Assembly: GCA_964479735.1 (NCBI GenBank)
Contig: CAYZNT010000014.1
Location: 2,917 to 66,916 of the forward strand
Origin: an uncultured Clostridia bacterium
GTDB lineage: Bacteria; Acidobacteriota; Aminicenantia; UBA2199
DNA length: 64,000 bases
Direction of reading: 5' to 3'
Shown: one piece after another, positions 1 through 64,000 of the stretch
How positions within the stretch are numbered: position 1 is the first letter of the stretch
Layout: every line of letters starts with the position of its first letter
Translations under genes and position numbers: made by a program
Notes under the pieces: generated by a model
Databases searched by the model: none
What the model was told of the DNA's origin: nothing
The model's input: only the letters and a program-made list of their open reading frames with translations

Positions 1-815
1 GGAGACTCCGCCCCCACTTCGTCTTCAACCTGGTGGAGACCGTGGCCGGAGACGGGCAGTTCGTCTACCTGGCGCCGGCGCTGCTCGAGTCGCTTCACCT
101 GCCCTACACCGGCTGCCCGCGCGACGCCATGTTCCTGACCTCCAGCAAGCTGCTGGCCAAGCGGGTCATGGCCGCCGCCGGGGTGCCCACGGCCCCCTGG
201 CTCGATGCCCAGGCGCCGGGGGGCAGGTTGCCGTCCCTGGCCGGGCGCTTCGTCGTCAAGCTGGCCTGGGAGCACGCCTCCATCGGCCTCGACGAGGGAG
301 CCGTGGTCGACGTGGCCGACGCCCGCGAGCTGCTGGCCATCGTCCGCGACCGGCAGCGGCGCGGCGGCAAGGAGTGCTTCGCCGAGCGTTACATCGACGG
401 CCGCGAGTTCAACGTCTCCATGCTGTCCGGAGCGGTGCTGCCGATTCCCGAGATGACCTTCGTCGACTTTCCCGACGGCAAGCCGAGGATGGTCGACTAC
501 CGGGCGAAATGGGACGAGGAGTCGTTCGAGTTTCGCAATACCCGGCGCCTGTTCGACCTGCCGCCCGAGGACCAGCCGCTGGTCGCCGAGCTGGAGGCCA
601 TCGCCCGCCGCTGCTGGGACCTGTTCGGCCTGCGCGGCTATGCCCGGGTCGACTTCCGTGTCGACCGTGACAACCGGCCGTTCGTGCTGGAGGTCAACAC
701 CAACCCGTGCATATCGCCCGCCGCCGGGTTGGCCGCCGCCGCCGCGCGGCGCGGCCTGGGATACCGGGAGCTGGTCGAGGCGATCGTCCGCGATGCCGTC
801 CGCCACCCCGACTGA
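1..815 (+). CDS. ATP-grasp family ligase (D-Ala-D-Ala ligase-like fold), 5'-truncated by the window edge
   Basis: The reading frame is open from base 3 (RLRPHFVFNLVETVAGDGQFVYL...) and stops at 813-815. The translation has ATP-grasp-like motifs (KLAWEHASIGLDEGAVV, ERYIDGREFNVSML, RVDFRVD...PFVLEVNTNP). Confidence 0.6.
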   Translation, partial: RLRPHFVFNLVETVAGDGQFVYLAPALLESLHLPYTGCPRDAMFLTSSKLLAKRVMAAAGVPTAPWLDAQAPGGRLPSLAGRFVVKLAWEHASIGLDEGAVVDVADARELLAIVRDRQRRGGKECFAERYIDGREFNVSMLSGAVLPIPEMTFVDFPDGKPRMVDYRAKWDEESFEFRNTRRLFDLPPEDQPLVAELEAIARRCWDLFGLRGYARVDFRVDRDNRPFVLEVNTNPCISPAAGLAAAAARRGLGYRELVEAIVRDAVRHPD

Positions 816-824
816 GGAGGACCC

Positions 825-1328
825 ATGGCCCAATCCGATATCCGCTTGCGCACCGAGGTGACCGTCGCCGACCCCGGGCAGGTGGGGGAGATCACCCGCT
901 CCAGCGGTTTCTTCTACGATTTCGAGGTCGACGTGGCGGTCTCGCTGGTGGAAGAGCGGCTGCGCGACGGCGAGGCCAGCGGGTACCACTTCGTCTTCGC
1001 CGATCGCGGCGGCCGCACCGTCGGCTACGCCTGCTTCGGCCCGATCGCCTGCACCCAGGGGAGCTTCGACCTCTACTGGATCGCGGTCCGCGACGACTGC
1101 CGCGGCGGCGGCATCGGCAGCCGGCTGCTGGCCGAGAGCGAGCGGCTCATGGCCGCCATGGGGGGGCGCATGGTCTGGGTGGAGACCGCCTCCAAGGAGC
1201 AATACCGGCCCACCCGCGAGTTCTACCTGCGCAACGGCTACGGGGTCGAGGCCGTGCTGAAAGAGTTCTACGCGCCGGGAGACGACAAGGTGGTCTTCGT
1301 CAAACGCCTGGGCGGCGGGAGGGGGTGA
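825..1328 (+). CDS. GNAT family N-acetyltransferase
   Basis: 167 aa starting 10 nt after the ATP-grasp stop. It has an acetyl-CoA binding-type motif (RGGGIGSRLL) and a typical GNAT length and fold signature. Confidence 0.7.
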   Translation: MAQSDIRLRTEVTVADPGQVGEITRSSGFFYDFEVDVAVSLVEERLRDGEASGYHFVFADRGGRTVGYACFGPIACTQGSFDLYWIAVRDDCRGGGIGSRLLAESERLMAAMGGRMVWVETASKEQYRPTREFYLRNGYGVEAVLKEFYAPGDDKVVFVKRLGGGRG

Positions 1329-1331
1329 GCC

Positions 1332-2393
1332 ATGGCCCCCGGCCGGCGCTCGGAGAAGGCGGGGCTCTCGCCCGGGTCGCTGGTCTTCGTGGGGGAAGCC
1401 CGCGACCTGCCGGTGGCCGTCACCGTGCTGGATTACGACGAGCACGGCGTGCGCGAGCAGGCGGCGGCGACGGTCGAAGAGTGCCTGCCGTACCGTGACT
1501 CCCCGTCCGTCACCTGGATCAACGTGGACGGTTTGCGAGACGTCTCCCTGCTGGAGCGCCTGGGCGGCTGCTTCCAGGTGCACCCCCTGATCCTGGAGGA
1601 CATCCTCAACACCGAGCAGCGGCCCAAGATCGACGACATGGACCACTACATCTACGTGGTTCTCAAGATGATCGACTTCGACACGGCGGCCGGCGCCATC
1701 ACCGCCGAGCAGGTCAGCCTGGTGCTGGGTGGCAACTTCGTCATTTCCTTCCAGGAGGAGCGGCGCGGCGATGTCTTCGATCCGGTGCGGGAGCGCATCC
1801 GGGGCGGCCGCGGCCGCATCCGCCGCATGGGCGCCGACTACCTGGCCTACGCCCTGGTCGATGCCGTCGTCGACCGCTATTTCTACATCCTGGAGAAGGT
1901 GGGCGAGCAGATCGAGGAGCTCGAGGAGCAACTCGTCGACAACCCCGGCCAGCAGACGCTGCAGCGCATCCACCGCCTGAAGCGCGACATGCTCTTCCTG
2001 CGCAAATCGGTCTGGCCGCTGCGCGAGGTGGTGGCGGCGCTGGAGAAGAGCGACTCCGACCTGATCCGGGAGGCCACCGGCATCTTCCTCCGCGACGTCC
2101 AGGACCACGTCATCCAGGTCATCGAGACCGTCGAGACCTACCGCGAGATGCTGGCCTCCTACGTGGACATCTACCTCTCCTCGGTCTCCAACCGCATGAA
2201 CCAGGTCATGAAGGTGCTGACCATCATCGCCACCGTCTTCATGCCGCTGACCTTCATCGCCGGTATTTACGGGATGAATTTCCGCTTCATGCCGGAACTG
2301 GGCTGGCCCTTCGGCTACCCCCTGGCCCTGCTGCTGATGGGCGGGGCGGCGGCGGCCATGCTCCGTTTCTTCCGGCGCCGCGGCTGGTTCTGA
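1332..2393 (+). CDS. corA: CorA family magnesium/cobalt transporter
   Basis: 353 aa with the C-terminal signature YGMNF (GMN motif), two C-terminal transmembrane helices and a CorA-like acidic N-terminal domain. Confidence 0.85.
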   Translation: MAPGRRSEKAGLSPGSLVFVGEARDLPVAVTVLDYDEHGVREQAAATVEECLPYRDSPSVTWINVDGLRDVSLLERLGGCFQVHPLILEDILNTEQRPKIDDMDHYIYVVLKMIDFDTAAGAITAEQVSLVLGGNFVISFQEERRGDVFDPVRERIRGGRGRIRRMGADYLAYALVDAVVDRYFYILEKVGEQIEELEEQLVDNPGQQTLQRIHRLKRDMLFLRKSVWPLREVVAALEKSDSDLIREATGIFLRDVQDHVIQVIETVETYREMLASYVDIYLSSVSNRMNQVMKVLTIIATVFMPLTFIAGIYGMNFRFMPELGWPFGYPLALLLMGGAAAAMLRFFRRRGWF

Positions 2394-2399
2394 TCCCCT

Positions 2400-3680
2400 T
2401 CACTCCGCCGTGCCGATCCGCAGCGAAAGCAGCGTCGACGGGTCGAGGCCGGCGCGCAGCATGGCGTTCGCCTCCGCGGCGCCCACCGCGTTGAGACGGG
2501 CCTCCCACTCGTTGGTCAGGCGCCAGGAGAGGCCGATGCCTTCCAGGAGGCTCCAGAGGGCGACGCGCCGCTCGCGCGACTCCACCCTCCTCCAGAATTC
2601 CGCCAGGGCGTAGGCCCGGGCGGCTGCCACCCCCGCTTCGTCGATGCCTTGGGCGCGGATCTCGGCCAGGCGCTCATCGAGCGCCGTCGCGGCGGCGCCG
2701 GGGTCGCCGCCGGTCTTCAGCGACAGGTGCAGCAGGGCGGCGGTGCGCAGGGGCTGCAGGCTGGCTTCGACGTCGTAGGTCAGGTGCAGGCGGTCGCGCA
2801 GCGTCCACAGCCGGCTGCCGACGCCCCGGCCCAGCCACGACTCGAGCAGGGTGGCGGTGAAGTAGGCGTGGGCGTCCAGGGCCGGCAGGCGGGCGCTGCG
2901 CGCCAGCAGCGATTCGCCCGCGAGTCGTTCGGCGCCCGCCTCCGGGGCAGGAGCGGACGGGCCGGCCGCCGCCGGGGGGGGGCCGTCCGGGGCGGCGGGC
3001 AGACGGGCGAAGTGACGGGCGAGCCGCTCGTGCAGTTCGTCGGCGGCCAGGTCGCTGACGGCCAGCAGCACCAGGTTGCCGCCATGGAACGAGTGGCGGT
3101 GGCAGGCCTGCACGTCGGGGCGGCGGATGGCCCGGCGCGACGCCTGGGTGCCGAAGGCCGCGCGGCCATAGCCGGCGGAACCGAACGCGGCGGTCGCCTG
3201 CAGGCGGCGCATGCGCGACTCCAGGTCGTCGTCGCCCAGCTTCTCGGCGGTCGCCATCTGCCCCTTGATGGAATCGATGCGCAGGTCCGAGAAGAGCGGG
3301 CGGGCGATGCTCCTGGCCAGGATGGCCAGCGCCGGCTCGAGGTCGGGGGTGTTGACCCGCAGGGTGACGGTGGAGTAGTCCGCGGCGGTCTGCAGGTGAT
3401 AGGTGCAGCCCAGCTGCAGCAGGTGGCGCAGCCGGCCCTCCTCGGGGACTTCCAGCGCCAGGCGGGCGGTCAGGTAGGCCAGCCCCTCCTTGCCGGCGGG
3501 GTCGGACGCGCCGCCGCCGCGCACCAGCAGGTGCACCACCGTGAACGCCGCCGCCGCGTCGTGCTGGCAGACGACCCGCAGCCCGTTGTCCAGCACGCGC
3601 TCCTGCGGTTCGGCAGGCTGCCCGCGGGCGAGGACCGGCAGGGCCAGCAGCCCCAGCAGCACGGCGCAGCGGCGGCTCAT
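2400..3680 (-). CDS. M16B family peptidase-like protein, probable non-catalytic partner subunit
   Basis: The start MSRRCAVLLGLLALPVLA is a signal peptide; its ATG is the complement of 3678-3680 and overlaps the upstream M16 stop by 4 nt. It has the M16 fold, but YLTARL replaces the HxxEH zinc motif. The N-terminal extension of the 923-aa track ORF is low-complexity and was not called. Confidence 0.7.
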   Translation of the reverse strand: MSRRCAVLLGLLALPVLARGQPAEPQERVLDNGLRVVCQHDAAAAFTVVHLLVRGGGASDPAGKEGLAYLTARLALEVPEEGRLRHLLQLGCTYHLQTAADYSTVTLRVNTPDLEPALAILARSIARPLFSDLRIDSIKGQMATAEKLGDDDLESRMRRLQATAAFGSAGYGRAAFGTQASRRAIRRPDVQACHRHSFHGGNLVLLAVSDLAADELHERLARHFARLPAAPDGPPPAAAGPSAPAPEAGAERLAGESLLARSARLPALDAHAYFTATLLESWLGRGVGSRLWTLRDRLHLTYDVEASLQPLRTAALLHLSLKTGGDPGAAATALDERLAEIRAQGIDEAGVAAARAYALAEFWRRVESRERRVALWSLLEGIGLSWRLTNEWEARLNAVGAAEANAMLRAGLDPSTLLSLRIGTAE

Positions 3681-5014
3681 CGTTCCACCGGCACCACGGC
3701 CACGGTCACCCACTTGCGGCCGGCGAAGCACGTCCCGCCCACGCGGCGCAGGTCGGCGGAGCGCACCGCCTCCAGGCTGTCGTCCCGGCTGTCGGCTCTG
3801 TCGTCGCCGAGCAGCAGGAACCGGGCGGCGGCCGAGCTGAGGTTGAGGGCCGACTCGCCATAACTGCCCCCCTCCATGGCCATCTGCCGGCGGGCGGAAT
3901 CCAGCAGGTCGAACGCCTGCGCCTGGTAGGCCGGCGGGAAGTCGAGGCGGCTGAAGTTGAGCTGGCGGATGCCGGACAGGAAACGCGCCAGCCTTCCCTG
4001 CACGTTGCGCACCTGGCGCGCCGGCAGCAGCAGGTGCAGCAGCATGGCGCCGCCGTGGCGCATGGGCAGGTAGCGCATCTCCAGGCGGTCGACCTCCTCG
4101 AAGGGGCCGCGCAATGCGCCCGCCAGCAGCGGGTTGAGGCCGCGGCCGAGAATGAAGGCCAGAACCCCGAGAGCCGCCCGGTCCGGGTCGTTGTAGCCGC
4201 CGACCGGCCAGGCGACGAACAGGTGGGCCTGGCGGACGTCGAGCCGGATCTCGGCCGACTGGCTTTTCGTCAATGCCGGAGGCGGCGGCAGCGGGGCGGC
4301 GGCGGGCTCCGCCCGGCCGCCTTCCCAGGTGCGCCGGATTTCCGCCTCCATGTCGGCGGCGGCGAAGTCGCCCACCAGCGCCAGCGAACAGCGGGCCGGC
4401 ACCAGCAGGCGGCGGTGCAGCTCCTCCATCTCGGCCAGGGTGGCGGCGGCGATCGCCTGCGGGTCGCCCTCGATCGGGCGGCCGTAGGGATGGGAGCCGA
4501 ACAGCAGCTGCAGCGCCCGCAGCCTGCCGGCGGTGGCGGGCTCGTCGCGCAGCTGGGCGATCTCCTCGGCGAGGATGCGCTTCTCGGCCTCCAGGTGCTC
4601 CGCCTGCAGGCGCGGAAGGAAAACCTGCTCGCGCAGTCGGGCCAGCGCCCAGGCGGCGTGGGCGGCGGGGGCGCTGTACTCGAAGGTGATCAAATCGACG
4701 TCGGTGTGGGCGTTGGCCTGGACGCCGCGCGCGCGAAGCCGGGCCAGGCGCTCCGGCCCGGTCGCCTCGCGGGTGGCTCCGAAGAGCAGCAGGTGCTCCA
4801 GCAGGTGCGGCCAGCCCGCCGGCGCGGCGGCGGCGGGGGAGAGGTCCGCCGCCAGGGTCATGGCGCAGAGCGGCAGGTCGCGCTTCTCCTGCAGGATGAC
4901 CCGCAGCCCGTTGTCGAGGGTGAAGCGACGGAACCCCGTCTCCCCATCCGCGATGGCGGCCAGGGAGAGGGAGAACAGCGCACCGGCGATCAGGCCCCGC
5001 TGGCTGGCGATCAT
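3677..5014 (-). CDS. M16 family zinc metallopeptidase (pitrilysin/insulinase-like), active subunit
   Basis: 445 aa with an N-terminal signal-like region and the inverted zinc-binding motif HLLEH (HxxEH). It is translationally coupled to the downstream M16 paralog. Confidence 0.8.
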   Translation of the reverse strand: MIASQRGLIAGALFSLSLAAIADGETGFRRFTLDNGLRVILQEKRDLPLCAMTLAADLSPAAAAPAGWPHLLEHLLLFGATREATGPERLARLRARGVQANAHTDVDLITFEYSAPAAHAAWALARLREQVFLPRLQAEHLEAEKRILAEEIAQLRDEPATAGRLRALQLLFGSHPYGRPIEGDPQAIAAATLAEMEELHRRLLVPARCSLALVGDFAAADMEAEIRRTWEGGRAEPAAAPLPPPPALTKSQSAEIRLDVRQAHLFVAWPVGGYNDPDRAALGVLAFILGRGLNPLLAGALRGPFEEVDRLEMRYLPMRHGGAMLLHLLLPARQVRNVQGRLARFLSGIRQLNFSRLDFPPAYQAQAFDLLDSARRQMAMEGGSYGESALNLSSAAARFLLLGDDRADSRDDSLEAVRSADLRRVGGTCFAGRKWVTVAVVPVER

Positions 5015-5151
5015 GACCGGATTCTAGCACGGGGCGGCCGAAGCGGCAATCCGGGAACCGTGGCCGGCCGGCATTCCGTTCCGCGCGGCTTGAGATCAAC
5101 CTGACGAATGCGGTATTATTCATGTGCTGCTCAACCCCAAGGAGGTTTTTC

Positions 5152-6711
5152 ATGCAGACCTGGAAACGCATATCGCTGATCCTGGCATTGGCCGTCGCCT
5201 TAGCGCCCCTGTGGGCCGGCGGCGCGCCGTCCGATCCCCAGCCGCTGGCCAGCCTGCTGGTCGGTCCCTACGGCATCGACTGGCTGCCGAAGGTCAGCGC
5301 CGGCTCGTTCACCCTGAGAGTCGCCGGCCCCACCGGCGTCTTCCTGGCCAAGACCTTCCCCGGCGGCAAGACCCCGCGCTTCGAGGTTTCGGACCTCGCC
5401 GGCTCCTGCCCGGACGGCATCTACACCTGGGAGTTGCGGGCCAGCCCTCAGGGTGCGCCCGCGGTCCGCGGTGACGAGACGGGCGTGCCACCCGCGGGGG
5501 CCCCGGAAGCCCTCTCCCAGTCCGGCCACTTCCGCGTCTTGGGCGGCTCGATCCTGGTCCCGGCGGCCAAGGAGCCGCGGCTGGCCGGACCGCTGGACGT
5601 GGTGCACGCCGACGACGTGATCGTCACCGGGTCGCTCTGCATCGGCTACGACTGCGCCACGGACGGATCGGAGGATTTCGGCTTCGACACCATCAAGATG
5701 AAGGAAAACAACCTCCAGATCTTCTTCGACGACACCTCGACGACCGCCGGCTTCCCGGCCAACGACTGGCGCCTCATCGCCAACGACTCCGCCAGCGGCG
5801 GCGGCAACTACTTCTCGATCGCAGACGCGACCAACTCCAGGGTGCCGTTCAAGATCGAGGCCGGCGCCCCCACCAGCGCCCTCTACGTCGACGACTCCGG
5901 CCGGGTCGGCCTGGGCACCGCCACTCCCGTTCTCGACCTGCACATCCTCTCCGGCAATACCCCCTCCATCCGCCTCGACCAGGACACGACGTCCGGCTGG
6001 ACGGCCCAGGTTTGGGACATCGCTGCCAACGAGTCCAATTTCTTTTTACGCGACACCACCGGCGGCTCGAAACTGCCCTTCCGCATCCAGCCCGGGGCTC
6101 CCACCAACACGCTGACGATGAAGTCGACCGGCTACGTGGGCATCGGCACCTGGTCGCCCGAGAGCCACCTGGAAATCGAGGCCACCGGCGCCAACGTCGT
6201 GCTGGCCGTCCAGCGCACGGACGGCGCCACCATGAAATTGAGCGCCATGGGCAGCTCGGGGCAGATCGGCACGGTCACCGAGCACGCCCTGAACTTCATG
6301 ACCAACAACGTCAAGCGGCTGTCGGTGGGCGCCTCGACGGGCAACGTCGGCATCGGCGTGACGTCCCCGACCTACCCCCTGCACATGGCCAGCGGCGCCT
6401 ATTGTTCGGCCGGCGGGGCGTGGACCAATGCCTCGAGCATCGCCTTCAAGCAGAACGTCCAGGCCCTGGGGCTGGCGGATGCGCGCCGGGCGCTGGCCGA
6501 CCTGCGTCCGGTGTCGTTCGCCTACAAGGCGGACCCCGGCGAGGAGCACCTGGGGTTCATCGCCGAGGAGGTGCCGGAACTGGTGGCCACGGGTGACCGC
6601 CAGGGCCTGAGCCCGATGGACATCGTGGCGGTGCTGACCCGGGTGGTGCAGGAACAGCAGAAGACCATCGCCGAGCTGCGCGAACGCGTGGAGCAGCTGG
6701 AAAAGCGGTAA
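5152..6711 (+). CDS. secreted fibre-like protein with a C-terminal intramolecular chaperone (peptidase S74 / tail-fibre ICD) domain, paralog 1
   Basis: An RBS (aaggagg) precedes the ATG at 5152, and the signal peptide is MQTWKRISLILALAVALAPLWAGGA. The C-terminus matches the endosialidase/tail-fibre chaperone domain (SSIAFKQNVQAL...LRPVSFAYK...HLGFIAEEVPELV...MDIVAVLTRVVQEQQKTIAELRERVEQLE). The middle has two ~80-aa beta-rich internal repeats (FDDTS..ANDW..GAPT..VGLGT). Confidence 0.7.
   Translation: MQTWKRISLILALAVALAPLWAGGAPSDPQPLASLLVGPYGIDWLPKVSAGSFTLRVAGPTGVFLAKTFPGGKTPRFEVSDLAGSCPDGIYTWELRASPQGAPAVRGDETGVPPAGAPEALSQSGHFRVLGGSILVPAAKEPRLAGPLDVVHADDVIVTGSLCIGYDCATDGSEDFGFDTIKMKENNLQIFFDDTSTTAGFPANDWRLIANDSASGGGNYFSIADATNSRVPFKIEAGAPTSALYVDDSGRVGLGTATPVLDLHILSGNTPSIRLDQDTTSGWTAQVWDIAANESNFFLRDTTGGSKLPFRIQPGAPTNTLTMKSTGYVGIGTWSPESHLEIEATGANVVLAVQRTDGATMKLSAMGSSGQIGTVTEHALNFMTNNVKRLSVGASTGNVGIGVTSPTYPLHMASGAYCSAGGAWTNASSIAFKQNVQALGLADARRALADLRPVSFAYKADPGEEHLGFIAEEVPELVATGDRQGLSPMDIVAVLTRVVQEQQKTIAELRERVEQLEKR
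6211..6674 (+). repeat. 464-bp perfect direct repeat, copy 1 (3' end of fibre paralog 1)
   Basis: I found no mismatches against 7917-8380 (offset 1706 bp) by direct comparison. The ORF track shows identical sub-ORFs 6428..6610 / 8134..8316 and 6132..6353 / 7838..8059. Confidence 0.85.
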
Positions 6712-6737
6712 CCCACGAGCCTTCGCCGCGAATTCAT

Positions 6738-6782
6738 CCCCGGGCGGATGATGTCCCGTCCGCCCGGGGGAGGCGGTTTCTT
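6738..6782 (+). terminator. GC-rich hairpin downstream of paralog 1
   Basis: ccccgggcgga (6738-6748) pairs with tccgcccgggg (6759-6769), giving an 11-bp stem and 10-nt loop, followed by a ggcggtttctt T-containing tail. The next gene has its own promoter TTGAAA (6781-6786), 17-nt spacer, TACAAT (6804-6809). Confidence 0.4.
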
Positions 6783-6866
6783 GAAAAACCGGTTGCGTCC
6801 CGGTACAATCCCCCTTGCTTTCTGGTCCGCCTGGTTCCGATAGCGAATACGCAGGAGGTAGCGGAG

Positions 6867-8447
6867 ATGAAAACGTGGATCGGGTTGATTTTGGTTTGCA
6901 TCCTGCTTCTCGCCTCAGCGAATGGCCTGGCCGCCGCCGACCGTAACCCGGTGGCAGGATCCCTGGTCGGCCCGTATGGAATCGACTGGCTGCCCAAGGT
7001 CGGATACGGGGCGTTGCGCCTGACCGTTTCCGGTCCGCAGGGGGTCTTCCTGACAAAGAGTTTCCCGGGCGGCAAGACCCCGCGCTTCGAACTCAGCGAG
7101 ATCAAGGAGGGATGCCCGGACGGCATCTATACGTACGAACTGCGGGTGCAGGCTGCTGCGCGCCCGGAAAACCGCGATGGAACGCCCGATGCGTCCATCG
7201 CCGATACCCAGCGTCCGCTCATTCAGTCCGGCCATTTCCGCATCCGCGGCGGAGCGATCGTCGTCGCTTCCGGGGTGGAGGCCGGTACCGCGCCGCGCGA
7301 CGGCATCCTGGCCACCTACAACGAGGACTTGTACGTCAAGGGTTCTCTTTGCGTCGGCACCGACTGCGCCGATCCGGAGACATGGAACTACGACGTGATC
7401 CGGATGAAGGAGAACAACCTGCGCATCCATTTCGACGACACCAGCAGCACATCCTCGTTCCCGGCCAACGACTGGCGCATCGTCCTCAACGACTCCTCAG
7501 ACGGCGGCGGCAACTATTTCGCCGTGGAGGATTCGACGTCCGGGGACGTGCCGTTCACGATCGAGGCCGGCGCCCCCGCGAACTCGCTCTTCGTGGAAGA
7601 CTATGGCCGCATCGGCCTGAAGACCTCGACCCCGGCGGTCGAGCTGCACATGGTCGACGGCGACTCGCCGGCTGTGCGCCTGGACCAGGACACCACCTCG
7701 GGCTGGACGGCGCAGGCGTGGGACCTCGTCGGCAACGAAAGCAACTTCTTCGTGCGGGACGTCACCAACTCAGCCAGAATCCCTTTCCGCATCCAGCCGG
7801 GGACGCCTTCGAGCACCCTGAGCCTCAAGTCCTCGGGCTACGTGGGCATCGGCACCTGGTCGCCGGAATACAACCTGGAGGTCGAAGGCACGTCTGCCAA
7901 CGTCACCCTGGGCGTGCAGCGCACGGACGGCGCCACCATGAAATTGAGCGCCATGGGCAGCTCGGGGCAGATCGGCACGGTCACCGAGCACGCCCTGAAC
8001 TTCATGACCAACAACGTCAAGCGGCTGTCGGTGGGCGCCTCGACGGGCAACGTCGGCATCGGCGTGACGTCCCCGACCTACCCCCTGCACATGGCCAGCG
8101 GCGCCTATTGTTCGGCCGGCGGGGCGTGGACCAATGCCTCGAGCATCGCCTTCAAGCAGAACGTCCAGGCCCTGGGGCTGGCGGATGCGCGCCGGGCGCT
8201 GGCCGACCTGCGTCCGGTGTCGTTCGCCTACAAGGCGGACCCCGGCGAGGAGCACCTGGGGTTCATCGCCGAGGAGGTGCCGGAACTGGTGGCCACGGGT
8301 GACCGCCAGGGCCTGAGCCCGATGGACATCGTGGCGGTGCTGACCCGGGTGGTGCAGGAACAGCAGAAGACCATCGCCGATCAGCGCCGGGAGCTGGCCG
8401 AACTCGGCCGGCGCGTGGCCGAACTGGAGAGCAGGGAGACGCGGTAG
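6867..8447 (+). CDS. secreted fibre-like protein with a C-terminal intramolecular chaperone (peptidase S74 / tail-fibre ICD) domain, paralog 2
   Basis: An RBS (aggagg) precedes the ATG, and the signal peptide is MKTWIGLILVCILLLASANGLAAA. It shares domain order with 5152..6711 (conserved N-terminal domain VGPYGIDWLPKV...FPGGKTPRFE...CPDGIYT.ELR, two internal repeats). The C-terminal ICD is nucleotide-identical to paralog 1 over 464 bp, then diverges in the last ~20 codons. Confidence 0.7.
   Translation: MKTWIGLILVCILLLASANGLAAADRNPVAGSLVGPYGIDWLPKVGYGALRLTVSGPQGVFLTKSFPGGKTPRFELSEIKEGCPDGIYTYELRVQAAARPENRDGTPDASIADTQRPLIQSGHFRIRGGAIVVASGVEAGTAPRDGILATYNEDLYVKGSLCVGTDCADPETWNYDVIRMKENNLRIHFDDTSSTSSFPANDWRIVLNDSSDGGGNYFAVEDSTSGDVPFTIEAGAPANSLFVEDYGRIGLKTSTPAVELHMVDGDSPAVRLDQDTTSGWTAQAWDLVGNESNFFVRDVTNSARIPFRIQPGTPSSTLSLKSSGYVGIGTWSPEYNLEVEGTSANVTLGVQRTDGATMKLSAMGSSGQIGTVTEHALNFMTNNVKRLSVGASTGNVGIGVTSPTYPLHMASGAYCSAGGAWTNASSIAFKQNVQALGLADARRALADLRPVSFAYKADPGEEHLGFIAEEVPELVATGDRQGLSPMDIVAVLTRVVQEQQKTIADQRRELAELGRRVAELESRETR
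7917..8380 (+). repeat. 464-bp perfect direct repeat, copy 2 (3' end of fibre paralog 2)
   Basis: Identity begins at cagcgcacggacggcgcc and ends at aagaccatcgccga. The flanks on both sides diverge. Confidence 0.85.
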
Positions 8448-8475
8448 GGATCCCGGCGGGAGTCGGGAGGGGCAA

Positions 8476-10290
8476 TTGGCGGACGATCGGGACGCGGAAG
8501 TGGCGGAGAGGCAGGTGCCCGGCATATCCGGAAGGGGGCTGGACGGCAGGGGAGTCCGTCGGGCGCTTCCCCTGATGTTGGTGCTGCTGGCCGCCGCCTG
8601 CGCCCGCCCCTCCCTGCGCCAGGCGGAGACCTGGCGCGCCGGCCACGACTACGACAAGGCGCTGGCGCGCTACCTGAAGGCGCTGCGTGAAAGGCCCCAG
8701 GACATCCAGCTGAAGCTGGCCGTGGACGGCCTGCTGAAGGAGGCCGCCGCCTGGTACGGGGCCCGCGCCGCCCAGCTGGAGCAGGAGGGCCATGCCGCCC
8801 TCGCGCTCCAGCTCTACCGCAAGGCGCTGGAGTACGATCCCGGCGACCGTCGCACCCGACAGAGGCTGCAGGAGCTGCAGCGGCCGGGGGAAGGGGTCGA
8901 GACCATCGAGAGCCAGGCGCACGGGGCCGAGCTGGCGGTGAGCGTGCCGCCGTCCCTGGCCAGCCCGGAGCGGATCGACGTGGACTTCCGCCACAAGACC
9001 GGGTTGCTGGCCATCCTGCGCGTGCTGGCCCAGAGCGGCGGGGTCAACCTTCTGTTCGACCCGGATCTGGCCGACAAGCCGGTGGCGGTCACCCTGCGCC
9101 AGGTCACCCTGCGCGAGGCGCTGGACCGGATCTGCCAGATCTCCGAGAGCCGCTACTTCGTGCTGGACGGGCGCAACATCCTGGTGGCGCCGGACACCGA
9201 GAGCGCCCGGTCCCGCTACCAGGAGCTGGTCGTCAAGAACATCTACTTCTCCAACGTCGAGGCCGACGAGGCCAAGCGCATCATGGAGCAGGCCGCCCGG
9301 CTCCAGCGGCTGATCGTCAACAAGCCGAGCAACTCGCTCATCGTCGCCGATTCCGCCGAGAACGTCGTCCTGGCCGAAAGGCTCGCCCGCTTCATCGACA
9401 AGCGCAAGGGCGAGGTGGAGATCGACGTCGAGATCATGGAGGTGGACCGCAAGCGGCTGAAGCAGTACGGCACCGAGCTGTCGTCGTGGAGCGTCGGCGC
9501 CGCCCTGAGCGGAAGCGGGGGCGGCCTCTCCGCGGACGCGCTCCGGGCGGTCGACCTGTCGGCCGACGTCCTGCTGTCGGTGCCGCAGGCGGTCTGGCGC
9601 TTCATGGCCACCGTCACCGATTCGAAGATCCTGGCCCAGCCCAAGGTGCGCGGCATGGACAAGGAGCGGGTGGAGATCCAGCTCGGCGAAAAGCGCCCCA
9701 TCCCGACCACCACGTTCGTTCCCCTCTCCCAGGGCAGCCTCAACCAGCAGCCGATCACCTCCTACAGCATGACCGACGTCGGCATCACCCTGAACATCAC
9801 CCCGACCATCCATCTCAACGAGGAGGTGACCCTCGAGCTGGTGTTCAGCCTGACCTACGTCATCGACATCGGCAGCGCGACCCTGCCGCCGACGCTGGGC
9901 AACCGCCGGGTGACCACCCGGCTGCGCCTGCGCACCGGCGAGACGGGCATCATCGCCGGCTTGATGCGCGGCTCCACCACCACCTCGCGCACCGGCGTGC
10001 CGCTGCTCAACGACATCCCCCTGCTGCGCGACCTCTTCTCGTCCAACCGGCGCGAGCACGAGCGCACCGACATCCTGCTGAGCATCACCCCCCGCATCCT
10101 GCGCATGCCCGAGATCACCCGTGGCGACCTCGAGCCCCATTTCATCGGCACCGAGGCCCGGCCCGGGCTGCAGCGCGCCCGGGAGGCCCCCCCGGCCCCG
10201 CCTCCCCCCGCCCCGGCCCCGGTGAAGAAGGGGAAACCCGGGCGCAAGAAGGCGAACCCGGACGCGGCCCAGGCGGCTCCGCCGGGGTGA
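8476..10290 (+). CDS. secretin family outer-membrane channel lipoprotein (PilQ/GspD-like) with an N-terminal TPR region
   Basis: A possible TTG start at 8476 follows a gggagg RBS; the alternative ATG is at 8575. A lipobox-like LLAAAC is present. It has TPR-like helices (YDKALARYLKALRER, LALQLYRKALEYDP), an N0/STN-like domain (IDVDFRHKTGLLAILRVLAQSGGVNLLFDP), a Secretin_N domain (SLIVADSAENVVLAERLARFIDKRKGEVEIDVEIMEV) and the secretin C-domain (VPLLNDIPLLRDLFSS...ILLSITPRIL). It starts 28 nt after fibre paralog 2. Confidence 0.75.
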   Translation: MADDRDAEVAERQVPGISGRGLDGRGVRRALPLMLVLLAAACARPSLRQAETWRAGHDYDKALARYLKALRERPQDIQLKLAVDGLLKEAAAWYGARAAQLEQEGHAALALQLYRKALEYDPGDRRTRQRLQELQRPGEGVETIESQAHGAELAVSVPPSLASPERIDVDFRHKTGLLAILRVLAQSGGVNLLFDPDLADKPVAVTLRQVTLREALDRICQISESRYFVLDGRNILVAPDTESARSRYQELVVKNIYFSNVEADEAKRIMEQAARLQRLIVNKPSNSLIVADSAENVVLAERLARFIDKRKGEVEIDVEIMEVDRKRLKQYGTELSSWSVGAALSGSGGGLSADALRAVDLSADVLLSVPQAVWRFMATVTDSKILAQPKVRGMDKERVEIQLGEKRPIPTTTFVPLSQGSLNQQPITSYSMTDVGITLNITPTIHLNEEVTLELVFSLTYVIDIGSATLPPTLGNRRVTTRLRLRTGETGIIAGLMRGSTTTSRTGVPLLNDIPLLRDLFSSNRREHERTDILLSITPRILRMPEITRGDLEPHFIGTEARPGLQRAREAPPAPPPPAPAPVKKGKPGRKKANPDAAQAAPPG

Positions 10291-10351
10291 GCCCGCGGCG
10301 TTGACCGGGCCCGGTTTTTCTGTTACAACGGCGCCGACAGGAGGTGTCCGA

Positions 10352-11143
10352 ATGAAGATGCCGCTGTTCCAGGTCGATGCCTTCACCGAAAATCCGTTTC
10401 AGGGAAACCCCGCCGCCGTCTGTCTGCCGCCGAAGCCCTTGCCGGACGAGACGCTGCAGAAGATCGCCGCCGAGATGAACCTTTCCGAAACGGCGTTCCT
10501 GTGGCCAACCGCCGACGGCTGGCACCTGCGCTGGTTCACCCCGCGGGTGGAGGTCGACCTGTGCGGCCATGCCACCCTGGCCAGCGCGACCGTCCTGTAC
10601 GAGCGGGGGCTGCTGGAGAAGACGAGCGTGGCGCGATTCCAGACGCGCAGCGGCCTGCTGAGCGCGGCCTGGCGCAAGGGCTGGATCGAGCTGGACTTCC
10701 CCCGCCGCGAGGTGTCGGTGATGAGGATCCCGCAGCGGATCGTGCGCGCGGTGGGCGTGGCGCCGCTGGCCACCGGCGTATCCGGCGACAATTTCCTCAT
10801 CGAGACCACCAGCCAGGAGGAGGTCGCCCGGGCCCGGCCCGATTTCGTTTCCCTGGCCCGCCTCACCGATCACGGCGTGATCCTCACCAGCCACTACGCG
10901 GCCCCGGAATACGATTTCGTGTCCCGTTTCTTCGCCCCGGCCATCGGCATCAACGAGGACCCGGTGACCGGTTCGGCCCACTGCAGCCTGGCCCCCTATT
11001 GGGCCAAGCGCCTCGGCAAGAGCGAGATGACCGCCTACCAGTCTTCGGCCCGCGGGGGGGTGCTGCGGCTCCGGCTGGAGGCCGAGCGGGTCGCCATATC
11101 CGGCCGGGCGGTGCTGGTCTTCTCCGGCGAGTTGACGGTGTAA
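10352..11143 (+). CDS. PhzF family phenazine-biosynthesis-like isomerase
   Basis: The ATG at 10352 follows a caggagg RBS. The N-terminus MKMPLFQVDAFTENPFQGNPAAV is typical of PhzF, and the protein is ~263 aa. Confidence 0.8.
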   Translation: MKMPLFQVDAFTENPFQGNPAAVCLPPKPLPDETLQKIAAEMNLSETAFLWPTADGWHLRWFTPRVEVDLCGHATLASATVLYERGLLEKTSVARFQTRSGLLSAAWRKGWIELDFPRREVSVMRIPQRIVRAVGVAPLATGVSGDNFLIETTSQEEVARARPDFVSLARLTDHGVILTSHYAAPEYDFVSRFFAPAIGINEDPVTGSAHCSLAPYWAKRLGKSEMTAYQSSARGGVLRLRLEAERVAISGRAVLVFSGELTV

Positions 11144-11315
11144 GCCCGTCGGCCCGGGGTCCACCGGGCGACGAGCCGTCCGGAGCTCGGCCGGACGGCG
11201 CCTGGGCACGTGTTCCCGGCCATTTCCGCCGGCAGGGCATGGCCGGGCGACGAGCCCCCCGCGGCCGCGAGGGACGCATGTTGACAATACTTCCCGCATC
11301 GGCTAGCCTGCCGCC

Positions 11316-12167
11316 ATGAGACAGGCGCGTTACACCTACCCCGGCGCGTTCCACCACGTGATCAGCCGCGGGTGCGGCGACGTGTTCGCGGTTGCCGCGG
11401 ACCGGCGTGTTTTTCTCGCGATCCTCGGCGAGCGGGTGCGCCTGATGCGCATCCGGCTGGCGGCCTGGTCCCTGGCGAGCGACGGCTACGAGCTGGTGCT
11501 GGAGAACAGCGCCGGCCGCATGAGCGAGTTCCTGAAAGGGCTGAACGCCGCCTTCGCCATCCGCTACCGCGCCCGCCATGGAGGCGGAGGGCGGGTGTTC
11601 CGGGACCGCTTCTCCTCCGTCCTGATCCAGGACGAGCCGCACCTGCGCCTGGCCATCCTGCATGTCGCGCAGCGGGCGCCGCGGCGCCTTCCCACCGCCG
11701 CCTCCTGGTCGAGCCTCGCCGAGTTCCTGTCCGAAAAGGGGCCGGGCGTGACCGACGTGCCGTTCGTCAGCGCCCTGTGGGGGGGAAGAGAGAACCTGCG
11801 CAGGGCGCTGACCGCCCCGGCGGGCGCCGGGCTGCCTTCCTTTCCGACCACCTTCGGGCGCATCGCCGGCCACAAGGGCGCCCCGCCCGCCGCCCGCCTG
11901 GAACGGCGCGAAGCCCCGCCCGGATTCGCTTCGCGGGAGGCCGTGATGCGCCACTTCGCCGCCCGCCACGGGCTCGACGGCCCGCTGCCGCTGAAGACGC
12001 GTGCCGGCCGTCGCCTTCGCGCCGACCTGCTGCTCGAGCTCCGCGAAGAGTGCGGCCTGACCTACCGCGACATCGCCCGCCTGCCGGAGTTCGCCGACCT
12101 GAGCCCCGCCTCGCTGGGCAAGATCTACCAGGACGCGCGGCGGCGCCGGGGGGACCGCCGTGGATAG
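11316..12167 (+). CDS. RAYT-like (IS200/Y1-transposase-like) domain fused to a DnaA C-terminal HTH domain; probably a domesticated, non-catalytic transposase-like protein
   Basis: The N-terminus YTYPGAFHHVISRG resembles the REP-associated tyrosine transposase start. The expected HuH position reads GYELVLE, so the motif is degenerate. The C-terminus LREECGLTYRDIARL...SPASLGKIY is DnaA_C-like. GC-rich palindromes lie upstream. Confidence 0.55.
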   Translation: MRQARYTYPGAFHHVISRGCGDVFAVAADRRVFLAILGERVRLMRIRLAAWSLASDGYELVLENSAGRMSEFLKGLNAAFAIRYRARHGGGGRVFRDRFSSVLIQDEPHLRLAILHVAQRAPRRLPTAASWSSLAEFLSEKGPGVTDVPFVSALWGGRENLRRALTAPAGAGLPSFPTTFGRIAGHKGAPPAARLERREAPPGFASREAVMRHFAARHGLDGPLPLKTRAGRRLRADLLLELREECGLTYRDIARLPEFADLSPASLGKIYQDARRRRGDRRG

Positions 12168-12906
12168 CCCGGGACGGGTCGCTCCCCACGAGGAGGACTT
12201 CACCCTGGCCCCGGGCGCGCCCCCCTGGCTGGGCGTCATGGATCGCATGCAGGAGGCGGCCGGCCGCCATGCCGCCCGCCTCGGCGTCGGCCTGCCGCAG
12301 CTGGCGGCCAGGGGGATCACCTGGGTCCTGGTGCGCAACCATGTTCGATTCGCCCGCCCGCCGCGGCTTGACGAGCCGCTGCACCTCGCCACCTGGCCGA
12401 CCGGCCGGCGCGGCCTGCTGGCCGTGCGCGACTTCCGGCTCTGCGATGGCAGCGGGGAGGAGGTCCTGCGCGCCACCTCCGCCTGGCTGCTGATGCGGCT
12501 GGACACCCGCCGCCCGGTGCGCCTCGACCCGCACCTGCCCGACTACCTGGATCTTCCCGGCCCGGCGCTGGCGGACGATTTTGAGCCCCTGCCCGAGGCG
12601 GGTGGGGACACCGCCCCCGCCGTCGTGGTGCAGCCCGCCGACATCGACGTCAACGACCACGTCAACAACATCGTCTACCTGGAATGGGCGCTGCGGGCGG
12701 CGCCGTCGTTTACGACCGGCCGCTGCCCGGGGGAGCTGGAAGTGGCCTTTCTGGGGGAGGCGCGGCTGGGAGACGAGGTGCGCTGCCGCACGAGGTCGGA
12801 GGAGGGGGCGGGGGGGGCGCTCCTGCTGCAGAGCCTGGAGAACGGGGCCGGCCGGGAGCTGACGCGATTGCGCTCGTTCTGGCCGGCCCGGGGAAAAATC
12901 GTTTGA
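12160..12906 (+). CDS. acyl-ACP thioesterase family protein
   Basis: Hot-dog thioesterase motifs (ITWVLVRNHVRF, NDHVNNIVYLEW) consistent with Acyl-ACP_TE. It overlaps the preceding gene by 8 nt. Confidence 0.65.
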   Translation: MDSPGRVAPHEEDFTLAPGAPPWLGVMDRMQEAAGRHAARLGVGLPQLAARGITWVLVRNHVRFARPPRLDEPLHLATWPTGRRGLLAVRDFRLCDGSGEEVLRATSAWLLMRLDTRRPVRLDPHLPDYLDLPGPALADDFEPLPEAGGDTAPAVVVQPADIDVNDHVNNIVYLEWALRAAPSFTTGRCPGELEVAFLGEARLGDEVRCRTRSEEGAGGALLLQSLENGAGRELTRLRSFWPARGKIV

Positions 12907-12994
12907 CGGCCAACGACATGTTGGCAGGGCCGGGGGATTCTGCTATGATGGGTCCTTTTTGCGGGGGCCCGCCCGCCGCGACAGGAGGAGCGCC

Positions 12995-13273
12995 ATGAAG
13001 AGGGATGTGGTGGCCATCATCGTCGAACAGCGCAACGAAACGGCGGCCCGGGTGCAGCAGGTGCTGACCGGCTGGGGCTGTTGGATCAAGACGCGGCTGG
13101 GCCTGCATGACGGCGTACTCGACCGGTGCGCACCGTCCGGGCTGATCATCCTGGAGATGGTCGGCGAGGACGACCGGATCGCCGAGTGCGTGCGCAAGCT
13201 GAACCTGATCAAGGGGGTGCAGGCGAAGCGCGTCCGCCTGGAACTGCCGGCGGAGGGGGAGGCGGGGGCATGA
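12995..13273 (+). CDS. TM1266-like small regulator (putative iron-only hydrogenase system regulator family)
   Basis: 92 aa; the ATG at 12995 follows a caggagg RBS. The fold is ACT/NikR-like (VVAIIVEQRNETAARVQQVLTGWGCWIKTRLGLH). The promoter is TTGGCA-17-TATGAT at about 12926-12954. Confidence 0.5.
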   Translation: MKRDVVAIIVEQRNETAARVQQVLTGWGCWIKTRLGLHDGVLDRCAPSGLIILEMVGEDDRIAECVRKLNLIKGVQAKRVRLELPAEGEAGA

Positions 13274-14475
13274 ACATCCTGGTCATCAACAGCGGCAGCT
13301 CCTCGATCAAGTTCCAGCTGATGGACATGGACACGCACGCCCCGCGATGCCGGGGGCTGCTGGAGAGGATCAGCCTGGCCGGCGGCATCTTCACCTACGA
13401 GCCGGCGGGCCGGGAAAGGATCAAGACCGGTTGCGACATCCCCAACCACGCCGCCGGCATCCGCATGGTGCTGGACGCCGTCTGCAGCCCGGAGGCGGGC
13501 GTCATCCGCTCCCTGGACGAGATCGCGGCCGTCGGCCACCGCATCGTCCACGGCGGCGAGCGGATCAAGAAGCCGGAAGTGCTGGGCGACGAGGTGGTGG
13601 CCATCGTCCGCGAGTGCAGCAAGCTGGCCCCCCTCCACAACCCGCCCAACCTGACCGGTTTCGAGGCGGTGCGAGACCTCCTTCCCGGGGTGCCCCACGT
13701 CGGCGTCTTCGACACCGCCTTCCACGCCACCATGCCGCCGCACGCCTACGTCTATGCCCTCGACTACGATCTGTACGAGCGCCACGGCATCCGCCGCTTC
13801 GGCTTCCACGGCACCTCGCACCAGTACGTGGCCATGCGCGCCGCCGCCATGCTGGGCAAGCCGCTGGACAATTTCCACTGCGTCACCTGCCACATGGGCA
13901 ACGGGGTCTCCCTGACCGCCGTCCGCGGCGGGCGCTCGGTGGACACCACGCTCGGCTTCGGCACCATGTGCGGCGTGCCGATGGGCACCCGCGCCGGGGA
14001 CGTCGACCCGGCCATCATCCTGCACCTGATCGACCAACTGGGCATGAGCAGCGCCGAGGTGCACGACCTGCTCTACCGCCGTTCGGGGCTGAAGGGGCTT
14101 GGCGGCCAAACGCCCGACATGCGGGACGTCGAGGCGGCCGCCGCCGCCGGCGACCCGCGCGCGCGCCTGGCGCTGGACGTGTTCTGCCACGCCGCCCGCA
14201 AGTACGTCGCCGCCCTGGCCACCAGCCTGGAGGGGCGGCTCGACGCGGTGGTGTTCACCGCCGGCATCGGCGAGAACTCGCCCGCCACCCGCGCCGGAGT
14301 CTGCCGGGGCCTGGAGTTCATGGGCGTGCACCTGGACCCGTCCCGGAACGAGGTACGCGGCCGCGAGGCGGTCGTCTCGGCCGGCTCCTCGCCGGTCGCG
14401 GTGTTGGTCGTGCCGACCAACGAGGAGCTGATGATCGCCCTCGAGACCCAGCGGGTGGTGAGCGGCACGACCTGA
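13270..14475 (+). CDS. ackA: acetate kinase
   Basis: MNILVINSGSSSIKFQL at the N-terminus, HNPPNL and GTSH motifs, 401 aa. It overlaps the previous gene at ATGA. Confidence 0.9.
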   Translation: MNILVINSGSSSIKFQLMDMDTHAPRCRGLLERISLAGGIFTYEPAGRERIKTGCDIPNHAAGIRMVLDAVCSPEAGVIRSLDEIAAVGHRIVHGGERIKKPEVLGDEVVAIVRECSKLAPLHNPPNLTGFEAVRDLLPGVPHVGVFDTAFHATMPPHAYVYALDYDLYERHGIRRFGFHGTSHQYVAMRAAAMLGKPLDNFHCVTCHMGNGVSLTAVRGGRSVDTTLGFGTMCGVPMGTRAGDVDPAIILHLIDQLGMSSAEVHDLLYRRSGLKGLGGQTPDMRDVEAAAAAGDPRARLALDVFCHAARKYVAALATSLEGRLDAVVFTAGIGENSPATRAGVCRGLEFMGVHLDPSRNEVRGREAVVSAGSSPVAVLVVPTNEELMIALETQRVVSGTT

Positions 14476-14491
14476 GCGGCGGATCCCGGTC

Positions 14492-16114
14492 ATGGCCGGC
14501 TTCGATGTCGTCTTCGTCCTCCCGTACCCGGCCAGCGATCACCCGTCGTTCCCCGAGGGGCTTCTGAAGCGGGTCCTCGAGGCCGAGGGCTTCCGGGTCG
14601 GCGTCATCCAGAGACCCCGCTGGCAGGAGACGACGGACTTCGCCGCCTGCGGCCGGCCGCGCCTCTTTTTCGCGGTGATCGGCGGGCCGGTCGACTCCAT
14701 GGTCCTGAACTACACCTCGCTGCGCAAGCGTCGCCGCGAAGACCAGTACCAGGTGGGGAGCGCCTTCTTTCCCGGCTCCGCCCCGTCCGTGTCCTTCCGC
14801 ATCCGCCCCGACCGCACCGTCATCCTCTTCGCCAACCGGCTGCGCCAGCTCTTCAAGGACGTGCCCATCGTCGTCGGCGGCATCGAGGCCTCGATGCGCC
14901 GATTCGCCCATTTCGATTTCCAGGAGCAGAAGATCCGGCGCTCCATCCTGCTCGACGCGCGCGCCGACCTGCTGGTCTGGGGGGGAGGCGAGACGCAGAT
15001 CGTGGCCATCGCCCGCGCCCTGGCGGCCGGTGACGCCGCCTCCCTGCCGGCCATTCCCGGCACCGCCGCGGTGGTGCGCGAGCCGCCCGCCGGCGGTGAC
15101 GTCGCCCTGCCCTCCGGCGAGGAGGTCATCACCGATCCCCCGCGGCTGCTGGAGGCCCAGATGGCGCTGGAGCGGGCGCCAGCCGGGCGGCCGGTGTTCC
15201 AGGCCCACGGCAACCGCTGGGTGCGGCAGAACCCGGCGCAGCCGTACGGCCGGGGCGACCTGGACCGGATCTACGGGCTCGGCTACACCCGCCGCCACCT
15301 CGACGTCCCCGGCTGCTCCCCCGCCCTGCGCATGAGCCTCTTCTCGGTTACCGCCCACCGCGGCTGCGGCGGAGGCTGCTCCTTCTGCGCCATCGCCGGC
15401 CACGAGGGGAGGGGGGTGGTGTCGCGCTCCCCCGCCTCGGTGATCGCCGAGATCGAGGCCATGCGCTCCCACCCCGAGTGGCGCGGCCAGGTGGGCGACG
15501 TGGGCGGGCCGACCGCCGAGATGTACGGAGCCGGCTGCGGAGATCCCGGCTGCGTCCGCTCCTCCTGCCTGCAACCGGCGGTGTGCCCGGGCTTTCGCGC
15601 CGGCCGGCCCTACCTGGATCTGCTGCGCGCCTGCCGCGCCGTCCCGGGAGTGGAGAAGGTCTTCGTCGCTTCCGGCTGCCGCCACGACCTGCTGCTGGAG
15701 AACCCCGACCTGCTGGAGGAGATCCTGCGCCACCACGCCGGCCGTTTCCTGCGCATCGCCCCCGAGCACACCGCCGAGAGGGTGCTGCGGCTGATGGGCA
15801 AGCCCCCGCCGCAGGCGCTGGAGGAGTTCGTGCGCCTGTTCAGCGATGTGGGGCGCGGCCTGAAACGACCGGTCGGGCTGGCCGCCTACCTGATCGCCGG
15901 CTTCCCGGGGGAGACGGAGGCCGACGTGCGCGAGATGAAGGGCCGCCTGGGCGGCCTGGGGCTGACCCATGTCGACGTGCAGGTCTTCACGCCCACCCCC
16001 GGCACCCTGGCCACCGCCATGTACGTCGCCGGCCGCGACCCGCAAGGGAACCCGCTGGCGGTGGAGCGGAGCGTCCGCGTCCTGGCGGACCGGCAGCGGT
16101 TCCTGGCCGGGTGA
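14492..16114 (+). CDS. ygiQ: YgiQ family (UPF0313) radical SAM protein
   Basis: An N-terminal B12-binding-like domain plus the radical SAM motif CGGGCSFC (Cx3Cx2C), 540 aa. Confidence 0.8.
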   Translation: MAGFDVVFVLPYPASDHPSFPEGLLKRVLEAEGFRVGVIQRPRWQETTDFAACGRPRLFFAVIGGPVDSMVLNYTSLRKRRREDQYQVGSAFFPGSAPSVSFRIRPDRTVILFANRLRQLFKDVPIVVGGIEASMRRFAHFDFQEQKIRRSILLDARADLLVWGGGETQIVAIARALAAGDAASLPAIPGTAAVVREPPAGGDVALPSGEEVITDPPRLLEAQMALERAPAGRPVFQAHGNRWVRQNPAQPYGRGDLDRIYGLGYTRRHLDVPGCSPALRMSLFSVTAHRGCGGGCSFCAIAGHEGRGVVSRSPASVIAEIEAMRSHPEWRGQVGDVGGPTAEMYGAGCGDPGCVRSSCLQPAVCPGFRAGRPYLDLLRACRAVPGVEKVFVASGCRHDLLLENPDLLEEILRHHAGRFLRIAPEHTAERVLRLMGKPPPQALEEFVRLFSDVGRGLKRPVGLAAYLIAGFPGETEADVREMKGRLGGLGLTHVDVQVFTPTPGTLATAMYVAGRDPQGNPLAVERSVRVLADRQRFLAG

Positions 16115-16228
16115 AGCCTCCCGATCGCCTCCAACGGCGGGGGGGCGCCCCGTCCCGGCTCCGCCTGCGGGCGGCCCGGAACGCCCGACCCGCGAGCCGG
16201 AATCAGGTTATTTATTTAACAAAAAAAT

Positions 16229-16257
16229 TTGCGTCCAGCCGAAAATTCCGATATAAT
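16229..16257 (+). promoter_or_regulatory. sigma70-type promoter for the hdr/flx cluster
   Basis: TTGCGT (16229-16234), 17-nt spacer, TATAAT (16252-16257). It is preceded by an A/T-rich UP-like tract (ttatttatttaacaaaaaaattt) in an otherwise 70% GC genome. Confidence 0.55.
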
Positions 16258-16290
16258 GCGATTTCCTCATTCGGTTCTAGGAGACAATCC

Positions 16291-16872
16291 ATGCCGACTG
16301 AAGCCCCCCACCCGGAGGCGCGCCGCACCCTGGCGGTTCCCATCCTGCAGCAAACCGGAGTGAAAATCGCCCGCTGCTACCAGTGCGGCAAGTGCTCCGC
16401 CGGCTGCCCGCTGGCCGAGGAGATGGATTACCCGCCGAGCCTGATCCTGCGCATGCTGCAGACCGGCTCGCCGGGGCTGGAGGAGAAGGTGCTGCGCTCC
16501 TACACCATCTGGCTGTGCGTCACCTGCGAGACCTGCATCGCCCGCTGCCCGATGGAGATCGACATCCCCAGGATGATGGACTGGCTGCGCCAGGAGTCGT
16601 TGCGCCGCGGCTGGGCCCACCGGCGCGCCCGCGACATCGTCCGCTTCCACCGCGCCTTTCTCGACTCCATCCAGGTCACCGGCCGGCTCTACGAGATCGG
16701 GCTGATCGCCGACTACAAGGTGCGCTCGCGCCACCTCCTGCAGGACCTGCTGCTGGCGCCCAAGATGTTCTTCAAGGGCAAGCTGAGCCTGATCCCGGAG
16801 ATGATCCAGGACCGGCTGGGGATGGCGCGCATCTTCGGCAAGACCCTGAACCGCGAGGAGGAACGGTCATGA
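16291..16872 (+). CDS. hdrC: heterodisulfide reductase subunit C
   Basis: Two 4Fe-4S motifs (CYQCGKCSAGCP, CVTCETCIARCP). The ATG follows a ggagacaatcc RBS. Confidence 0.8.
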   Translation: MPTEAPHPEARRTLAVPILQQTGVKIARCYQCGKCSAGCPLAEEMDYPPSLILRMLQTGSPGLEEKVLRSYTIWLCVTCETCIARCPMEIDIPRMMDWLRQESLRRGWAHRRARDIVRFHRAFLDSIQVTGRLYEIGLIADYKVRSRHLLQDLLLAPKMFFKGKLSLIPEMIQDRLGMARIFGKTLNREEERS

Positions 16873-17753
16873 CGCTCGGATTCTACCCCGGTTGTTCCCT
16901 GGAGGGCTCGTCGCGCGAATACAACGAGTCGGTGCAGGCCGTTGCCGAAGCCTCCGACCTGTTGCTCGAGACCGTCCCCGACTGGAACTGCTGCGGATCG
17001 ACCGCCGCCCACAACCTGAACCGCGACCTGGCGCTCGCCCTGCCGGCGCGGATCCTGGCCCTGGCGGACCAGGCCGGCATGACGGAAATGGTGGTTCCCT
17101 GCGCCGCCTGTTACAACCGCCTGGCGGTCACCCGCCACGAGCTGCAGGAAGACGAGGTGCTGCGCGCCCGGATTTCCCGGCTGATCGACATGGAGCTGAA
17201 GCTGGGCACCGAGGTCATCAACGTGCTCCAGATGCTTGACCGGCACGTCATGCCCCGGGTGGAAGGCCGCCTGAAAGCGCCCTTCGTCCGCAAGGTGGCC
17301 TGCTACTACGGCTGCCTGCTGGTGCGTCCCCACTCGGTGCTCCGGTTCGACCGCCCCGAGGACCCGCAGAGCATGGACGACGTGGTGCGCCGCATCGGCG
17401 GAATCCCGGTCGACTGGGCGTTCAAGGTGGAGTGCTGCGGGGCCGGCCTCTCGGTTTCCAAGACCGGCATGGTGGCCAATCTCTCCGGCCGCATCCTCGA
17501 CGACGCCCGCTCCCGCGGCGCCGAAGCGCTGGTGGTGGCCTGCCCCATGTGCCACTACAACCTCGACAGCCGCCGGCCGGTGATCAACAAGGCCATGGGC
17601 ACGACGTACGACATGCCGGCCATCTACATCACCCAGGCGGTCGGCCTGGCCATGGGCATCGACCGCCGCAAGCTGGGCCTGCACCGCCACCTGGTGCCGG
17701 TGCGGCTGGAAGCCGCGCCGCCGGCCGATCGGGCCGCCGCCGGGGAGGTGTGA
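16869..17753 (+). CDS. hdrB: heterodisulfide reductase subunit B (CCG domain)
   Basis: Cysteine-rich CCG repeats (NCCGSTAAHN, CAACYN, ECCGAG, CPMCHYN). It overlaps hdrC at ATGA. Confidence 0.85.
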   Translation: MTLGFYPGCSLEGSSREYNESVQAVAEASDLLLETVPDWNCCGSTAAHNLNRDLALALPARILALADQAGMTEMVVPCAACYNRLAVTRHELQEDEVLRARISRLIDMELKLGTEVINVLQMLDRHVMPRVEGRLKAPFVRKVACYYGCLLVRPHSVLRFDRPEDPQSMDDVVRRIGGIPVDWAFKVECCGAGLSVSKTGMVANLSGRILDDARSRGAEALVVACPMCHYNLDSRRPVINKAMGTTYDMPAIYITQAVGLAMGIDRRKLGLHRHLVPVRLEAAPPADRAAAGEV

Positions 17754-17755
17754 AC

Positions 17756-19768
17756 ATGGCCCGCATCGGAGTCTTCATCTGCCACTGCGGCGAGAACATC
17801 GGCGCCACCGTCGACTGCGCCCGGGTCGCCGAGGCCTGCGCCGGGATCCCCGGCGTGGCCCACGCCGTCGACTACAAGTACATGTGCTCGGACCCGGGCC
17901 AGACCATGATCAAGGAGGCCATCCGCAGCAAGAACCTGACCGGCGTGGTCGTGGGCGCCTGCTCGCCCCGCATGCACGAGCCGACCTTCCGCCGCGCCGC
18001 CGCCGAGGCCGGCCTCAACCCGTTCCTGGTCGAAATGGCCAACCTGCGCGAGCACTGCTCCTGGGTGCACGAGAAGGGGGAGGCCACCACCGCCAAGGCC
18101 ATCGACCTGGTGCGCATCCTCATCGAGAAGGTGAAGCGCAACAAGCCGCTCTACCCGATCAAGGTGCCGGTCACCAAGACGGCCCTGGTCGTCGGCGGGG
18201 GCATCGCCGGCATCCAGGCGGCCCTGGACATCGCCAACGCCGGCCACCGGGTGATCATGGTCGAGCGCGAACCGTCCATCGGCGGCCACATGTCGCAGCT
18301 TTCCGAGACCTTTCCCACCCTGGACTGCTCCCAGTGCATCCTGACCCCGCGCATGGTCGAGGTGGCCCAGCACCCCAACATCACCCTGCACACCTACAGC
18401 GAGGTGGAAAGCCTCGACGGTTTCATCGGAAACTTCAAGGTGAAGATCCGCAAGAAGGGGCGCAGCATCGACGAAAAGGCCTGCACCGGGTGCGGCCTGT
18501 GCACCCAGAAGTGCCCCAACCGCAAGATCCCCAACGCCTTCGACGCCGGCCTGGGCATGCGCCCGGCCATCTACGTGCCGTTCCCGCAGGCGGTTCCCAA
18601 CAAGCCGGTGATCGACCGCGAGCACTGCACCTACTACACCAAGGGCAAGTGCCGGCTGTGCGAGAAGGTCTGCCCCACCAAGGCCATCCGCTTCGACCAG
18701 CCGGACCAGATCGTCGAGGCCGATGTCGGCGCGCTGGTCCTGGCCACCGGCTTCGACGTCAAGCACGCCGACTTCTTCCCCGAGTACGGCCACGGCCGGC
18801 ACCAGGACATCATCGACGGGCTGCAGTTCGAGCGGCTGGCCTCCGCCTCCGGCCCCACCCTGGGCGCGATGAAGCGGCCGTCCGACGGCAAGACGCCGGA
18901 GACGGTGGTCTTCGTGGCCTGCGCCGGTTCGCGCGACCCGGCCAAGGGCATCGACTACTGCTCCAAGATCTGCTGCATGTACACCGCCAAGCACGCCATG
19001 CTCTACCGCCACAAGGTGCACCACGGCCGGGCGGTGGTGTTCTACATGGACATCCGGGCCGGGGGCAAGATGTACGAGGAGTTCGTGCGCCGGGCCATCG
19101 AGGAGGACGGGGTCGAGTACGTGCGCGGCCGCGTGTCGCGCATCTACGAGCGCGACGGCAAGCTGATGGTCAAGGGCGCCGACACCCTGCTCGGCGCGCA
19201 TCCGGTGGAGATCGCCGCCGACATGGTGGTGCTGGCCTCCGCCGGCGTGTCCAACCCGGGCGCCGAGGAGCTGGCCCAGAAGCTGCACGTCTCCTACGAC
19301 GCCTACAAGTTCTTCGCCGAGGCCCACCCCAAGCTGCGGCCGGTGGAGACCAACACCGCCGGCATCTTCCTGGCCGGCGCCTGCCAGGCCCCCAAGGACA
19401 TCCCGGAATCGGTGGCCCAGGCCTCCGGGGCGGCGGCCAAGGTGGCCGCGCTCTTCTCCCAGGACGAGCTGACGCGAGAGCCGCAGATCGCGGTGGTCAA
19501 CCGCAGCGCGCCGCCGCTCTACTCCACCTGCGTGGGGTGCTTCCTGTGCCAGCCGGCCTGCCCCTACCAGGCCATCGAGCGGGAGGAGATCCGGGACCGC
19601 AGCGGCAAGCGGATCAAGACCGTGGCCCGGATCAACGAGGGCCTGTGCCAGGGCTGCGGCACCTGCGTCGCCCTGTGCCGCTCCAAGTCCATCGACATCC
19701 AGGGCTACAGCCACGAACAGGTCTACGCCGAGGTGATGAGCGTGCTGCAAGGGAGTGAATCCGAATGA
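17756..19768 (+). CDS. hdrA: heterodisulfide reductase subunit A (FAD, Fe-S)
   Basis: An N-terminal Cys cluster (IGVFICHCGENIGATVDC), the FAD motif VVGGGIAGIQAA, and several CxxCxxCxxxCP ferredoxin motifs. ~670 aa. Confidence 0.85.
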   Translation: MARIGVFICHCGENIGATVDCARVAEACAGIPGVAHAVDYKYMCSDPGQTMIKEAIRSKNLTGVVVGACSPRMHEPTFRRAAAEAGLNPFLVEMANLREHCSWVHEKGEATTAKAIDLVRILIEKVKRNKPLYPIKVPVTKTALVVGGGIAGIQAALDIANAGHRVIMVEREPSIGGHMSQLSETFPTLDCSQCILTPRMVEVAQHPNITLHTYSEVESLDGFIGNFKVKIRKKGRSIDEKACTGCGLCTQKCPNRKIPNAFDAGLGMRPAIYVPFPQAVPNKPVIDREHCTYYTKGKCRLCEKVCPTKAIRFDQPDQIVEADVGALVLATGFDVKHADFFPEYGHGRHQDIIDGLQFERLASASGPTLGAMKRPSDGKTPETVVFVACAGSRDPAKGIDYCSKICCMYTAKHAMLYRHKVHHGRAVVFYMDIRAGGKMYEEFVRRAIEEDGVEYVRGRVSRIYERDGKLMVKGADTLLGAHPVEIAADMVVLASAGVSNPGAEELAQKLHVSYDAYKFFAEAHPKLRPVETNTAGIFLAGACQAPKDIPESVAQASGAAAKVAALFSQDELTREPQIAVVNRSAPPLYSTCVGCFLCQPACPYQAIEREEIRDRSGKRIKTVARINEGLCQGCGTCVALCRSKSIDIQGYSHEQVYAEVMSVLQGSESE

Positions 19769-20199
19769 GCGCCTTCGAACCCAAGATCGTCGCCTTCGTC
19801 TGCAACTGGTGCACCTACGCCGGGGCCGACCTGACCGGCACCAGCCGCATCAAGTACGCGCCCAACGTCAAGATCATCCGTTTCCCCTGCACCGGGCGCA
19901 TCGACTTCATGCTGCTGCTCAAGGCCTTCGCCCAGGGGGCGGACGGCATCATCGTCTCCGGCTGCCATCCCAACGACTGCCACTACACCTCGGGAAACTT
20001 CCACGCCCGCCGCCGCTGGATGGCCTTCCGCTCGCTGCTGGACTTCATGGGCATCGACGTGCGCCGGGTGGTCTTCTCGTGGGTGTCGGCCGCCGAGGGC
20101 GCGAAGTGGGCCGAGCTGGTCAACGCCAGCGTCGAGGCGGTCCGCAAGCTGGGCCCCTTCGAGAGCTACCAGCGCCTGCGCCGCGCCGGCATCGCCTAG
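19765..20199 (+). CDS. MvhD/FlxD-like hydrogenase iron-sulfur delta subunit
   Basis: FVCNWCTYAGADLTG...CTGRID...SGCHPNDCHY, 144 aa. It overlaps hdrA by 4 nt. Confidence 0.8.
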   Translation: MSAFEPKIVAFVCNWCTYAGADLTGTSRIKYAPNVKIIRFPCTGRIDFMLLLKAFAQGADGIIVSGCHPNDCHYTSGNFHARRRWMAFRSLLDFMGIDVRRVVFSWVSAAEGAKWAELVNASVEAVRKLGPFESYQRLRRAGIA

Positions 20200-20211
20200 G
20201 AGGAGGACGCC

Positions 20212-21015
20212 GTGGACGAACTGAGACAGAGAGCCAACCAACTGCTGGCCAGCGGCCAGGTGAAGGTGGTCATCGGCTACGCCGCCGGATCCGCCGGCAG
20301 GGCGCGGCCGGTCTTCATCGCCGACCCCACCGCCACCGGCCAGCTGATCTTCGACGATCGCTGCAAGAACAACCTGGCCGTCTACCTGCCGCGCCCGGAG
20401 GTCCGGCGGATGGGGCGGGCCGCCCTGGTGGCCTCGCTGAGCGGCATGCGCGCCGTGCTGCAACTGGCCGCCGAAGCCCAGCTGAGCGACACCGACCTGC
20501 TGGTGCTGGGGATATCCGCCGACGGCCGGCTGCTCGACCTGCCCGACCTGGCCGCCGTCGAGGCCCAGGTCAACGCCGTTCCGCTCGGGTTGAGCGAGAC
20601 CGAGGCGGCCGAACTGGACCGTCTAGGCGCCCTGCCCCCGGAGGGGCGATTCCGGTACTGGCAGGAGCAGCTGGGGCGCTGCATGAAGTGCTACGCCTGC
20701 CGCCAGGCCTGTCCGCTCTGCTACTGCACGCGCTGCACCGTCGACCTCAACCAGCCGCAGTGGATTCCGGTGCCGGCCCACGACCTGGGCAACCTGGAGT
20801 GGCACGTGATGCGCGCCATGCACCTGGCCGGGCGCTGCGTCAACTGCGGCGAGTGCGCCCGCGCCTGCCCCGCCGGCATCCCCCTGAACGTGCTCAACCA
20901 CGTGCTGGCCGAGCAGATCTTCGGCGATTTCGGGTTGCGCGCCGGCACGCGGATGAAGCCGGAGTACGCCTTGTCGACCTTCAAGCCCGACGACAAAGAG
21001 AGCTTCATCAGGTGA
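20212..21015 (+). CDS. 4Fe-4S dicluster protein (FlxC-like)
   Basis: CMKCYACRQACPLCYC and CVNCGECARACP motifs. Confidence 0.6.
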   Translation: MDELRQRANQLLASGQVKVVIGYAAGSAGRARPVFIADPTATGQLIFDDRCKNNLAVYLPRPEVRRMGRAALVASLSGMRAVLQLAAEAQLSDTDLLVLGISADGRLLDLPDLAAVEAQVNAVPLGLSETEAAELDRLGALPPEGRFRYWQEQLGRCMKCYACRQACPLCYCTRCTVDLNQPQWIPVPAHDLGNLEWHVMRAMHLAGRCVNCGECARACPAGIPLNVLNHVLAEQIFGDFGLRAGTRMKPEYALSTFKPDDKESFIR

Positions 21016-21019
21016 GACG

Positions 21020-22039
21020 ATGAACATCGAACGGAAACTGCTGAAGAAGGGATCGCTGGACAGGCTGCTGGAGACGCTGCGGCAGTCCGGATTCAGGACC
21101 TACGGTCCGGTGCAGGCCGACGAGCGCGTGGATTTCATGCCGCTCGAGACCGCCGGACCGCTGCAGCTCGACTACCTGCAGACGGCGCAGTCGGCCAAGT
21201 TCGCCGTCTTCCCCCGGGTGGAGGAGCTGCTGCGCTACCGCACGACCGAAAACGGGTTGCAGGTGGAGGCGCGCGACCTCTCCGCCCTGCCCGAGGTCGC
21301 GCTGGTCGGCCTGCACCCCTGCGACGCCGCCGCCATCGCCTCGCTGCGGGCGATCTTCACCTGGGACTATCCCGACGCCCCGTTCCAGGCGAGGCTGGAA
21401 AAGCTGACCGTCATCGGCCTGGCCTGCACCCGGGCCGACGAGCACTGCTTCTGCTCCTCGGTCGGCGGGGGTCCGGGCGACCTGCGCGGCTCCGACATCC
21501 AGTTGACGCCGCTGGCCGACGGCGACTTCCTGGCCGAGATCGTGACCGACCGCGGCCGGCGCATCGTCGCCCTCGCGCCCGGGCTGTTCGACGACGCCCC
21601 CCCGGTGGCCAAGGAGGAACGCCTGGCCACGGTCGCACCGGCGTTCCAGGCCGAAGCGCTGCGCGCCAAACTCAACGAACGCTTCGACGACGAGGATCTC
21701 TGGCGAAGCCAGGCGCTGCGCTGCCTCGGCTGCGGCGCCTGCGCGTTCGTCTGCCCGACCTGCGCCTGCTTCGACATCCAGGACGAGGGCAGCCGCCAGG
21801 CCGGCCAGCGGCTGCGCTGCTGGGACTCGTGCGGGCTCGCCCTGTTCACCCTGCACACCTCCGGCCACAACCCGCGCCCCGAGCAGGCCGCCCGGTGGCG
21901 GCAGCGGCTCATGCACAAGTTCTCCTACATGCCGGAGCGCCAGCAGGTGCTCGGCTGCGTGGGCTGCGGGCGCTGCTCGCGCGCCTGCCCCGCCGACATG
22001 GAGATCCGCGAGCACGTCCTGGCCGTGCTGGAGGCCTGA
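21020..22039 (+). CDS. iron-sulfur protein (FlxB / AsrA-like)
   Basis: CLGCGACAFVCPTCAC and CVGCGRCSRACP motifs, resembling sulfite reductase A-subunit-like Fe-S proteins. Confidence 0.6.
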   Translation: MNIERKLLKKGSLDRLLETLRQSGFRTYGPVQADERVDFMPLETAGPLQLDYLQTAQSAKFAVFPRVEELLRYRTTENGLQVEARDLSALPEVALVGLHPCDAAAIASLRAIFTWDYPDAPFQARLEKLTVIGLACTRADEHCFCSSVGGGPGDLRGSDIQLTPLADGDFLAEIVTDRGRRIVALAPGLFDDAPPVAKEERLATVAPAFQAEALRAKLNERFDDEDLWRSQALRCLGCGACAFVCPTCACFDIQDEGSRQAGQRLRCWDSCGLALFTLHTSGHNPRPEQAARWRQRLMHKFSYMPERQQVLGCVGCGRCSRACPADMEIREHVLAVLEA

Positions 22040-22040
22040 A

Positions 22041-22880
22041 ATGAGCGACGCCAACGTCTACCTGCCAACCCTCATGCGCATCGAAAAGATCACCGACGAG
22101 GCGCCGGGGGTCAAGACCTTCCGCCTGGCCTTCGTCAACGAAGAGGCGGGCCGGGCCTTCACCTTCCGCGCGGGACAGTTCGCCGAGTACTCGGTGATGG
22201 GCGAGGGGGAGTGCACCTTCTGCATCGCCTCGTCGCCCACCCGCAAGGGGTACGTGGAGTGCACCTTCCGCCAGGCGGGGCGGGTGACCAACGCCCTGGC
22301 CGGCCTGGAGGAGGGAGAGACCATCGGCTTCCGGGGCCCCTACGGCAACGTCTTCCCGATCGAGGAGTGGAAGGGGAAGAACCTGCTGTTCATCGCCGGC
22401 GGCATCGCCCTGCCGCCGATGCGCTGCGTCATCTGGAACTGCCTGGACCAGCGCGACTGGTTCCGGGACGTCACCATCCTCTACGGGGCGCGCACGGTGG
22501 CCGACCTAGTCTACAAGCACGAGCTGAAGGAGTGGGGCGAGCGGCCCGACGTCCGGCTGGTCACCACCGTCGACCCCGGCGGCGAGACCCCCGACTGGAA
22601 GGGAGAGATCGGCTTCGTGCCGGCCGTGCTGGACAAGATGGCGCCGGCGGCGGCCGATACCGTGGCCATCGTCTGTGGCCCGCCCATCATGATCAAGTTC
22701 ACCTTCCCGGTGCTGACCCGGCTCGGCTTCGCCCCGGAAGAGATCTACACCACCCTGGAGAACCGCATGAAGTGCGGCATCGGCAAGTGCGGCCGCTGCA
22801 ACGTGGGCACGTACTTCGTCTGCAAGGACGGGCCGGTATTCACCTTCGCCCAGATCCAGCAGCTGCCTCCGGAGTACTGA
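22041..22880 (+). CDS. FAD/NAD(P)-binding oxidoreductase with a C-terminal 2Fe-2S cluster (FlxA / AsrB-like)
   Basis: FNR-like FAD and NAD domains (RAGQFAEY, LLFIAGGIALPPM) and the C-terminal motif CGIGKCGRC. Confidence 0.7.
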   Translation: MSDANVYLPTLMRIEKITDEAPGVKTFRLAFVNEEAGRAFTFRAGQFAEYSVMGEGECTFCIASSPTRKGYVECTFRQAGRVTNALAGLEEGETIGFRGPYGNVFPIEEWKGKNLLFIAGGIALPPMRCVIWNCLDQRDWFRDVTILYGARTVADLVYKHELKEWGERPDVRLVTTVDPGGETPDWKGEIGFVPAVLDKMAPAAADTVAIVCGPPIMIKFTFPVLTRLGFAPEEIYTTLENRMKCGIGKCGRCNVGTYFVCKDGPVFTFAQIQQLPPEY

Positions 22881-22928
22881 GGGCCGGTCGCCGGGGCAGG
22901 AGATGGCCGAGCCAAAGGAGAAAGGACG

Positions 22929-24296
22929 ATGAAACCCGCGCTGGCCCTGCGCCGCTTCGCCGCCCGCCGGATGACCCCGGCCCGCGTCTTCGTCCTCTCC
23001 TTCCTGCTGGTCATCCTGGCCGGCGCCCTGCTGCTGGCGATGCCCGCAGCGGCCCGCCGGCCCCTCTCCTTCGTGGACGCCCTCTTCACCTCCGCTTCCG
23101 CGGTCTGCGTCACCGGCCTCGCGGTGGTCGACATCGGCCGCGACCTCACGTCCGCCGGACAGATCGTCACCCTGCTGCTGTTCCAGATCGGCGGGCTGGG
23201 CATCATCACTTTCTCGCTGGTCCTGTTCGGGTTGATGGGACGCAGCCTCTCCTTCCGCGGCCGCGAGCTCCTGCAGAGCACGTTCCTGCACACTCCGCGA
23301 CGCGACTTCTTCCGGGTCCTGCGCTTCGTGGTCGCCGGCACCTTCGTCATCGAAAGTGCGGGCACGCTGCTGCTGTTTCTGCGTTTCCTGCGCGATTTTC
23401 CGCCCGGGCGGGCCTTCTACCAGGCCGTCTACCACGCCGTCTCAGCCTTCAACAACTGCGGGTATTCGCTGTTCTCCAACAGCCTGATGGGGTACCGGGA
23501 CGACTGGCTGGTCAACCTGACGGTCTGCAGCCTGATCCTCCTCGGCGGACTGGGATTCATCGTCATGTACGAGCTGCTCAACCGCTGGCGCGGGCGGCGG
23601 AAGCGCCTGTCTCTGCACACCAAGGTGGTGCTGCTGACCACCGGCGCCCTGGTCATCGGCGGGGCCGGGCTGTTCTACTTCTTCGAGGCGGGCAACGCCC
23701 TGAAGGAAGCGGGCGCCGGCGGCCGGTTCCTGGCATCGCTGTTCCAGTCGGTCACGCCCCGCACCTGCGGCTTCAACACCGTGGACATCGCGTCCCTGAC
23801 CAACGCCACCCTGTTGCTGATGATGGTGCTCATGTTCATCGGAGCCTCGCCCGGCTCGACCGGCGGCGGTGTCAAGACCTCGAGTTTCGCCCTGCTGCTG
23901 CTGATGATCTTCAACCGCATCCGCGGCCGCGAGGACGTCACCATCTTCAACCGCACCGTGCCGGCGGAGATCCTCGGGCGAACCATCGCCATCGTGCTCG
24001 CCTCGGCCATCTCGGTGCTGGTCATCGCCTCGCTGCTGCTGCTGGCCGCCGGAGACGCCGGCGGCCCGCCGCAGGCCAGTCGGCACCTGTTCGTGGAGTA
24101 CGTGTTCGAAACGATTTCGGCCTTCGGCACCGTGGGGCTGTCGATGGGCATCACCCCGGGGCTGAACGACATCCAGAAGCTGGCCATCGCCCTGCTGATG
24201 TTCGTCGGCCGGGTCGGGCCGCTGACGCTGGCCTTCGCGTGGTCGGCGTCGAGGCGTGGCCTGGTGTACGCGGAGGAAGCCGTGATGGTCGGGTAG
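22929..24296 (+). CDS. trkH: TrkH/KtrB family potassium uptake permease
   Basis: Repeated M-P-M pore motifs with GLGIITFSL and GGGVKTSS selectivity-filter glycines, 455 aa. Confidence 0.85.
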   Translation: MKPALALRRFAARRMTPARVFVLSFLLVILAGALLLAMPAAARRPLSFVDALFTSASAVCVTGLAVVDIGRDLTSAGQIVTLLLFQIGGLGIITFSLVLFGLMGRSLSFRGRELLQSTFLHTPRRDFFRVLRFVVAGTFVIESAGTLLLFLRFLRDFPPGRAFYQAVYHAVSAFNNCGYSLFSNSLMGYRDDWLVNLTVCSLILLGGLGFIVMYELLNRWRGRRKRLSLHTKVVLLTTGALVIGGAGLFYFFEAGNALKEAGAGGRFLASLFQSVTPRTCGFNTVDIASLTNATLLLMMVLMFIGASPGSTGGGVKTSSFALLLLMIFNRIRGREDVTIFNRTVPAEILGRTIAIVLASAISVLVIASLLLLAAGDAGGPPQASRHLFVEYVFETISAFGTVGLSMGITPGLNDIQKLAIALLMFVGRVGPLTLAFAWSASRRGLVYAEEAVMVG

Positions 24297-24305
24297 GGGG
24301 ACGGA

Positions 24306-24953
24306 ATGAAACGCTGCATCGTCATCGGTCTGGGGATCTTCGGCAACAACATCGTGCGCGAGCTGGCCGACAAGGGCTTCGAGGTGATCGCCATCGACAA
24401 GGGCAAGGAAGCGGTGCAGCGGGTGCGCGACCTGGCCACCAAGGCGATCGTCGCCGACGGCACCGACAAGGCGGTCATGGAGCAGATCGGCGTCCACGAG
24501 GACGACACGGTCATCATCTCCTTCGGCGAGGACCTCGCCGCCGCCACCCTGATCACCCTGCACCTCAAGCAGCTGCGGGTCAAGACCATCATCGTCAAGG
24601 CGCCCAACGAGGAGCACAAGATGATCCTGGAAAAGGTCGGCGCCACCGACGTGATCATCCCCGAGAAGGAGATCGCCAACAAGGTGGCGCGCTCGCTGAT
24701 CTCGCCCAACGTCTTCGACTACCTGCCCCTGTCCGACGACTACATGATCTACGAGATGGCGCCCCCCGAGAGCTTCCTGGGAAAGACCATGGCCGACCTG
24801 CAGCTCCGTTCCCGGTACAACGTCATGGTCATCGCCGTCAAGGACCTGCTCACCGACCGGGTCTTCACCCTGCCCCCGGCCAACTTCATCGTCAAGGACG
24901 GCCAGGTGCTGGTGCTGGTCGGGAGGGAGGCGGACATCGAGAAGATGCGCTGA
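24306..24953 (+). CDS. trkA: TrkA/KtrA potassium uptake regulatory protein (RCK N and C domains)
   Basis: The Rossmann motif GLGIFGNNIVREL and an RCK_C domain, 215 aa. Confidence 0.85.
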   Translation: MKRCIVIGLGIFGNNIVRELADKGFEVIAIDKGKEAVQRVRDLATKAIVADGTDKAVMEQIGVHEDDTVIISFGEDLAAATLITLHLKQLRVKTIIVKAPNEEHKMILEKVGATDVIIPEKEIANKVARSLISPNVFDYLPLSDDYMIYEMAPPESFLGKTMADLQLRSRYNVMVIAVKDLLTDRVFTLPPANFIVKDGQVLVLVGREADIEKMR

Positions 24954-25020
24954 TGCCGGCTCCGCCGGGGCTGGTCAAGCCGCCCGTTTTGCGGTACAAT
25001 ATTCCCAGTACAGGTACCCG

Positions 25021-25485
25021 ATGCGCTTATCCGACTATCTCGACCATCATTCGATATTGCTCGATTTGGCGGCCCGGAACAAGGCCGACGCGCTCTCCCT
25101 GATCGTCGACCGGCTGGCCGACCACCGGCTGGTCGACGACCGCGAGGAGTTCCTGGCCGACGTCAACAAGCGCGAGGGGCAGGGCAGCACCGCGATCGGA
25201 CGCGGCATGGCCATTCCCCACGCCCGTTCCCGGACCCTGCAGCGGATCGTCGTGGCCATGGCCCGGCTGGGCCAGGGCATCGACTTCGGCGCCGAGGACG
25301 GCGAGCCCGTGCAGCTCATCTTCCTCCTTGGCACTCCGGGCGACAAGGCCGGCGAATACCTGAAGGTGCTGGCCCGTCTCTCCAAGCTGCTCAAGGAGAA
25401 CGGGCTTCGCAAGGACCTGCTCCGCGCCGCTTCTCCAGCCGATGTTCTGGAGATCCTGGAAAAAGCCGAAAACCGCCTGCCCTGA
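25021..25485 (+). CDS. ptsN: PTS EIIA(Ntr)-type protein (PtsN-like)
   Basis: GIGRGMAIPHAR active-site histidine region, 154 aa. Confidence 0.7.
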   Translation: MRLSDYLDHHSILLDLAARNKADALSLIVDRLADHRLVDDREEFLADVNKREGQGSTAIGRGMAIPHARSRTLQRIVVAMARLGQGIDFGAEDGEPVQLIFLLGTPGDKAGEYLKVLARLSKLLKENGLRKDLLRAASPADVLEILEKAENRLP

Positions 25486-25913
25486 GCCCTCCCGCTCGGG
25501 AAGATCGATTCGATCAAGAACCTGGTCATCGGCAAGGCCCGCGATCCCCAGGCCCCCCCGTGTTCCACTAGCGCTCCCTGGCCGCCTTCCTGGCCTGGGT
25601 GGGGTTGGGCGCCGACGGCATCTCCTCCTCCTGAAGCGGTCCTCACGGGACCTTCCTGGCCCTGAAGGGCCATTTCTACCTGGGGGCGGTGCTGGCCCTG
25701 CTCACCGCCGTCTCCGTCTTCGTGATCAGCATCTCCGAAGTGGAGGAGAGGTTTCCCGACAACGTGCTCTGCGCCGGCCAGCGGGTCTTTCCCCGGAAGG
25801 GGCCCTTCACCCGAATTCTCCATGACTGCGCCGCCTTGTCTGTCCAGAAGCGGCTTTATTACGAGGGAATTCCGGACGTCATCCTGCCCATTCGGGTCTG
25901 AAGAATAAAAAAA

Positions 25914-25972
25914 TTGACAAGTGAAACGAACTGATGTATATTAGCGTACATAGAGTGACTGCCGGTCAGTCA
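25914..25972 (+). promoter_or_regulatory. consensus sigma70 promoter plus inverted-repeat operator upstream of the TetR-efflux operon
   Basis: TTGACA (25914-25919), 17-nt spacer, TATATT (25937-25942). Immediately downstream is the palindrome TGACTG-ccggt-CAGTCA (25956-25972). It sits in a locally A/T-rich island. Confidence 0.55.
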
Positions 25973-26161
25973 TAAACCGGGGAGCGGTCGTTGTGATTTT
26001 TTCCGCTTACCGGTTTGGTTGCGGTTCTCACCGGAATTTGCCTGGTGTTTGCCGAAAAGAGCGTGCGCGGAATCTGCCGCCCCTGGTAGACTGGGCGTGA
26101 CGGAGGTCGCAAGGAGGAACATGGCCGAAGGGAACGGATATTCGCTTCAGGAGCAGGAATC

Positions 26162-26812
26162 ATGGGCGTAGCTGAACGCAGGGAACGCGAGAAGGAACAG
26201 CGCCGGGCGGCGATCGTCTCGGCCGCCGAGGAGCTCTTCTTTTCCCGGGGCATCGCCAACACCACCATGGACGAAATCGCCGAAAAGGTCGAACTCAGCA
26301 AGGGGGCTCTCTACCTCTACTTCAAGAGCAAGGAGGAGATGTTCGCGGCCATCGTCCAGCGGGGGCTGCGGATCCTGAGCGGCAAGTTCGCCGAGGCGGC
26401 CAACCGCGGCGGCTGCGGCCTGGAGAAGCTGCGCTCCATCGGCGAGGAGTTCATCCGCTTCCACGCCGATTGTCCCAACTACTTCTCCGCCATCTTCTAC
26501 CACGAGTTCCACGCCGCCATCCATGCGGGAGAGGTCGATCCGTCCGGCGACGTGCTGAAGGAGGGGGAGGAGATGATGGCCATGACGACCCGGGTCATCG
26601 AGGAGGGGATCGCCGACGGATCGATACGGACCAGCGTGAATCCCCAGATGGCGGCCATCATCCTGGACGGCTTCCTGACCGGGATCATCCGCATGGTTTC
26701 GGCCGAGCGGGACCACCTGCTCAAGTGCCATCAGATCGACGGCGAGGAACTCATGAGGGTGGCCATGAACCTGATCTTCCACGCCCTGAAAGGGCCGGCC
26801 ATAAAGGATTGA
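26162..26812 (+). CDS. TetR/AcrR family transcriptional regulator
   Basis: The N-terminal HTH is AAEELFFSRGIANTTMDEIAEKVELSKGALYLYF. It is the first gene of the efflux operon. Confidence 0.8.
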   Translation: MGVAERREREKEQRRAAIVSAAEELFFSRGIANTTMDEIAEKVELSKGALYLYFKSKEEMFAAIVQRGLRILSGKFAEAANRGGCGLEKLRSIGEEFIRFHADCPNYFSAIFYHEFHAAIHAGEVDPSGDVLKEGEEMMAMTTRVIEEGIADGSIRTSVNPQMAAIILDGFLTGIIRMVSAERDHLLKCHQIDGEELMRVAMNLIFHALKGPAIKD

Positions 26813-26814
26813 AT

Positions 26815-28185
26815 ATGATCAGAGCGAAACATGTCTTCTGGCTGGTTGTGCTGTGGTTCGTTTCCCTGGCGATCCTCCCGGCGGCCGGACTGCCGCAGGC
26901 CGCGTCGCCGGAGCCCCGCGGCCTGACCGTGGCGGAGTGCGTCGATATCGGCCTGGTTTACAGCAAGTCGCTCTTCGCCTCCCAGATGGGGGTTCGTGAG
27001 GCCGAAGCCCGGCTGGGAGAGGTCAACGCCGACCGGCTGCCCACCCTGAAGCTGCAGAGCGCCTACACCCGGCTGAGCCGCCTGCCCCCCTTCGAGATCT
27101 CGGTGGACATCCCCGGCCTGCCCCCGATGAATTTTACCGTCAGCCAGTCCATCCTGAACAGCACCAACCTGAAGCTGACCCTGCAGCAGCCTCTGTTCAC
27201 CGGCTTCGCCCTGGAATCCCTTTCGCGCGCCGCCCGCTTCGCGGCCCGGGCCAGCCGGCAGCACTACGAGCGCGACCGCAACGAGCTGGTCTACGATATC
27301 CAGAAAGCCTACTGGACGCTGGTGCGGGCCCGGGAACTCAAGACCCTGCTGGACGAGAACGTCGGCATGATCCAGTCCCACCGCGACGACGTGCGCCGGC
27401 TCTTCGAGCAGGGGCTGGCCAAGAACAACGACGTGCTGAAGGTCCAGGTCCAGCTGGCCAGCACCCAGGTGAGCCAGCTGGAGGCGGCCAACGGGGTCCG
27501 CCTGGCCATGATGGCCCTCGACAGCCTGCTGGGCCTTTCACTGGACACCGAGATCGAGCCGATCTCTCGCCCCGAGGCGACCGGCGAAGCCCTGGCCGAG
27601 GCCGAAGCGGCCGTGGGCCAGGCGCTGCGCGAGCGGCCGGAGATGAAAGCGGTCGCCGACCAGATCGAGGCCGCCAAGGCCGGTTTGCGAGCCTCCCGCT
27701 CGGGGTATTATCCGCAGGTCTTCCTGGTGGGGAACTGGGTCTACGCCAATCCCAACGAGCGGGTCCAGCCGGTGCAGACCCGGTTCCGCGACACCTGGGA
27801 CGTGAGCCTGGCGCTGACCTACGATCTCTGGAACAACCGCCGCACCGCCTTCCAGGTTCGCCAGGCCAGCGCCCGGCTGGACCAGGCCCTCGCCGGCCAG
27901 GCCCAGCTGCGCGACGGCATCGTGCTGGAGGTGCGCAAGAGCCAGTACGACCTGCAGCAGGCCCGTCAAAAGATCGGCCTGGCCGAGGAGGCGGTGCGCC
28001 AGGCCGAGGAGAACCACCGGATCACCCGCGAGCGCTTCAAGGCCGGCCTGACCACCAACTCGGAACTGCTCGACGCCGAGGTCTTCCTGCTGCAGACCAA
28101 GGTGAGCCGGACCGAGGCGCTGATCGAGTTCGAACTGGCGCGGGCGCGGCTGACGAAGTCGCTGGGCGCCGGGACATCCAACTAA
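26815..28185 (+). CDS. TolC-like outer membrane efflux protein (OMF family)
   Basis: The signal peptide is MIRAKHVFWLVVLWFVSLAILPAAG. It has duplicated coiled-coil/beta-barrel repeats, 456 aa. The start is 2 nt after the tetR stop. Confidence 0.8.
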   Translation: MIRAKHVFWLVVLWFVSLAILPAAGLPQAASPEPRGLTVAECVDIGLVYSKSLFASQMGVREAEARLGEVNADRLPTLKLQSAYTRLSRLPPFEISVDIPGLPPMNFTVSQSILNSTNLKLTLQQPLFTGFALESLSRAARFAARASRQHYERDRNELVYDIQKAYWTLVRARELKTLLDENVGMIQSHRDDVRRLFEQGLAKNNDVLKVQVQLASTQVSQLEAANGVRLAMMALDSLLGLSLDTEIEPISRPEATGEALAEAEAAVGQALRERPEMKAVADQIEAAKAGLRASRSGYYPQVFLVGNWVYANPNERVQPVQTRFRDTWDVSLALTYDLWNNRRTAFQVRQASARLDQALAGQAQLRDGIVLEVRKSQYDLQQARQKIGLAEEAVRQAEENHRITRERFKAGLTTNSELLDAEVFLLQTKVSRTEALIEFELARARLTKSLGAGTSN

Positions 28186-28204
28186 CCCCAGGGAGGAATG
28201 CACC

Positions 28205-29269
28205 ATGAACATGAAACGGACGAGATGGATCTTCATACTGGCGCTGGTGCTGGGCGCCATGGTCTTCGTGCTGCTGCGCAACAAGGCCCGCAACCAGGCC
28301 AGCATCGCCGCCCGCATCGACGTGGTGCCGACCGTGACCGTGACGCCGGCGCGCCGCGGCCAGATCGACGAGAACCTGTCGCTGGTCGGCAACGTGGCCG
28401 CCAACCGCGACGTGATGGTGGTGTCGGAGACCGTGGGCCGGGTGACCGCGGTGCGTGCCGAGGTCGGCGACAACGTGAGCTCCGGAACCATGCTGGTGCA
28501 GGTCGACGACGAGCTGAAGCTGGCCGCCTTCAAGACCGCCGAGGTCAATTACGAGAAGGCCCAAAAGGACCTGCGGCGCTACGAGGCCCTCTACAAGAGC
28601 AACACCGTGACCGACACCGAAATCGAGTCGGCCCGGCTGGCCTGCAAGGCGGCCGAGGCCCAGTTCATCTCCGCCCGCCGCCAGTTCCAGGACACCCGCA
28701 TCACCGCCCCGATCGCCGGGGTAGTGACCAGCCGGCTGGTCGAGCAGGGGAGCATGGTGCAACCCGGCATGCCCATCGCCAACGTGGTCGACATCGCCAC
28801 CCTGAAGGTGACCCTGCACGTGGCGGAGAGCGACGTCTTCAAGCTCAAGCCGGGCCAGGCGGTCACGGCCAGCACCGACATCTATCCGGGAGTCGCCTTC
28901 GCCGGGGTCATCCGCACCGTCAGCGACAAGGCCGACGATTCGCACACCTACCGGGTCGAGATCGGCATGGACAATTCCGCCGCCCACCCGCTGAAGGCCG
29001 GCATGTTCGTCCGGGTCACCTTCCCGGCGGTCTCCAAGCGGAACGCCCTGATCATCCCCCGCGCCTGCCTGGTGGGCAGCCGCCGCGACCCCCAGGTGTA
29101 CGTGGTCGAGGCCGGCAAGGCCCGTCTGCGCGCCATCACCGTGGGCGCCGAAATCGGTCTGGAGGTGGAGGTGCTGAGCGGCCTGGGCGAGGGGGAATCG
29201 GTGGTCAGCAACGGCCAGAACAACATCAGCGACAACAGCGCCGTGACCGTGGCCGCCGGCGGGCGTTGA
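28205..29269 (+). CDS. efflux RND transporter periplasmic adaptor subunit (HlyD/MFP family)
   Basis: An N-terminal TM anchor followed by lipoyl/beta-barrel domain motifs (ITAPIAGVVTSRLVEQGSMVQPG), 354 aa. Confidence 0.85.
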   Translation: MNMKRTRWIFILALVLGAMVFVLLRNKARNQASIAARIDVVPTVTVTPARRGQIDENLSLVGNVAANRDVMVVSETVGRVTAVRAEVGDNVSSGTMLVQVDDELKLAAFKTAEVNYEKAQKDLRRYEALYKSNTVTDTEIESARLACKAAEAQFISARRQFQDTRITAPIAGVVTSRLVEQGSMVQPGMPIANVVDIATLKVTLHVAESDVFKLKPGQAVTASTDIYPGVAFAGVIRTVSDKADDSHTYRVEIGMDNSAAHPLKAGMFVRVTFPAVSKRNALIIPRACLVGSRRDPQVYVVEAGKARLRAITVGAEIGLEVEVLSGLGEGESVVSNGQNNISDNSAVTVAAGGR

Positions 29270-29305
29270 GGCAACGGCTTTCGCGGCCCGCAACGGAGTG
29301 AACCG

Positions 29306-32300
29306 ATGACCATAACCGAACTGTCCATCAAGCGGCCGACCCTGGTGGTGGTGATCTTCACCGCCCTGATCGTGCTCGGCCTGTTCAGCTACTTCCAGCT
29401 GCAGTATGAGCTGCTGCCCAAGATGAGCGTGCCCTGGGTGTCGGTGGTCACCGTCTACCCCGGCGCCTCGCCCAAGGTGGTCGAAACCACGGTGAGCAAG
29501 GTGATCGAAGACGCGGTTTCCACCATGGACAAGGTCAAGAACGTCTATGCCACCTCGCGCGAAGGCGTTTCGGTGGTCTCCATCGAGTTCGTCACCTCGG
29601 CCGACATCAACCAGGCCCTGCCCGACGCCCAGCGCAAGGTGAACGAGGTGCGGGCCCTGCTGCCCGACGGCATCCGGGAGCCGGTCATCTCCAAATTCGC
29701 CATCGACGAGCTGCCGGTGCTGCGCATCGGAGCCACCTCCAGCCTCCCCGGGCCGGCCTTCGCCCAGTTCCTGAAGGACAATGTGCAGCCCAGCCTGGCC
29801 AAACTCGGCGGGGTGGGGCAGATCACCTTCCTGGGCATGGAGGAGCGGGAGATCCGGGTCAACGTGGACCGCCAGCGGCTGCGGGCCTACAACCTGCCGC
29901 TGCTGCTGGTCACCCAGGCCATCCGCGCCGCCAACCTGGAGTTCCCCACCGGCAACGTCAAGGACCAGGACCGGCAGTTCGTGGTCCGCTTGGCCGGCAA
30001 GATCGGCTCCCTGGAGGAGCTGCGCCGCCTGGTGATCGGCAAGTCCGACCAGGGGGGGGAGATCAAGCTGCGGGATGTGGCCGAGGTGCAGGACACGGTG
30101 CGGGAGCCGACCAACATCACCCGCCTCAACGGCAAGCCGGCGGTGGGGCTGCAGATTCAGAAGCAGAACGACGCCAACGCCGTGGCCGTCAGCCGGCTGG
30201 TGCGGCGCGAGCTGCAGCGGCTGGAGAGAGAATACGCCGGGCGGAAGCTCCGCTTCGATGTCTCCCAGGACTCCTCCACGTTCACCATCAACGCCGCCGA
30301 CGCCGTCAAGACCGACCTGCTGTGGGCCATCCTGCTGGTCGGCCTGGTCATGCTGGTCTTCCGCACAGCATCCGCAACGCGGTCATCGTCATGGTGGCCA
30401 TTCCCTGCTCGCTGATCTCCACCCTCATCGCTATGCTGGCCTTCGGCTTCACCCTCAACCTGATGACCCTGCTGGCCATGTCCCTGGTGATCGGCATCCT
30501 GGTCGACGACTCGATCGTGGTGCTGGAAAACATCCACCGCCATCTGGAGCTCGGCCTGGAGCCCCGCCGGGCCGCCCTGGTCGGGCGCAACGAGATCGGC
30601 TTCACCGCCCTGTCGATCACCCTGGTGGACGTGGTGGTCTTCCTGCCCATGTCCCTGCTGAGCGGCCTCATCGGCAACATCGTCCGGGAATACTCCCTGG
30701 TCATCGTCGTCTCCACCCTGCTGTCGCTGTTCGTCTCCTTCACCGTGACCCCGCTGCTGGCCTCCCGATTCTCCCGCCTGGAAGAGGCCGCCCGGGAGAC
30801 CGGGATGGGCCGCTTCGGCGCCTGGTTCGAAGTCCAGTACGGCCGCCTCACCGACTTTTACGTGCGGCTGCTGCGCCGGGGGCTGTCGCGGCCGGGCTGG
30901 GTCATGGCCACCGCCACCGCCCTGTTCGTCGCCTCCCTGATGCTGGTGCCGCTCGGGTTCGTGGGCGGCGAGTTCATGCCCCAGTCCGACCGCGGCGAGT
31001 TCACCGTCACCCTGGAACTGCCGACCGGGGCCAAGTTGAAGACCACCAACGAGGCGGCGCAGACCGTGGAGAGGGCCATCTCGGCCATCCCCGAGGTCCG
31101 CAAGATCTTCACCAACGTGGGCGCCTCCAGCGAGGGGTTCATGGGCCAGAGCTCGACCAACGTGGCCGCCCTGGACGTCTCCCTGGTGGACAAGCAGCTG
31201 CGCCGGCGCAGCACCGCCGAGGTGATCCGGGACATCAAGCGGCGGGTGGGCGGGGTGGCCGGCATGACCCTGCGCGCCAACCCCATCGGCATCTTCGGCA
31301 TGGCCGACGAGTCGCCCATCCAGATCGGCGTCTCCGGCACCGATTTCGAGGACGTCAGCCGGGCCTCGCGCCAGCTGCTGGACGTCATCAAGCGGGTCCC
31401 CGGCACCGACGAAGTGCGCCTCTCCACCGAGGAGGGCAATCCGGAGACGCGGATCGACATCGACCGCGACAAGCTGGCCTCGCTGGGGCTGACCCTGGGC
31501 GAGGTCGGCCTCACCCTGCAGGCCGCCCTGACCGGCGACGACCAGTCCAAGTTCCAGGACGGCGTCAACGAGTATCCCATCCGGGTGATCCTGGACCAGT
31601 TCGACCGCTCGCGCACCGGGGACATGGAGAACCTCTTCTTCGTCAACGGCCGCGGCCAGGCGGTGGAGCTGAAGCAGTTCGCCTCCATCGCCCAAACCAC
31701 CGGCCCCAACAAGCTGGAGCGGCGCAACCGGGTTTACAACATCTGGGTGCGCTCCCAGGCGGTCGGCCGGCCCAGCGGCACCATCGGCGACGAGATCTTC
31801 CGGGGCGTCGGCGGCCTGAAGCTGCCGCCCAATGTCACCATCTATGCCTCCGGCGACCTGGAGATGCAGCAGGACGCCTTCCGCAGCCTGGGGCTGGCCA
31901 TGGCCGCGGCCATCCTTTTCGTCTATCTCATCATGGTCGCCCTCTACAACTCCTACATCCACCCCTTCGTGGTGCTCTTCTCCATCCCCATGGCCGTGGT
32001 GGGCGCCTTCTTCGCCCTGGGACTGACCAACAACTCCCTCAACATCTTCCCCTTCATGGGCTTGATCATGCTCACCGGGCTGGTGGCCAAGAACGCCATT
32101 CTGCTCGTCGACTTCACCAACCGCCGACGCGCCGACGGGCTGGAGATCATCCCCGCCCTGGTCGAAGCCGGCCGGGTGCGGCTGCGCCCCATCCTGATGA
32201 CCACCCTGACCATGATCTTCGGCATGGCCCCCATCGCCCTGTCCACCTCCCAGGCGGCGGAATTCAAGAGCGGCCTCGGCTGGGTGCTGATCGGCGGCCT

Positions 32301-32433
32301 CACCTCCTCGCTGCTGCTCACCCTGCTGCTGGTGCCGGTGGTCTACCTCAAGCTGGAGGGGGTGCGCCTTCGCTTCAACCGCTGGCTGAAGCGCCATGCG
32401 GTGCGGGTGGAGAACGGCGAAGGGCAGGCCTGA
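29306..32433 (+). CDS. RND family efflux permease (AcrB-like), interrupted by a single-nucleotide frameshift near 30360
   Basis: Track ORFs 29306..30415 and 30322..32433 are consecutive AcrB segments. Joining them needs one extra nt in ctggtcttcc|gcacagcatc to restore ...LVF-L-HSIRNAVIVMVAIPCSL... The remainder is full-length with 12 TMs. Confidence 0.75.
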
Positions 32434-32619
32434 GTCCGCGGCACGCCCCGAGCGGGTGATCCGCGCCCCGCCGCTGGACAACCCGGGGCGGGGTATGGTA
32501 TGAAGGGAAGGCCTTCGAGCCGGAACGCGGCTACCGCGGCCTGCCGCCGCCACGCCCGCCGGCCGGCAGGGTGCGGCGGGAAACGGCCGCGCCTCTCCCG
32601 TGCGGAAAGGAGGTATTGC

Positions 32620-33456
32620 ATGACATGTTCGCGCCCGGTATCCGGGAAGCGCCGGCTGGCCGCCTGGGTTGCCGCCCTCCTGGTCATGGTCCCGCTGGCG
32701 GTCCAGGCCAAGGAGAAACTGGTGCTGGCCTCCACCACGTCGACCCTCGATTCGGGATTTTTCGACGCGGTGATCCCGGTGTTCGAGAAAAATTTCGATT
32801 GCCAGGTCAAGGTGATCGCCGTCGGCACCGGGCAGGCCATCCGCCTGGGCCGGGACGGCAACGCCGACGTGCTGCTGGTCCACGACCCGGTTGCCGAGAA
32901 GCTCTTCGTCGAGGACGGCTACGGGGAAGCGCGCCTGCCGGTGATGCACAACGATTTCCTGATCGTCGGCCCGGAAAGCGATCCGGCCGCCATCGCCGGG
33001 TTGAAGGCCGTCCCGGCGTTCCGGAAACTGGCGGCCGCCGGCGCCGTGTTCGTCAGTCGCGGCGACGCCTCGGGCACCCACAAGATGGAACTGCGGCTCT
33101 GGTCGCAGTCGGGAGGCCCGGGGAGCGGAAAAAGCTACCTGGAAAGCGGCAGCGGCATGGAGGCCACCCTGCGCATCGCCAGCGAAAAGATCGCCTACAC
33201 CCTGATCGACCGCGCGACCTGGCTGGCGCACCGCAGCGAGGTGCCGGGGCTGAACGCCCTGGTCGAAGGCGACGAGATGCTCTTCAACCCCTACGCGGTG
33301 ATCGTCGTATCGCCCCTGAAGCACCCCCACGTTCAGCACCGGCTGGCGGTAGCCTTCGCCGGTTTCCTGCGGGGCCCCGAGGGCCAGGCCCTCATCCGCG
33401 ACTTCGGCCGGGACCGGTACGGCCAGCCGCTTTTCTTTCCCGACGTGATCCGCTAG
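32620..33456 (+). CDS. tupA: tungstate ABC transporter substrate-binding protein
   Basis: The signal peptide is followed by the TupA signature ASTTSTLDSGF. An RBS (ggaaaggaggt) precedes the ATG. Confidence 0.8.
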   Translation: MTCSRPVSGKRRLAAWVAALLVMVPLAVQAKEKLVLASTTSTLDSGFFDAVIPVFEKNFDCQVKVIAVGTGQAIRLGRDGNADVLLVHDPVAEKLFVEDGYGEARLPVMHNDFLIVGPESDPAAIAGLKAVPAFRKLAAAGAVFVSRGDASGTHKMELRLWSQSGGPGSGKSYLESGSGMEATLRIASEKIAYTLIDRATWLAHRSEVPGLNALVEGDEMLFNPYAVIVVSPLKHPHVQHRLAVAFAGFLRGPEGQALIRDFGRDRYGQPLFFPDVIR

Positions 33457-33471
33457 GCGGGGGTGGGGGCG

Positions 33472-34158
33472 ATGTCGCCGTTCCTGGAGGGGTTGCGGCA
33501 GGGCATCGCCCTGCTGCTTCCCCCCGGCCCGGAAGTCACCTCCATCGTCCTGCTGTCGCTCCTGGTGTCGGGGACGGCCACGATGCTGGCCGCCCTGGCC
33601 GCCCTGCCCGCCGCCCTGTCCCTGGCGGTGTTCGAGTTCCGCGGCAAGCGGCTGGTGATCGGCGCGCTGCAGACCAGCCTGGCCGTGCCGGCGGTGCTGA
33701 TCGGCCTGCTGGTCTACCTGCTGCTCAGCCGGCGCGGCCCGCTCGGCCCGCTGGGGCTTCTCTACAGCCCGGGGGCGATGGTCATCGCCCAGGCGCTGCT
33801 GGCCTTTCCGCTCGTCGCCGCCCTGGCCTACTCCGCCCTCAAGGGCACGGCCCGCGAGGCCGTCGACCTGGCCCACTCGCTGGGCGCTTCCCCCTGGCAG
33901 GCGGCGCTGGCGGTGGTGCGCCAGGGGCGCTTTCCTTTCCTGACCGCCCTGATCACCGGCTTCTCGCGCGTGATCGGCGAAACCGGCATGACCCTGATGG
34001 TGGGCGGCAACATCCGGAACGAGACGCGGGTGATGACCACCGCCATCTCGCTGGAGACCATGAAGGGCAACTTCGAGCTGGGCATCGCCCTCGGCGTGGT
34101 GCTGCTGGTGGTGGCCCTGCTGGTGAACGCGCTGCTGCAGGCGGCCCAGGGGAAGTGA
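33472..34158 (+). CDS. tupB: tungstate ABC transporter permease
   Basis: A six-TM ABC type-I permease with the EAA-like region SLGASPWQAA. Confidence 0.8.
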   Translation: MSPFLEGLRQGIALLLPPGPEVTSIVLLSLLVSGTATMLAALAALPAALSLAVFEFRGKRLVIGALQTSLAVPAVLIGLLVYLLLSRRGPLGPLGLLYSPGAMVIAQALLAFPLVAALAYSALKGTAREAVDLAHSLGASPWQAALAVVRQGRFPFLTALITGFSRVIGETGMTLMVGGNIRNETRVMTTAISLETMKGNFELGIALGVVLLVVALLVNALLQAAQGK

Positions 34159-35228
34159 TGGAGATCGAACTGCGCGGCGCCGCGGTTCGCATCGGAAGCC
34201 AGCCGGTGCTTCAGCCGCTCACGCTGGCCGTCCGCCCCGGCCACGTCACGGTCGTGCTGGGGCCGAACGGCGCCGGCAAGACCACCCTGCTTCGCCTGCT
34301 GGCCCTGCTCACCCGTCCCGCCGGCGGGACGGTGCTCCATGACGGGGTGAACGCGTTTTCACTCAGGCGGACGCAGCGCACCGCGCTGCGGCGGCGCATG
34401 GGCTTCGTCTTCCAGAGCCCCCTCTTTTTCGCCGCTTCGGTGGAAGCCAACCTCGTCTACCCGCTGCGGGTGCGCGGCATACGGCCGCGGCCGGAGGCGA
34501 TCGACTCGGTGCTGCGGCAGGTCGGCCTGGCCGGCCGCGGGAAGGCCGACGCCCGGGCCCTCTCCGGCGGGGAGAGGCAGCGCCTGCAGCTCGGCCGCCT
34601 GCTGATCACCGACCCCGAGGTCTGCCTCTTCGACGAGCCGGCCGCCTCGCTCGACCCGGTTTCCAACCTCTGGTTCGAGCGCGAGATCCTGCGCCTGGCG
34701 GGGGAGGGCCGCACGGTGGTGCTGACCACCCACAACCTGGACCGCGCCTGGGTGGTCGGCGCGCGCATCCTCTACCTGCAGGACGGGGAACTGAAGCACG
34801 ACGGCACGGCGGACGACTTCTTCTCGCGTCCCCAGTCCCTGGAAGCGGCCCTGTTCTCGACTTCCGCGAATCTCGTCGAGGGGCAGGTCTCACGGACGCC
34901 GGGCGGGCCGGCGCTCCTGGCCGCCGGGGCCATGCGCATCGAGCTGGCCGGCGACGTCCCCGCCGGCCCGGCGACCGTTCTGATCCGCCCCGAGGAGATC
35001 CTGCTGTCGAAGGCCCCGCTGGCCTCGTCGGCCCGAAACTGCCTCCCCGGCCGGGTGCTCGACATCCAGGCGGCCGGGCCGCTGGTCTGGGTCGTCTGCG
35101 ACTGCGGCGGGCCGGCCCTGACCGCGCGCATCACCCGCCCCTCGGTCGAGGCGCTGGAACTGAGCCGGGGAACCCCCGTTTTTCTCAACTTCAAGGCCTC
35201 GGCCATCCACCACCTGCCGCCGGGGTGA
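34158..35228 (+). CDS. tupC: tungstate ABC transporter ATP-binding protein with a C-terminal TOBE domain
   Basis: Walker A GPNGAGKTT, the signature LSGGERQRL, Walker B LFDEP, and a C-terminal TOBE-like domain. It overlaps the tupB stop. Confidence 0.8.
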   Translation: MEIELRGAAVRIGSQPVLQPLTLAVRPGHVTVVLGPNGAGKTTLLRLLALLTRPAGGTVLHDGVNAFSLRRTQRTALRRRMGFVFQSPLFFAASVEANLVYPLRVRGIRPRPEAIDSVLRQVGLAGRGKADARALSGGERQRLQLGRLLITDPEVCLFDEPAASLDPVSNLWFEREILRLAGEGRTVVLTTHNLDRAWVVGARILYLQDGELKHDGTADDFFSRPQSLEAALFSTSANLVEGQVSRTPGGPALLAAGAMRIELAGDVPAGPATVLIRPEEILLSKAPLASSARNCLPGRVLDIQAAGPLVWVVCDCGGPALTARITRPSVEALELSRGTPVFLNFKASAIHHLPPG

Positions 35229-35396
35229 CTCCCGGGCGATCCGTCCCGGTGGGGCCTGCCATTTCACGTACCGACCCAGAGTTGATGGCATGCCGGTCCC
35301 CTCGGGTCGGAGACGAGAAACGGGCCGGGAAGAAAACCCGCGTGGCCGGCGGGGAAGGCTGGGACGCCGGCAGGCGCCCCAGCCGGGAAGTCCGGT

Positions 35397-37631
35397 TTAC
35401 TTCGTGAACCAGGAGATGATTCGCTGCAGGAAGTCGCCGTACTTGACGATCAGGCCGGCGAACACGACCGACACCATGGACATCAGCTTGATGAGGATGT
35501 TCAGGGAGGGGCCGGAGGTGTCCTTGAACGGATCGCCCACCGTGTCGCCGATGACCGCCGCCGCGTGGTTGGGATTCTTGCCGCCGTCGGGCAACTTTTT
35601 GCCTCCGAGGTGCCCCTCTTCGATGAATTTCTTGGCGTTGTCCCAGCTCCCTCCGGCGTTGTTCAGGAACACCGCCGTTACGAACCCGGTGGTCAAACCG
35701 CCGGTCAGCAGTCCGATGACGCCGGCCACCCCGAACAGAAGCCCGATGGCCACCGGAGCCAGAATGGCGGTGAAGGCGGGAACGATCATTTCCTGTTGCG
35801 CCGCGCGGGTGCTGATTTCCACGCAACGGGCGTAATCCGGTTCGGCCTTGCCCTCCATGATGCCGGCGATCTCGCGGAACTGGCGGCGGACTTCCTCGAC
35901 CATCCGCCCGGCGGCGCGGCCCACCGACTGCATGGTCATGGCGCAGAAGACGAAGACCATCATGGCGCCGATGAAGATGCCCACCAGAACTCTGGGGTTG
36001 AGCAGGGTGATGTTGTAGTAGCTGATCCAGTCGCCGATATGGGTTTCTTGGATGACCTTCTCGGCGCCGTTCACCAGGATGGTTTTCTGGCCCATATGCA
36101 GAAAGCCGATTTTCACTTCTTCGATGTAGGCGGCCAGCAGGGCCATCGCCGTCAGCGCCGCCGAACCGATGGCGAAGCCCTTGCCGGTGGCGGCCGTGGT
36201 GTTGCCCAGGGCGTCCAGGGCATCGGTGCGCTTGCGCACTTCGGGTTCCTGGCGGGTCATCTCGGCGTTGCCTCCCGCGTTGTCGGCGATCGGGCCGTAG
36301 GCGTCGGTGGCCAGGGTGATGCCCAGCGTGGAAAGCATGCCCACCGAGGCGAAGGAGATGCCGTACAGACCGAGGTTGATGGCGTTCGGATCGGAAGAGA
36401 AACCGCCGCTCAGGGCGTAGGAGATGATGATACCCGCGCCGATGATCAGCACCGGCAGCCCGGTCGACTGCATGCCGGTGGCGATGCCGGCGATGATGAC
36501 CGTCGCCGGTCCGGTCTTGGACTGCTCCGACACGTAACGGGTCGGCTTGTATTCGTGGGAGGTGTAATACTCGGTGATCTTGCCGATCAGCCAGCCGGCG
36601 ATGAGGCCGGTGATGACGGCGAAAAAGATCCCCACGTGTCGTCCCTGGAAGGAGTCGCGGAAGAGCACCAGGATGAAGAAGGAGGCAAGCAGGGTGAGAA
36701 CGGTGCTGGCGTTGATGCCGCGGGCCAGGGCCTTGAGCAGCACGCGTTGGGTGGCGCTCTCTTCCGAGCGAACGAAATATACGCCGAGAATGGAGAACAC
36801 CACGCCGACGCCGGCGATGACCATCGGCGCCAGCACGCCGCCCAATCCGTAGCCGGCGGCGACGCCCAGCGCCGCGGTGGCCAGGATGGAACCGGCATAG
36901 GACTCGTACAGGTCGGCTCCCATGCCGGCAACGTCGCCGACGTTGTCGCCGACGTTGTCGGCGATGGTGGCCGGGTTGCGGGGATCGTCCTCCGGAATGC
37001 CCGCTTCCACCTTGCCCACGAGATCGGCCCCGACGTCGGCCGACTTGGTGAAGATGCCGCCGCCGACGCGGGCGAACAACGCCTGGGTCGACGCCCCCAT
37101 GCCGAAGGTCAGCATGGTGGTGGTGATGATGGCCAGCTGCGACGCATCCTCGGGAATGAACGCGCGCAGGATGATGAACCATAGCGAGATATCGAGAAGC
37201 GCCAATCCCACCACCACCAGCCCCATCACCGCCCCGGAACGGAAGGCGACCTGCAGGCCCTGGTTCAACGATTTCCGGGCGCCGGCCGTCGTGCGATTGG
37301 AGGCGAGGGTGGCCGTGCGCATGCCCAAGAAGCCGGCCAGTCCGGAGAAGAACCCCCCGGTGATGAAGGCGAACGGAACCCAGCGGTTCTGGGTGTGGAG
37401 AACGAAGGCCATGAAGGCGAAGAGCACGAAGATGGCCAGGAACACGAAGGTCACCACCCGGTACTGCTGCTTCAGGTAGGCCATGGCGCCGCGCTGGACG
37501 TAGCCGGCGATCCGTTGCATGTCCTCGCTTCCCGGGTCCTGCCGTTTCATGCTCCGGTAGAAGATGAAGGCGAATACGAGGGCCAGGATCGATCCAATTG
37601 GCGCGAGTAGGAAAAGGGTTTGGACGTTCAT
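35397..37631 (-). CDS. hppA: membrane-bound proton/sodium-translocating pyrophosphatase
   Basis: 744 aa with ~16 TMs. It has the GNTTAA motif (Ala at the K+-dependence position) and conserved DxxxD/K motifs. Confidence 0.9.
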   Translation of the reverse strand: MNVQTLFLLAPIGSILALVFAFIFYRSMKRQDPGSEDMQRIAGYVQRGAMAYLKQQYRVVTFVFLAIFVLFAFMAFVLHTQNRWVPFAFITGGFFSGLAGFLGMRTATLASNRTTAGARKSLNQGLQVAFRSGAVMGLVVVGLALLDISLWFIILRAFIPEDASQLAIITTTMLTFGMGASTQALFARVGGGIFTKSADVGADLVGKVEAGIPEDDPRNPATIADNVGDNVGDVAGMGADLYESYAGSILATAALGVAAGYGLGGVLAPMVIAGVGVVFSILGVYFVRSEESATQRVLLKALARGINASTVLTLLASFFILVLFRDSFQGRHVGIFFAVITGLIAGWLIGKITEYYTSHEYKPTRYVSEQSKTGPATVIIAGIATGMQSTGLPVLIIGAGIIISYALSGGFSSDPNAINLGLYGISFASVGMLSTLGITLATDAYGPIADNAGGNAEMTRQEPEVRKRTDALDALGNTTAATGKGFAIGSAALTAMALLAAYIEEVKIGFLHMGQKTILVNGAEKVIQETHIGDWISYYNITLLNPRVLVGIFIGAMMVFVFCAMTMQSVGRAAGRMVEEVRRQFREIAGIMEGKAEPDYARCVEISTRAAQQEMIVPAFTAILAPVAIGLLFGVAGVIGLLTGGLTTGFVTAVFLNNAGGSWDNAKKFIEEGHLGGKKLPDGGKNPNHAAAVIGDTVGDPFKDTSGPSLNILIKLMSMVSVVFAGLIVKYGDFLQRIISWFTK

Positions 37632-37680
37632 GAGAGAACTCCTGAGTTCATTCTTTTTTCCCTGTCGTCATGGGAGAATG

Positions 37681-37709
37681 AGAGGGCCCTATTTTATCGG
37701 ACTCCCCCG
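37681..37709 (-). promoter_or_regulatory. sigma70-type promoter for hppA (minus strand)
   Basis: The reverse complement reads TTGACA, 17-nt spacer, TAAAAT. An AGGAG RBS lies ~50 nt further on, before the hppA ATG. Confidence 0.5.
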
Positions 37710-37898
37710 GGTTTGTCAAATCAGGGCGTTGTCTCACGAATTGAGGCGGCGACGAGGAGGCGCCCGCCGAACCACCCGAGCCCGCGACGGACGCACGATG
37801 TCACCCCCATGCACTGGACCACCACGCGTTCATACTTTGCGCTCGCACGGCCATCGCTCTTTCACGGTGAGGCAATCAGGAGCAAGTGGGCGCCGGGG

Positions 37899-38656
37899 TC
37901 AGCCCCCGCCGGTCGGGGCGGCGAGATAGGGATTGGACGCCCGCTCCCGGCCCACCGTCGTCTGTGGTCCGTGGCCCGGGAACACGCGCGTGGACCCGGG
38001 GAGCGTGGCCAGCAACCGGCGCAGGCCGTCGAGCTGCAGGCGCATGCCGGCTTCTCGCTCCCGGGTGTTGCTGCCGGACGGCTTGCCGACGCTGCCGGCG
38101 AAGAGGGCGTCGCCGCTGAAGAGGCAGTCGCCGATCCGGAGGCAGACGCTGCCCGGGGTGTGGCCCGGGAGCGGCAAAACCTCGACGTCCATCCCGCCCA
38201 GCGTCAGAACTCCTCCGTCGGGGAAAAAGCGGTCGGGCCGGTTGGCCCGGTTCTTCCCCCCGTAGAGCGCCGTGTCGGCGCGCGGTCCGTGGACCGCCAC
38301 GTTCAGGCGGCGGCTCCAGGCGCGGTTGCCGCCGCTGTGGTCGGGGTGGCCATGGGTGTTGAGGATGGCCTGCACGCGCAGCCCCTGCCCGGCCAGGTAG
38401 GCGGCCAGTTGAGGGTCGGCGGCGGCGGGATCGATGACGATGGCCCGCCGGCTGGGGCGGTCGGCCACCACGTAGCAGTTGGTGATGATGACGGCCCCAG
38501 CGGGCCCCCGCCAGGACATGGGCAGGCAGCGAACCTGCGGCGAGGCGTCGCCGTCGCTGAAGAAGTCCTGCGCCGCCGTCCGGGCGGCGGCCAGGATCAG
38601 GGCGAGCGGCAGCAGGAGGGCCATGAATCGCGGCATGCCGCGGTTGTAGCATGGGC
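37899..38656 (-). CDS. MBL-fold metallo-hydrolase (glyoxalase II-like), secreted
   Basis: The start MPRFMALLLPLALILAAARTAAQ is a signal peptide. It has the THGHPDHSGG metal-binding motif, 252 aa. Confidence 0.7.
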
Positions 38657-38742
38657 GCCGGCCGGGGTCAAGCCGCGCGTGCGGCCCGTGGTGCTCCCGG
38701 GCGGAGTTTGTAGTACAATGTCCTCTTTTTAAGGGAGGGAAC

Positions 38743-39525
38743 ATGACCCCGATTCGACGCGCCGTGGTTTGGCTGGTTGCCGGCTCTGGCCTGGCCCTTT
38801 GTCTCTGCGCTCAGACCGGAAGCGCGGACGACCAGGACCTGAAGTACCTGCTGAAGCTGAAACAGGCCCAGCCGGCGCTGGAGAAGGGAATCGACCGCTA
38901 CACCGCCGGCGACCGCGCCGGCGCCCGCAGGCAGATGGAGAAGTGCCTGCAGGCGCTGCCCCTGCACCACCAGGCCCGTTTCATGCTGGCGCAGATCAGC
39001 TACGACGAGAAGGGCTACGACGCCGCCCTGGGGCACATCGCCGACGCCGAGACCGGCTTCCAGCGCTTCCGGGCCGTGATGGCCAACCAGGAGCAGATCC
39101 TGCGCAAGGTCCGCGACGGCAAGCAGCAGGAGATGACCGATTTCACCAACGCCCTCTTCCAGCGGGCTGCGAGCGCCTGCAACCCGGACTTCTGGAAGCG
39201 CGAGAGCCGGGCCCTGGAGACCCAGGCCAGCGCCGAGCGCAACCAGAATACGGACGTGAAGGAGGATCTCCTGCAGGTTCCCGCCGAGTACTCGTACCTG
39301 CACGGCAACATTCTCTTCCGCCTGCAGCGCCTCTCCGAGGCCGAAGCGTTTTACATCCACGCCATCGACGCCAACCCCCAGCACGCCGCCTCGTACAACA
39401 ACCTGATCAACCTCCATTTCGTCTCGCGCCGCTTCGAAGAGGCGCGGCGCTGGGTCGCCCGGGCCGAGGCGAACCAGGTGGAGTTGAACCGGGCGCTGGT
39501 CGAGGCGCTGGGCCGGGCCGGATGA
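38743..39525 (+). CDS. TPR-repeat secreted hypothetical protein
   Basis: The signal peptide is MTPIRRAVVWLVAGSGLALCLCA. It has TPR-like helices, 260 aa. Confidence 0.45.
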   Translation: MTPIRRAVVWLVAGSGLALCLCAQTGSADDQDLKYLLKLKQAQPALEKGIDRYTAGDRAGARRQMEKCLQALPLHHQARFMLAQISYDEKGYDAALGHIADAETGFQRFRAVMANQEQILRKVRDGKQQEMTDFTNALFQRAASACNPDFWKRESRALETQASAERNQNTDVKEDLLQVPAEYSYLHGNILFRLQRLSEAEAFYIHAIDANPQHAASYNNLINLHFVSRRFEEARRWVARAEANQVELNRALVEALGRAG

Positions 39526-39619
39526 CCGCGGCCGTTCGGTCGCGAAGCGGGGACCGGCGGGGCGCTCGGGGCCCCGGCACGACCCCGCAGCCGGAAGCGG
39601 GCGGGGCTCCGGGCCGACC

Positions 39620-41074
39620 TCAGGGTACCCGGTTCTCGCGGCGCAGCCGGGCGGCCCGGCGACGTCCCCAGCCGAAATAGAGCACCATCCCCAGGGCCAT
39701 CCAGGCGACCAGCCGCAGCCAGGTGTCCCGCGGCAGCCCGGCCATCAGGTAGAGGCAGGAGACGATCCCCAGCACCGGCACCACCGGCACCCAGGGCGTG
39801 CGGAAGGGGCGGGGCAGCTCGGGCCGGGTGCGGCGCAGCACCAGGATGCCGGCGCAGACGATGGCGAAGGCCAGCAGGGTGCCGATGGAGACCAGCTCGC
39901 CGACGATGCCGATGGGAAGCAGCGCGGCGGCCACGGAAATCAGCGTGCCGGTCACCAGGGTGGTCACCCAGGGGGTGCGATAGCGCGGGTGCACGCGCGC
40001 CGCGGCAGGCGGCAGCAGGCCGTCGTGGGCCATGGCGAAGAAGATGCGCGGCTGGCCCAGCAGCTGCACCAGGATGACCGAGGTGAGGCCGGCGATGGCG
40101 CCGATCTTGACCAGCAGCTGCAGCCACGGCAGCTTCATGGCGTCGATGGCCACCGCCACCGGGGCGGCGACGTTGAGCGCCGAGTAGTGGACCACGCCGG
40201 TCATCACCAACGACACCACGATGTAGAGGACGGTGCAGACGGCCAGCGAGCCGAGGATGCCGATGGGCATGTCGCGCTGCGGGTTGCGCGCCTCCTGGGC
40301 GGTGGTGGAGACGGCGTCGAAGCCGAGGTAGGCGAAAAAGATGACGCCGGCGCCGCGCAGCACTCCGCTCAGCCCGAAAAAGCCGAAGCGGCCGCTGTTG
40401 GCCGGCACGAACGGCTTCCAGAGCTCGGGTTTCAGGAAGGAGAGGCCGGCCACGATGAAGACCAGGATGACCGCCACCTTGACCGCCACGAAGAAGGTGT
40501 TGACCCCGGCCGACTCCCGGATGCCCACCACCAGCACGGCGGTGATGGCCAGCACCACCAGGGCCGCCGGCAGGTTGAACAGGGCGCCGGTGGCCGTCCA
40601 CTGGTGGGTCTCGGGGTTGTAGGCGAAGGGGGCGGAGGCCAGCGCCGCCGGCACCGCCAGGCCGAGGTCCTTCAGGAAGCTGCCCATGTAGCCCGACCAG
40701 CCGATGGCCACGGCGGTGGCGCCGAGCGAGTATTCCAGGATCAGGTCCCAGCCGATGATCCAGGCCACGAACTCGCCCAGGGTGGCGTAGGCGTAGGTGT
40801 AGGCGGAGCCGGCCACCGGGATCATCGAGGCGAACTCGGCGTAGCAGAGCCCGGCGAAGGCGCAGGCCAGGCCGGCCAGCACGAAGGAGAGCACGATGGC
40901 CGGGCCGGCGTACTGGGCGGCGGCGTGGCCGGTGAGCACGAAGATGCCGGCGCCGATGATCGCGCCGACGCCGAGCAGGGTGAGCTGGAACGGACCGAGC
41001 ACCCGCTTCAGGCCGTCGCGCTGCGCCTGGCGGTGGAGCTCGGCGATGTCCTTGGTGGCCAGCAGGGAAGCCAT
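39620..41074 (-). CDS. APC superfamily amino acid permease
   Basis: 12 TMs and the motif [15 protein letters not shown], 484 aa. Confidence 0.8.
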
Positions 41075-41221
41075 CGCGGTTCCTTCGGTTGCGGTTTTTC
41101 ATTATAGGGGGATTGCCGGCCCCGGTCAACGGCAACCGGTTTGCATTTTTTCTGTTGATTCATTACAATCTGCACTCGGACACATCGCCGCACGCAGGGA
41201 ACCGGACAGGAGGGCGTCGAC

Positions 41222-42904
41222 ATGGGCCAAGGCATGGGCACGTGGGGCTGGATCTTCTTCTCCATCGGCTGGGGCTGCATCATCGCCTTGTCGGTCTGGT
41301 GCTTCAGCCGCGTCCTGCTGATCAAGAAGAAGAAAACGGCCGGCGTCCCGGTCGGCAAGCGCGAGCAGTGGGCCTCGCGAATCGGCCTGATCCTGGCCAT
41401 GGCCGGCAACGCCATCGGCCTGGGCAACTTCCTGCGCTTCCCGGCCAAGGCGGCGGCCAACGGCGGCGGCGCCTTCATGATCCCCTACTTCCTGGCGCTC
41501 ATCTTCCTGGGCATCCCGCTGATGTGGGTGGAGTGGACCATCGGCCGCCACGGCGGCGCCCACGGCCACGGATCCGCCCCGGGCATGTTCCAACTCCTGT
41601 GGAAGCACCGCAGCGCCAAGTACATCGGCGCCCTGGGCATCGCCCTGCCCTTCGCCATCGTGGTCTACTACAACTTCATCGAGACCTGGACCCTCGGCTA
41701 CGCCTGGTTCTCGGCCACCGGCCGGTACTTCGGCCACGCCAACCGCGAGGCCATGAACGCCTTCCTGAAGGGGTTCCAGGGCGTGGAAAGCAACCAGTTT
41801 TTCCACTCCCCCCTGCCGGTGCTGGTCTTCCTGGGAATCACCCTGAGCATCAACTATTTCTTCCTGCGCCGCGGCATCTCCAAGGGCATCGAGGTGCTGG
41901 CCAAGATCGGCATGCCGGTGCTCTTCGTCTTCGGCATCGTGCTCGCGGTGCGGGTGCTCACCCTGGGCGCCCCCGACCCGGCGATGCCGGAGCAGAACGT
42001 GATGAGCGGCCTGGCCTACATCTGGAACCCCGACTTCAGCCGCCTCGGCCAGGCGGAGGTGTGGCTGGTGGCCGCCGGCCAGATCTTCTTCACCCTCTCC
42101 CTGGGCCAGGGCATCATCCACACCTACGCCTCCTACGTGCGCGAGCACGACGACGTCACTCTCAACGGGCTGACCACCTCCTCGACCAACGAGTTCGCCG
42201 AGGTGGTGCTGGGCGGCACCATCGCCATCCCGCTGGCCGTCGCCTTCTTCGGCCTGGCCGCCACCCAGCAGATCGCCCGGGAGGGAGCCTTCAACCTGGG
42301 GTTCGTCTCCCTGCCGGTCATCTTCCAGCAGCTGCCGCTGGGCGAGCTGTTCGGATTCATGTGGTTCATCCTGCTGTTCATCGCCGGCATCACCTCCTCG
42401 GTGGCCATGACCTCGCCGGCCATCGCCTTCCTGGAGGACGAGTTCAAGTGGCAGCGCCACAAGGCGGTCAACGCCGCGTTCGCGGTGCTGGCCTCCTGCA
42501 CCCTGCTGCTGGTGGCCTTTTTCCGGCACGGCTTCCTGGACGAGCTCGACTACTGGGCCGGCACCTTCGGCCTGGTGGTCTTCGCGGTGATCGAGATCGT
42601 GCTCTTCTCTTGGGTCTTCGGGGTCAAGAAGGGCTGGCAGGAATTGCACAAGGGGGCCGACTTGCGGGTGCCTCGGGTGTTCAAGTTCATCGTCCACTAT
42701 GTCACGCCGGTCTACCTGCTGGTGCTGCTGGGCGTGTGGACCTACCAGGAGGCGATCGGCAAGTTCCTGATGAAGGGCGAGGAGGCCTCCCGCCACCCCT
42801 ACCTGTGGGGGGCGCGCGGGATGTTCCTGGCCCTCATCCTGCTGACGATGTGGTTGGTGCGCCTGGCCTGGAAGCGCAACCGCCTGAAGCCGGACGAGGC
42901 ATGA
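41222..42904 (+). CDS. neurotransmitter:sodium symporter (NSS/SNF) family transporter
   Basis: GLGNFLRFP, WVEWTIG and other NSS hallmark motifs, 560 aa. Confidence 0.85.
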   Translation: MGQGMGTWGWIFFSIGWGCIIALSVWCFSRVLLIKKKKTAGVPVGKREQWASRIGLILAMAGNAIGLGNFLRFPAKAAANGGGAFMIPYFLALIFLGIPLMWVEWTIGRHGGAHGHGSAPGMFQLLWKHRSAKYIGALGIALPFAIVVYYNFIETWTLGYAWFSATGRYFGHANREAMNAFLKGFQGVESNQFFHSPLPVLVFLGITLSINYFFLRRGISKGIEVLAKIGMPVLFVFGIVLAVRVLTLGAPDPAMPEQNVMSGLAYIWNPDFSRLGQAEVWLVAAGQIFFTLSLGQGIIHTYASYVREHDDVTLNGLTTSSTNEFAEVVLGGTIAIPLAVAFFGLAATQQIAREGAFNLGFVSLPVIFQQLPLGELFGFMWFILLFIAGITSSVAMTSPAIAFLEDEFKWQRHKAVNAAFAVLASCTLLLVAFFRHGFLDELDYWAGTFGLVVFAVIEIVLFSWVFGVKKGWQELHKGADLRVPRVFKFIVHYVTPVYLLVLLGVWTYQEAIGKFLMKGEEASRHPYLWGARGMFLALILLTMWLVRLAWKRNRLKPDEA

Positions 42905-42972
42905 GGCGGCGCATGCCGGGCGGGGAGACGCAACTCGGGCAACGGCCGCCCGCCTAAGGAGGAGCGACAGCC

Positions 42973-43833
42973 ATGTTGGCGATTATCGGCATCGTGGTGG
43001 TTCTCGGATCGATCCTCGGCGGCTACATCATGGAGAAGGGCAACCCCTCGATCCTGCTCCAGCCGGCCGAGCTGGTCATCATCGGCGGGGCGTCCATCGG
43101 TGCCCTGATCGTCGGCTCCGGAAAGAAAATCGGCCTGGTCATGAAGAGCTTCGGCCGGGTTTTCAGCGGCGGCCACGTCGACAAGGCCTCCTTCATGCAG
43201 CTGCTGATGCTGCTCAACAGCATCTTCTCCAAGGCACAACGCGAGGGGCTGATCGCCCTCGAGTCGCACCTCGACAACCCCGCCAAGAGCGACATCTTCT
43301 CCAAGTACCCGCTGCTCATGAACAACCCCAACATCATGGCCTACATCACCGACAACATGCGGCTGATCATCACCGCCTCGATGTCGGCCAACGACCTGGA
43401 CAACCTGCTGGAGATCGACATCGAGACCCAGAAGCACGAGGCCCAGTACGCCCCCGGCGAGATGACCCGCATGGCCGACGCGCTCCCCGGCATGGGCATC
43501 GTGGCGGCCGTGCTGGGGGTCACCCTGGCCATGGGCAAGATCGACGCCGAGCCGGCCGAGCTGGGCCACACGGTGGCGGCCGCCCTGGTCGGCACCTTCC
43601 TGGGCATCCTGCTGTCGTACGGCATCGTCGGCCCGATGGCCGCCAACCTGAGCCACCAGAACAGCGAGAAGAGCATCTACCTGGTGGCCATCAAGATGGC
43701 CCTCATCGCCTTCTCCGAGGGCTCGCACCCGCTGCTGGCGGTCGAGGCCGGGCGGCGGGCCATCCCCCTGGAGTACCGGCCCACCTTCATGGAAGTGGAC
43801 GCGGAGATCCGAAAATGGAAGGAGAAAAAGTAA
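42973..43833 (+). CDS. motA: MotA/PomA family stator (proton channel) protein
   Basis: Four TMs and a cytoplasmic loop with MotA_ExbB C-terminal helices, 286 aa. It is a normal-length MotA, not the long ZorA type. Confidence 0.7.
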   Translation: MLAIIGIVVVLGSILGGYIMEKGNPSILLQPAELVIIGGASIGALIVGSGKKIGLVMKSFGRVFSGGHVDKASFMQLLMLLNSIFSKAQREGLIALESHLDNPAKSDIFSKYPLLMNNPNIMAYITDNMRLIITASMSANDLDNLLEIDIETQKHEAQYAPGEMTRMADALPGMGIVAAVLGVTLAMGKIDAEPAELGHTVAAALVGTFLGILLSYGIVGPMAANLSHQNSEKSIYLVAIKMALIAFSEGSHPLLAVEAGRRAIPLEYRPTFMEVDAEIRKWKEKK

Positions 43834-44591
43834 TCGTCAAGAAGGTGCGCCGCGGCGGCGGGCACGGCGGCCACCACGGCGGCTCCTGGAAGGTGGCCTA
43901 CGCCGATTTCGTCACCGCCATGATGGCCTTCTTCCTGCTGATGTGGCTGCTCACCGCCTTGAAGGCCAAGCAGAAGATGGAGATGGCGGTCTACTTCAAG
44001 GAGTACAACGCCCTGAAGGGGAAGAAGGACATCGAGCAGAAGATCGACATGAAAATGAGGGCCGTCATGGAACCGCAGAAGCCGGATGGCCAGGGCAAGG
44101 GCGACCTCGGCGTCATCGATTCCGGCCTGACCGTCGAGCGCGACCAGTTCATGCAGGCGATGCGGAACGAGATCGAAATGCGCCTGAACGAGGTCCAGGG
44201 CCAGGTGCTGGTCGACGTGACCCCCGACGGCGCGGTGCGCATCCAGCTGGTGGACCTGGAGGGCAGCCCGATGTTCCTCTCCGGCTCGCCGGAGATGACG
44301 CCGGTGGCCAAGAGGATCCTGGCGGTCATCACCGAGCGCATCCGCAACGCCGACGTGCACATCGCCGTCGAGGGCCACACCGACGCCTACGCCTACAGCA
44401 GCGGCGGCCTGACCAACTGGGAGCTCTCCACCCAGCGCGCCTCGGCGGCCCGCCGCGAACTGGAGGCCGACGGTTTCAGCCCCGACCGGCTGCTGCGCGT
44501 CACCGGCCTGGCGGCCACCCAGCCGCTGGTGGGCGACAACCCGTTCGACCCGCGCAACCGCCGCATCAGCATCCTGGTCTACTACCGCTGA
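43815..44591 (+). CDS. motB: MotB/OmpA family stator protein
   Basis: The single TM YADFVTAMMAFFLLMW carries the conserved Asp. The C-terminal OmpA-like peptidoglycan-binding domain is VEGHTDAYAYSSGGLTNWELSTQRA. It overlaps motA by 19 nt. Confidence 0.7.
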   Translation: MEGEKVIVKKVRRGGGHGGHHGGSWKVAYADFVTAMMAFFLLMWLLTALKAKQKMEMAVYFKEYNALKGKKDIEQKIDMKMRAVMEPQKPDGQGKGDLGVIDSGLTVERDQFMQAMRNEIEMRLNEVQGQVLVDVTPDGAVRIQLVDLEGSPMFLSGSPEMTPVAKRILAVITERIRNADVHIAVEGHTDAYAYSSGGLTNWELSTQRASAARRELEADGFSPDRLLRVTGLAATQPLVGDNPFDPRNRRISILVYYR

Positions 44592-44602
44592 GGCGGCGGG
44601 CG

Positions 44603-45316
44603 ATGGCAGCCGATCCGATCCCCCCGTTCCGCGGCTTCCGCCGCGAGACGGTGGCCTTCCTGGGCGGGCTGAAGAAGCACAACCAGCGCGACTGGTTCGA
44701 GAACCACCGCCGGGACTACGAGGAGCACGTGATGGCCCCGGCGCGCGCCTTCGTGGTGGCCCTGGGCGAGCGGCTGAACGCCATCACCCCCGGGGTGCAG
44801 GCCGATCCCCGGGTGAACGGCTCGCTCTTCCGCATCCACCGGGACATTCGCTTCAGCGCCGACAAGACGCCCTACAAGACCCACGTCGGCATCCTCTTCT
44901 GGCACGGGCGGGACCGGATGGCGGGCGGAGGATACTACGTGCACATCGAGCCGCCCGCCCTCGGCCTGGGGGCGGGGGTGTACGTCTTTCCGCCCCCGCG
45001 CCTCAAGGAATTCCGCCAGGCGGCGGTGCATCCCGAGCACGGCTACGATCTCTACGACATCCGCACCGCCCTGCTCGGCCGGCCGGGCTTCGAGCTCGGC
45101 GGCCGCCACTACAAGCGCGTCCCGGCCGGGTTCGACGCCGGGCACCCCAACGCCGACCTGCTGCTCCACAACGGGCTCTACGCCTGGCACGAGGCCCCGA
45201 TCCCCGGCGAGTTCTTCTCCGGGCAACTGGTCGAGTACTGCATGGACCGTTTCCGCCACACCGCCCCCCTCTTCCACTGGCTGGTGGAGCTGCTGGCGGG
45301 TCGGTTCCGCGATTGA
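44603..45316 (+). CDS. DUF2461 (TIGR02453) family conserved hypothetical protein
   Basis: Conserved segments RDWFENHRRDYEE...FRIHRDIRFSADKTPYK...YYVHIEP. Confidence 0.55.
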   Translation: MAADPIPPFRGFRRETVAFLGGLKKHNQRDWFENHRRDYEEHVMAPARAFVVALGERLNAITPGVQADPRVNGSLFRIHRDIRFSADKTPYKTHVGILFWHGRDRMAGGGYYVHIEPPALGLGAGVYVFPPPRLKEFRQAAVHPEHGYDLYDIRTALLGRPGFELGGRHYKRVPAGFDAGHPNADLLLHNGLYAWHEAPIPGEFFSGQLVEYCMDRFRHTAPLFHWLVELLAGRFRD

Positions 45317-45365
45317 GCGTCGTGACCCAAGACCCCGGGATCTTCCCGGAGGAGAGGAGGAAACC

Positions 45366-47480
45366 GTGAAACGAGCCATCATCGGTTGTGTCCTCGCCGC
45401 CGCCCTGGCCGGCCTGCAGTTCGCCGCCGGAGCCGGCAGGCGAGCCTTCACCATCGCCGACCTCTACCGCGTCCGCGGCGTCGGCGACCTGCAGCTGTCG
45501 CCCGACGGCCGCTGGCTGCTCTTCACCGTCGGCTCCAGCGACCTGGCCCGCGGCCGCCAGAACAGCGACATCTACCGCCTGGACCTGGCCGGCGGCGATT
45601 GCCGCCCGCTGACCTTCACGGAAAAATCCGAGACCAGCCCGTGCTGGTCCGCCGACGGCCGGACGGTCTACTTCCTGTCGGACCGGGACGGGGAGACCCA
45701 GCTCTACGCCATGGCCGCCGGCGGCGGCGAGGCGCGCCGGCTGACGTCGTTCCCTCCCGGGGTCGCCGACCCGCTGCCGATACCGGGCGGGAAGGAGGTG
45801 CTCTTCAGCGCCGCCGTCTTCCCGGAGCACGGCGCCGACGGGGAGGCCCAGCGCCGGGCGGCCGACCAGCTCGCCAAGGGGCCGGTTCAAGCCCACCTGG
45901 CCGACGCGCTCCTCTACCGACACTGGACGGCCTACCGCGACTTCCGCGCCAGCCACCTCTTCGTCGCCGACGGCGGCGGCCCGGTGCGGGCGCTCACCTC
46001 GGGGCCGACCGACTTCCCGGCCTACAACCATGGCCTCGGCCGCGGGTACGATGTCGCCCCCGACGGCGGTGAAATCTGCGTGGTGGCCGACGTCTCCTCC
46101 GACGCCGCCCACTCGACCAACGGGGATCTCTGGCTCGTCGATCCCGCCGGGCGGCGGGAGCCGCGCAACATCACCGCCGCCAACCCGGCCTTCGACGGCG
46201 ACCCGCAGTATTCGCCCGACGGCCGCTGGATCGCCTTCCGCACCCAGAAAGTCCCGGGGTACGAGGCCGACCGTTTCCGGCTGGCGCTCTACGAGCGGTC
46301 CAGCGGCCGGGTCCGGGTCCTGACCGAGGCGCTGGACAACTGGGTCGACCGCTTCCAGTGGGCGCCCGATTCGCGCTCCATCTACTTCCTGCTGCAGGAG
46401 CGGGGCCGCACGCCGCTGTACCGCCTGCGACTGCATGCGGGCGATGCCGAGAAGGTTCTGGAGTGCGCCACCATCCGGGAGTTCCGGCTTCTGCCGGACG
46501 GCTCCGGGGCGGTGCTGGTGCGTACCGCCGTGCACGAGCCGGCGGAAGTCTACTCCTACCGTTTCTCGTCCCGGCGCCTGCAGCGGATGACGTTTCTCAA
46601 CCAGGAGCTGGAGCGGGAGGTCGACCTGCGCCCGGCCGAGGAGGCGTGGGTGACCGGGGCCGGCGGCGACCGCGTGCACCTCTTCCTGGTCAAGCCGCAC
46701 GGCTTCGACCCCGCGCGGAAGTACCCGCTCATCCTCAACATCCACGGCGGGCCGCAGATGCAGTGGGCCGACGCCCTGCGCGGCGACTGGCAGGTCTACC
46801 CGGGCGCCGGCTACGTGGTGGCCTTCGCCAACCCCCACGGTTCGACCGGATACGGACAGGCGTTCACCGAGGCCATCTCCGGCGACTGGGACGGCCAGGT
46901 GATGGAGGACCTGCGCCGGGTGAGCGACTACCTGGCCGGACTGCCCTACGTGGACCCGGAGCGCATGGGGGCGATGGGCTGGTCGTGGGGCGGCTACGCG
47001 GTCATGTGGCTGGAGGGCCAACCGCACCGCTTCAAGGCCCTGGCGGCGATGATGGGGGTCTACGACCTTCCCGGCATGCACGGCGCCACCGAAGAGCTAT
47101 GGTTCCCGGAGTGGGACCTGAGGGGCACCCCCTGGACCAACCCCGAGGGGTACGCGAAGCCGTCGCCCTCGAACTACGTGAAGAACTTCAAGACCCCGTG
47201 CCTGGTCATCACCGGGGAGAGGGACTACCGCGTGCCCTACACCCAGAGCCTGCACTTCTTCACCGGCCTGCAGATGATGGGCGTGCCCTCCCGGCTCATC
47301 GTCTTCAGCAACGACGGGCACTGGCCCAGCAACGTGAAGTCGATGCCGGTCTACTACAACGCCCACCTGGAGTGGTTCCACCGCTTCCTGGGCGGCGCCG
47401 CGGCGCCCTGGGACACCGAGAAGATGATCCGCAACGACCCCACGGTCTACGGTCCGGCGCCGGCGGGGGAAAAGAAATGA
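45366..47480 (+). CDS. S9 family serine peptidase (prolyl oligopeptidase/dipeptidyl aminopeptidase-like) with an N-terminal beta-propeller
   Basis: The signal peptide is followed by TolB-like propeller repeats. The catalytic motif is GWSWGG, with a C-terminal Asp/His triad region (DYRVP, DGHW). 704 aa. Confidence 0.8.
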   Translation: MKRAIIGCVLAAALAGLQFAAGAGRRAFTIADLYRVRGVGDLQLSPDGRWLLFTVGSSDLARGRQNSDIYRLDLAGGDCRPLTFTEKSETSPCWSADGRTVYFLSDRDGETQLYAMAAGGGEARRLTSFPPGVADPLPIPGGKEVLFSAAVFPEHGADGEAQRRAADQLAKGPVQAHLADALLYRHWTAYRDFRASHLFVADGGGPVRALTSGPTDFPAYNHGLGRGYDVAPDGGEICVVADVSSDAAHSTNGDLWLVDPAGRREPRNITAANPAFDGDPQYSPDGRWIAFRTQKVPGYEADRFRLALYERSSGRVRVLTEALDNWVDRFQWAPDSRSIYFLLQERGRTPLYRLRLHAGDAEKVLECATIREFRLLPDGSGAVLVRTAVHEPAEVYSYRFSSRRLQRMTFLNQELEREVDLRPAEEAWVTGAGGDRVHLFLVKPHGFDPARKYPLILNIHGGPQMQWADALRGDWQVYPGAGYVVAFANPHGSTGYGQAFTEAISGDWDGQVMEDLRRVSDYLAGLPYVDPERMGAMGWSWGGYAVMWLEGQPHRFKALAAMMGVYDLPGMHGATEELWFPEWDLRGTPWTNPEGYAKPSPSNYVKNFKTPCLVITGERDYRVPYTQSLHFFTGLQMMGVPSRLIVFSNDGHWPSNVKSMPVYYNAHLEWFHRFLGGAAAPWDTEKMIRNDPTVYGPAPAGEKK

Positions 47481-47567
47481 CGGATTCCGGTTGTGCGGGG
47501 AGCGACTCCATGAACGGAGCAAACCGGACGAGAGAGCCTCGACGACCGGCAGGACCAGGTGCCCCGG

Positions 47568-49070
47568 TCAGGAGGTCTGTCCGGAGACCCCATCGGCCCG
47601 GCGCCGCTTGCGCTCCCAGTAGAGGTAGCCGGGGATGCCGGCGGCCACCAGGGCGATGGCGAAGAGCGAGTTGATCAGGGGGGCCCGCCCGGCCAGGTAG
47701 TTCTGCACGTCGGAGTAGATGGTGAAGACCACGTAGACCATCGAGAAGAGGATGAACAGGACCGGCACCACCGGGTAGCCCCAGACCCGGTAGGGCCGCT
47801 CGGCGTCGGGCATCTTCCGGCGCAGCACGATCACCGCCAGGGCGGCGGCGGCGTAGAAGATCCAGGAGACCAGGATCAGCATGTCGGTCAGCTGGTCGAA
47901 GGTCCCGGACAGGATCAGCACCGCGGTCCAGAATCCCTGGGCCCAGAGCGATTTTCCCGGGGTGAGGAAGCGGGGGTGGACGTCCTTGAGCCGGGAGAAG
48001 AAGTGGCCGTCCTTGGACATGGCGTAGGTGACGCGCGCCGAGAGCATGATGGTGCCGTTGACCGTGCCGAACGTGGAGATCATGATGGCCAGGGCGATGA
48101 GCGCGCCGCCGCCGTTGCGCCAGATGCGGCTGGCCACGTCGGTGGCCACCAGGTAGGACTGTCCGGAGGAGTCGGCCGCCACGTACTTGGCGGCCATCTC
48201 CCCGGCGGGGATGACGTAGAAATAGGCCAGGTTCATCAGCAGGTAGACGACGATGTAGATGACCGAGGCGATGGCCAGCGCCCGGGGCAGGTTGCGCTGC
48301 GCCTGCTTGATCTCTCCCGCGATGTAGGTGACGTTGATCCAGCCGTCGTAGGCCCAGAAGGCCCCGGACATGGCGATGATGAAGGCCAGGAACACGGAGG
48401 TGTGGTTGGCGGTGAGCGGCGAGGTGCTGTGCAGGAAATTTTCCGGGCTGCCCCCGCCCAGGGTCAGGGCGAAGACCACGATCAGGCCGATGGCCGCCAG
48501 CTTCAGGGCGGTGAAAAGCACCTGCACCGCGCCGCCCAGCCTCACCCCGAGCCAGTTGACGAGGGTGAGCGAAAGGACCAGGGCGATGGTGCAGAGCTTC
48601 AGCCCCATGAACTTGAAGGGGGTGATGTCCCCCAGGAAGGGGACGTGGAGGGCGAACGATTCCCATGCCTCGGGCAGCCGGAAGAAGCGGAAGAAGTAGC
48701 CCAGGGAGTCGGAGAAGACGTAGGCGATGGAGGCGATCGAGCCGGTCTGGATCACCACGAAGACCGCCCAGCCGTACAGGTAGCCGATCAGCCGGCCGTA
48801 GGAGCGGTTGAAATAGACGTACAGGCCGCCCGACTGGGTGAACATGCCGGATGTCTCGGCCACGCTCAGGGCGCCGAAGAGGGTCATCACCCCGGCCACC
48901 ACCCAGACCAGGAGGAGCAGCAGCGGGGAGCCGAGCTGGGAGGCCATCAAGGCCGGCTTCTTGAAGATGCCCGAGCCGATGACCGAGCCCACCGCGTAGG
49001 CGATGGCGGTGACGAGGCCGATTTGGCGGAGCAGGTCCGCCGCTTTGCCGTTGCCGGGACTGCCGTTCAT
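47568..49070 (-). CDS. APC superfamily amino acid permease
   Basis: 12 TMs and the motif GSVIGSGIFKKP, 500 aa. Confidence 0.8.
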   Translation of the reverse strand: MNGSPGNGKAADLLRQIGLVTAIAYAVGSVIGSGIFKKPALMASQLGSPLLLLLVWVVAGVMTLFGALSVAETSGMFTQSGGLYVYFNRSYGRLIGYLYGWAVFVVIQTGSIASIAYVFSDSLGYFFRFFRLPEAWESFALHVPFLGDITPFKFMGLKLCTIALVLSLTLVNWLGVRLGGAVQVLFTALKLAAIGLIVVFALTLGGGSPENFLHSTSPLTANHTSVFLAFIIAMSGAFWAYDGWINVTYIAGEIKQAQRNLPRALAIASVIYIVVYLLMNLAYFYVIPAGEMAAKYVAADSSGQSYLVATDVASRIWRNGGGALIALAIMISTFGTVNGTIMLSARVTYAMSKDGHFFSRLKDVHPRFLTPGKSLWAQGFWTAVLILSGTFDQLTDMLILVSWIFYAAAALAVIVLRRKMPDAERPYRVWGYPVVPVLFILFSMVYVVFTIYSDVQNYLAGRAPLINSLFAIALVAAGIPGYLYWERKRRRADGVSGQTS

Positions 49071-49161
49071 GCGTGCACCTCGCGGGCGATGGGAAGTTGG
49101 ATTATATCAGCCGTTGAACGAAATGCAAGCGCAACCGGTGGCGGGCCGCATCCCTCCGGGG

Positions 49162-49563
49162 TCAGCGGACGAAGCGGATGGCGATGGCCACCAGCATGCG
49201 GTCGCTGTAGACGCGAGACCAGACCTGGCTGCCCGGCTCGACGACGGGTTCACCCCAGACATCGTCGCGCACCACCAGCAGCCCGTCGGCGCCGATGCGG
49301 GCCGCCTTCCGGCGCAGGCGGCGCTCCGCCTCGGCCCGCTCCGTCCCCGGCTTCACCCGGAAGACGATCTGGGCGAAGCGCAGGTGCGGCCGCGCCGGCA
49401 GGCGACGGAACAGGGTCACCCGGCCCGGCGCGGAAACCGGGAAACCGCGCGGTGCGTCGTCGAGGTAACTCACCCGCAGGGCCGGCGCGCAGGCGATTCC
49501 GGCGACGAGGAGCGGGCCAAGGAGCGCAAACCGGGCCCGACCCGGCAACGGACTCGCGGCCAT
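49162..49563 (-). CDS. small secreted hypothetical protein
   Basis: 133 aa with the signal peptide MAASPLPGRARFALLGPLLVAGIACA. It begins 4 nt after the ggt stop, has high GC3 and is co-oriented in the operon. No recognisable motif. Confidence 0.4.
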   Translation of the reverse strand: MAASPLPGRARFALLGPLLVAGIACAPALRVSYLDDAPRGFPVSAPGRVTLFRRLPARPHLRFAQIVFRVKPGTERAEAERRLRRKAARIGADGLLVVRDDVWGEPVVEPGSQVWSRVYSDRMLVAIAIRFVR

Positions 49564-49567
49564 GGGC

Positions 49568-51292
49568 CTAGTAGCCCATGGCGCAGCCGTCCTTGCGCGA
49601 TTCGGAGGCGCCGATGAGTACTCCGCGGGCGGTGTCGATCCAGATCCCCTGGTAACCGCCGAACTCTCCGCCGGAGCGCGAAACGCGGTGGCCTCGCCCG
49701 AGCAGGCCGCGCACCACCTCGGGCACGATGCCGCTTTCCACGAACACCGTGCCGCCGTCGGTCATCACCGACCCGTCCGGCTCCGAGGAGCCGGCGTGGC
49801 GCACCCGCGGGGCGTCGCCCGCTTCCTGCACGTTCATGCCGAAGTCGATGACGTTGAGCAACACCTGCACCTGCCCCTGGGGCTGGATGTCGCCGCCCAT
49901 GACCCCGAACGAGAATTCAGGCCGGCCGTCGCGGGTGACGAAGCCGGGGATGATGGTGTGGAACGGGCGCTTGCCGCCGGCCAGGGCGTTGGCGTGGCCC
50001 TCCTGCAGGCTGAAGGAGCAACCGCGGTCCTGCAGGGTGAAGCCGAGGCCGTCGGGGCACATGCCCGAGCCGAAGCCGTAGTAGTTGCTCTGGATGAGGG
50101 AGACGGCGTTGCCCTCGCCATCGACGACGGTCATGTAGACGGTATCCGGGCTCTCCGGGGCTCCCGGCGGCTGGGTGCGCGCCGCCCGGGCGGGGTCGAG
50201 CCGCTGCAGGCGCTGGCCGGTGTAGGCGTCGGAGATGAGCGCCTGAACGGGGACTCGGGCGAAGCGCGGGTCCGCGTAGAAGCGGGCGCGGTCTTCGTAG
50301 ACGATCTTCTTCACCTCGATCAGGGTGTGCAGGTAGTCGGTCGAGTTGTGGCCCATCGCCCGCAGGTCGAAGCGCTCCAGCATCTTCAGCATCTGCAGCA
50401 CGGCCAGGCCCTGGCCGTTGGGCGGCAGCTGCCAGACGTCGTGCCCGCGGTAGCGGACGCTGACCGGCTCCACCCACTCCGGTTGGAAGCCGGCGAAATC
50501 GTTCTCCTGGAAGAAGCCTCCGACCTTCCCGGAGTAGGCGGTGATGCGCCGGGCGATCTCGCCGCGGTAGAAGGCGCGGGCGCCGCCGCGGGCGATGAGG
50601 CGGAGGGTGGCCGCCAACTGGGGGTTGCGGAACACGTCGCCCTTCTCCGGGACGCGCCCCCCCGGGGCGTACAGCTCGAGGAAGTTCCTGAACTGCGGGT
50701 CGTTCTGCCCCGCCAGGCTCTCGCAGGTTCGCCGCCAGGAGCTGGCGATGAGCTCGGAGAGGGGGAACCCCTCCTCGGCGTAACGGATGGCCGGGGCCAG
50801 CAGGTCGGCCAGCGGCAGGCGCCCGAATCGGGCGTGCAGCTCGCCCCAGCCGGCCACGCAGCCGGGGACGGTCCAAGGCATCGGCCCCAGCTGGGGCACG
50901 GACTGGAGTCCGCGGCGGCGGTACTCGGCGAGGCTGGCCGCCCGAGGCGCCGGGCCGCTGGCGTTGAGCCCGAACAGCTTGCCGGACTTCGCGTCCCAGA
51001 CCAGGGCGAAGAGGTCGCCGCCGATGCCGCTGCCGGTCGGCTCCATCAGGCCGGTGGCGGCGTTGACGGCGATGGCCGCGTCAACCGCCGACCCGCCCCG
51101 CTTCAGCACGTCGACGCCGACCTGCACCGCCAGCGGCTGGGAGGTGGCCACCATGCCGTGACGGGCGATCACCTCGGAGCGGGTGGCGGACATGCGGCCG
51201 GTCAGGCGGTCACCGCCGGGAAGCGGGGCAAAAAAAAAGAGCAGCAGCGCGGCAACCGCAGCGGCAGCCGGGGTTCGCAGGGAGCAGGCCAT
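49568..51292 (-). CDS. ggt: gamma-glutamyltransferase
   Basis: A signal peptide, the autoprocessing Thr region TTHFSVVD-like (TIIPGFVTRDG), and the GGDIQPQ motif. 574 aa. Confidence 0.85.
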   Translation of the reverse strand: MACSLRTPAAAAVAALLLFFFAPLPGGDRLTGRMSATRSEVIARHGMVATSQPLAVQVGVDVLKRGGSAVDAAIAVNAATGLMEPTGSGIGGDLFALVWDAKSGKLFGLNASGPAPRAASLAEYRRRGLQSVPQLGPMPWTVPGCVAGWGELHARFGRLPLADLLAPAIRYAEEGFPLSELIASSWRRTCESLAGQNDPQFRNFLELYAPGGRVPEKGDVFRNPQLAATLRLIARGGARAFYRGEIARRITAYSGKVGGFFQENDFAGFQPEWVEPVSVRYRGHDVWQLPPNGQGLAVLQMLKMLERFDLRAMGHNSTDYLHTLIEVKKIVYEDRARFYADPRFARVPVQALISDAYTGQRLQRLDPARAARTQPPGAPESPDTVYMTVVDGEGNAVSLIQSNYYGFGSGMCPDGLGFTLQDRGCSFSLQEGHANALAGGKRPFHTIIPGFVTRDGRPEFSFGVMGGDIQPQGQVQVLLNVIDFGMNVQEAGDAPRVRHAGSSEPDGSVMTDGGTVFVESGIVPEVVRGLLGRGHRVSRSGGEFGGYQGIWIDTARGVLIGASESRKDGCAMGY

Positions 51293-51313
51293 GGTTCACC
51301 TCGATAGGGGAAA

Positions 51314-53053
51314 TCATTCTCCGCCGCCGGCGAATTCCGGGCGGAAATCGACCGGGACGTTGCCCAGGCGGGCGAGCAGCGCGACCGCGTCCGCGTCCAT
51401 CCGGCCGTGGGCGGCGACCAGGCGGGCGGCGCGTTCGCGGTCCGCGTCCGCAACGATGGCCGACAGCTCGGCCGCCAGCTCATCCAGGGCGCCGGCCATG
51501 CGGCGGGAATCCAGATGCGCCCGGGCGGCGGCCGGGTCGATGGCCAGGGCGCCCTGCGCACGAAGGTAATTGAACTGCAGGACGCCGGCTTCGCCGTGGG
51601 GGTCGAAGCGGCCAAAGCGCATGCTGCGCAGGAGGCCGGCCAGGTAGGTGGCGTACAGGTCCTCGGCCGGCAGTGCGGGCGGAAAGGCGTTGAGCTGGTG
51701 GAGCTGCAGCTGGAGCCAGAGCCCCAGCGTGTCCGCCCGGGCCTCCTCGATCAGCGGGTACAGCTCCCGGAGGTCGCGCCCGGCCGGCGGCCCGCCGGAG
51801 GATGCCGGCTCCAGGGAGCGGGCCAGCTCGCGCAGCAGCGTGTGCTGGAAGCTGGCGGCGAACGAGACCCGGCGGAACAGGTCGGGGGCGAGCAGGCGGC
51901 GGGCGACGGGCATCTGGATGGTCCGGAACTTGGCGGTGATCACGTTGCGCAGCATGAGCTGGCGGCTGCCGAGGCGGCGGCGGACCGTCACGTCGTTGGG
52001 TAGGTCGCACGCGATGACCTGCGCCCCGGCGCGCGCATCGCCGGCACAGAACACCTCGTCGGCGACCACGACGCGCGGGGGAGGCGCCCCGGCGGGGCGG
52101 AGGGCGGGGCCGCCCGGCAGGCGGCTGGCGATCTCGGGCAGCCGGGCGGCGATTCGTTCCAGGCGGCGGCTCTCTTCGCGGTCGACGCGGGCGACGATGG
52201 CCCCGAACGCCGCCTTGGTGGCCAGCAACCGGTCCTCGTAGACTTCGGCGGGGCCGATGACCACGTCGATGTCGTGCTCACCCAGGGAGAGCCAGTCGGC
52301 GTCGCTCGGGCCGTAGTCGTTGTCGCGGAAGGCGCGGGCGCGAGAATTCAGGAATGCGCGGAGCGGGGGATGGGCCGTGAGCCCGGCCGCCTGTTCCAGA
52401 AGCGTGGCGGCGCGCGGCAGGTCGTCGCGGTAGGCGTCGGAGTAGGGGATCGCCACCAGCCGCCCCGCCCGCCTTCGGATGACGGTGTAGGGGGAGGTGA
52501 AGGCCGGCGCGTCGGCCGGGTGCTCCTGCAGGTGGGCGGCGAACTCGTCGCGGGTCATGTCGTCGGGGTAGAAGGCGGCGCCCGCCGGCTTGCTGCGGCA
52601 CACGTTGATGAACGGCGCGTTCCCGTGCAGCCGGGCGAAGGGGCCGGCGTTGGCCTGGAAGTAGGCATAGAGCGGCATGTACACCTTCGGCTCGCGGCGG
52701 ATCAGGCCCTTCAGGGCGATGCGGATCTGCTCGTTGCCGGAGTAAGCCTGCTTCAGGAAGAGGGTGTCCATGACCCGCGCCGCCCGCACGATGAAGCTCA
52801 GCGCCTGCTGTTCGGCGGCGGGCAGGTCGCCGGTGGCCACGTTCAGGGTGATCGGCGGCAGCTGCTCCAGCCGCTGGCGGACCGTGTCCAGGAGGGCGTG
52901 GTCGCGAATGGCGGAGGGAGCGGCTGCGGCGGGGGCCGGCTGGGGAGCCGGCCGCGCCGGGCGCCGCTTGCAACCGGCCGCGGGCAGCAGGAACAGCAGC
53001 GCCAGGGCCGGCCACGCGCACCAAGCCGCACGTCGGGTGGGTCGGTTTGCCAT
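51314..53053 (-). CDS. DPP III-like (M49-like) lipoprotein, probably catalytically degenerate
   Basis: The lipobox is LLPAAGC. An EEARAD motif resembles the second M49 zinc motif. The expected HExxGH position reads HTLLRE, so the zinc site is likely lost. 579 aa. Confidence 0.45.
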   Translation of the reverse strand: MANRPTRRAAWCAWPALALLFLLPAAGCKRRPARPAPQPAPAAAAPSAIRDHALLDTVRQRLEQLPPITLNVATGDLPAAEQQALSFIVRAARVMDTLFLKQAYSGNEQIRIALKGLIRREPKVYMPLYAYFQANAGPFARLHGNAPFINVCRSKPAGAAFYPDDMTRDEFAAHLQEHPADAPAFTSPYTVIRRRAGRLVAIPYSDAYRDDLPRAATLLEQAAGLTAHPPLRAFLNSRARAFRDNDYGPSDADWLSLGEHDIDVVIGPAEVYEDRLLATKAAFGAIVARVDREESRRLERIAARLPEIASRLPGGPALRPAGAPPPRVVVADEVFCAGDARAGAQVIACDLPNDVTVRRRLGSRQLMLRNVITAKFRTIQMPVARRLLAPDLFRRVSFAASFQHTLLRELARSLEPASSGGPPAGRDLRELYPLIEEARADTLGLWLQLQLHQLNAFPPALPAEDLYATYLAGLLRSMRFGRFDPHGEAGVLQFNYLRAQGALAIDPAAARAHLDSRRMAGALDELAAELSAIVADADRERAARLVAAHGRMDADAVALLARLGNVPVDFRPEFAGGGE

Positions 53054-53190
53054 GCCTTCATTCTATGGGGTCCGCCGGAGCAAGTCAAACCGCCGCGTGG
53101 GATAGCCCGCGTGGGTGAATTTGACTCCCCCCGCCGCTGTGTTATATTTCCCGTAGAAGCCGGCCGTTTCGCCGCCGGCGGGAGGGGCTC

Positions 53191-54639
53191 ATGAACCATC
53201 GATGGAAGGCGATGACCGCCGTCCTGTCTCTCGCGGTGGCTGCGCTCGTGGCCTGCGCCGTGAACCCGGTTTCCGGCAAGAAAGAGCTCATGCTGTTCTC
53301 CGAGAAGCAGGAGATCGCCATGGGCGTGGATGTCGACAAGGAGATCCATGGCCAGTTCGGCCTCTACGCCAGCTCGCGGTTGAACGACTACGTCGAGCGG
53401 GTCGGCCGCAGCCTGGTGCCCCACACCCATCGCCCCGGCCTGACCTACCACTTCGCCGTTCTCGACTCCCCGGTGGTCAACGCTTTCGCCGCTCCCGGGG
53501 GCTATATTTATGTGACCCGCGGCATTCTCGCCCTGATGAACAGCGAGGCCGAGCTGGCCGTGGTGCTGGGCCACGAGCTCGGGCACGTCAACGCCCGCCA
53601 CTCGATGAAGCGCCTGAGCGGCCAGATGCTGGCCACCATCGGCCTGGCCATCGGCAGCGTCCTGAACAAGAACGTCGCCCGCATCGCCGGCGTGGCCGGT
53701 ATCGGCTTCCAGCTGTTGTTCCTGAAATACAGCCGGGACGACGAGTACCAGGCCGACGAGCTGGGGCTCCTCTACTGCCGCCAGGCCGGCTACAACCCGC
53801 GCGAGATGGTGCGCTTCTTCTCCTCCCTGGAGCAGATGTCCGAGGAGAGCGGCGGCCACAGCCTGCCCAACTTCCTCTCCACCCACCCGTTGACCAAGAA
53901 GCGCATCGAGCGCGCCGAAAGCCTGGTCCAGCCGGGAGACGCCGCCCTGGCGCGAAACCCGGAAGCCTACTTCGGCGAGATCGACGGCCTGGTGTACGGT
54001 GAAAACCCGCGCCAGGGATTCGTCGAGGGCGGCGTGTTTTACCACCCCGACATGGCCTTCCAGCTTCTCGTCCCCGGCGGCTGGCAGGTGCAGAACACTC
54101 CCCAGCAGCTGGTGTTGGCCGAAAAGGACGGCAAGGCGGCGCTGCAGCTGCAGGCCGAGGCCAGCTCCCAGGACCTCGACGCCTACCTCGACGCCCGGGC
54201 CAAGAGCCTGGCCAACGCCACCGCCCTGGGCCGGCTGGCGATGGCCATCAACGGGCTGCAGGCGGTGCAGGCCGCCTACCGGCTGCCGCAGGAGGACGGT
54301 ACGCAGCTGATGACGCAGCTGACCTGCGTGCGCATCGGCCGCTTCGTGGTCTCCATGCTGGCGGCTGCGCCCGAGGGCCAGTTCGACGCCTTCGCCGCCG
54401 ACTTCCGCCGCAGCGTGCGCTCCTTCGCCTCGCTCACCGACCGCGACAAGCTGGCGCGCCGCTCGCTCCGGCTGCGGGTGGTTCGCGCGGGCGGCCGCGA
54501 ATCGCTCCAGGAGATGTTGCGCCGTGCCGGCGTGGCCCCGTCGCTCTGGAAGACGCTGGCCCTCTACAACGGCCGGGCGCTCGACAGCATCCCTCCTGCC
54601 GGGGAGCGCGTCAAGATGGTGGACAACGGCCAACCCTGA
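53191..54639 (+). CDS. M48 family metallopeptidase (BepA/YfgC-like) with a C-terminal TPR-like region
   Basis: The signal peptide is followed by the motif VLGHELGHV (HExxH). The promoter is TTGACT-16-TATATT at 53121-53148. 482 aa. Confidence 0.8.
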   Translation: MNHRWKAMTAVLSLAVAALVACAVNPVSGKKELMLFSEKQEIAMGVDVDKEIHGQFGLYASSRLNDYVERVGRSLVPHTHRPGLTYHFAVLDSPVVNAFAAPGGYIYVTRGILALMNSEAELAVVLGHELGHVNARHSMKRLSGQMLATIGLAIGSVLNKNVARIAGVAGIGFQLLFLKYSRDDEYQADELGLLYCRQAGYNPREMVRFFSSLEQMSEESGGHSLPNFLSTHPLTKKRIERAESLVQPGDAALARNPEAYFGEIDGLVYGENPRQGFVEGGVFYHPDMAFQLLVPGGWQVQNTPQQLVLAEKDGKAALQLQAEASSQDLDAYLDARAKSLANATALGRLAMAINGLQAVQAAYRLPQEDGTQLMTQLTCVRIGRFVVSMLAAAPEGQFDAFAADFRRSVRSFASLTDRDKLARRSLRLRVVRAGGRESLQEMLRRAGVAPSLWKTLALYNGRALDSIPPAGERVKMVDNGQP

Positions 54640-54704
54640 AGCCCCGCGCAGTTGATTTTTGACCCCCGATATGATAGCGTATCGCTTTGTTCCAAGGAGA
54701 CTGC

Positions 54705-55808
<1,104 letters not shown>

Positions 55809-55816
55809 GAGGACGC

Positions 55817-56206
55817 ATGTCTGCTGAAAACCTGAAGTTTTCCAAGGAACACGAGTGGATCATGGTTTCCGGTGACGAGGCGACGGTCGGCGTGACCGAC
55901 TACGCGCAGCACGAGCTGGGCGACATCGTGTACGTGGAGCTGCCGGCGACCGGCAAGACCGTCAAGAAAGGCGACCCCTGTGCCAACATCGAGTCGGTGA
56001 AGGCCGTGTCCGACGTGTACAGCCCGGTGGCCGGCACCGTCAGCGCCGTCAACGGCGGGCTGGCCGACCACCCCGAGCTGGTCAACCAGGCGCCCCAGGG
56101 CGACGGCTGGCTGTTCCGGATCAAGATGTCCCACCCCGCCGACCTCGACGAGCTGATGGACAAGGCGAAGTACGACGAGTACCTGAAGGGCATTGCCGGG
56201 GAGTGA
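55817..56206 (+). CDS. gcvH: glycine cleavage system H protein (lipoyl carrier)
   Basis: The lipoyl-lysine motif ESVKAVSDVYSP, 129 aa. Confidence 0.9.
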   Translation: MSAENLKFSKEHEWIMVSGDEATVGVTDYAQHELGDIVYVELPATGKTVKKGDPCANIESVKAVSDVYSPVAGTVSAVNGGLADHPELVNQAPQGDGWLFRIKMSHPADLDELMDKAKYDEYLKGIAGE

Positions 56207-56209
56207 CCG

Positions 56210-57559
56210 ATGCACTACCTGCCGCTGACGGAAGCTGACCGGGAGGAGATGCGCCGGTTTTTGGGCATCGGCTCGACCCGCGAGCTGTTCCGCTGCACGG
56301 CGACCGGCGCCTGCGACGCCCCCGTGGACGGGTTGCCGAAGGCGCTGGCGGAGAGCGAGCTGCTGCGGCGCTTCAGGGAATACGCCGCCCGCAACCGCTT
56401 CGACCGCTGCCTCAGCTTCCTCGGCGGTGGGGTGTACGCCCACTTCATCCCGGAAGTGGTCAATCACCTCAGCGCCAAGGGCGAGTTCGTCACCCCCTAC
56501 ACGCCCTACCAGCCGGAGGTCTCGCAGGGGAACCTGCAGGCCATGTTCGAGTACCAGACGATGATGGTCCAGCTCACCGGCCTGGACGTGGCCAACGCGT
56601 CGCTTTATGACGGCGGCTCCGCCGCCGCCGAAGGCGCCCTGCTGGCGGTGCGCAAGTCGGGCCGCCGCCGGCTGCTGGCCGCCGCCAGCCTCCATCCCGA
56701 GCACCTGGAGATCGTGCGCGCCTACATCCAGCACCTGGGGGTCGAGCTGGAGACGGTGGCCTGGGACCCGGCCAGCGGCCGCATCGACGCGGGAGACCTG
56801 GCGGCCAAGCTGAACGGGGAAACGGCGGCGCTGCTGCTGCAGTCCCCCAACTTCTTCGGCGTGGTCGAGGACGTCGCCGCCGCCGCGGCGGCCGTCCACG
56901 GCAGCGGCGCGGCCCTGGTGCAAGTCGTGGCCGAGGCGATGTCGCTGGCCATGCTGACCCCACCCGGGGCCAACGGCGTCGACATCGCGGTGGGCGAGGC
57001 GCAGAGCTTCGGACTGCCGGTGGGCTTCGGCGGGCCGCTGCTGGGCTTTCTGGCGGCGCGCGCCGATTTCCTTCGCCAGCTGCCCGGGCGCATCGTGGGC
57101 CAGACCGTCGACGTCGACGGCAAGCGCGGCTACGTGCTGACCCTCTCCACCCGGGAGCAGCACATCAAGCGCGAGAAGGCCACGTCCAACATCTGCACCA
57201 ACCAGGCGTGGTGCGCGGTACGCGCCGGCATGTACCTGGCCGTCATGGGCAAGGGCGGCCTGCGGCAGGCGGCCCGCGCCAGCCACCTCAACGCCGCCTA
57301 CTTCGCCGAGCGGGTGCGCTCCACCCCAGGCGTCGCGGTGCGCTTCCCGCGAGGGTTCTTCAACGAGGTGGTGCTGGACGTGACCAAGGGGACGGCCGCC
57401 GCCCTGCAGAAGAAGCTGCAGAAGCAGGGCATCCTGGCCGGGGTGCCCCTGGGCTGGTTTTTCCCCCGGATGAAGAACGCCCTGCTGCTGGCGTTCACCG
57501 AGCAGCACCGGCGGGAGGACATCGACCGCCTGGTGGCGGCCATCGGAGGCCGGTCATGA
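56210..57559 (+). CDS. gcvPA: glycine dehydrogenase (aminomethyl-transferring) subunit 1
   Basis: The N-terminus MHYLPLTEADREEM is typical of GcvPA, 449 aa. Confidence 0.9.
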   Translation: MHYLPLTEADREEMRRFLGIGSTRELFRCTATGACDAPVDGLPKALAESELLRRFREYAARNRFDRCLSFLGGGVYAHFIPEVVNHLSAKGEFVTPYTPYQPEVSQGNLQAMFEYQTMMVQLTGLDVANASLYDGGSAAAEGALLAVRKSGRRRLLAAASLHPEHLEIVRAYIQHLGVELETVAWDPASGRIDAGDLAAKLNGETAALLLQSPNFFGVVEDVAAAAAAVHGSGAALVQVVAEAMSLAMLTPPGANGVDIAVGEAQSFGLPVGFGGPLLGFLAARADFLRQLPGRIVGQTVDVDGKRGYVLTLSTREQHIKREKATSNICTNQAWCAVRAGMYLAVMGKGGLRQAARASHLNAAYFAERVRSTPGVAVRFPRGFFNEVVLDVTKGTAAALQKKLQKQGILAGVPLGWFFPRMKNALLLAFTEQHRREDIDRLVAAIGGRS

Positions 57560-58979
57560 AGCGACTCCTGCCCGAACCGATCTTCACCGTCTCCCGTCCC
57601 GGCAAGTGCGGGGTCGCCCTGGCGCCGACCGGCACCGAGGCGCAGGCCCCGGCGCTGGACGCCGCCTGGCTGCGCGGCGACATTCCCGATTTTCCCGAGA
57701 TCTCCGAGGTCGAAGCGGTCCGTCACTACACCGCCTTGGCGCACCTCAACTACTCGGTCGACGAGGGGTTCTACCCGCTGGGCTCGTGTACCATGAAGTA
57801 CAATCCGAAGGTCAACGAGAAACTCGCCGCCGACGAGGCCTTCAACGCCCACCCCTATACCCCCCACGAACTGGTGCAGGGCAACCTGGCGATCATTCAC
57901 GACCTGGGCCGCCTGCTGACGGAGATCACCGGCATGGCCGGCGTCACCCTGGCCCCGGCCGCCGGCGCCCACGGGGAATTCACGGGCATGCTGGTCATCC
58001 GCCGCTGCCTGCAGGCCCGCGGGGACGCCCGGAAGATCGTGCTGATCCCCGACTCGGCCCACGGTACCAACCCGGCATCGGCCCACTTCTCCGGCTACGA
58101 GGTGAAGCAGGTCCCCTCCAACAGCGAGGGCATCCTCGACGTGGCCACCCTGAAGCAGCACCTGACTCCCGACGTGGCCGCGTTGATGGTCACCAACCCC
58201 AACACCCTCGGCGTCTTCGAGACGCACATCCGGGAATGCGCCGAGTTGCTGCATGCCAACGGCTCCCTGCTCTACATGGACGGGGCCAACCTGAACGCCC
58301 TGCTCGGGGTGGTGCGGCCCGGTGACCTGGGCGTGGACGTACTGCACATCAACCTGCACAAGACGTTCTCCACCCCGCACGGCGGTGGCGGGCCGGGCGC
58401 CGGGCCGGTCGCCGTGGCCGCCCACCTGCTGCCCTTCCTGCCGCCACCCGACATCCGCCCGGAGGGCGACGGCTTCGCGGTCACCTACCACAAGCCGGAC
58501 ACCGTCGGCCGGATCAAGAATTTCTACGGCCAGTTCGGCGTGATGATCCGCGCCCTGGCCTACATCCTCACCCTCGGCCGGGAGAATCTGCACCGGGTGG
58601 CGGAGGACGCCGTGCTCAACGCCAACTACCTGCGCAAGCAGCTGGAGCCGGTGCTCGACCTGCCCTACGCCTCGGCCACCCTGCACGAGGTGGTCTTCTC
58701 CGACAAGAACCTCAGGGTCAGGACGCTCGACATCGCCAAGCGGCTGCTGGACTACGGCTTTCACCCCTTCACCATCTACTTCCCGCTGATCGTGCACGGG
58801 GCGATGATGATCGAGCCCACCGAAACCGAGAGCAAGGCCACGCTGGACGCGTTCGTGGCCGCCATGAAGGCCATCCTGCGCGAAGCGGAGGAGGCCCCCG
58901 AGAGGCTGCAGCAGGCCCCGCACACCACGCCGGTGCGCCGGCTGGACGAAACCCTGGCCGCGCGCCAGCTGAAGCTGTC

Positions 58980-59004
<25 letters not shown>
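57556..59004 (+). CDS. gcvPB: glycine dehydrogenase (aminomethyl-transferring) subunit 2, PLP-dependent
   Basis: The PLP-lysine region is NLHKTFSTPHGGGGPG. It overlaps gcvPA at ATGA. 482 aa. Confidence 0.9.
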
Positions 59005-59850
<846 letters not shown>

Positions 59851-59858
<8 letters not shown>

Positions 59859-61914
59859 CCTGCTGTTCGAGCTGGGTGTGGAGGAGATGCCGGCGGCGGT
59901 GGTGCGCCCGACGCTGGCGCAGCTCAAGGACGGGCTGACCGAGCGGCTGACCGCCGCCGGCGTGGTCTACTCCACGGTGGAGGCCGCCGCCACCAACCGC
60001 CGGCTGATGCTCTACGTCCAGCGCATCGGCGAGCGCACCGAAATCAAGCAGGAGACCGTCCTCGGCCCGGCCAAGAAGATCGCCCTCAACGAAATGGGCC
60101 AGCCGACCATGGCGCTGCAGAAATTCATGGAACTGCACGGCGTGCGCCTCGGCGACATCCTGGAGATCGAGACCCCCAAGGGCGTCTACCTGGGCGTGGT
60201 CAAGACGACGGGCGGCGACGAGACGGCGGACATCCTGAAGCGCATCGTTCCCGAGGTCCTGGCCGCGCTGACCTTCCCCAAGACGATGGTCTGGAACGAG
60301 TCGCGGGTCCCCTTCGTGCGCCCGGTCAAGACCATCCTGCTGCTCCTGGGCAACAAGCCGGTGGACGTGGAGTTCGCCGGGGTGAAGTCGGGCCGGCACA
60401 CCCAGGGCCACCTGCTGCTGTCCACCGAGATGCTGGAAATCGGCTCCTACAAGGAGTACATCGAGCAGTTGAGCCGCAATTTCATCCTGATCCACGAGGA
60501 GGAGCGCCGCGAGAAGATCCTGGCGGAGGTGCGCGACATCGAGGAGGACATCGGCGGCACCGTGCAGATCCCGTCGGACATGCTCGATTACTTCGTTTTC
60601 ACCAACGAGTACCCGGTGGTCTTCAGCGGCCGCTTCGACAAGCGCTACCTGGGGCTGCCCGCGGAGATCATCGGCGCCTTCATGACCCACGAGAAGAAGC
60701 TGCTGCCGGTGCACGACGCCGCCGGCCGCCTGCTCGACCAGTTCGTGGGCGTGGCCAACATTCCCGACGAGAACAAGAAGGTGAGCCAGGGCAACGAGAA
60801 GGTCGTCCAGGCCACGTTCGAGGATGCCCAGTTCTTCTGGGAAACCGACCGCAAGGAGGATTTCCTGGCCCTCCGACAGGGGCTGAAGAACGTCATGTTC
60901 CAGCGCGAGCTCGGCACCTACTGGGACAAGACCGAGCGCCTGGCCGGACTGGTCGACTTCCTGGTCCGGGAGACGGGGCACACCGACCTGCGCCAGGTTC
61001 TGCAGAAGGCCGCCTTCTGCTGCAAGAACGACCTGCTGACGCGCATGGTGCGCGAGTTTCCGTCCCTGCAGGGGGTCATGGGCGGGCTGTATCTCAAGCA
61101 GGCGGGCGAGGAGGAGCGCGTCTGGAGGGCGGTCTACGACCACTACCTGCCGCGCGGCCTGGCCGACGAGAAACTGCCCAACCTCGAGGCCGGGATGTTG
61201 TCTGCGGCCGACCGCATCGACAACCTGGCCGGCTTCTTCTCCAAGGGCATCAAGGTGTCCGGATCGAAGGACCCGTACGGCATCCGCCGCGACGCCAATG
61301 CGGTCCTGAAGATCCTCGTCGACTTCGAACTGGACGTCGACCTGGGGGCCATGCTGCGACTGGCCGCCATTCCCTTCGCCCGCGACGACGCCCACCTCAG
61401 CCAGGTGTGCCAGGGACTCCGGGAGTTCCTGCGCGGCCGCCTGGAGGCATACCTGAAGGACGTGCTGGGTTACCGCTACGACGTCGTCAATGCGGTGATG
61501 GCTCCGCTGCGGGAAATCCGGGCCCTGAAGGCGGCCAAGCGGGCCGCCGCCGTGAGCGAGATGGCCCACAGCGACTCCATCGCCGTCCTGGTCGCCCTGC
61601 ACAAGCGCCTGAAGAACATCATCAAGAAAGCCGAGCACGCGTCACTGTCCGAGGGGCTGCTGGAACAGCCGGAGGAGAGGCTCCTGTTCGAGGTGCTGCG
61701 CGAGACCAAGACCCGCACCGACGGCCTGCTGCTGAAGGACGAATACCTGGCCGCCGGGTCGCAGATCCTGGAGATGAAGCCGGTCATCGACGGTTTCTTC
61801 GACAAGGTGCTGGTCATGGCCGAGGATGCCAGCCTGCGCCGCAACCGCATCGCCCTGCTGCAGCGCATCGAGGAGATGCTCTCCGCGCTCGCCGATTTTT
61901 CCCTGATCGTCTGA
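59851..61914 (+). CDS. glyS: glycine--tRNA ligase beta subunit
   Basis: The N-terminus MADLLFELGVEEMPA is typical of GlyS. 687 aa. It overlaps glyQ by 8 nt. Confidence 0.9.
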
Positions 61915-61976
61915 CCGACCCGGCGGCTTCCCCGGGAGCGGCCCCGGGAGGCTTGCGCATTCTGATGAATTGTGCT

Positions 61977-61997
61977 AAATAGAAACCATTTCTATTT
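61977..61997 (+). promoter_or_regulatory. Fur-box-like inverted repeat overlapping the fur promoter
   Basis: AAATAGAAA-cca-TTTCTATTT is a 9-3-9 A/T-rich inverted repeat ending 3 nt before the fur ATG. It overlaps the -10 of a TTGCGC (61953-61958), 17-nt spacer, TAAATA (61976-61981) promoter. Confidence 0.5.
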
Positions 61998-62000
61998 GGC

Positions 62001-62438
62001 ATGGACTCCCATCTCGGCAAGCTGAAGGCGCATGGACTGAAGCTGACCTCGCGGCGGCGGGCGGTGATCGCCCTGTTCGCCGCCGCCGGGAGGCGCTTGG
62101 CCCCGGCCGACGTCCACCGCTCGCTGCGGCGCACCCTGCCCAGCCTGGGGCTGCCGACGGTCTACCGCATCCTGGAGGAGCTGGAAGACGCCGGCGTGCT
62201 GATCCGGCTGCGCGACGACGACCGCCGGCTCCACTACGCCCTGTGCCGGTCCGCCGCCCGCCACCACCACCACTTCGTGTGCCGCGTCTGCCAGCGGGTG
62301 GAGGAGGTCGAGTATTGCGCCTTTCCGGAGGTGGCGGCCCACCTGCAGGCGGCCCTCGGCGCGTCCTGCCACTCGCTCTCCATGCAGATCGAGGGGACCT
62401 GCGCCGCCTGCCGCCGAATGAAGAAGGAGGCCCCGTGA
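62001..62438 (+). CDS. fur: Fur family transcriptional regulator
   Basis: A DNA-binding helix (TSRRRAVIALF), metal-site histidines (HHHHF) and CxxC pairs. 145 aa. Confidence 0.8.
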   Translation: MDSHLGKLKAHGLKLTSRRRAVIALFAAAGRRLAPADVHRSLRRTLPSLGLPTVYRILEELEDAGVLIRLRDDDRRLHYALCRSAARHHHHFVCRVCQRVEEVEYCAFPEVAAHLQAALGASCHSLSMQIEGTCAACRRMKKEAP

Positions 62439-64000
62439 ACCGCTTGACCCGTGCGGCCCTGCTGCTGTGGCTGGTGATCGCTGTGACGCTTTCGGGAGAC
62501 GAACAGAAGGAGCAGCCGCCGGGCGACAAATCGCCGATGCTGCACGAACACGTGCTGGTCACCGCCACCCTGCAGGAGCGCCGCGCCCGCGACCTCTCGG
62601 CCGCGGTGTCGGTGGTGGAGCGCGACGAACTGATCGCCTCGGGGGCAAGCAATGCGCTGGCCGCGGCGAGCGGCGTTCCCGGTCTTTTCGTCCACGGCAA
62701 CGGCGACTTCGGCCGGGCCGACGTGGACATCCGCGGTCTGGGAGGGAACGGCCAGAAGATCGGCGTGCTGGTCGACGGCCGTCCGGAGAAGATGGCCTTG
62801 TTCGGCTGTGTGGTGTCGCCCACCTTCCCGCTCCTCAACGTCGAGCGCATCGAGGTCGTAAAGGGACCGGCGTCGGTCCTATACGGTTCCGACGCCCTGG
62901 CCGGCGTGGTCAACATCATCACCCGGCGACCGGAAAGAAAGGCGGCCGCCGGCATCGTCGCCGCCTACGGCGCCTACGACACGCTGCAGTTGAACCTCCA
63001 CGCCTCGGGACGCAGCGGTGCGTTCGCCTGGCAGGCCGCCTGGGATCGCCGCCGCAGCGATGGCCATGTCGCCAATTCCCAGTACCGCGGAGATGTGGCC
63101 GGCGCCCGCCTGGAATGGCGGGCCGGGGCCGGCCTGGAACTGGCCCTGCTGGGCAAGTACTACGACGGCCTGAAGCACGAGGCCGGGGCCGTCGATCGGC
63201 CGCTGCCCGACTTCTGGAACGACTACCGCCGTGGGGCCATCGAATTGAGGCTGACCCGCGAGCGGGGTCGCGGCCGGCTGAATGCGCAGCTGTTCCGGAA
63301 CTTCGGCCGCCACGTCTTCTCCGACGGCTGGAATTCGCGCGATTTCTCCGACGGCCTGCTGCTGAACTGGGTCGGCGACGACCGGCGCGGTAGACGGCTG
63401 ACCTTGGGCCTCGACTTGCGCCGGTTTTCCGGCACGCGCGTCAGCCTGCCGGGAGGCTCCTGGAGCAAGACGGAAGCCGCCCTGTTCGCCATGGCCGAGG
63501 TCCGCCCGGCCGCGGTCCTGACCCTGGCGGCCGGGGCCCGAGTGCAAACCGACTCGGTGTTCGGCACCGCGCTGGTCCCGCAGGGCGGGGCGGTGCTGCA
63601 GCTCGGCCGGCGCACCGACCTGCGCCTCCACGCCGCCGCCGGCCTCCGCTCTCCGCAGATCAACGAGCTGTTCCTGTTTCCCTCGTCCAACCCCGATCTG
63701 CGGCCGGAGCGGCTGTGGACCCTTGAAGCCGGCGTGGAACATCGCTTCGGAGACCGGCTGCGCCTTTCGGCCGCCCTGTTCCGCCTGAACGGCAGCCAGT
63801 TCATCGAACTGGCCCCCGCTCCCGGGCAGATGCCGCCGTTCCGCTTCCAGAACACCGGCGCCTTGACGTTCTGGGGATATGAAGTCGGCGTCGACGCCCT
63901 GGCCGGGCGGTCGTGGAACGCGCGCGCTTTCTACTCCCGCCTCCACCCGGGAGAGCGAACCCGGGGCCGCCCCGGCAACAAGCTCGACACCCGGCTGGGG
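62435..64000 (+). CDS. TonB-dependent outer membrane receptor, 3'-truncated by the window edge
   Basis: It is absent from the ORF track because it has no stop within the window. I translated it myself from a GTG at about 62435: MNRLTRAALLLWLVIAVTLSG, then plug-domain motifs (DIRGLGGNGQKIGVLVDGRP, IERIEVVKGPASVLYGSDALAGVVNIIT). The frame stays open to base 64000. Confidence 0.75.
   Translation, partial: MNRLTRAALLLWLVIAVTLSGDEQKEQPPGDKSPMLHEHVLVTATLQERRARDLSAAVSVVERDELIASGASNALAAASGVPGLFVHGNGDFGRADVDIRGLGGNGQKIGVLVDGRPEKMALFGCVVSPTFPLLNVERIEVVKGPASVLYGSDALAGVVNIITRRPERKAAAGIVAAYGAYDTLQLNLHASGRSGAFAWQAAWDRRRSDGHVANSQYRGDVAGARLEWRAGAGLELALLGKYYDGLKHEAGAVDRPLPDFWNDYRRGAIELRLTRERGRGRLNAQLFRNFGRHVFSDGWNSRDFSDGLLLNWVGDDRRGRRLTLGLDLRRFSGTRVSLPGGSWSKTEAALFAMAEVRPAAVLTLAAGARVQTDSVFGTALVPQGGAVLQLGRRTDLRLHAAAGLRSPQINELFLFPSSNPDLRPERLWTLEAGVEHRFGDRLRLSAALFRLNGSQFIELAPAPGQMPPFRFQNTGALTFWGYEVGVDALAGRSWNARAFYSRLHPGERTRGRPGNKLDTRLG

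What the first reader, a model, noticed from the sequence alone, without database searches (positions are those of the whole stretch)
5015..10290. Candidate undescribed secretin-associated fibre system: two secreted tail-fibre-chaperone-domain proteins followed by a stand-alone TPR-secretin
Two tandem paralogs (5152..6711, 6867..8447) each combine a Sec signal peptide, a conserved ~70-aa N-terminal domain, two beta-rich internal repeats, and a C-terminal phage-tail-fibre/endosialidase-type intramolecular chaperone autoproteolysis domain (peptidase S74). That domain drives trimerisation and self-cleavage of fibrous proteins. There is no phage context: no capsid, terminase, baseplate or integrase genes. 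Only 28 nt after the second paralog sits a secretin lipoprotein with N-terminal TPR helices, and I see no cognate T2SS, T4P or Tad assembly genes in 64 kb. A translationally coupled secreted M16 peptidase pair is divergently adjacent. A speculative reading is a minimal module in which S74-domain fibres are exported or anchored through a dedicated secretin. I am not aware of a described secretin system with S74-domain fibre cargo.
Basis: partly seen in the sequence, partly recalled or inferred. Interest (0 to 1): 0.8.

Follow-up and report, generated by a model that had tools for sequence, protein, structure and literature searches.

The report
Surface fibre genes beside stand-alone secretin
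Two genes for secreted, self-trimming fibre proteins of phage tail-fibre type sit just upstream of, and probably in one transcript with, an outer-membrane secretin channel that has none of its usual partner genes nearby; the same pairing recurs in related uncultured bacteria, so the channel may be how such fibres reach the cell surface.

Summary
Window 5152-6711 and 6867-8447 encode two 68%-identical proteins. Each has a signal peptide, an FN3-like N-domain, a beta-helix fibre body and a C-terminal Peptidase_S74 chaperone-protease with an intact S-S-x-x-x-K motif. Window 8476-10290 encodes a TPR-N0-N1-secretin lipoprotein. No T2SS, T4P, Tad or phage genes lie in the 64 kb or just outside it.

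The fibres are not a new kind. Their only solved relatives are the Bdellovibrio MAT fibres described in 2024, whose export route and surface anchor are still unknown.

The new part is the secretin. It belongs to short, stand-alone TPR-liposecretin clades of Acidobacteriota/Aminicenantes. These clades are distinct from a sister clade that sits in T2SSF-T2SSE-PilM-pilin operons. Stand-alone members always lie next to exported beta-rich proteins: S74 fibres in all 7 closest loci (at least 3 unrelated genomic contexts), otherwise a Big_1/PKD lipoprotein, often with 1.5-3.4k-aa giant proteins.

Most S74-family genes elsewhere have no adjacent secretin, and I could not check whole genomes for T2SS/T4P genes. 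My best reading is that the secretin is the outer-membrane conduit or dock for the fibres (about 0.45). It is a new variant of known kinds and moderately interesting.

The parts
5152..6711 (+). Fibre gene 1 (519 aa): signal peptide, FN3-like N-domain (about residues 30-137), beta-helix fibre body, C-terminal Peptidase_S74 (residues 428-477), coiled-coil tail.
   Evidence: PF13884 E 1.5e-8. The N-domain profile matches residues 30-137. It is 68% identical to fibre 2. PHROG tail-fibre hits cover the C-terminal half only.
6867..8447 (+). Fibre gene 2 (526 aa), same architecture. N-domain residues 26-135 (window 6942-7271), fibre body about residues 150-420, S74 residues 425-474 (window 8139-8288).
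   Evidence: Pfam. phmmer hits Bd2133 (8OND) at E 5.7e-5 and Bd3182 (8OJN). Foldseek hits 8OND at probability 1.0, plus 8OJN/8ONC and T5 4UW8. Models.
8139..8156 (+). Predicted autoproteolysis motif S425-S426-I-A-F-K430 of fibre 2. The equivalent in fibre 1 is S428-K433, at window 6433-6450.
   Evidence: S426 and K430 are invariant and S425 is at least 90% conserved in 57 family members. This matches the SDxxxK motif shown to self-cleave in Bd3182 (PMC10769870). Cleavage itself is inferred.
8476..10290 (+). Stand-alone liposecretin (604 aa; alternative start GTG 8512). Lipobox Cys42 (8599-8601), TPR about residues 51-131 (8626-8868), STN/N0 190-239 (9043-9192), Secretin_N 255-311 (9238-9408), secretin domain 378-543 (9607-10104), Pro/Lys-rich tail.
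   Evidence: Pfam. NCBIfam matches are all far below their cutoffs. PDB secretins match at E 1e-16 to 1e-7. TPR at E 1.8e-12. Cys42 is at least 90% conserved. phrog_1012 (pIV) at E 3e-38.
5090..5119 (+). Promoter-like site upstream of fibre gene 1, in the divergent region shared with the M16 operon.
   Evidence: 10 of 12 consensus matches. Three sites found against 0.3 expected. Consensus match only.
6760..6809 (+). GC hairpin plus T-run (6760-6776), followed by a promoter-like site (6781-6809), between the two fibre genes.
   Evidence: It suggests fibre 2 and the secretin form their own transcription unit. Consensus match only.
10303..10316 (+). Terminator-like hairpin 13 nt after the secretin stop codon. 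No promoter-like or terminator-like site lies between fibre 2 and the secretin.
6211..6674 (+). 464-nt tract exactly identical to 7917-8380 in fibre gene 2. It covers the last beta-helix turns and the S74 domain. The two genes are otherwise about 45-85% identical in 60-nt blocks of DNA.
   Evidence: Independent assemblies break at both edges of the tract (L001-L006 and L010). The repeat is therefore real, and recent gene conversion is the likely cause.

Best explanation
The two genes encode cell-surface fibres of the Bdellovibrio MAT type, not phage parts.

Shown by sequence: each protein has a Sec signal peptide, a conserved FN3-like N-domain, a beta-helix body homologous to Bd2133/Bd3182, and a Peptidase_S74 domain with the Ser/Lys motif intact.

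Inferred for the fibres: after Sec export the S74 domain drives trimerisation in the periplasm and then cuts itself off at S425/S426. This would leave a trimeric fibre of about 400 residues per chain.

The gene immediately downstream is on the same strand, with no terminator-like site in between. It encodes a lipidated secretin with a fused TPR domain and a minimal N0-N1 periplasmic part.

Inferred for the secretin: the lipid anchor and the fused pilotin-like TPR let it reach the outer membrane and assemble without a separate pilotin. Its pore is the route by which the folded fibre trimers cross the outer membrane, or the site where they are held at it.

This secretin belongs to clades that have left the T2SSF-T2SSE-PilM-pilin operon of their sister clade. 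Members of these clades are always encoded next to exported beta-rich proteins: S74 fibres, a Big_1/PKD lipoprotein, RHS proteins or adhesin-like giants.

What energises passage is unknown. It could be a type IV filament machine encoded elsewhere, or nothing of that kind.
For: - Domains.
- MAT relationship: phmmer hits only Bd2133 and Bd3182 in the PDB. Foldseek's top hit is 8OND at probability 1.0. The MAT architecture is described in PMC10769870.
- Catalytic motif is conserved.
- Operon signals: promoter-like sites before each fibre gene, none between fibre 2 and the secretin, and a terminator-like site right after the secretin.
- Adjacency: all 7 secretins at 52-61% identity have S74 genes 15-130 nt away on the same strand (window, L007, L011, L013, L014, L020, L115).
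- Independent contexts: the window, the L007 group, L020 and L115 share no other gene. In L020 and L115 the fibre genes follow the secretin.
- Family split: operon-type relatives (30-33% identity, 700-900 aa) have T2SSF, T2SSE and PilM upstream, at a fixed distance (T2SSE about 2.5-2.9 kb before the secretin), in every locus with at least 5 kb of upstream flank. A prepilin gene lies downstream in 8 of 12 of them.
- Stand-alone relatives (36-50% identity, 550-575 aa) have none of these genes. Instead, 15 of 18 loci have a lipoprotein Big_1/PKD gene 6-96 nt away. Giant signal-peptide proteins are often adjacent.
- An NJ tree separates the operon and stand-alone clades.
- No phage context.
Against: - Most S74-family loci have no secretin within 10 kb. 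This includes arrays of 4 to 6 or more copies (L009, L015, L016). Fibres can therefore be made without an adjacent secretin.
- The S74-linked secretins are one fairly narrow group (52-61% identity). Four of the seven loci are mutually syntenic, so there are only about 3-4 independent observations.
- Known secretins need an inner-membrane machine or a filament to open, and none is visible here. I could not search the rest of these genomes.
- No sequence signal shared by the fibres, the PKD partners and the giants was found.
- Promoter and terminator calls are consensus matches only.
- Everything about export is inference from gene order.
Confidence: 0.45

Rival explanations
1. The adjacency carries no export function. 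The secretin is an extra, 'orphan' outer-membrane component that plugs into a T4P/T2SS-like machine encoded elsewhere and serves that machine's usual cargo or pilus. The fibres reach the surface by some other route, as they must in the many genomes where no secretin lies next to them. The pairing persists through shared descent or co-regulation of envelope genes.
For: - Most fibre-family loci lack a nearby secretin.
- The neighbours of those loci are housekeeping or glycosyltransferase genes, with no alternative exporter.
- Operon-type TPR-secretins with a full T2SSE/F/PilM/pilin set exist in the same phylum, so a machine able to act in trans is plausible.
- From my own knowledge, not checked here: the orphan secretin XqhA of Pseudomonas aeruginosa works with the Xcp machinery.
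Against: - The pairing survives in at least 3 contexts that share no other gene, and with changed gene order.
- The wider stand-alone clades are always next to some exported beta-rich protein, often translationally coupled. That is not expected for a mere spare part.
- There is no terminator-like site between fibre 2 and the secretin.
Confidence: 0.3
2. The link is functional, but the secretin is not the conduit for the fibres. The fibres instead use the secretin ring, or a filament passing through it, as their attachment point via the conserved N-domain. Alternatively, fibres and secretin are two parts of an adhesion or contact apparatus that are simply co-expressed.
For: - The MAT paper states that the invariant N-domain 'would presumably tightly bind a surface element' that is still unidentified, and raises interplay with type IV pili (PMC10769870).
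- The N-domain is the hallmark of this roughly 520-aa family and always follows the signal peptide directly.
- In sister clades a conserved lipoprotein (Big_1/PKD) occupies the position next to the secretin. That looks like a partner rather than cargo.
Against: - The fibres would still have to cross the outer membrane somehow.
- Fibre copy number next to the secretin varies from 1 to 4. This looks like diversifying cargo rather than a stoichiometric part.
- There is no evidence of any interaction.
Confidence: 0.15
3. The module is a remnant of a prophage, tailocin or filamentous phage: a tail-fibre gene pair plus a pIV-like export secretin.
For: - PHROG tail-fibre families hit the C-terminal half of the fibres (E 1e-9 to 1e-13).
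- The secretin hits phrog_1012, the M13 protein IV family, at E 3e-38. It also shares pIV's minimal N0-N-secretin layout.
Against: - There are no capsid, terminase, baseplate, integrase, Zot/pI or replication genes in the 64 kb or in the flanks.
- The fibres carry Sec signal peptides, which cytoplasmically assembled phage fibres do not.
- The full-length family is absent from IMG/VR; only weak hits to the S74 domain appear. It is also absent from 50,697 phage genomes, which give 5 weak partial hits, while the secretin gives none.
- The secretin shares its TPR-lipoprotein N-terminus, over its full length, with cellular operon-type secretins of the same phylum.
Confidence: 0.03

Closest known systems
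Bdellovibrio bacteriovorus MAT (mosaic adhesive trimer) fibres, S74 subfamily, e.g. Bd3182 (Caulton et al. 2024, PMC10769870; PDB 8OJN, 8ONC, 8OND)
   Same: Both have a signal peptide, a conserved beta-rich N-domain directly after it, a trimeric beta-helix body with the G-x-VGIGT-x-P-x-x-LHV motif, and a C-terminal S74 chaperone-protease with an S-[D/S]-x-x-x-K motif. They are the only solved structures that phmmer finds and the top Foldseek hits.
   Different: The window proteins are about half the length (520 aa against about 800-1200 aa). Their N-domain is a roughly 105-aa FN3-like sandwich, and its homology to the roughly 130-aa Bdellovibrio N-domain could not be tested. The hosts are uncultured Aminicenantes/Acidobacteriota rather than a predator. 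The genes occur in tandem arrays and, in one clade, next to a secretin. The MAT paper does not contain the word secretin (0 occurrences).
Phage tail-fibre and endosialidase intramolecular chaperone domains (K1F endoNF 3GW6; T5 L-shaped tail fibre 4UW8)
   Same: The same Pfam family, PF13884, with the same Ser/Lys motif. 4UW8 appears among the Foldseek hits.
   Different: The window proteins have signal peptides, no phage context, and a family-specific N-domain. Phage genomes give only weak partial matches.
Operon-type TPR-secretins of Acidobacteriota found in this analysis (e.g. L126, L135)
   Same: They share the lipoprotein-TPR-N0-N-secretin layout and align over nearly the whole length at 30-33% identity.
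   Different: They are 700-900 aa long. They sit after T2SSF-T2SSE-PilM-T2SSM_b genes and, in 8 of the 12 loci checked, before a prepilin gene. The window secretin has none of these nearby and falls in a separate clade.
Self-piloting or lipidated secretins (HxcQ 'liposecretin' of Pseudomonas aeruginosa; T4bP secretins BfpB and TcpC) and TPR lipoprotein pilotins (PilF, PilW, Tgl)
   Same: An N-terminal lipid anchor on the secretin itself. The TPR module is of the kind pilotins use, here fused to the secretin. HxcQ as the known self-piloted exception is cited in PMC12475490. The rest is from my own knowledge.
   Different: Those secretins are encoded within complete T2SS or T4P clusters. No homology of the TPR part to a specific pilotin was shown (one search hits only generic and designed TPRs).
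Orphan secretin XqhA of Pseudomonas aeruginosa (from my own knowledge)
   Same: A secretin gene encoded away from any secretion operon.
   Different: XqhA is a GspD paralogue that substitutes for XcpQ. It has no TPR and no conserved adjacent cargo gene.
Filamentous-phage protein IV (f1/M13 pIV, PDB 7OFH)
   Same: A minimal N0 plus one N-domain plus secretin layout. phrog_1012 matches at E 3e-38 and 7OFH at E 4.9e-11.
   Different: pIV has no TPR or lipobox. No pI/pXI-like partner or other phage gene is present here. There is no tblastn match in 50,697 phage genomes.

Membership tests
Peptidase_S74 / intramolecular chaperone domain (PF13884) | Profile match above Pfam's gathering score | tested here: met
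   35.2 and 35.3 bits against a cutoff of 22, E 1.5e-8, for both paralogs.
Peptidase_S74 / intramolecular chaperone domain (PF13884) | Catalytic Ser and Lys in an S-D/S-x-x-x-K motif | tested here: met
   S425-S426-I-A-F-K430. S426 and K430 are invariant and S425 is at least 90% conserved in 57 homologues. The motif definition comes from PMC10769870.
Peptidase_S74 / intramolecular chaperone domain (PF13884) | Trimerisation-dependent self-cleavage that releases the chaperone | not testable with these tools
   Needs expression of the wild type and an S425A/S426A mutant, followed by SDS-PAGE.
MAT fibre family (Bdellovibrio) | Signal peptide directly followed by a conserved beta-rich N-domain | tested here: inconclusive
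   A signal peptide and a conserved FN3-like N-domain are present. Homology to the Bdellovibrio N-domain could not be tested: no solved structure exists, afdb50 was unavailable, and no Bdellovibrio full-length sequence was in hand.
MAT fibre family (Bdellovibrio) | Beta-helix fibre body homologous to Bd2133/Bd3182 | tested here: met
   phmmer E 5.7e-5 (8OND) and 1.2e-4 (8OJN). Foldseek probability 1.00 and 0.99. TM-scores are low because a monomer model of a trimer was used.
MAT fibre family (Bdellovibrio) | Surface-exposed trimeric fibre | not testable with these tools
   Only a monomer model could be made (pLDDT 67.6).
Secretin superfamily (PF00263) | C-terminal secretin domain above the gathering score | tested here: met
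   112 bits against a cutoff of 27.5, E 2.9e-32. 21 solved secretins match.
T2SS secretin GspD (TIGR02517 equivalog) | Score above the curated cutoff; N0-N1-N2-N3 domains; encoded with gspC-M | tested here: not met
   133 bits against a cutoff of 351. Only one STN and one Secretin_N domain, both sub-threshold. No gsp genes in 64 kb.
T4aP secretin PilQ (TIGR02515) | Score above the cutoff; AMIN domains; pilMNOPQ operon | tested here: not met
   100 bits against a cutoff of 284. No AMIN domain. No pilM/N/O/P or pilin genes nearby.
Tad RcpA, MSHA MshL, T3SS SctC, T4bP PilN, HofQ | Score above the curated cutoff | tested here: not met
   All matches are far below their cutoffs. RcpA 8ODN matches at only E 3.9e-11, in the shared secretin core.
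Stand-alone TPR-liposecretin clades (defined in this analysis) | Lipobox Cys plus TPR plus N0 plus one N-domain plus secretin, about 550-600 aa; no T2SSE/F, PilM or pilin gene in the flanks; an adjacent gene for an exported beta-rich protein | tested here: met
   The absence of partner genes was tested only within the flanks held: 8.5 kb plus 53.7 kb in the window, and about 6-13 kb on each side in the five other full-length S74-linked loci (L115 is a 3.3-kb contig). It was not tested genome-wide.
Prophage / tailocin / filamentous phage | Presence of other phage structural, replication or integration genes | tested here: not met
   None in the window or its flanks. The family is absent from viral collections apart from weak domain hits.

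The most novel reading that the evidence does not exclude
The short stand-alone TPR-liposecretins of Acidobacteriota/Aminicenantes form an autonomous outer-membrane export or display pathway. It would work without any type IV filament machine. A self-piloting secretin, sometimes with a Big_1/PKD lipoprotein partner, would let Sec-exported, periplasmically folded beta-rich proteins encoded next to it reach the cell surface. These include S74 MAT-like fibres, RHS toxins and multi-thousand-residue adhesins. The S74 fibre-secretin pair in this window would be its simplest form, and it would point to the missing export route for MAT-type fibres.
Probability: 0.15. Interest if true: 0.85.

Novelty: new variant of a known kind. 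Interest (0 to 1): 0.6.

Why it matters
How tail-fibre-like MAT adhesins leave the periplasm, and what holds them on the cell, was left open when they were described in Bdellovibrio in 2024 (PMC10769870). A conserved, probably co-transcribed secretin next to such fibres gives a concrete candidate that can be tested by heterologous co-expression.

The analysis also shows that one lineage of secretins has left its type IV filament operon. It now travels with variable large surface proteins: S74 fibres, a PKD lipoprotein, RHS proteins and giant adhesins. If these secretins act without a pilus or pseudopilus machine, that would add a new mode of secretin use. If they borrow a machine in trans, they show how cargo-specific secretins diversify.

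Either way the result helps annotate thousands of proteins labelled 'tail fiber domain-containing protein' in Acidobacteriota MAGs as cell-surface fibres rather than prophage remnants.

Tried and rejected
1. Prophage, tailocin or filamentous-phage remnant: rejected. No phage genes lie in or around the window. The viral contig scan found only weak S74-domain hits. tblastn against 50,697 phage genomes gave 5 weak partial hits for the fibre and none for the secretin.

2. The M16 peptidase pair as part of the module: rejected. There are no M16, PhzF or CorA homologues in any other fibre-secretin locus.

3. A shared targeting domain between the fibres and the other proteins found next to stand-alone secretins: not found. 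N-domain, body and S74 HMMs hit nothing in the PKD- or giant-type loci.

4. An alternative conserved exporter next to fibre genes that lack a secretin: none found. Recurrent neighbours are GMP synthase, a GT2 glycosyltransferase and unannotated ORFs within one syntenic Thermoanaerobaculia lineage.

7. Literature searches: secretin with Peptidase_S74, and intramolecular chaperone with secretin and tail fibre, each returned 0 papers; orphan or stand-alone secretin, and Aminicenantes with secretin, returned only irrelevant papers.

8. Source names for the window's proteins: none are on record.

Full report
**1. The observation**

The window has about 70% G+C. By third-position G+C, the real genes in the region are the following:
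- two M16 peptidase genes on the minus strand (2400-3680 and 3677-5014, with a 4-nt overlap);
- two paralogous genes on the plus strand (5152-6711 and 6867-8447);
- a third plus-strand gene (8476-10290).

Both paralogs hit Pfam Peptidase_S74 above the gathering score (35 bits against 22, E 1.5e-8) near their C-termini. They are 68% identical to each other. Each starts with a typical Sec signal peptide (read).

The third gene hits Secretin at E 2.9e-32. It also gives weaker STN, Secretin_N and TPR hits. The TPR region matches solved TPR proteins at E 1.8e-12. A lipobox Cys (LLAAAC, Cys42) is at least 90% conserved among homologues. Every NCBIfam secretin equivalog (GspD, PilQ, MshL, SctC, HofQ, PilN) scores far below its cutoff.

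Pfam scans of the other roughly 45 ORFs in the window found only housekeeping functions: Hdr/Mvh-like redox proteins, Trk, an RND efflux pump, H+-PPase, MotAB, peptidases, the glycine cleavage system, GlyQS and Fur. No prepilin motif occurs anywhere in the window. Independent assemblies of the same organism show two Ddl-like genes before the window and a TonB-dependent receptor, EF-G and QueA after it.

**2. What the fibre proteins are**

The family is large. At least 3391 proteins match, mostly about 520 aa long and aligned over their full length. They come from Aminicenantes, Thermoanaerobaculia and other Acidobacteriota, from Deferrimicrobium and from some Desulfobacterota, often with several copies per contig.

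In the PDB, phmmer finds only two relatives, both Bdellovibrio fibres: Bd2133 (8OND, E 5.7e-5) and Bd3182 (8OJN). The matches run through repeats of the form G-x-VGIGT-x-P-x-x-LHV. A monomer AlphaFold model had pLDDT 67.6 overall, with higher confidence in the N-domain and in residues 310-420. Its best Foldseek hits are again 8OND (probability 1.0), 8OJN/8ONC, and the phage T5 L-shaped tail fibre with its chaperone.

The paper describing these Bdellovibrio proteins (PMC10769870) defines the MAT family as follows:
- a signal peptide;
- a conserved beta-rich N-domain;
- a trimeric beta-helix;
- either an S74 chaperone-protease with an SDxxxK motif (self-cleavage shown for Bd3182) or another tip domain.

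The paper states that the surface element bound by the N-domain is unknown.

Viral collections contain only weak, partial matches. I conclude that these are cellular, Sec-exported, self-processing fibres of the MAT kind. They are new members of a known kind. One caveat remains: homology of the N-domain to the Bdellovibrio N-domain could not be tested.

**3. What the secretin is**

A protein search and a metagenome scan found several hundred full-length relatives. I called ORFs around 80 of them and classified the neighbours by Pfam and tblastn. They fall into three groups.

(a) Relatives at 30-33% identity, 700-900 aa. These lie behind T2SSF, T2SSE, PilM and T2SSM_b genes, at a fixed distance, in every locus with at least 5 kb of upstream flank. 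A prepilin gene lies downstream in 8 of the 12 loci checked. These are ordinary type IV filament secretins that happen to carry the same lipoprotein-TPR N-terminus.

(b) Relatives at 36-50% identity, 550-575 aa. These have none of those genes.
- 15 of 18 loci have a gene for a roughly 310-aa Big_1/PKD protein 6-96 nt away, often overlapping the secretin gene.
- All six PKD partners whose N-termini I inspected carry a lipobox.
- Very large signal-peptide proteins are often adjacent: an RHS/YD-shell protein of 2095 aa, a CARDB/A2M protein of 3227 aa, and others of 1.5-3.3k aa.
- Some longer stand-alone forms (700-800 aa) show the same pattern. One Aminicenantes example is followed after 55 nt by an adhesin-like protein of at least 3358 aa.

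(c) The seven closest relatives at 52-61% identity, including the window. All have S74 fibre genes as neighbours (1 to 4 copies), and none has a PKD partner or a T2SSE/F gene.

An unsupported NJ tree places the operon-type secretins in one clade and the stand-alone types in others. The S74-linked members fall on two sub-branches.

**4. Is the fibre-secretin adjacency meaningful?**

Four of the seven S74-linked loci (L007, L011, L013, L014) are syntenic with each other over 21 kb, so they count as one lineage. The window, L020 and L115 share only the fibre and secretin genes with that lineage and with each other.

Gene order also differs. Fibres lie upstream in the window and in the L007 group, on both sides in L020, and downstream in L115. 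All genes are on the same strand, with gaps of 15-130 nt.

In the window, promoter-like sites precede each fibre gene and a hairpin lies between the two. Nothing separates fibre 2 from the secretin, and a terminator-like hairpin follows the secretin. These are consensus matches only.

So the pairing is kept in at least three unrelated genomic settings. This argues for a functional link rather than inherited synteny.

Against a strict dependence, most fibre-family loci have no secretin within 10 kb, including arrays of six or more copies. Their other neighbours suggest no alternative exporter.

**5. Mechanism**

Shown: the domain content, the conserved catalytic motif, the lipobox and TPR on the secretin, the lack of local type IV filament genes, and the conserved adjacency.

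Inferred:
- the fibres are exported by Sec;
- they trimerise under control of the S74 domain, which then cuts itself off;
- the liposecretin, self-targeted by its lipid anchor and fused pilotin-like TPR, provides the outer-membrane passage or docking site.

Unknown: what opens the secretin gate. The rivals are:
- an orphan secretin working with a machine elsewhere, with no role for the fibres (0.30);
- the secretin as anchor rather than conduit (0.15);
- a phage remnant (0.03).

**6. Comparison and novelty**

The fibres match the MAT S74 subfamily in architecture and in body homology. The secretin is a member of the secretin superfamily but fails the curated thresholds of every named subfamily.

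It resembles lipidated secretins. HxcQ is cited in PMC12475490 as the known self-piloted secretin. It also shares its minimal layout with phage pIV. Its nearest full-length relatives, however, are cellular TPR-secretins of the same phylum.

I found no paper linking secretins with S74 fibres, and none describing such stand-alone secretins among the few returned for orphan or stand-alone secretins. The MAT paper does not contain the word secretin.

I therefore rate the finding as a new variant of known kinds. The most novel reading still open is an autonomous secretin-based display pathway for large beta-rich surface proteins. I give it probability 0.15.

**7. Verdict**

Interest is 0.6. The result is not a new class of molecule. 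It is a reproducible, previously undescribed gene association that offers a testable answer to how MAT-type fibres reach the cell surface, and it exposes a secretin lineage that has left its usual machinery.

Noticed in passing
window 6211-6674 and 7917-8380: A 464-nt tract is exactly identical between the two fibre genes, which are otherwise about 45-85% identical in 60-nt blocks of DNA. It covers the last beta-helix turns and the whole S74 domain, and recent gene conversion is the likely cause. Independent Logan assemblies break at both edges of the tract, so it is real and not an artefact of one assembly.
   Followed up: partly
L091, L092, L100-L105, L107-L109, L111, L112, L118, L177 (related loci): Stand-alone TPR-liposecretins are encoded next to a roughly 310-aa Big_1/PKD protein, a lipoprotein in all six cases inspected, and often next to giant signal-peptide proteins of 1.5-3.4k aa (RHS/YD-shell, CARDB/A2M/MG2, CarboxypepD_reg/Big domains). 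No T2SSE/F, PilM or pilin genes lie in the flanks. This may be an undescribed secretin-associated system in its own right.
   Followed up: partly
L126, L127, L129, L135, L141, L153, L158, L159, L162, L168 (related loci): Acidobacteriota type IV filament operons (T2SSF-T2SSE-PilM-...-T2SSM_b-secretin, followed by a prepilin gene in several of these loci) use a secretin with an N-terminal lipoprotein TPR domain rather than AMIN domains. In effect this is a pilotin-secretin fusion.
   Followed up: partly
window 2400-3680 and 3677-5014 (minus strand): A pair of M16 peptidase genes with signal peptides overlaps by 4 nt and is divergently transcribed from the first fibre gene. The pair is not conserved next to the fibre-secretin module in any other genome, so it is probably unrelated.
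   Followed up: yes
window 29306-30415 and 30322-32433: An AcrB-type RND pump is split into two overlapping ORFs that match profile positions 2-351 and 354-1020. This is a frameshift, a pseudogene or an assembly error within a TetR-OEP-HlyD-AcrB efflux cluster.
   Followed up: no
window 11316-12167: A 283-aa ORF with coding-like codon bias has no Pfam hit. It is conserved downstream of the secretin and PhzF genes in all same-species assemblies that extend that far. Its function is unknown.
   Followed up: no
window 16400-22880: A cluster of Fe-S/CCG-domain proteins, an HdrA-like flavoprotein (778 aa), an MvhD/FlpD protein, further ferredoxin-like proteins and an NAD-binding oxidoreductase. This suggests an electron-bifurcating Hdr/Mvh-like complex in this anaerobe.
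   Followed up: no
L009 (JGI Ga0180438_10000061), 10001-21584: At least six tandem full-length S74 fibre paralogs lie on one strand, with no secretin within the 10 kb held upstream. The array runs off the end of the held locus, so its downstream flank was not seen. Elsewhere, then, the fibre family expands into large arrays away from any secretin.
   Followed up: partly

Follow-up and report, generated by a model that had tools for sequence, protein, structure and literature searches.

Two adjacent genes for secreted fibre proteins of the S74 type (genes A and B), carried by an uncultured bacterium, share a perfectly identical 464-bp segment at their 3' ends, and this identity is very probably the footprint of recent gene conversion between two tandem paralogs that are themselves old. 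The genes lie in a 64-kb stretch of DNA, referred to below as the window. Recent conversion had already been proposed from the sequence alone, and it is the best supported of the explanations considered, given the identity at synonymous sites, the incongruence between gene trees, the recurrence of similar tracts and a chimeric gene in related genomes, and a bias that is seen throughout the family. The features discussed are as follows:

5090..5119, + strand: promoter-like sequence 5' of gene A (TTGAGA-18-TATTAT; consensus match only)
5152..6711, + strand: gene A, secreted S74-type fibre protein, 519 aa from the ATG at 5152 (ORF; Pfam PF13884)
6211..6674, + strand: first copy of the identical tract (codons 364-517 of gene A and 2 nt more), exact match to 7917-8380
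6433..6450, + strand: predicted S74 self-cleavage/catalytic motif SSIAFK of gene A (Ser438 ... Lys443), inside the tract
6760..6776, + strand: terminator-like hairpin 3' of gene A (1 site vs. 1.7 expected; weak)
6781..6809, + strand: promoter-like sequence 5' of gene B (TTGAAA-17-TACAAT; consensus match only)
6867..8447, + strand: gene B, tandem paralog of gene A, 526 aa (ORF; Pfam PF13884)
7917..8380, + strand: second copy of the identical tract (codons 351-504 of gene B and 2 nt more), exact match to 6211-6674
8139..8156, + strand: predicted S74 self-cleavage/catalytic motif SSIAFK of gene B (Ser425 ... Lys430), inside the tract
8476..10290, + strand: TPR/STN-secretin gene directly downstream of the fibre array (Pfam Secretin, 2.9e-32; weak TPR, STN and Secretin_N)

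Extent and exactness of the identical tract

When positions 6211-6674 and 7917-8380 are compared directly (offset 1706), 464 of 464 nucleotides are the same, with 0 mismatches. The sequence-only reading had claimed exactly this, and its boundaries are correct to the base, since the run is the longest unbroken one in that register. It is also the sole exact direct repeat of at least 40 nt in the whole window, where inverted 40-mers are absent. A self-comparison had been suggested as a check, and a blastn search of the window with the tract indeed recovered its two copies and no other. By chance, a run of this length would be expected with a probability of ~1e-66 at a per-site identity of 0.72, and of ~1e-21 even at 0.90. 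A hidden RNA element inside the tract was considered and rejected, as Rfam (E <= 0.1) gave 0 matches over positions 4900-8700.

At the protein level, the tract corresponds to residues 364-517 of gene A (numbered here from position 5122, where the ORF opens, which gives 529 aa) and to residues 351-504 of gene B. It had been described as covering the entire S74 chaperone domain. This is true of the Pfam match (PF13884, Peptidase_S74; 35.1 bits at aa 438-487 in A and 35.3 bits at aa 425-474 in B; cutoff 22), which falls wholly inside; however, the tract also includes the 74 residues preceding the predicted self-cleavage serine, i.e., a part of the mature tip. At its 3' end, it stops 12 (A) or 22 (B) residues short of the end of the terminal helix.

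The identity extends to every synonymous site: at third codon positions, A and B are identical at a proportion of 1.00 in the tract vs. 0.57 in the N-terminal part, so that selection at the protein level is insufficient as a cause. The proposal that the module is identical solely because it is selectively maintained therefore did not hold, as a comparison with the closest relatives illustrates. These relatives are loci from metagenome-assembled genomes (MAGs), coded L001, L002 etc., with copies numbered L001_1, L001_2 and so on. In the tract segment, the window and L001-L004 share 77-81% of amino acids, and among the codons whose amino acid is conserved, 27-30 of 118-125 (~24%) differ synonymously.

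Divergence of the flanks and age of the pair

Outside the tract, A and B share ~67% of nucleotides and 55-57% of amino acids. The latter value is lower than the 60-70% given before; 68% is obtained for the whole proteins, tract included. Upstream, in-register identity varies between 42 and 84% per 50-nt bin from about 5220 on, and downstream it falls to 29-40%. A sharp-edged tract of identity between otherwise diverged paralogs is thus what was found, and it is the pattern by which conversion is recognised. Judging from near-saturated synonymous divergence, and not from orthology, A and B are old tandem paralogs: in the tree of N-terminal parts, bootstrap support is divided (40% vs. 59%) over whether the duplication came before the split from L001-L004.

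Codon usage was also considered as a guide to the donor copy. GC3 amounts to 0.94 in the tract, 0.91 in the N-terminal part of A (0.91 also for gene A as a whole) and 0.85 in that of B, and the homologous region next to the tract gives 0.93 for A and 0.90 for B; these differences are not decisive for the direction of conversion, and the approach was rejected.

Tracts, trees and a chimeric gene in related genomes

Long exact 3' tracts also occur in four other, independent MAGs (170-355 nt in L001, 173 in L003, 206 in L012 and 1342 in L004). A comparison of tract boundaries with related genomes had been advised, and it showed that the 5' ends vary and the 3' ends are similar. In L012, the homogenised stretch is the pre-cleavage tip, with the chaperone excluded, and in L004 it takes in almost the entire gene. 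For L001 and L003, phylogenetic incongruence is established: the tree of N-terminal parts groups orthologs (L001_1 with L003_1 and L001_2 with L003_2, each with 100% bootstrap), whereas the tree of C-terminal parts groups copies by genome (all three of L001 at 85%, L003 at 99% and the window pair at 100%).

The second copy of L003 is a chimera. Its body resembles its ortholog L001_2 (97-100%), its tail and downstream DNA resemble L001_3 (88-100%), and the switch point sits inside the shared module, a structure that appears to fit an unequal crossover in that module (three vs. two copies). Direct repeats yield deletion or duplication, not inversion. Thus, of the earlier suggestion that the shared segment could drive deletion or inversion, the part on deletion gains support from this chimera in a relative, and the part on inversion was dropped because the repeats are direct.

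Family-wide bias towards similar 3' parts

The fibre family comprises more than 2000 proteins, and its named sources are mostly Aminicenantes/Acidobacteriota MAGs; a full-text search found no literature on it. In pairs of copies from the same genome, identity of the C-terminal part exceeds that of the N-terminal part by 0.118, with a positive difference in 31 of 33 pairs and in 12 of 14 genomes. Between genomes, the same difference is only +0.006 (n=708), and the contrast is significant (Mann-Whitney p = 1.5e-10). Slower evolution of the C-terminal part was rejected as a cause of the bias, given this between-genome value. The trend towards similar 3' parts is seen again in an independent array of 5 copies from JGI. 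In many arrays (L005, L006, L008 and L082), the C-terminal parts are only 66-85% identical.

Very probably, the 3' third of one copy overwrote that of the other by intrachromosomal, non-reciprocal homologous recombination, which would presumably be RecA-dependent. The 3' end of the tract coincides with the end of homology; the two coiled-coil tails have different numbers of heptads, and the DNA that follows the genes is unrelated. The 5' end may be a stochastic heteroduplex end within the beta-helix. The event in A and B would belong to an ongoing, family-wide concerted evolution of the 3' third, and the shared segment would also serve as a substrate for unequal crossovers that alter copy number.

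Protein architecture and genomic neighbourhood

In both proteins, a signal peptide precedes an N-terminal beta-sandwich; a linker of variable sequence then leads to a beta-helix with repeated 'VGIGT..P...L' loops, and the S74 chaperone forms the C-terminus. The N-terminus is hydrophobic (helix 7-26 in the model), and the beta-sandwich at 43-145 is modelled at a pLDDT of ~88-90, with FN3-like Foldseek matches. The beta-helix capping-loop motif, V-G-G/N-pi-x-x-P-x-x-x-L, occurs three times (VGLGTATPVLDL, VGIGTWSPESHL and VGIGVTSPTYPL), and the region that contains it can be aligned with Bd2133 (8OND, E 1.3e-4) and with the tip of Bd3182 (8OJN, E 2.3e-4). As the monomer AlphaFold model is moderate (pLDDT 71.5, pTM 0.38) and whole-chain Foldseek E-values are weak, only local matches were used, namely those to 8OJN and to the ICA domain of MyRF. 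No NCBIfam model corresponds to the fibre proteins.

The S74 domain is a trimerisation chaperone for which an SDxxxK motif has been described (PMC10769870). In the present proteins, the Ser...Lys pair is spaced in the same way, with S instead of D at the second position (S438-S-I-A-F-K443); in an alignment of 58 family sequences, at least 90% retain S438, and all have S439 and K443. Trimerisation would be driven by the chaperone, which would afterwards release itself by cleavage at the predicted Ser438; we infer both steps. Since their C-terminal modules are identical, putative heterotrimers of A and B are plausible.

AAGGAGG is located at 5139-5145, 6 nt ahead of the ATG of gene A, and AGGAGG upstream of the ATG of gene B; a consensus promoter scan returned 3 sites vs. 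0.1 expected. In databases, gene A corresponds to protein P0001 (519 aa, 100% identical), and gene B to P0002, which is encoded on the same contig (76,546 bp).

A reading of A and B as phage fibre genes in a prophage was considered, and the neighbourhood contradicts it. The genes are chromosomal and are surrounded by genes for Ddl, a GNAT protein, CorA, an M16 peptidase, the secretin, PhzF, a thioesterase, acetate kinase and a radical SAM protein. Furthermore, blastn against 50,697 phage records found no matching phage DNA, and PHROG tail-fibre families match only the C-terminal third (the last ~200 residues). A prophage origin was thus rejected.

The NCBIfam matches of the secretin gene at 8476..10290 are far under every family cutoff. 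It is possibly linked in function to the fibre array: a homolog is located 3' of the array in L001-L004 and inside the array in L011. A universal link between fibres and secretin was rejected, since the secretin is found only at the window and these five loci and is absent around other family members.

Alternative explanations

Conversion might, in addition, have been favoured by selection, so that the tip and chaperone are repeatedly made identical for the sake of heterotrimers or of a shared receptor, export channel or processing factor, while the N-terminal parts are under diversifying selection. This reading would supplement conversion instead of competing with it, and we regard it as unlikely, although not strongly so. 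It would agree with a 3' bias that is family-wide (12/14 genomes) and is not accounted for by slower C-part evolution between genomes, and with the role of S74 as a trimerisation chaperone (PMC10769870). However, tract limits vary by genome, and the homogenised tip without chaperone in L012 argues against any chaperone-centred explanation, as opposed to the nearly whole gene in L004. Moreover, arrays whose C-terminal parts are only 66-85% identical indicate that identity is not required. A neutral, self-reinforcing bias may be enough, because recombination climbs steeply with identity and indels break the N-terminal part, and this is also how the preference for the 3' third could arise.

In a more specific and less probable version, the tandem S74 fibre genes would work together with the orphan TPR-secretin next to them as a system for fibre display that has not been described before in Aminicenantes/Acidobacteriota-like bacteria. 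Selection-favoured conversion would keep the tip and chaperone identical there, so that paralogs that differ in their N-terminal two-thirds could co-trimerise or share one export or processing route. If this were true, a few genes could give rise to combinatorial surface fibres.

It is distinctly improbable that the identity is an artefact of assembly, i.e., that the copies are only near-identical, that one repeat was collapsed and written twice, or that paths were mis-paired and tails swapped. The contig does come from a MAG, and an exact repeat of 464 bp exceeds typical short-read length; nonetheless, a contig that crosses the repeat twice needs the unique linker 6675-7916, which means that the two genes must adjoin. 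No second assembly of the source species was found in the collections searched (the best other protein is 68% identical); an exact-sequence lookup of P0001, sought as an independent assembly, returned nothing, and a 27-mer from the tract had 0 exact matches in metagenome contigs. Even so, tandem copies followed by the same secretin occur in L001, L003 and L004, in synteny with the window, so that the adjacency of A and B is no invention of the assembler. MAGs of other studies resolve copies with scattered differences (98%) that are still homogenised at the 3' end, and both genes are in frame and aligned to the family consensus over both junctions. Collapse of two near-identical copies could slightly overstate the perfect identity, but near-identity would still demand conversion even with a few collapsed SNPs.

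That A and B each received the same 3' module from elsewhere, e.g., from a mobile element or a further S74 fibre gene, has only a slight chance of being correct: although a module of aa ~406-529 is the sole matching part, at 54-65% aa identity, on loci of Nitrospirota, Desulfobacterota, Gemmatimonadota and Cloacimonadota, which suggests shuffling over long timescales, a third copy is absent from the window, no mobile-element or phage DNA matches, the tract occupies the corresponding place in both genes, between flanks that are homologous, and its nearest relatives are the orthologous C-terminal parts of L001-L004 at 80%, as for resident sequence.

Relation to known systems

The recent conversion proposed for A and B has a close parallel in Helicobacter pylori. 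According to PMC3960876, the 3' segments of the outer-membrane adhesin paralogs babA/babB and homA/homB evolve in concert (Pride & Blaser 2002, cited therein), but this is not the case for the 5' and middle segments of babA/babB or for the 5' end of homA/homB; chimeric genes arise there through intragenomic gene conversion of the RecA type, the cause given. In both cases, paralogs for surface proteins are most alike within a genome in the 3' segment and are orthologous or diverged in the 5' and middle parts. The H. pylori genes occupy dispersed loci and encode beta-barrel outer membrane proteins, whereas A and B are adjacent direct repeats and encode putatively trimeric S74-type fibres. The hosts considered here also differ, as they are uncultured environmental Aminicenantes/Acidobacteriota-like bacteria, and in the fibre arrays, unequal crossover would change copy number as well.

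Thus, the pair represents a new, clean example of a known phenomenon and not a new mechanism. Its value lies in the fact that ongoing concerted evolution can be quantified in a large chromosomal family of S74 fibres from uncultured bacteria, and that one case combines conversion tracts, an apparent product of unequal crossover and a preference for the 3' third throughout the family. In practical terms, short-read assemblies of such arrays are fragile, and trees built from the S74 end of these genes would show the identity of the genome and not the history of the gene.

A C-terminal intramolecular chaperone is a feature of phage tail fibres and tailspikes such as endosialidase K1F and T5 pb1 (PF13884). 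The present proteins resemble these in that an S74 domain follows a beta-helix, with the PHROG match in the last ~200 residues; they differ in having a signal peptide, ~300 N-terminal residues without a phage match, and genes encoded among housekeeping neighbours.

The A and B proteins appear to most resemble the MAT (mosaic adhesive trimeric) fibres of Bdellovibrio bacteriovorus, namely those of the S74 subgroup (e.g., Bd3182; Caulton et al. 2024, PMC10769870; PDB 8OJN, 8OND), and phmmer matches the fibre protein to Bd2133 and to the tip of Bd3182. Both groups are chromosomal and bear signal peptides, and they share a beta-helix with a repeated V-G-x-G-x-x-x-P-x-x-x-L capping loop and a C-terminal S74 chaperone with a Ser...Lys motif. 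The predicted beta-sandwich behind the hydrophobic N-terminus of the present proteins may be a counterpart of the conserved beta-rich domain (~130 aa) that follows the signal peptide of MATs. However, at 519-526 aa, A and B are about half the length of the large MATs (~1000 aa), and their motif is SSxxxK instead of SDxxxK. For MATs, no description exists of tandem arrays with a secretin beside them, and the word 'secretin' is absent from PMC10769870. Moreover, MATs have conserved N-termini and exchanged tips, whereas in A and B, homogenisation affects the tip and chaperone, and it is the N-terminal two-thirds that differ. Fibres present in one cell may have identical mature tips, in which case functional diversity probably resides in the N-terminal two-thirds.

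Identical tract shared by two fibre genes

Genes A and B are tandem paralogs predicted to encode secreted S74-type fibre proteins, and their immediate surroundings are as follows:

3677-5014, minus strand: M16 (insulinase-like) peptidase gene, divergent, upstream of gene A
5090-5119: promoter-like TTGAGA-18-TATTAT upstream of gene A
5122/5152-6711, plus strand: gene A, an ORF adjoining B on the same strand
3' of gene A: weak terminator-like hairpin
6781-6809: promoter-like site upstream of gene B
6867-8447, plus strand: gene B, an ORF adjoining A
8476-10290, plus strand: secretin of ~600 aa with an N-terminal TPR and weak STN/Secretin_N matches, directly 3' of the fibre array

Positions 6211-6674 (gene A) and 7917-8380 (gene B) match at 464 of 464 positions, the longest identical run in register with an offset of 1706. 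A gapless repeat finder returned this tract only as fragments (D4, D6, D7), and its identity was then verified by direct comparison, which together with self-blastn confirms to the base the coordinates of the sequence-only reading. Queried with blastn against the full 64 kb, the tract occurs in two copies and no more; no other exact direct repeat in the window reaches 40 nt, and inverted 40-mers are absent. The first mismatch on the 5' side lies at 6210/7916, the last ~90 nt before the tract being 74-84% identical with mismatches every few bases, and 3' of 6674/8380 identity collapses within a few bases. Outside the tract, the proteins are 55-57% identical (DNA about 67%), i.e., less than the 60-70% amino-acid identity first estimated. 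With a background identity of 0.72, a 464-match run has a probability of about 1e-66, and assuming 0.90 raises this only to about 1e-21; the identity is real and far beyond chance.

The tract encodes residues 364-517 of A and 351-504 of B. The initial view that it covers the entire S74 chaperone domain holds insofar as it runs through that domain up to 'QEQQKTIA', but it also spans 74 mature-protein residues before the predicted cleavage serine, among them the last capping-loop repeat. The C-terminal tails beyond it (12 aa in A, 22 aa in B) are unlike in length and sequence, and tails in relatives vary by heptad-like insertions.

Evidence for gene conversion

The two halves of the fibre genes, the N part and the C part (the 3' part, holding the tip and chaperone), were compared separately. 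Third-codon-position identity between A and B is 57% in the N part, which is near saturation given a genome GC3 of about 0.9, vs. 100% in the tract. In the same segment, the window and its nearest relatives share 77-81% of protein residues, and about 24% of the codons for the same amino acid differ. Protein-level selection therefore cannot yield nucleotide identity, and recombination is required.

Relatives with tandem copies, taken from species-representative genomes, also have long exact tracts in the 3' part (170-355 nt in the three-copy array of L001 from UBA6072, 173 nt in L003 from UBA2190, and 206 nt in L012), and the tract of L004, at 1342 nt, extends over nearly the whole gene. Tract boundaries in relatives, whose comparison had been proposed as a check, have similar 3' ends and differing 5' starts: in a codon-aligned sliding profile, the homogenised zone always ends near the same column, because homology ends at the variable tails, and its start varies. 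In the N-part tree, the first copies of L001 and L003 pair together, as do their second copies (each with 100% bootstrap), whereas in the C-part tree copies cluster by genome (L001 85%, L003 99%, window 100%). Such a conflict is what concerted evolution through post-speciation gene conversion classically leaves behind.

The same bias is seen family-wide. Among 14 genomes with arrays, the C part is on average 11.8 points more identical than the N part in within-genome pairs (31 of 33 pairs, 12 of 14 genomes), whereas between-genome pairs (n=708) differ by 0.6 points (Mann-Whitney p = 1.5e-10); the same holds for an additional five-copy JGI metagenome array. Since the between-genome difference is almost nil, the bias belongs to co-resident copies, and slower evolution of the C part is rejected as its source. 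Synonymous identity, conflicting half-gene trees and the family-wide 3' bias thus uphold the proposal of recent gene conversion, which is well supported as the origin of the tract. The tract adds a clean instance of a familiar process, here in an uncharacterised gene family, and does not represent a novel type of system. The donor is hinted at weakly: GC3 is 0.85 in the unconverted part of gene B (6867-7916), 0.91 in gene A (5122-6210) and 0.94 in the tract (6211-6672), which might reflect A as donor or GC-biased conversion, and the gap between A and B is nearly gone in the homologous region adjoining the tract.

Alternative explanations

An assembly artefact may lie behind the last few SNPs of the identity, and no second assembly of the same species was present in the collections searched. 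However, the tandem arrangement is secure, since the contig cannot pass from one copy to the other except through a unique linker; array and secretin lie in synteny in relatives, and in MAGs from other studies near-identical copies are told apart by scattered differences. Selection for an identical module (e.g., for heterotrimers), the other option in the sequence-only reading, fails to account for nucleotide identity when acting on protein alone. It possibly contributes to the 3' bias, a role weakened by tract limits that vary among genomes, by L012, in which the homogenised zone is the tip and excludes the chaperone, and by C parts that are just 66-85% identical in many arrays. A cassette imported from a third source is an unlikely origin: the window contains no third tract copy and shows no mobile-element signal, and orthologous C parts (80%) are the tract's nearest relatives. 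No support was found for an RNA element embedded in the tract.

Copy-number change and chimeric copies

Gene conversion is apparently accompanied by unequal crossover. When L003 9760-11385 is set against L001 9727-13115, the body of L003 copy 2 corresponds to L001 copy 2 (97-100% identity), its tail and downstream DNA to L001 copy 3 (88-100%), and the switch point falls somewhere in the stretch that all copies share. L001 has three copies and L003 two, and the whole pattern fits unequal crossover inside the shared 3' module, through which one lineage could have lost a copy by deletion or the other gained one by duplication. Of the deletion or inversion that the repeat was suggested to drive, the former is thus supported, on comparative evidence, by the L003 chimera, while inversion is not expected, as the repeats are direct. 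In L004, copy 2 has a copy-2-like 5' end, a copy-3-like tail and a body overwritten by copy 1. Its exact tract (8145-9486 and 9890-11231) covers almost all of two tandem copies, which still differ in their signal-peptide regions and tails; this therefore represents near-full-length conversion, not fresh duplication.

Two further arrays contain irregular copies. The first of three copies in L014 (543-2126) has an in-frame stop codon, which might mark a pseudogene or reflect a sequencing error. Just past the four-copy array of L006 lies a partial inverted copy (13169-13765, minus strand; residues 337-529 only).

Gene neighbourhood and secretin

The surroundings are ordinary chromosome of about 69% GC, in the order D-Ala-D-Ala ligase, GNAT, CorA, M16 peptidase, A, B, secretin, PhzF, thioesterase, acetate kinase and radical-SAM enzyme. 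A long minus-strand ORF (2400-5171) overlaps the peptidase gene, and relative L080 has no M16 gene beside its array. The likeliest start codon of gene A is ATG 5152, not 5122, judging by a good RBS (AAGGAGG at 5139-5145), a -10 element ending at 5119 and a 519-aa database protein (P0001). Gene B has its own AGGAGG; since each gene has an RBS and a promoter-like site, and a hairpin follows A, they look like separate transcription units.

The secretin scores far under every NCBIfam secretin-type cutoff, and the neighbours examined (~6-10 kb) include no further T2SS or type IV pilus genes. Homologs adjoin the array in five relatives (L001, 13294-14982; L002, 9818-11473; L003, 11567-13192; L004, 11541-13241; L011, 7944-9545) and are not found beside more distant family members. 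The protein may act as an export channel dedicated to these fibres.

Fibre proteins and known systems

Pfam Peptidase_S74 matches above cutoff near the C-terminus of both proteins. The layout below (A, numbered from 5122) is drawn from an alignment of 58 family sequences and from an AlphaFold monomer model (pLDDT 71.5):

7-26: hydrophobic signal-like helix
43-145: confident beta-sandwich
~148-190: variable stretch, poorly modelled
197-430: long series of short strands (pLDDT 85-92 over 340-430)
498-528: terminal long helix of the S74-type domain

In S438-S-I-A-F-K443, Ser and Lys are spaced as in the SDxxxK motif of S74 domains (PMC10769870); K443 is invariant and S438 conserved in at least 90% of the family. 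Against PDB sequences, phmmer matches only the Bdellovibrio fibres Bd2133 (8OND) and Bd3182 tip (8OJN), through a repeated 'G.VG[IL]GT..P...LH' motif, the capping-loop motif described for mosaic adhesive trimeric (MAT) fibres (PMC10769870). Local Foldseek matches are 8OJN, the MyRF ICA domain and FN3 domains, and PHROG tail-fibre families match the last ~200 residues only. Because of the S74/MAT-like matches, the ordinary chromosomal neighbours and the lack of DNA similarity to 50,697 phage records, A and B are classed, by homology, as chromosomal, secreted, MAT-like S74 fibre genes; the latter two observations exclude a prophage tail-fibre origin.

The closest evolutionary precedent is H. pylori babA/babB and homA/homB (PMC3960876). 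RecA-dependent gene conversion makes their 3' segments alike within a strain; babA/babB are similar between strains in their 5' and middle regions, and homA/homB diverge at the 5' end. As proteins, A and B come closest to the S74-type MAT fibres of Bdellovibrio (PMC10769870); however, they are half as long and any N-domain homology to MAT is putative, so that they are termed MAT-like and not MAT members. A full-text search found no literature on the present family in Aminicenantes or Acidobacteriota.

The family has > 2000 detectable members, which occur singly or in tandem arrays that reach five copies or more; where the source is named, it is mostly a MAG of Aminicenantes, Acidobacteriota or Thermoanaerobaculia. 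In L043 and L054-L079, from distant phyla and often with several loci per genome (e.g., Ca. Magnetobacterium casense contigs, Gemmatimonadota CP070758.1, Cloacimonadota), only the C-terminal ~125-200 query residues (tip repeat and S74 domain) match, with 54-65% amino-acid identity for matches at aa ~406-529. Because these distant matches are C-terminal only, the tip-repeat and S74 module appears to have been shuffled between fibre families.

Follow-up and report, generated by a model that had tools for sequence, protein, structure and literature searches.

The open reading frame at 8476-10290 of the window (the whole stretch of DNA analysed, 64 kb in length) encodes, as judged by its domains and modelled fold, a genuine outer-membrane secretin with its own predicted lipid anchor and a TPR module, and it belongs to an Acidobacteriota-wide family of TPR-liposecretins, unnamed so far and defined here. 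It follows two paralogous genes for fibres with a C-terminal chaperone, and comparison of related loci makes it a candidate for the export route of this fibre family; we give even chances to the reading that the self-piloting, lipid-anchored secretin lets the neighbouring fibres cross the outer membrane.

Domains and start codon of the secretin

The features of the secretin gene, with residues counted from TTG 8476, are the following.

8476-10290, plus strand: TPR-liposecretin gene, 604 aa counted from TTG 8476
8599-8601, plus strand: lipobox Cys codon, residue 42 from the TTG; the mature lipoprotein is predicted to begin here
8608-8880, plus strand: TPR-like helices forming about 2.5 repeats, aa 45-135 (sub-threshold Pfam, family profile, AF2)
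8971-9192, plus strand: N0/STN-type domain, aa 166-239 (Pfam STN at 3e-04, below cut-off; AF2 fold; Foldseek)
9229-9408, plus strand: single Secretin_N (N3-like) domain, aa 252-311 (Pfam at 1.2e-03, below cut-off; AF2)
9412-10104, plus strand: secretin barrel and gate domain, aa 313-543 (Pfam Secretin at 2.9e-32; PDB profile matches)
10153-10287, plus strand: Pro-/Lys-rich C-terminal tail, at the place of the pilotin-binding S-domain

Pfam Secretin (PF00263) matches aa 378-543 with 112 bits against a cut-off of 27.5 (E = 2.9e-32); the matches of STN/N0 to aa 190-239, of Secretin_N to aa 255-311 and of several TPR models to aa 51-131 are all sub-threshold, Secretin_N being above its cut-off in many relatives. 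A profile built from 35 family members matches consensus-TPR structures in the PDB (best E = 2.7e-17) and also the secretins of T2SS, T4P, T3SS and phage pIV, with GspD, PilQ, pIV, RcpA and InvG among the solved structures matched, as well as PilF, weakly, and the RcpA-TadD entry 8odn. The AF2 model places TPR-like helices at 45-135 (pLDDT about 90) and then, past a disordered linker, N0 (166-239), a single N domain (252-307; pLDDT 80-90 in both domains) and the barrel (313-543); its top Foldseek matches are V. cholerae PilQ, InvG and GspD, with E-values down to 2.6e-18, and for its N0 and N domains the matches are to N0-N1 of XcpQ, EscC and MxiD. The domain order lipobox-TPR-N0-Secretin_N-secretin, which an earlier note on this DNA had read from the letters, was thus borne out by the domain search (Pfam, alignment, family profile, AF2). 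Basic tails, with K and R making up 17-46% of residues, are found in 33 of the 35 aligned relatives.

The secretin scores below the NCBI family cut-offs for GspD, PilQ, MshL and SctC, all four. Against the GspD model (TIGR02517) it reaches 133 bits, where the cut-off is 351, and it has N0 and one N domain only, as against the N0-N1-N2-N3 series; against the PilQ model (TIGR02515) it reaches 100 bits, where the cut-off is 284, and Pfam gives no AMIN match.

The N-terminus fits the predicted liposecretin type, with a signal peptide II and the lipobox Cys as mature N-terminus. The Cys is invariant in all 35 relatives, and the strict PROSITE-type lipobox pattern is matched in 25 of them, as it is by the 'LLAAAC' of the window. 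As to the start codon, for which the earlier note had offered TTG 8476 and ATG 8575, neither fits best: TTG 8476, the choice of public gene callers, puts 41 aa with an acidic beginning before the Cys, and ATG 8575 leaves 'MLVLLAAAC', without a charged n-region. GTG 8515, with 28 aa ('..GRGVRRALPLMLVLLAAAC') before the Cys, is the likelier start, because this length fits the range of 18-41 aa, mostly 20-35, found ahead of the Cys in the lipobox-matching relatives. The same mature lipoprotein is predicted from all three.

BfpB and TcpC are further liposecretins beside HxcQ. In HxcQ of Pseudomonas aeruginosa, the lipid anchor of the secretin itself makes it self-piloting to the outer membrane (Viarre et al., 2009, as cited in PMC12475490). 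Like these three, the window secretin has its own N-terminal lipobox; but whereas they are without TPR and lie inside complete T2SS or T4bP operons, it has a TPR module after the anchor and no machine genes nearby. It also resembles four TPR lipoprotein pilotins, namely PilF of P. aeruginosa, PilW of Neisseria, Tgl of Myxococcus and TadD, the partner of the secretin RcpA in PDB 8odn, in that a lipid-anchored TPR module is associated with a secretin ring; these four, however, act in trans as separate polypeptides with more repeats, whereas in the window secretin some 2.5 repeats belong to the same chain as the barrel, and the match to PilF (E about 1e-05) reflects generic TPR similarity, which is not evidence of orthology. 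The anchor and TPR module would act as an in cis counterpart of these four proteins, delivering the ring to the outer membrane and stabilising it there. With PilQ (type IVa pili) and GspD (T2SS) it shares the folds of the barrel, the gate and the N0 and N domains, but it lacks AMIN domains and an S-domain, has one N domain after N0 and has no partner genes in the window. Filamentous-phage pIV, which passes a filament of about 6-7 nm, is likewise a short secretin with N0, one N domain and barrel, and matches structurally; its partners are pI and pXI, phage proteins of the inner membrane, and it has neither a lipid anchor nor TPR, in contrast to the lipobox and TPR of the window secretin.

Fibre genes and operon signals

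The two fibre genes precede the secretin on the same strand; promoter-like sites, which are consensus matches only, and terminator-like sites, from a scan of 4900-11400, are listed with them.

5090-5119, plus strand: promoter-like site TTGAGA-18-TATTAT, upstream of fibre gene 1
5152-6711, plus strand: first fibre gene (519 aa), with signal peptide, beta-sandwich at the N-terminus, beta-rich shaft and, at the C-terminus, an S74 intramolecular chaperone
6211-6674, plus strand: 464-bp block, 100% identical to 7917-8380 in fibre gene 2
6760-6786, plus strand: terminator-like hairpin and T-tract, after fibre gene 1
6781-6809, plus strand: promoter-like site TTGAAA-17-TACAAT, upstream of fibre gene 2
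6867-8447, plus strand: second fibre gene (526 aa), with signal peptide at 1-24, N-terminal beta-sandwich at 30-132, beta-rich shaft at 185-410 and S74 chaperone at 425-526
10303-10326, plus strand: terminator-like hairpin and T-tract, just past the secretin stop and before a PhzF-like gene (start 10352)

Three promoter-like sites are found in the scanned region, against 0.3 expected from shuffles, and the gap between fibre gene 2 and the secretin (28-67 bp) contains no promoter-like or terminator-like site. An Rfam scan of 4800-11400 gave no match. Fibre gene 1 has AGGAGG 7 nt ahead of its ATG at 5152, and its public gene call is likewise 519 aa (P0103).

Both fibres match Pfam Peptidase_S74 with 35 bits against a cut-off of 22 (1.6e-08 for fibre gene 1, with the predicted catalytic Ser codon at 6433-6435, and 1.5e-08 for fibre gene 2, with the Ser425/Lys430 dyad at codons 8139-8141 and 8154-8156). 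Among 60 homologues of fibre 2, K430 and S426 are invariant and S425 is at least 90% conserved; the fibres are thus predicted to carry a C-terminal S74 chaperone-protease with a Ser-x5-Lys dyad, and presumably cleave themselves. The N-domain, of about 110 aa, is a well-predicted beta-sandwich in the AF2 model (aa 30-132), and its HMM matches fibre gene 1 at 3.1e-35. An exhaustive search with this HMM finds 1591 cluster representatives that have the domain, nearly always at aa 30-150; the best 150 of these 1591 matches are short fibre-like proteins and a few giant repeat proteins. Full-length members of the fibre family number at least 3374. The 464-bp identical block takes in the greater part of the S74 domain together with the distal shaft, while the remainder of the two genes is about 70% identical, and this identity points to gene conversion between the paralogues.

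The nearest solved relatives of the fibres, as judged by profile and model, are the MAT (mosaic adhesive trimer) fibres of Bdellovibrio: the profile of fibre 2 matches Bd2133 (8ond, 3.4e-09) and Bd3182 (8ojn, 5.9e-07), the same entries are the top Foldseek matches of its model, and the shaft appears related to the trimeric beta-helical shafts of these two proteins, the window fibres being predicted trimers. MAT fibres, described in 2024, are surface-displayed, serve in prey recognition and share a signal peptide and a beta-rich N-domain of about 130 aa; the tip of Bd3182 is 40 Å across (Caulton et al., 2024, PMC10769870). Like the MAT S74 subgroup (Bd3182), the window fibres have a signal peptide followed by a conserved beta-rich N-domain, a likeness in layout, then a predicted trimeric beta-helical shaft and a C-terminal S74 chaperone-protease, and both families are multi-copy. 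They differ in length (about 520 as against about 1000 aa) and in the motif (SSxxxK as against SDxxxK in Bdellovibrio), and Bdellovibrio is predatory, whereas the organism of the window is not a known predator.

The secretin family and its neighbours

Some 80 full-length relatives (E-values 1e-196 to 1e-71) can be aligned to the secretin end to end, and the 35-sequence alignment has a mean column identity of 57%. The family layout (lipobox, TPR module, N0, one Secretin_N, barrel) is the same in members linked to pil genes: deep branches occupy pilM-N-O-P / secretin / prepilin operons, with pilMNOP upstream in distant relatives of 28-35% identity. The TPR-lipobox layout is therefore not special to this gene but standard across a large Acidobacteriota family, complete pilMNOP-secretin-prepilin operons included; it is ancestral, and not an adaptation to orphan status, because the pil-operon members share it. 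A fused lipid anchor and TPR module, a putative 'pilotin in cis', is how secretins are built by default in this major but little-studied phylum.

The window itself contains no T2SS, T4P, Tad or T3SS genes, as judged by Pfam over about 45 ORFs picked for coding signal, and no gspC-M genes were found within its 64 kb; tblastn of the window with pilM/N/O/P and prepilin proteins from distant relatives gave no match, nor did tblastn with the Big_1 lipoprotein (c1), the giant CARDB protein (c8), c17 and c12. The absence of neighbouring pilMNOP, gsp, tad and T3SS genes, as originally noted, therefore extends across the window. The word 'orphan' applies to the secretin in this sense, but not functionally, as the gene belongs to a family with linked neighbours.

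The Aminicenantes branch, to which the lineage of the window is related, has left the pil operons, each sub-clade having its own neighbour, so that a whole secretin branch stands outside the pilus operon and every sub-branch is paired with the gene of a different large secreted protein. The C-terminal cohesin-like domain of pil-linked members is lost across this branch; the pil-operon arrangement is kept in some Aminicenantes-labelled MAGs (L037/L103) and also in L093 and L101, on unlabelled metagenome contigs. In tblastn comparisons of 129 related loci, the class of the neighbour follows the secretin sub-clade: between one and four paralogous S74 fibre genes lie directly beside the secretin in all nine distinct sub-clade loci with flanks, which lends comparative support to the suggestion in the earlier note that the secretin may serve the adjacent fibre genes. 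These nine span at least three genomic contexts, the four L001-type loci among them sharing synteny and thus not being independent. Fibre genes are adjacent and co-oriented at every secretin at least 52% identical to that of the window, and at L050, L071 and L106 as well; the L005 secretin sits within an array of four fibre genes, and in an NJ tree the fibre-linked secretins are monophyletic, L005 excepted. The window, the group L001/L003/L007/L009 and L005 each have other genes around the module; the fibre-secretin pair has therefore been kept through rearrangements.

Other secretin paralogues, sometimes in the same MAG, adjoin other classes of genes: c17 with a Sortilin/BNR protein, a giant CARDB-domain protein, or a Big_1/PKD lipoprotein, with visible signal peptides in two of these three classes. 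Single MAGs hold two or more paralogues with different neighbours (L005/L045, L010/L023, L011/L020). The HMM of the fibre N-domain finds no match in the neighbours of the other paralogues, and therefore no shared targeting module backs a general rule of cargo being encoded next door. Conversely, six loci sampled by way of their fibre genes lack a neighbouring secretin, and five of the six adjoin Wzm/Wzt-type ABC glycan export and/or sulfotransferase genes; the fibre genes thus need not adjoin a secretin, and their products may have some other way to the surface.

A possible export route and its rivals

The ancestor of the TPR-liposecretin family would have been the secretin of a machine like a type IV pilus, and in the lineage of the window, now outside the pilMNOP operon, the secretin would travel as a module with paralogous genes for MAT-type trimeric adhesins that resemble phage tail fibres. 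Sec would bring the fibres, which have signal peptides, into the periplasm; they would trimerise from the C-terminus, aided by the S74 intramolecular chaperone, which, given its conserved motif, would then cleave itself off at Ser425 via the Ser-Lys dyad. The fibre, about 4 nm wide, would pass through the secretin ring across the outer membrane, and a width of 40 Å fits an open secretin channel. The conserved N-terminal beta-sandwich would come to lie near the cell and might, more speculatively, be held at or near the ring.

The strongest competitor, a real but minority possibility in our estimate, is that this is the displaced but ordinary ring of a pilus or T2SS, with pilMNOP, ATPase and prepilin genes elsewhere, and that adjacency to the fibres reflects co-regulated adhesion or the synteny of the lineage. 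Distant members of the same layout do occupy pilus operons, an arrangement that some Aminicenantes-labelled MAGs retain; inspection covered 64 kb of the genome; and N0, which binds PilP or GspC in known systems, has been retained. The conservation of the fibre-secretin pair across at least three contexts and in all nine sub-clade loci with flanks speaks against this, as do the several paralogues per MAG with different neighbours, which suggest specialisation over one general pilus ring, the loss of the cohesin-like domain in the whole Aminicenantes branch, and scores far under the PilQ and GspD cut-offs. That fibre and secretin adjoin by chance, the secretin being an inactive relic, is very improbable: a multi-copy fibre family of this size is expected to have some accidental neighbours, but hardly in nine of nine sub-clade loci in different contexts, and the reading frame is intact, with a GC3 of 0.94 and 52 invariant columns in common with relatives down to 36% identity.

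A role as a nozzle for polysaccharide, in which the secretin exports a surface glycan or helps to do so and the fibres are glycan-binding surface proteins encoded beside the glycan-export device of the lineage, seems distinctly unlikely. The fibre arrays of other lineages do adjoin Wzm/Wzt ABC exporters, sulfotransferases and glycosyltransferases, polysaccharide is the typical ligand of S74-type beta-helical fibres (PMC10769870), and secretins have recently been reported as necessary for slime secretion in cyanobacteria and myxobacteria (PMC12475490); the slime link, however, is an analogy only, and genes for glycan synthesis or export are absent next to the secretin in the window and in related fibre-secretin loci. 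Least probable of all, to the point of being negligible, is a remnant of a prophage or filamentous phage, with a pIV-like secretin and phage tail fibres. The S74 domain and part of the shaft do resemble tail fibres, and pIV is among the structural matches; yet 2.9 million viral contigs (IMG/VR) contain no secretin relative, 50,697 phage records give only two weak matches to it, annotated HofQ, at 28% query coverage, and phage genomes give only weak matches to the fibre shaft. Viral contigs match the fibre only at query aa 270-522 (S74 and part of the distal shaft), and never over its N-domain or its whole length; the module has no phage genes at its flanks, and the fibres have Sec signal peptides. 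A prophage origin was rejected on the lack of IMG/VR secretin relatives and the restriction of viral fibre matches to S74 and part of the distal shaft.

Passage of the fibres through the neighbouring ring may be driven by an inner-membrane platform or a pseudopilus encoded elsewhere. The retained N0 suggests that the secretin still docks on a periplasmic or inner-membrane partner, which counts against the proposed route; we know of no secretin that works without an inner-membrane partner, and none was found for this one in the 64 kb examined. An improbable extension is a minimal fibre-secretin display system without pilus, pseudopilus or needle, in which the lipid-anchored TPR ring exports Sec-delivered, self-chaperoned trimeric MAT-type fibres and perhaps retains them through the N-terminal domain, while the remaining paralogues of Aminicenantes do likewise for other large surface proteins. 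To our knowledge, secretins occur only within larger machines (T2SS, type IV pili, Tad pili, T3SS, filamentous-phage export), and such a system, if it exists, would be a sixth, machine-independent use of them. A search of the literature found no work linking secretins to S74 or tail-fibre proteins, and nothing relevant on secretins or pili of Aminicenantes. For Bdellovibrio, the MAT paper leaves the surface anchor unidentified and does not address the route across the outer membrane; the words 'secretin' and 'secretion' are absent from it, and no link to a secretin is reported there (PMC10769870). The fibre-secretin arrangement, if it works as proposed, would offer a concrete candidate for the surface element holding the MAT fibres and for their export route. 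The conserved gene pair yields a testable hypothesis in a compact two-gene system, namely that display of the fibre depends on the adjoining secretin.

The secretin gene and its surroundings

The secretin gene stands last in a co-oriented group of three, followed by a PhzF-like gene (start 10352) and unrelated metabolic genes and preceded by M16 peptidases and CorA:

5152-6711 (+), fibre 1, signal peptide and C-terminal Peptidase_S74 domain
6867-8447 (+), fibre 2, paralogue of fibre 1 with the same two features, directly upstream of the secretin
8476-10290 (+), secretin with TPR-like region and lipobox, 604 residues from TTG 8476

Peptidase_S74 serves endosialidases and tail fibres as an intramolecular chaperone. 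In a window of about 70% G+C, the secretin frame has a GC3 of 0.94 and the codon-position G+C of a genuine gene. The earlier note described it as a secretin with N0 and Secretin_N domains, a TPR-like region and a lipobox, and Pfam, a family profile, the AF2 model, Foldseek and the alignment of relatives all bear this out. Pfam detects the Secretin domain with 112 bits (aa 378-543) and, below threshold, an STN/N0 domain at aa 190-239, Secretin_N at aa 255-311 and, within aa 51-131, several TPR models. The profile, built from 35 relatives, matches consensus-TPR structures (best E = 2.7e-17) as well as solved T2SS, T4P, Tad, T3SS and phage f1 secretins, with PilF and RcpA-TadD among its matches. 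In the AF2 model, a disordered linker separates TPR-like helices (aa 45-135, pLDDT about 90) from an N0 domain (aa 166-239), which is followed by one N domain (aa 252-307) and a barrel (aa 313-543); the top Foldseek matches are V. cholerae PilQ, InvG and GspD. Where T2SS secretins carry their pilotin-binding S-domain, at the C-terminus, this protein has a Pro-/Lys-rich tail instead. Measured against NCBI curated models, it lies under every equivalog or subfamily cut-off tried: GspD (133 bits, cut-off 351), PilQ (100, cut-off 284), MshL (76, cut-off 250) and SctC (75, cut-off 238).

The lipobox cysteine (codon 8599-8601) is invariant in all 35 aligned relatives; the strict PROSITE-type pattern is matched by the window protein and by 25 of them, the other ten keeping the cysteine and deviating at position -2. 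The choice of start posed earlier, TTG 8476 or ATG 8575, favors neither: the ATG leaves a signal peptide devoid of an n-region, and the TTG, which is the public gene call, places 41 residues with an acidic start ahead of the cysteine. GTG 8515, with GGAG 6 nt ahead of it, yields 28 residues with an Arg-rich n-region and fits the relatives, in which 18-41 residues, mostly 20-35, precede the cysteine. The mature protein is identical for all three starts.

The reported isolation from secretion genes also holds, as Pfam finds no T2SS, T4P, Tad or T3SS component in about 45 window ORFs picked by coding signal. Consensus scans place a promoter-like site before each fibre gene (three found, 0.3 expected) and terminator-like hairpins both after fibre 1 and directly 3' of the secretin stop, with neither kind of site in the gap between fibre 2 and the secretin; from these positions, fibre 1 alone and fibre 2 together with the secretin are likely to form two transcription units.

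The fibre paralogues share a block of 464 bp that is 100% identical (6211-6674 and 7917-8380), spanning the distal part of the shaft and the greater part of the S74 chaperone, against about 70% identity elsewhere, which suggests recent gene conversion of their 3' parts. The Logan (public short-read) contigs covering this locus are interrupted 31 codons short of the fibre 2 end, about 125 bp upstream of the secretin, and this repeat may be the cause.

Neighbors of related secretins and fibres

Among 5.8 billion proteins, about 80 full-length relatives of the secretin were found (31-58% identity), almost all from Aminicenantes or Acidobacteriota MAGs and most already annotated as TPR plus Secretin. 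Scans of genome and metagenome contigs yielded 121 loci (designated L001 and so on) with flanks of up to 10 kb per side, in which ORFs were called and the neighbors clustered and mapped back by tblastn. Across the secretin loci, secretin clade predicts neighbor class.

Neighbor classes by secretin identity (identity to the window secretin; source; neighbors)
28-35%; Vicinamibacteria, soil Acidobacteriota, a small number of Aminicenantes; pilM-N-O-P upstream, prepilin-like genes downstream
36-43%; Aminicenantes and Acidobacteriota MAGs, metagenome contigs; giant CARDB-domain protein upstream (13 of 24 loci), Big_1/PKD lipoprotein downstream
44-50%; Aminicenantes MAGs, metagenome contigs; Big_1 lipoprotein upstream
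48-50%, second group; Aminicenantes and Acidobacteriota MAGs, metagenome contigs; 180-aa secreted protein upstream, Sortilin/BNR protein downstream
At least 52% (sub-clade A); window, Aminicenantes MAGs, metagenome contigs; S74 fibre genes

For a large soil group in the 28-35% band, the searches turned up none of these neighbor classes. Pil-linked secretins of this band show the same order of lipobox, TPR, N0, Secretin_N and secretin domains as the window protein, with a cohesin domain added at the C-terminus. An NJ tree unites the non-pil Aminicenantes secretins in a single clade, sister to pil-linked secretins, one of which is from an Aminicenantes-labelled MAG; the fibre-linked secretins are monophyletic save for L005. 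Since pil-linked members share the TPR-lipobox design and the tree places the non-pil clade beside them, this design is ancestral to the family, and the exit from the pilus operon derived. This Acidobacteriota family of TPR-liposecretins is undescribed so far.

In pilMNOP-linked members (L039 10022-12367, L035, L033), the cohesin end follows a Pro-rich linker (Pfam Cohesin, 6.6e-11); the Aminicenantes branch has a short Lys-rich tail in its place. The Big_1 lipoprotein (invasin-like Ig domains, with or without PKD) lies directly beside the secretin in most other family branches (for example L013 9237-9938, L020 1835-3094, L033 12175-12882); in about ten pilMNOP-linked loci it follows the secretin at a distance of about 0.3-1.7 kb. 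Neither the fibre-linked sub-clade nor the window has this lipoprotein, which may be a conserved accessory protein of the family.

In sub-clade A, every locus with usable flank has a same-strand fibre gene directly beside the secretin, which supports the earlier suggestion that the secretin may serve the adjacent fibre genes.

Fibre genes beside sub-clade A secretins
Window; 2
L001 (= L006); 3
L003 (= L008); 1
L007; 2
L009; 2
L005; 4, two either side of the secretin
L050; fibre C-terminus at contig edge
L106; 1
L071; 2, downstream of the secretin

Outside this module, M16 peptidases (upstream) and PhzF (downstream) flank the pair in the window, ABC transporter genes (upstream) and AP_endonuc_2 (downstream) do so in L001-type loci, and L005 has genes unlike either; apart from one unrelated match, the window's flanking proteins do not recur near other family secretins. 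Because the outer genes differ between locus groups, the pair has been retained across at least three rearrangements. A literature search found no paper tying secretins to S74 fibres.

The fibre family is very large, with at least 3374 of the scored candidates matching at E <= 1e-05. The top 120 share 46-70% identity with fibre 2, in nearly every case across more than 90% of the query; those with names are 'tail fiber domain-containing protein' from Aminicenantes, Acidobacteriota and Candidatus Deferrimicrobium. An alignment of 60 homologues shows no variation at K430 and S426 (fibre 2 numbering) and at least 90% conservation of S425; S425 and K430 constitute the S-x5-K dyad, located at position 1 of the S74 model. 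The AF2 monomer of fibre 2 shows a signal helix, a confident β-sandwich (aa 30-132), a β-rich shaft (aa 185-410) and the S74 domain with a long terminal helix. Three of the four PDB sequences matched by the fibre profile are Bdellovibrio fibres (Bd2133, 8ond, 3.4e-09; Bd3182, 8ojn, 5.9e-07; and 8oml), and 8ond and 8ojn also rank first in Foldseek. These structures come from the study that defined the mosaic adhesive trimer (MAT) family, with 21 paralogues, 13 of them ending in S74, shown on the cell surface and with a tip width of 40 Å in Bd3182; the terms 'secretin' and 'secretion' are absent from it (Caulton et al., 2024; PMC10769870). The window fibres share this layout and are half as long. 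Their N-domain recurs in 1591 cluster representatives, with very few exceptions at residues 30-150.

Six loci reached by way of their fibre genes have no secretin neighbor: a solitary gene in a 9.1-Mb genome (L046), six fibres (L047/L143), five (L145), four (L146), one (L144) and two (L048/L049). The fibre family thus sometimes occurs with no adjacent secretin, and its members can evidently do without an adjoining secretin gene. In five of the six, surface-glycan genes directly adjoin the fibres: Wzm/Wzt-type ABC exporter and sulfotransferase genes in L047/L143, L145, L144 and L048/L049, and sulfotransferase, glycosyltransferase and sugar-modification genes in L146. Surface-glycan loci are linked to fibres at least as often as secretins are, and the secretin-less loci point to a tie with sulfated surface polysaccharide. 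After the two fibre genes of L048 and L049 lies a 143-aa protein consisting of an N0/STN domain only (13906-14337 (-) and 9015-9446, respectively), 31% identical in L048 to the window secretin N0; it may have its own lipobox ('SPGC'), and is a second, weaker tie of fibres to secretin-type parts.

Possible anchoring and export of the fibres

Sub-clade A of the TPR-liposecretins is consistently coupled, as judged from gene order, to MAT-type S74 fibres. The earlier observation is confirmed and its cautious interpretation supported and sharpened: by synteny, the window secretin is a candidate surface anchor and export route for MAT fibres. That it is instead a displaced pilus or T2SS secretin is suggested by the ancestry of the family and by the retained N0 domain, which argues that some periplasmic partner persists; we nevertheless consider this rather unlikely, given the conserved fibre pairing and the paralogous secretins with different neighbors found in single MAGs (L005/L045, L010/L023, L011/L020), for which specialization would fit better than a single general pilus ring.

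The secretin might also be a glycan nozzle, with the fibres binding glycan, as the fibres' other genomic context and a 2025 report that slime secretion requires secretins (PMC12475490) could indicate; these secretins lack adjacent glycan genes, and the probability is low. A phage remnant is the least probable of all: in phage genomes and viral contigs the fibre N-domain finds no match, the shaft and S74 domain being all that match there. Chance adjacency or an inactive relic is scarcely more credible.

For the secretin as fibre exporter, the observed elements are a TPR secretin with an invariant lipobox, neighbors with Sec signal peptides and a conserved S74 dyad, and a conserved co-oriented adjacency. 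PilF, PilW, Tgl and TadD are TPR lipoprotein pilotins; by analogy with these and with HxcQ, the lipid anchor and TPR would act as a pilotin in cis. The fibres would trimerize in the periplasm, starting at the C-terminus, shed their chaperone and cross the ring tip-first; a width of 40 Å is compatible with an open secretin. Conceivably, the fibre N-domain is held back at the ring and a pseudopilus could be dispensed with. Specialists would be surprised by secretins that have parted from any machine and are paired with tail-fibre-like adhesins, and this branch offers a concrete, testable candidate for both the surface anchor of MAT fibres and their export route.

Other genes of the window

The 283-aa ORF at 11316-12167 (+) has no Pfam match at E <= 0.01; its N-terminus, 'YPGAFHHVISRG', presumably resembles a Y1-transposase-type motif, and L056 has a homologue with 36% identity, some 3 kb upstream of another secretin of the family. 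Of the 1021 positions in the ACR_tran model, the AcrB-family ORF at 29306-30415 (+), with 369 aa, covers only 2-351; this RND pump gene, 3' of an HlyD-like gene, looks truncated or frameshifted in the assembly. At 16383-22039 (+) lies a heterodisulfide-reductase/MvhD-like cluster: a CCG domain, an HdrA-like flavoprotein carrying Fer4, FlpD/MvhD and additional Fer4 proteins. It indicates an anaerobic host metabolism with flavin-based electron bifurcation.
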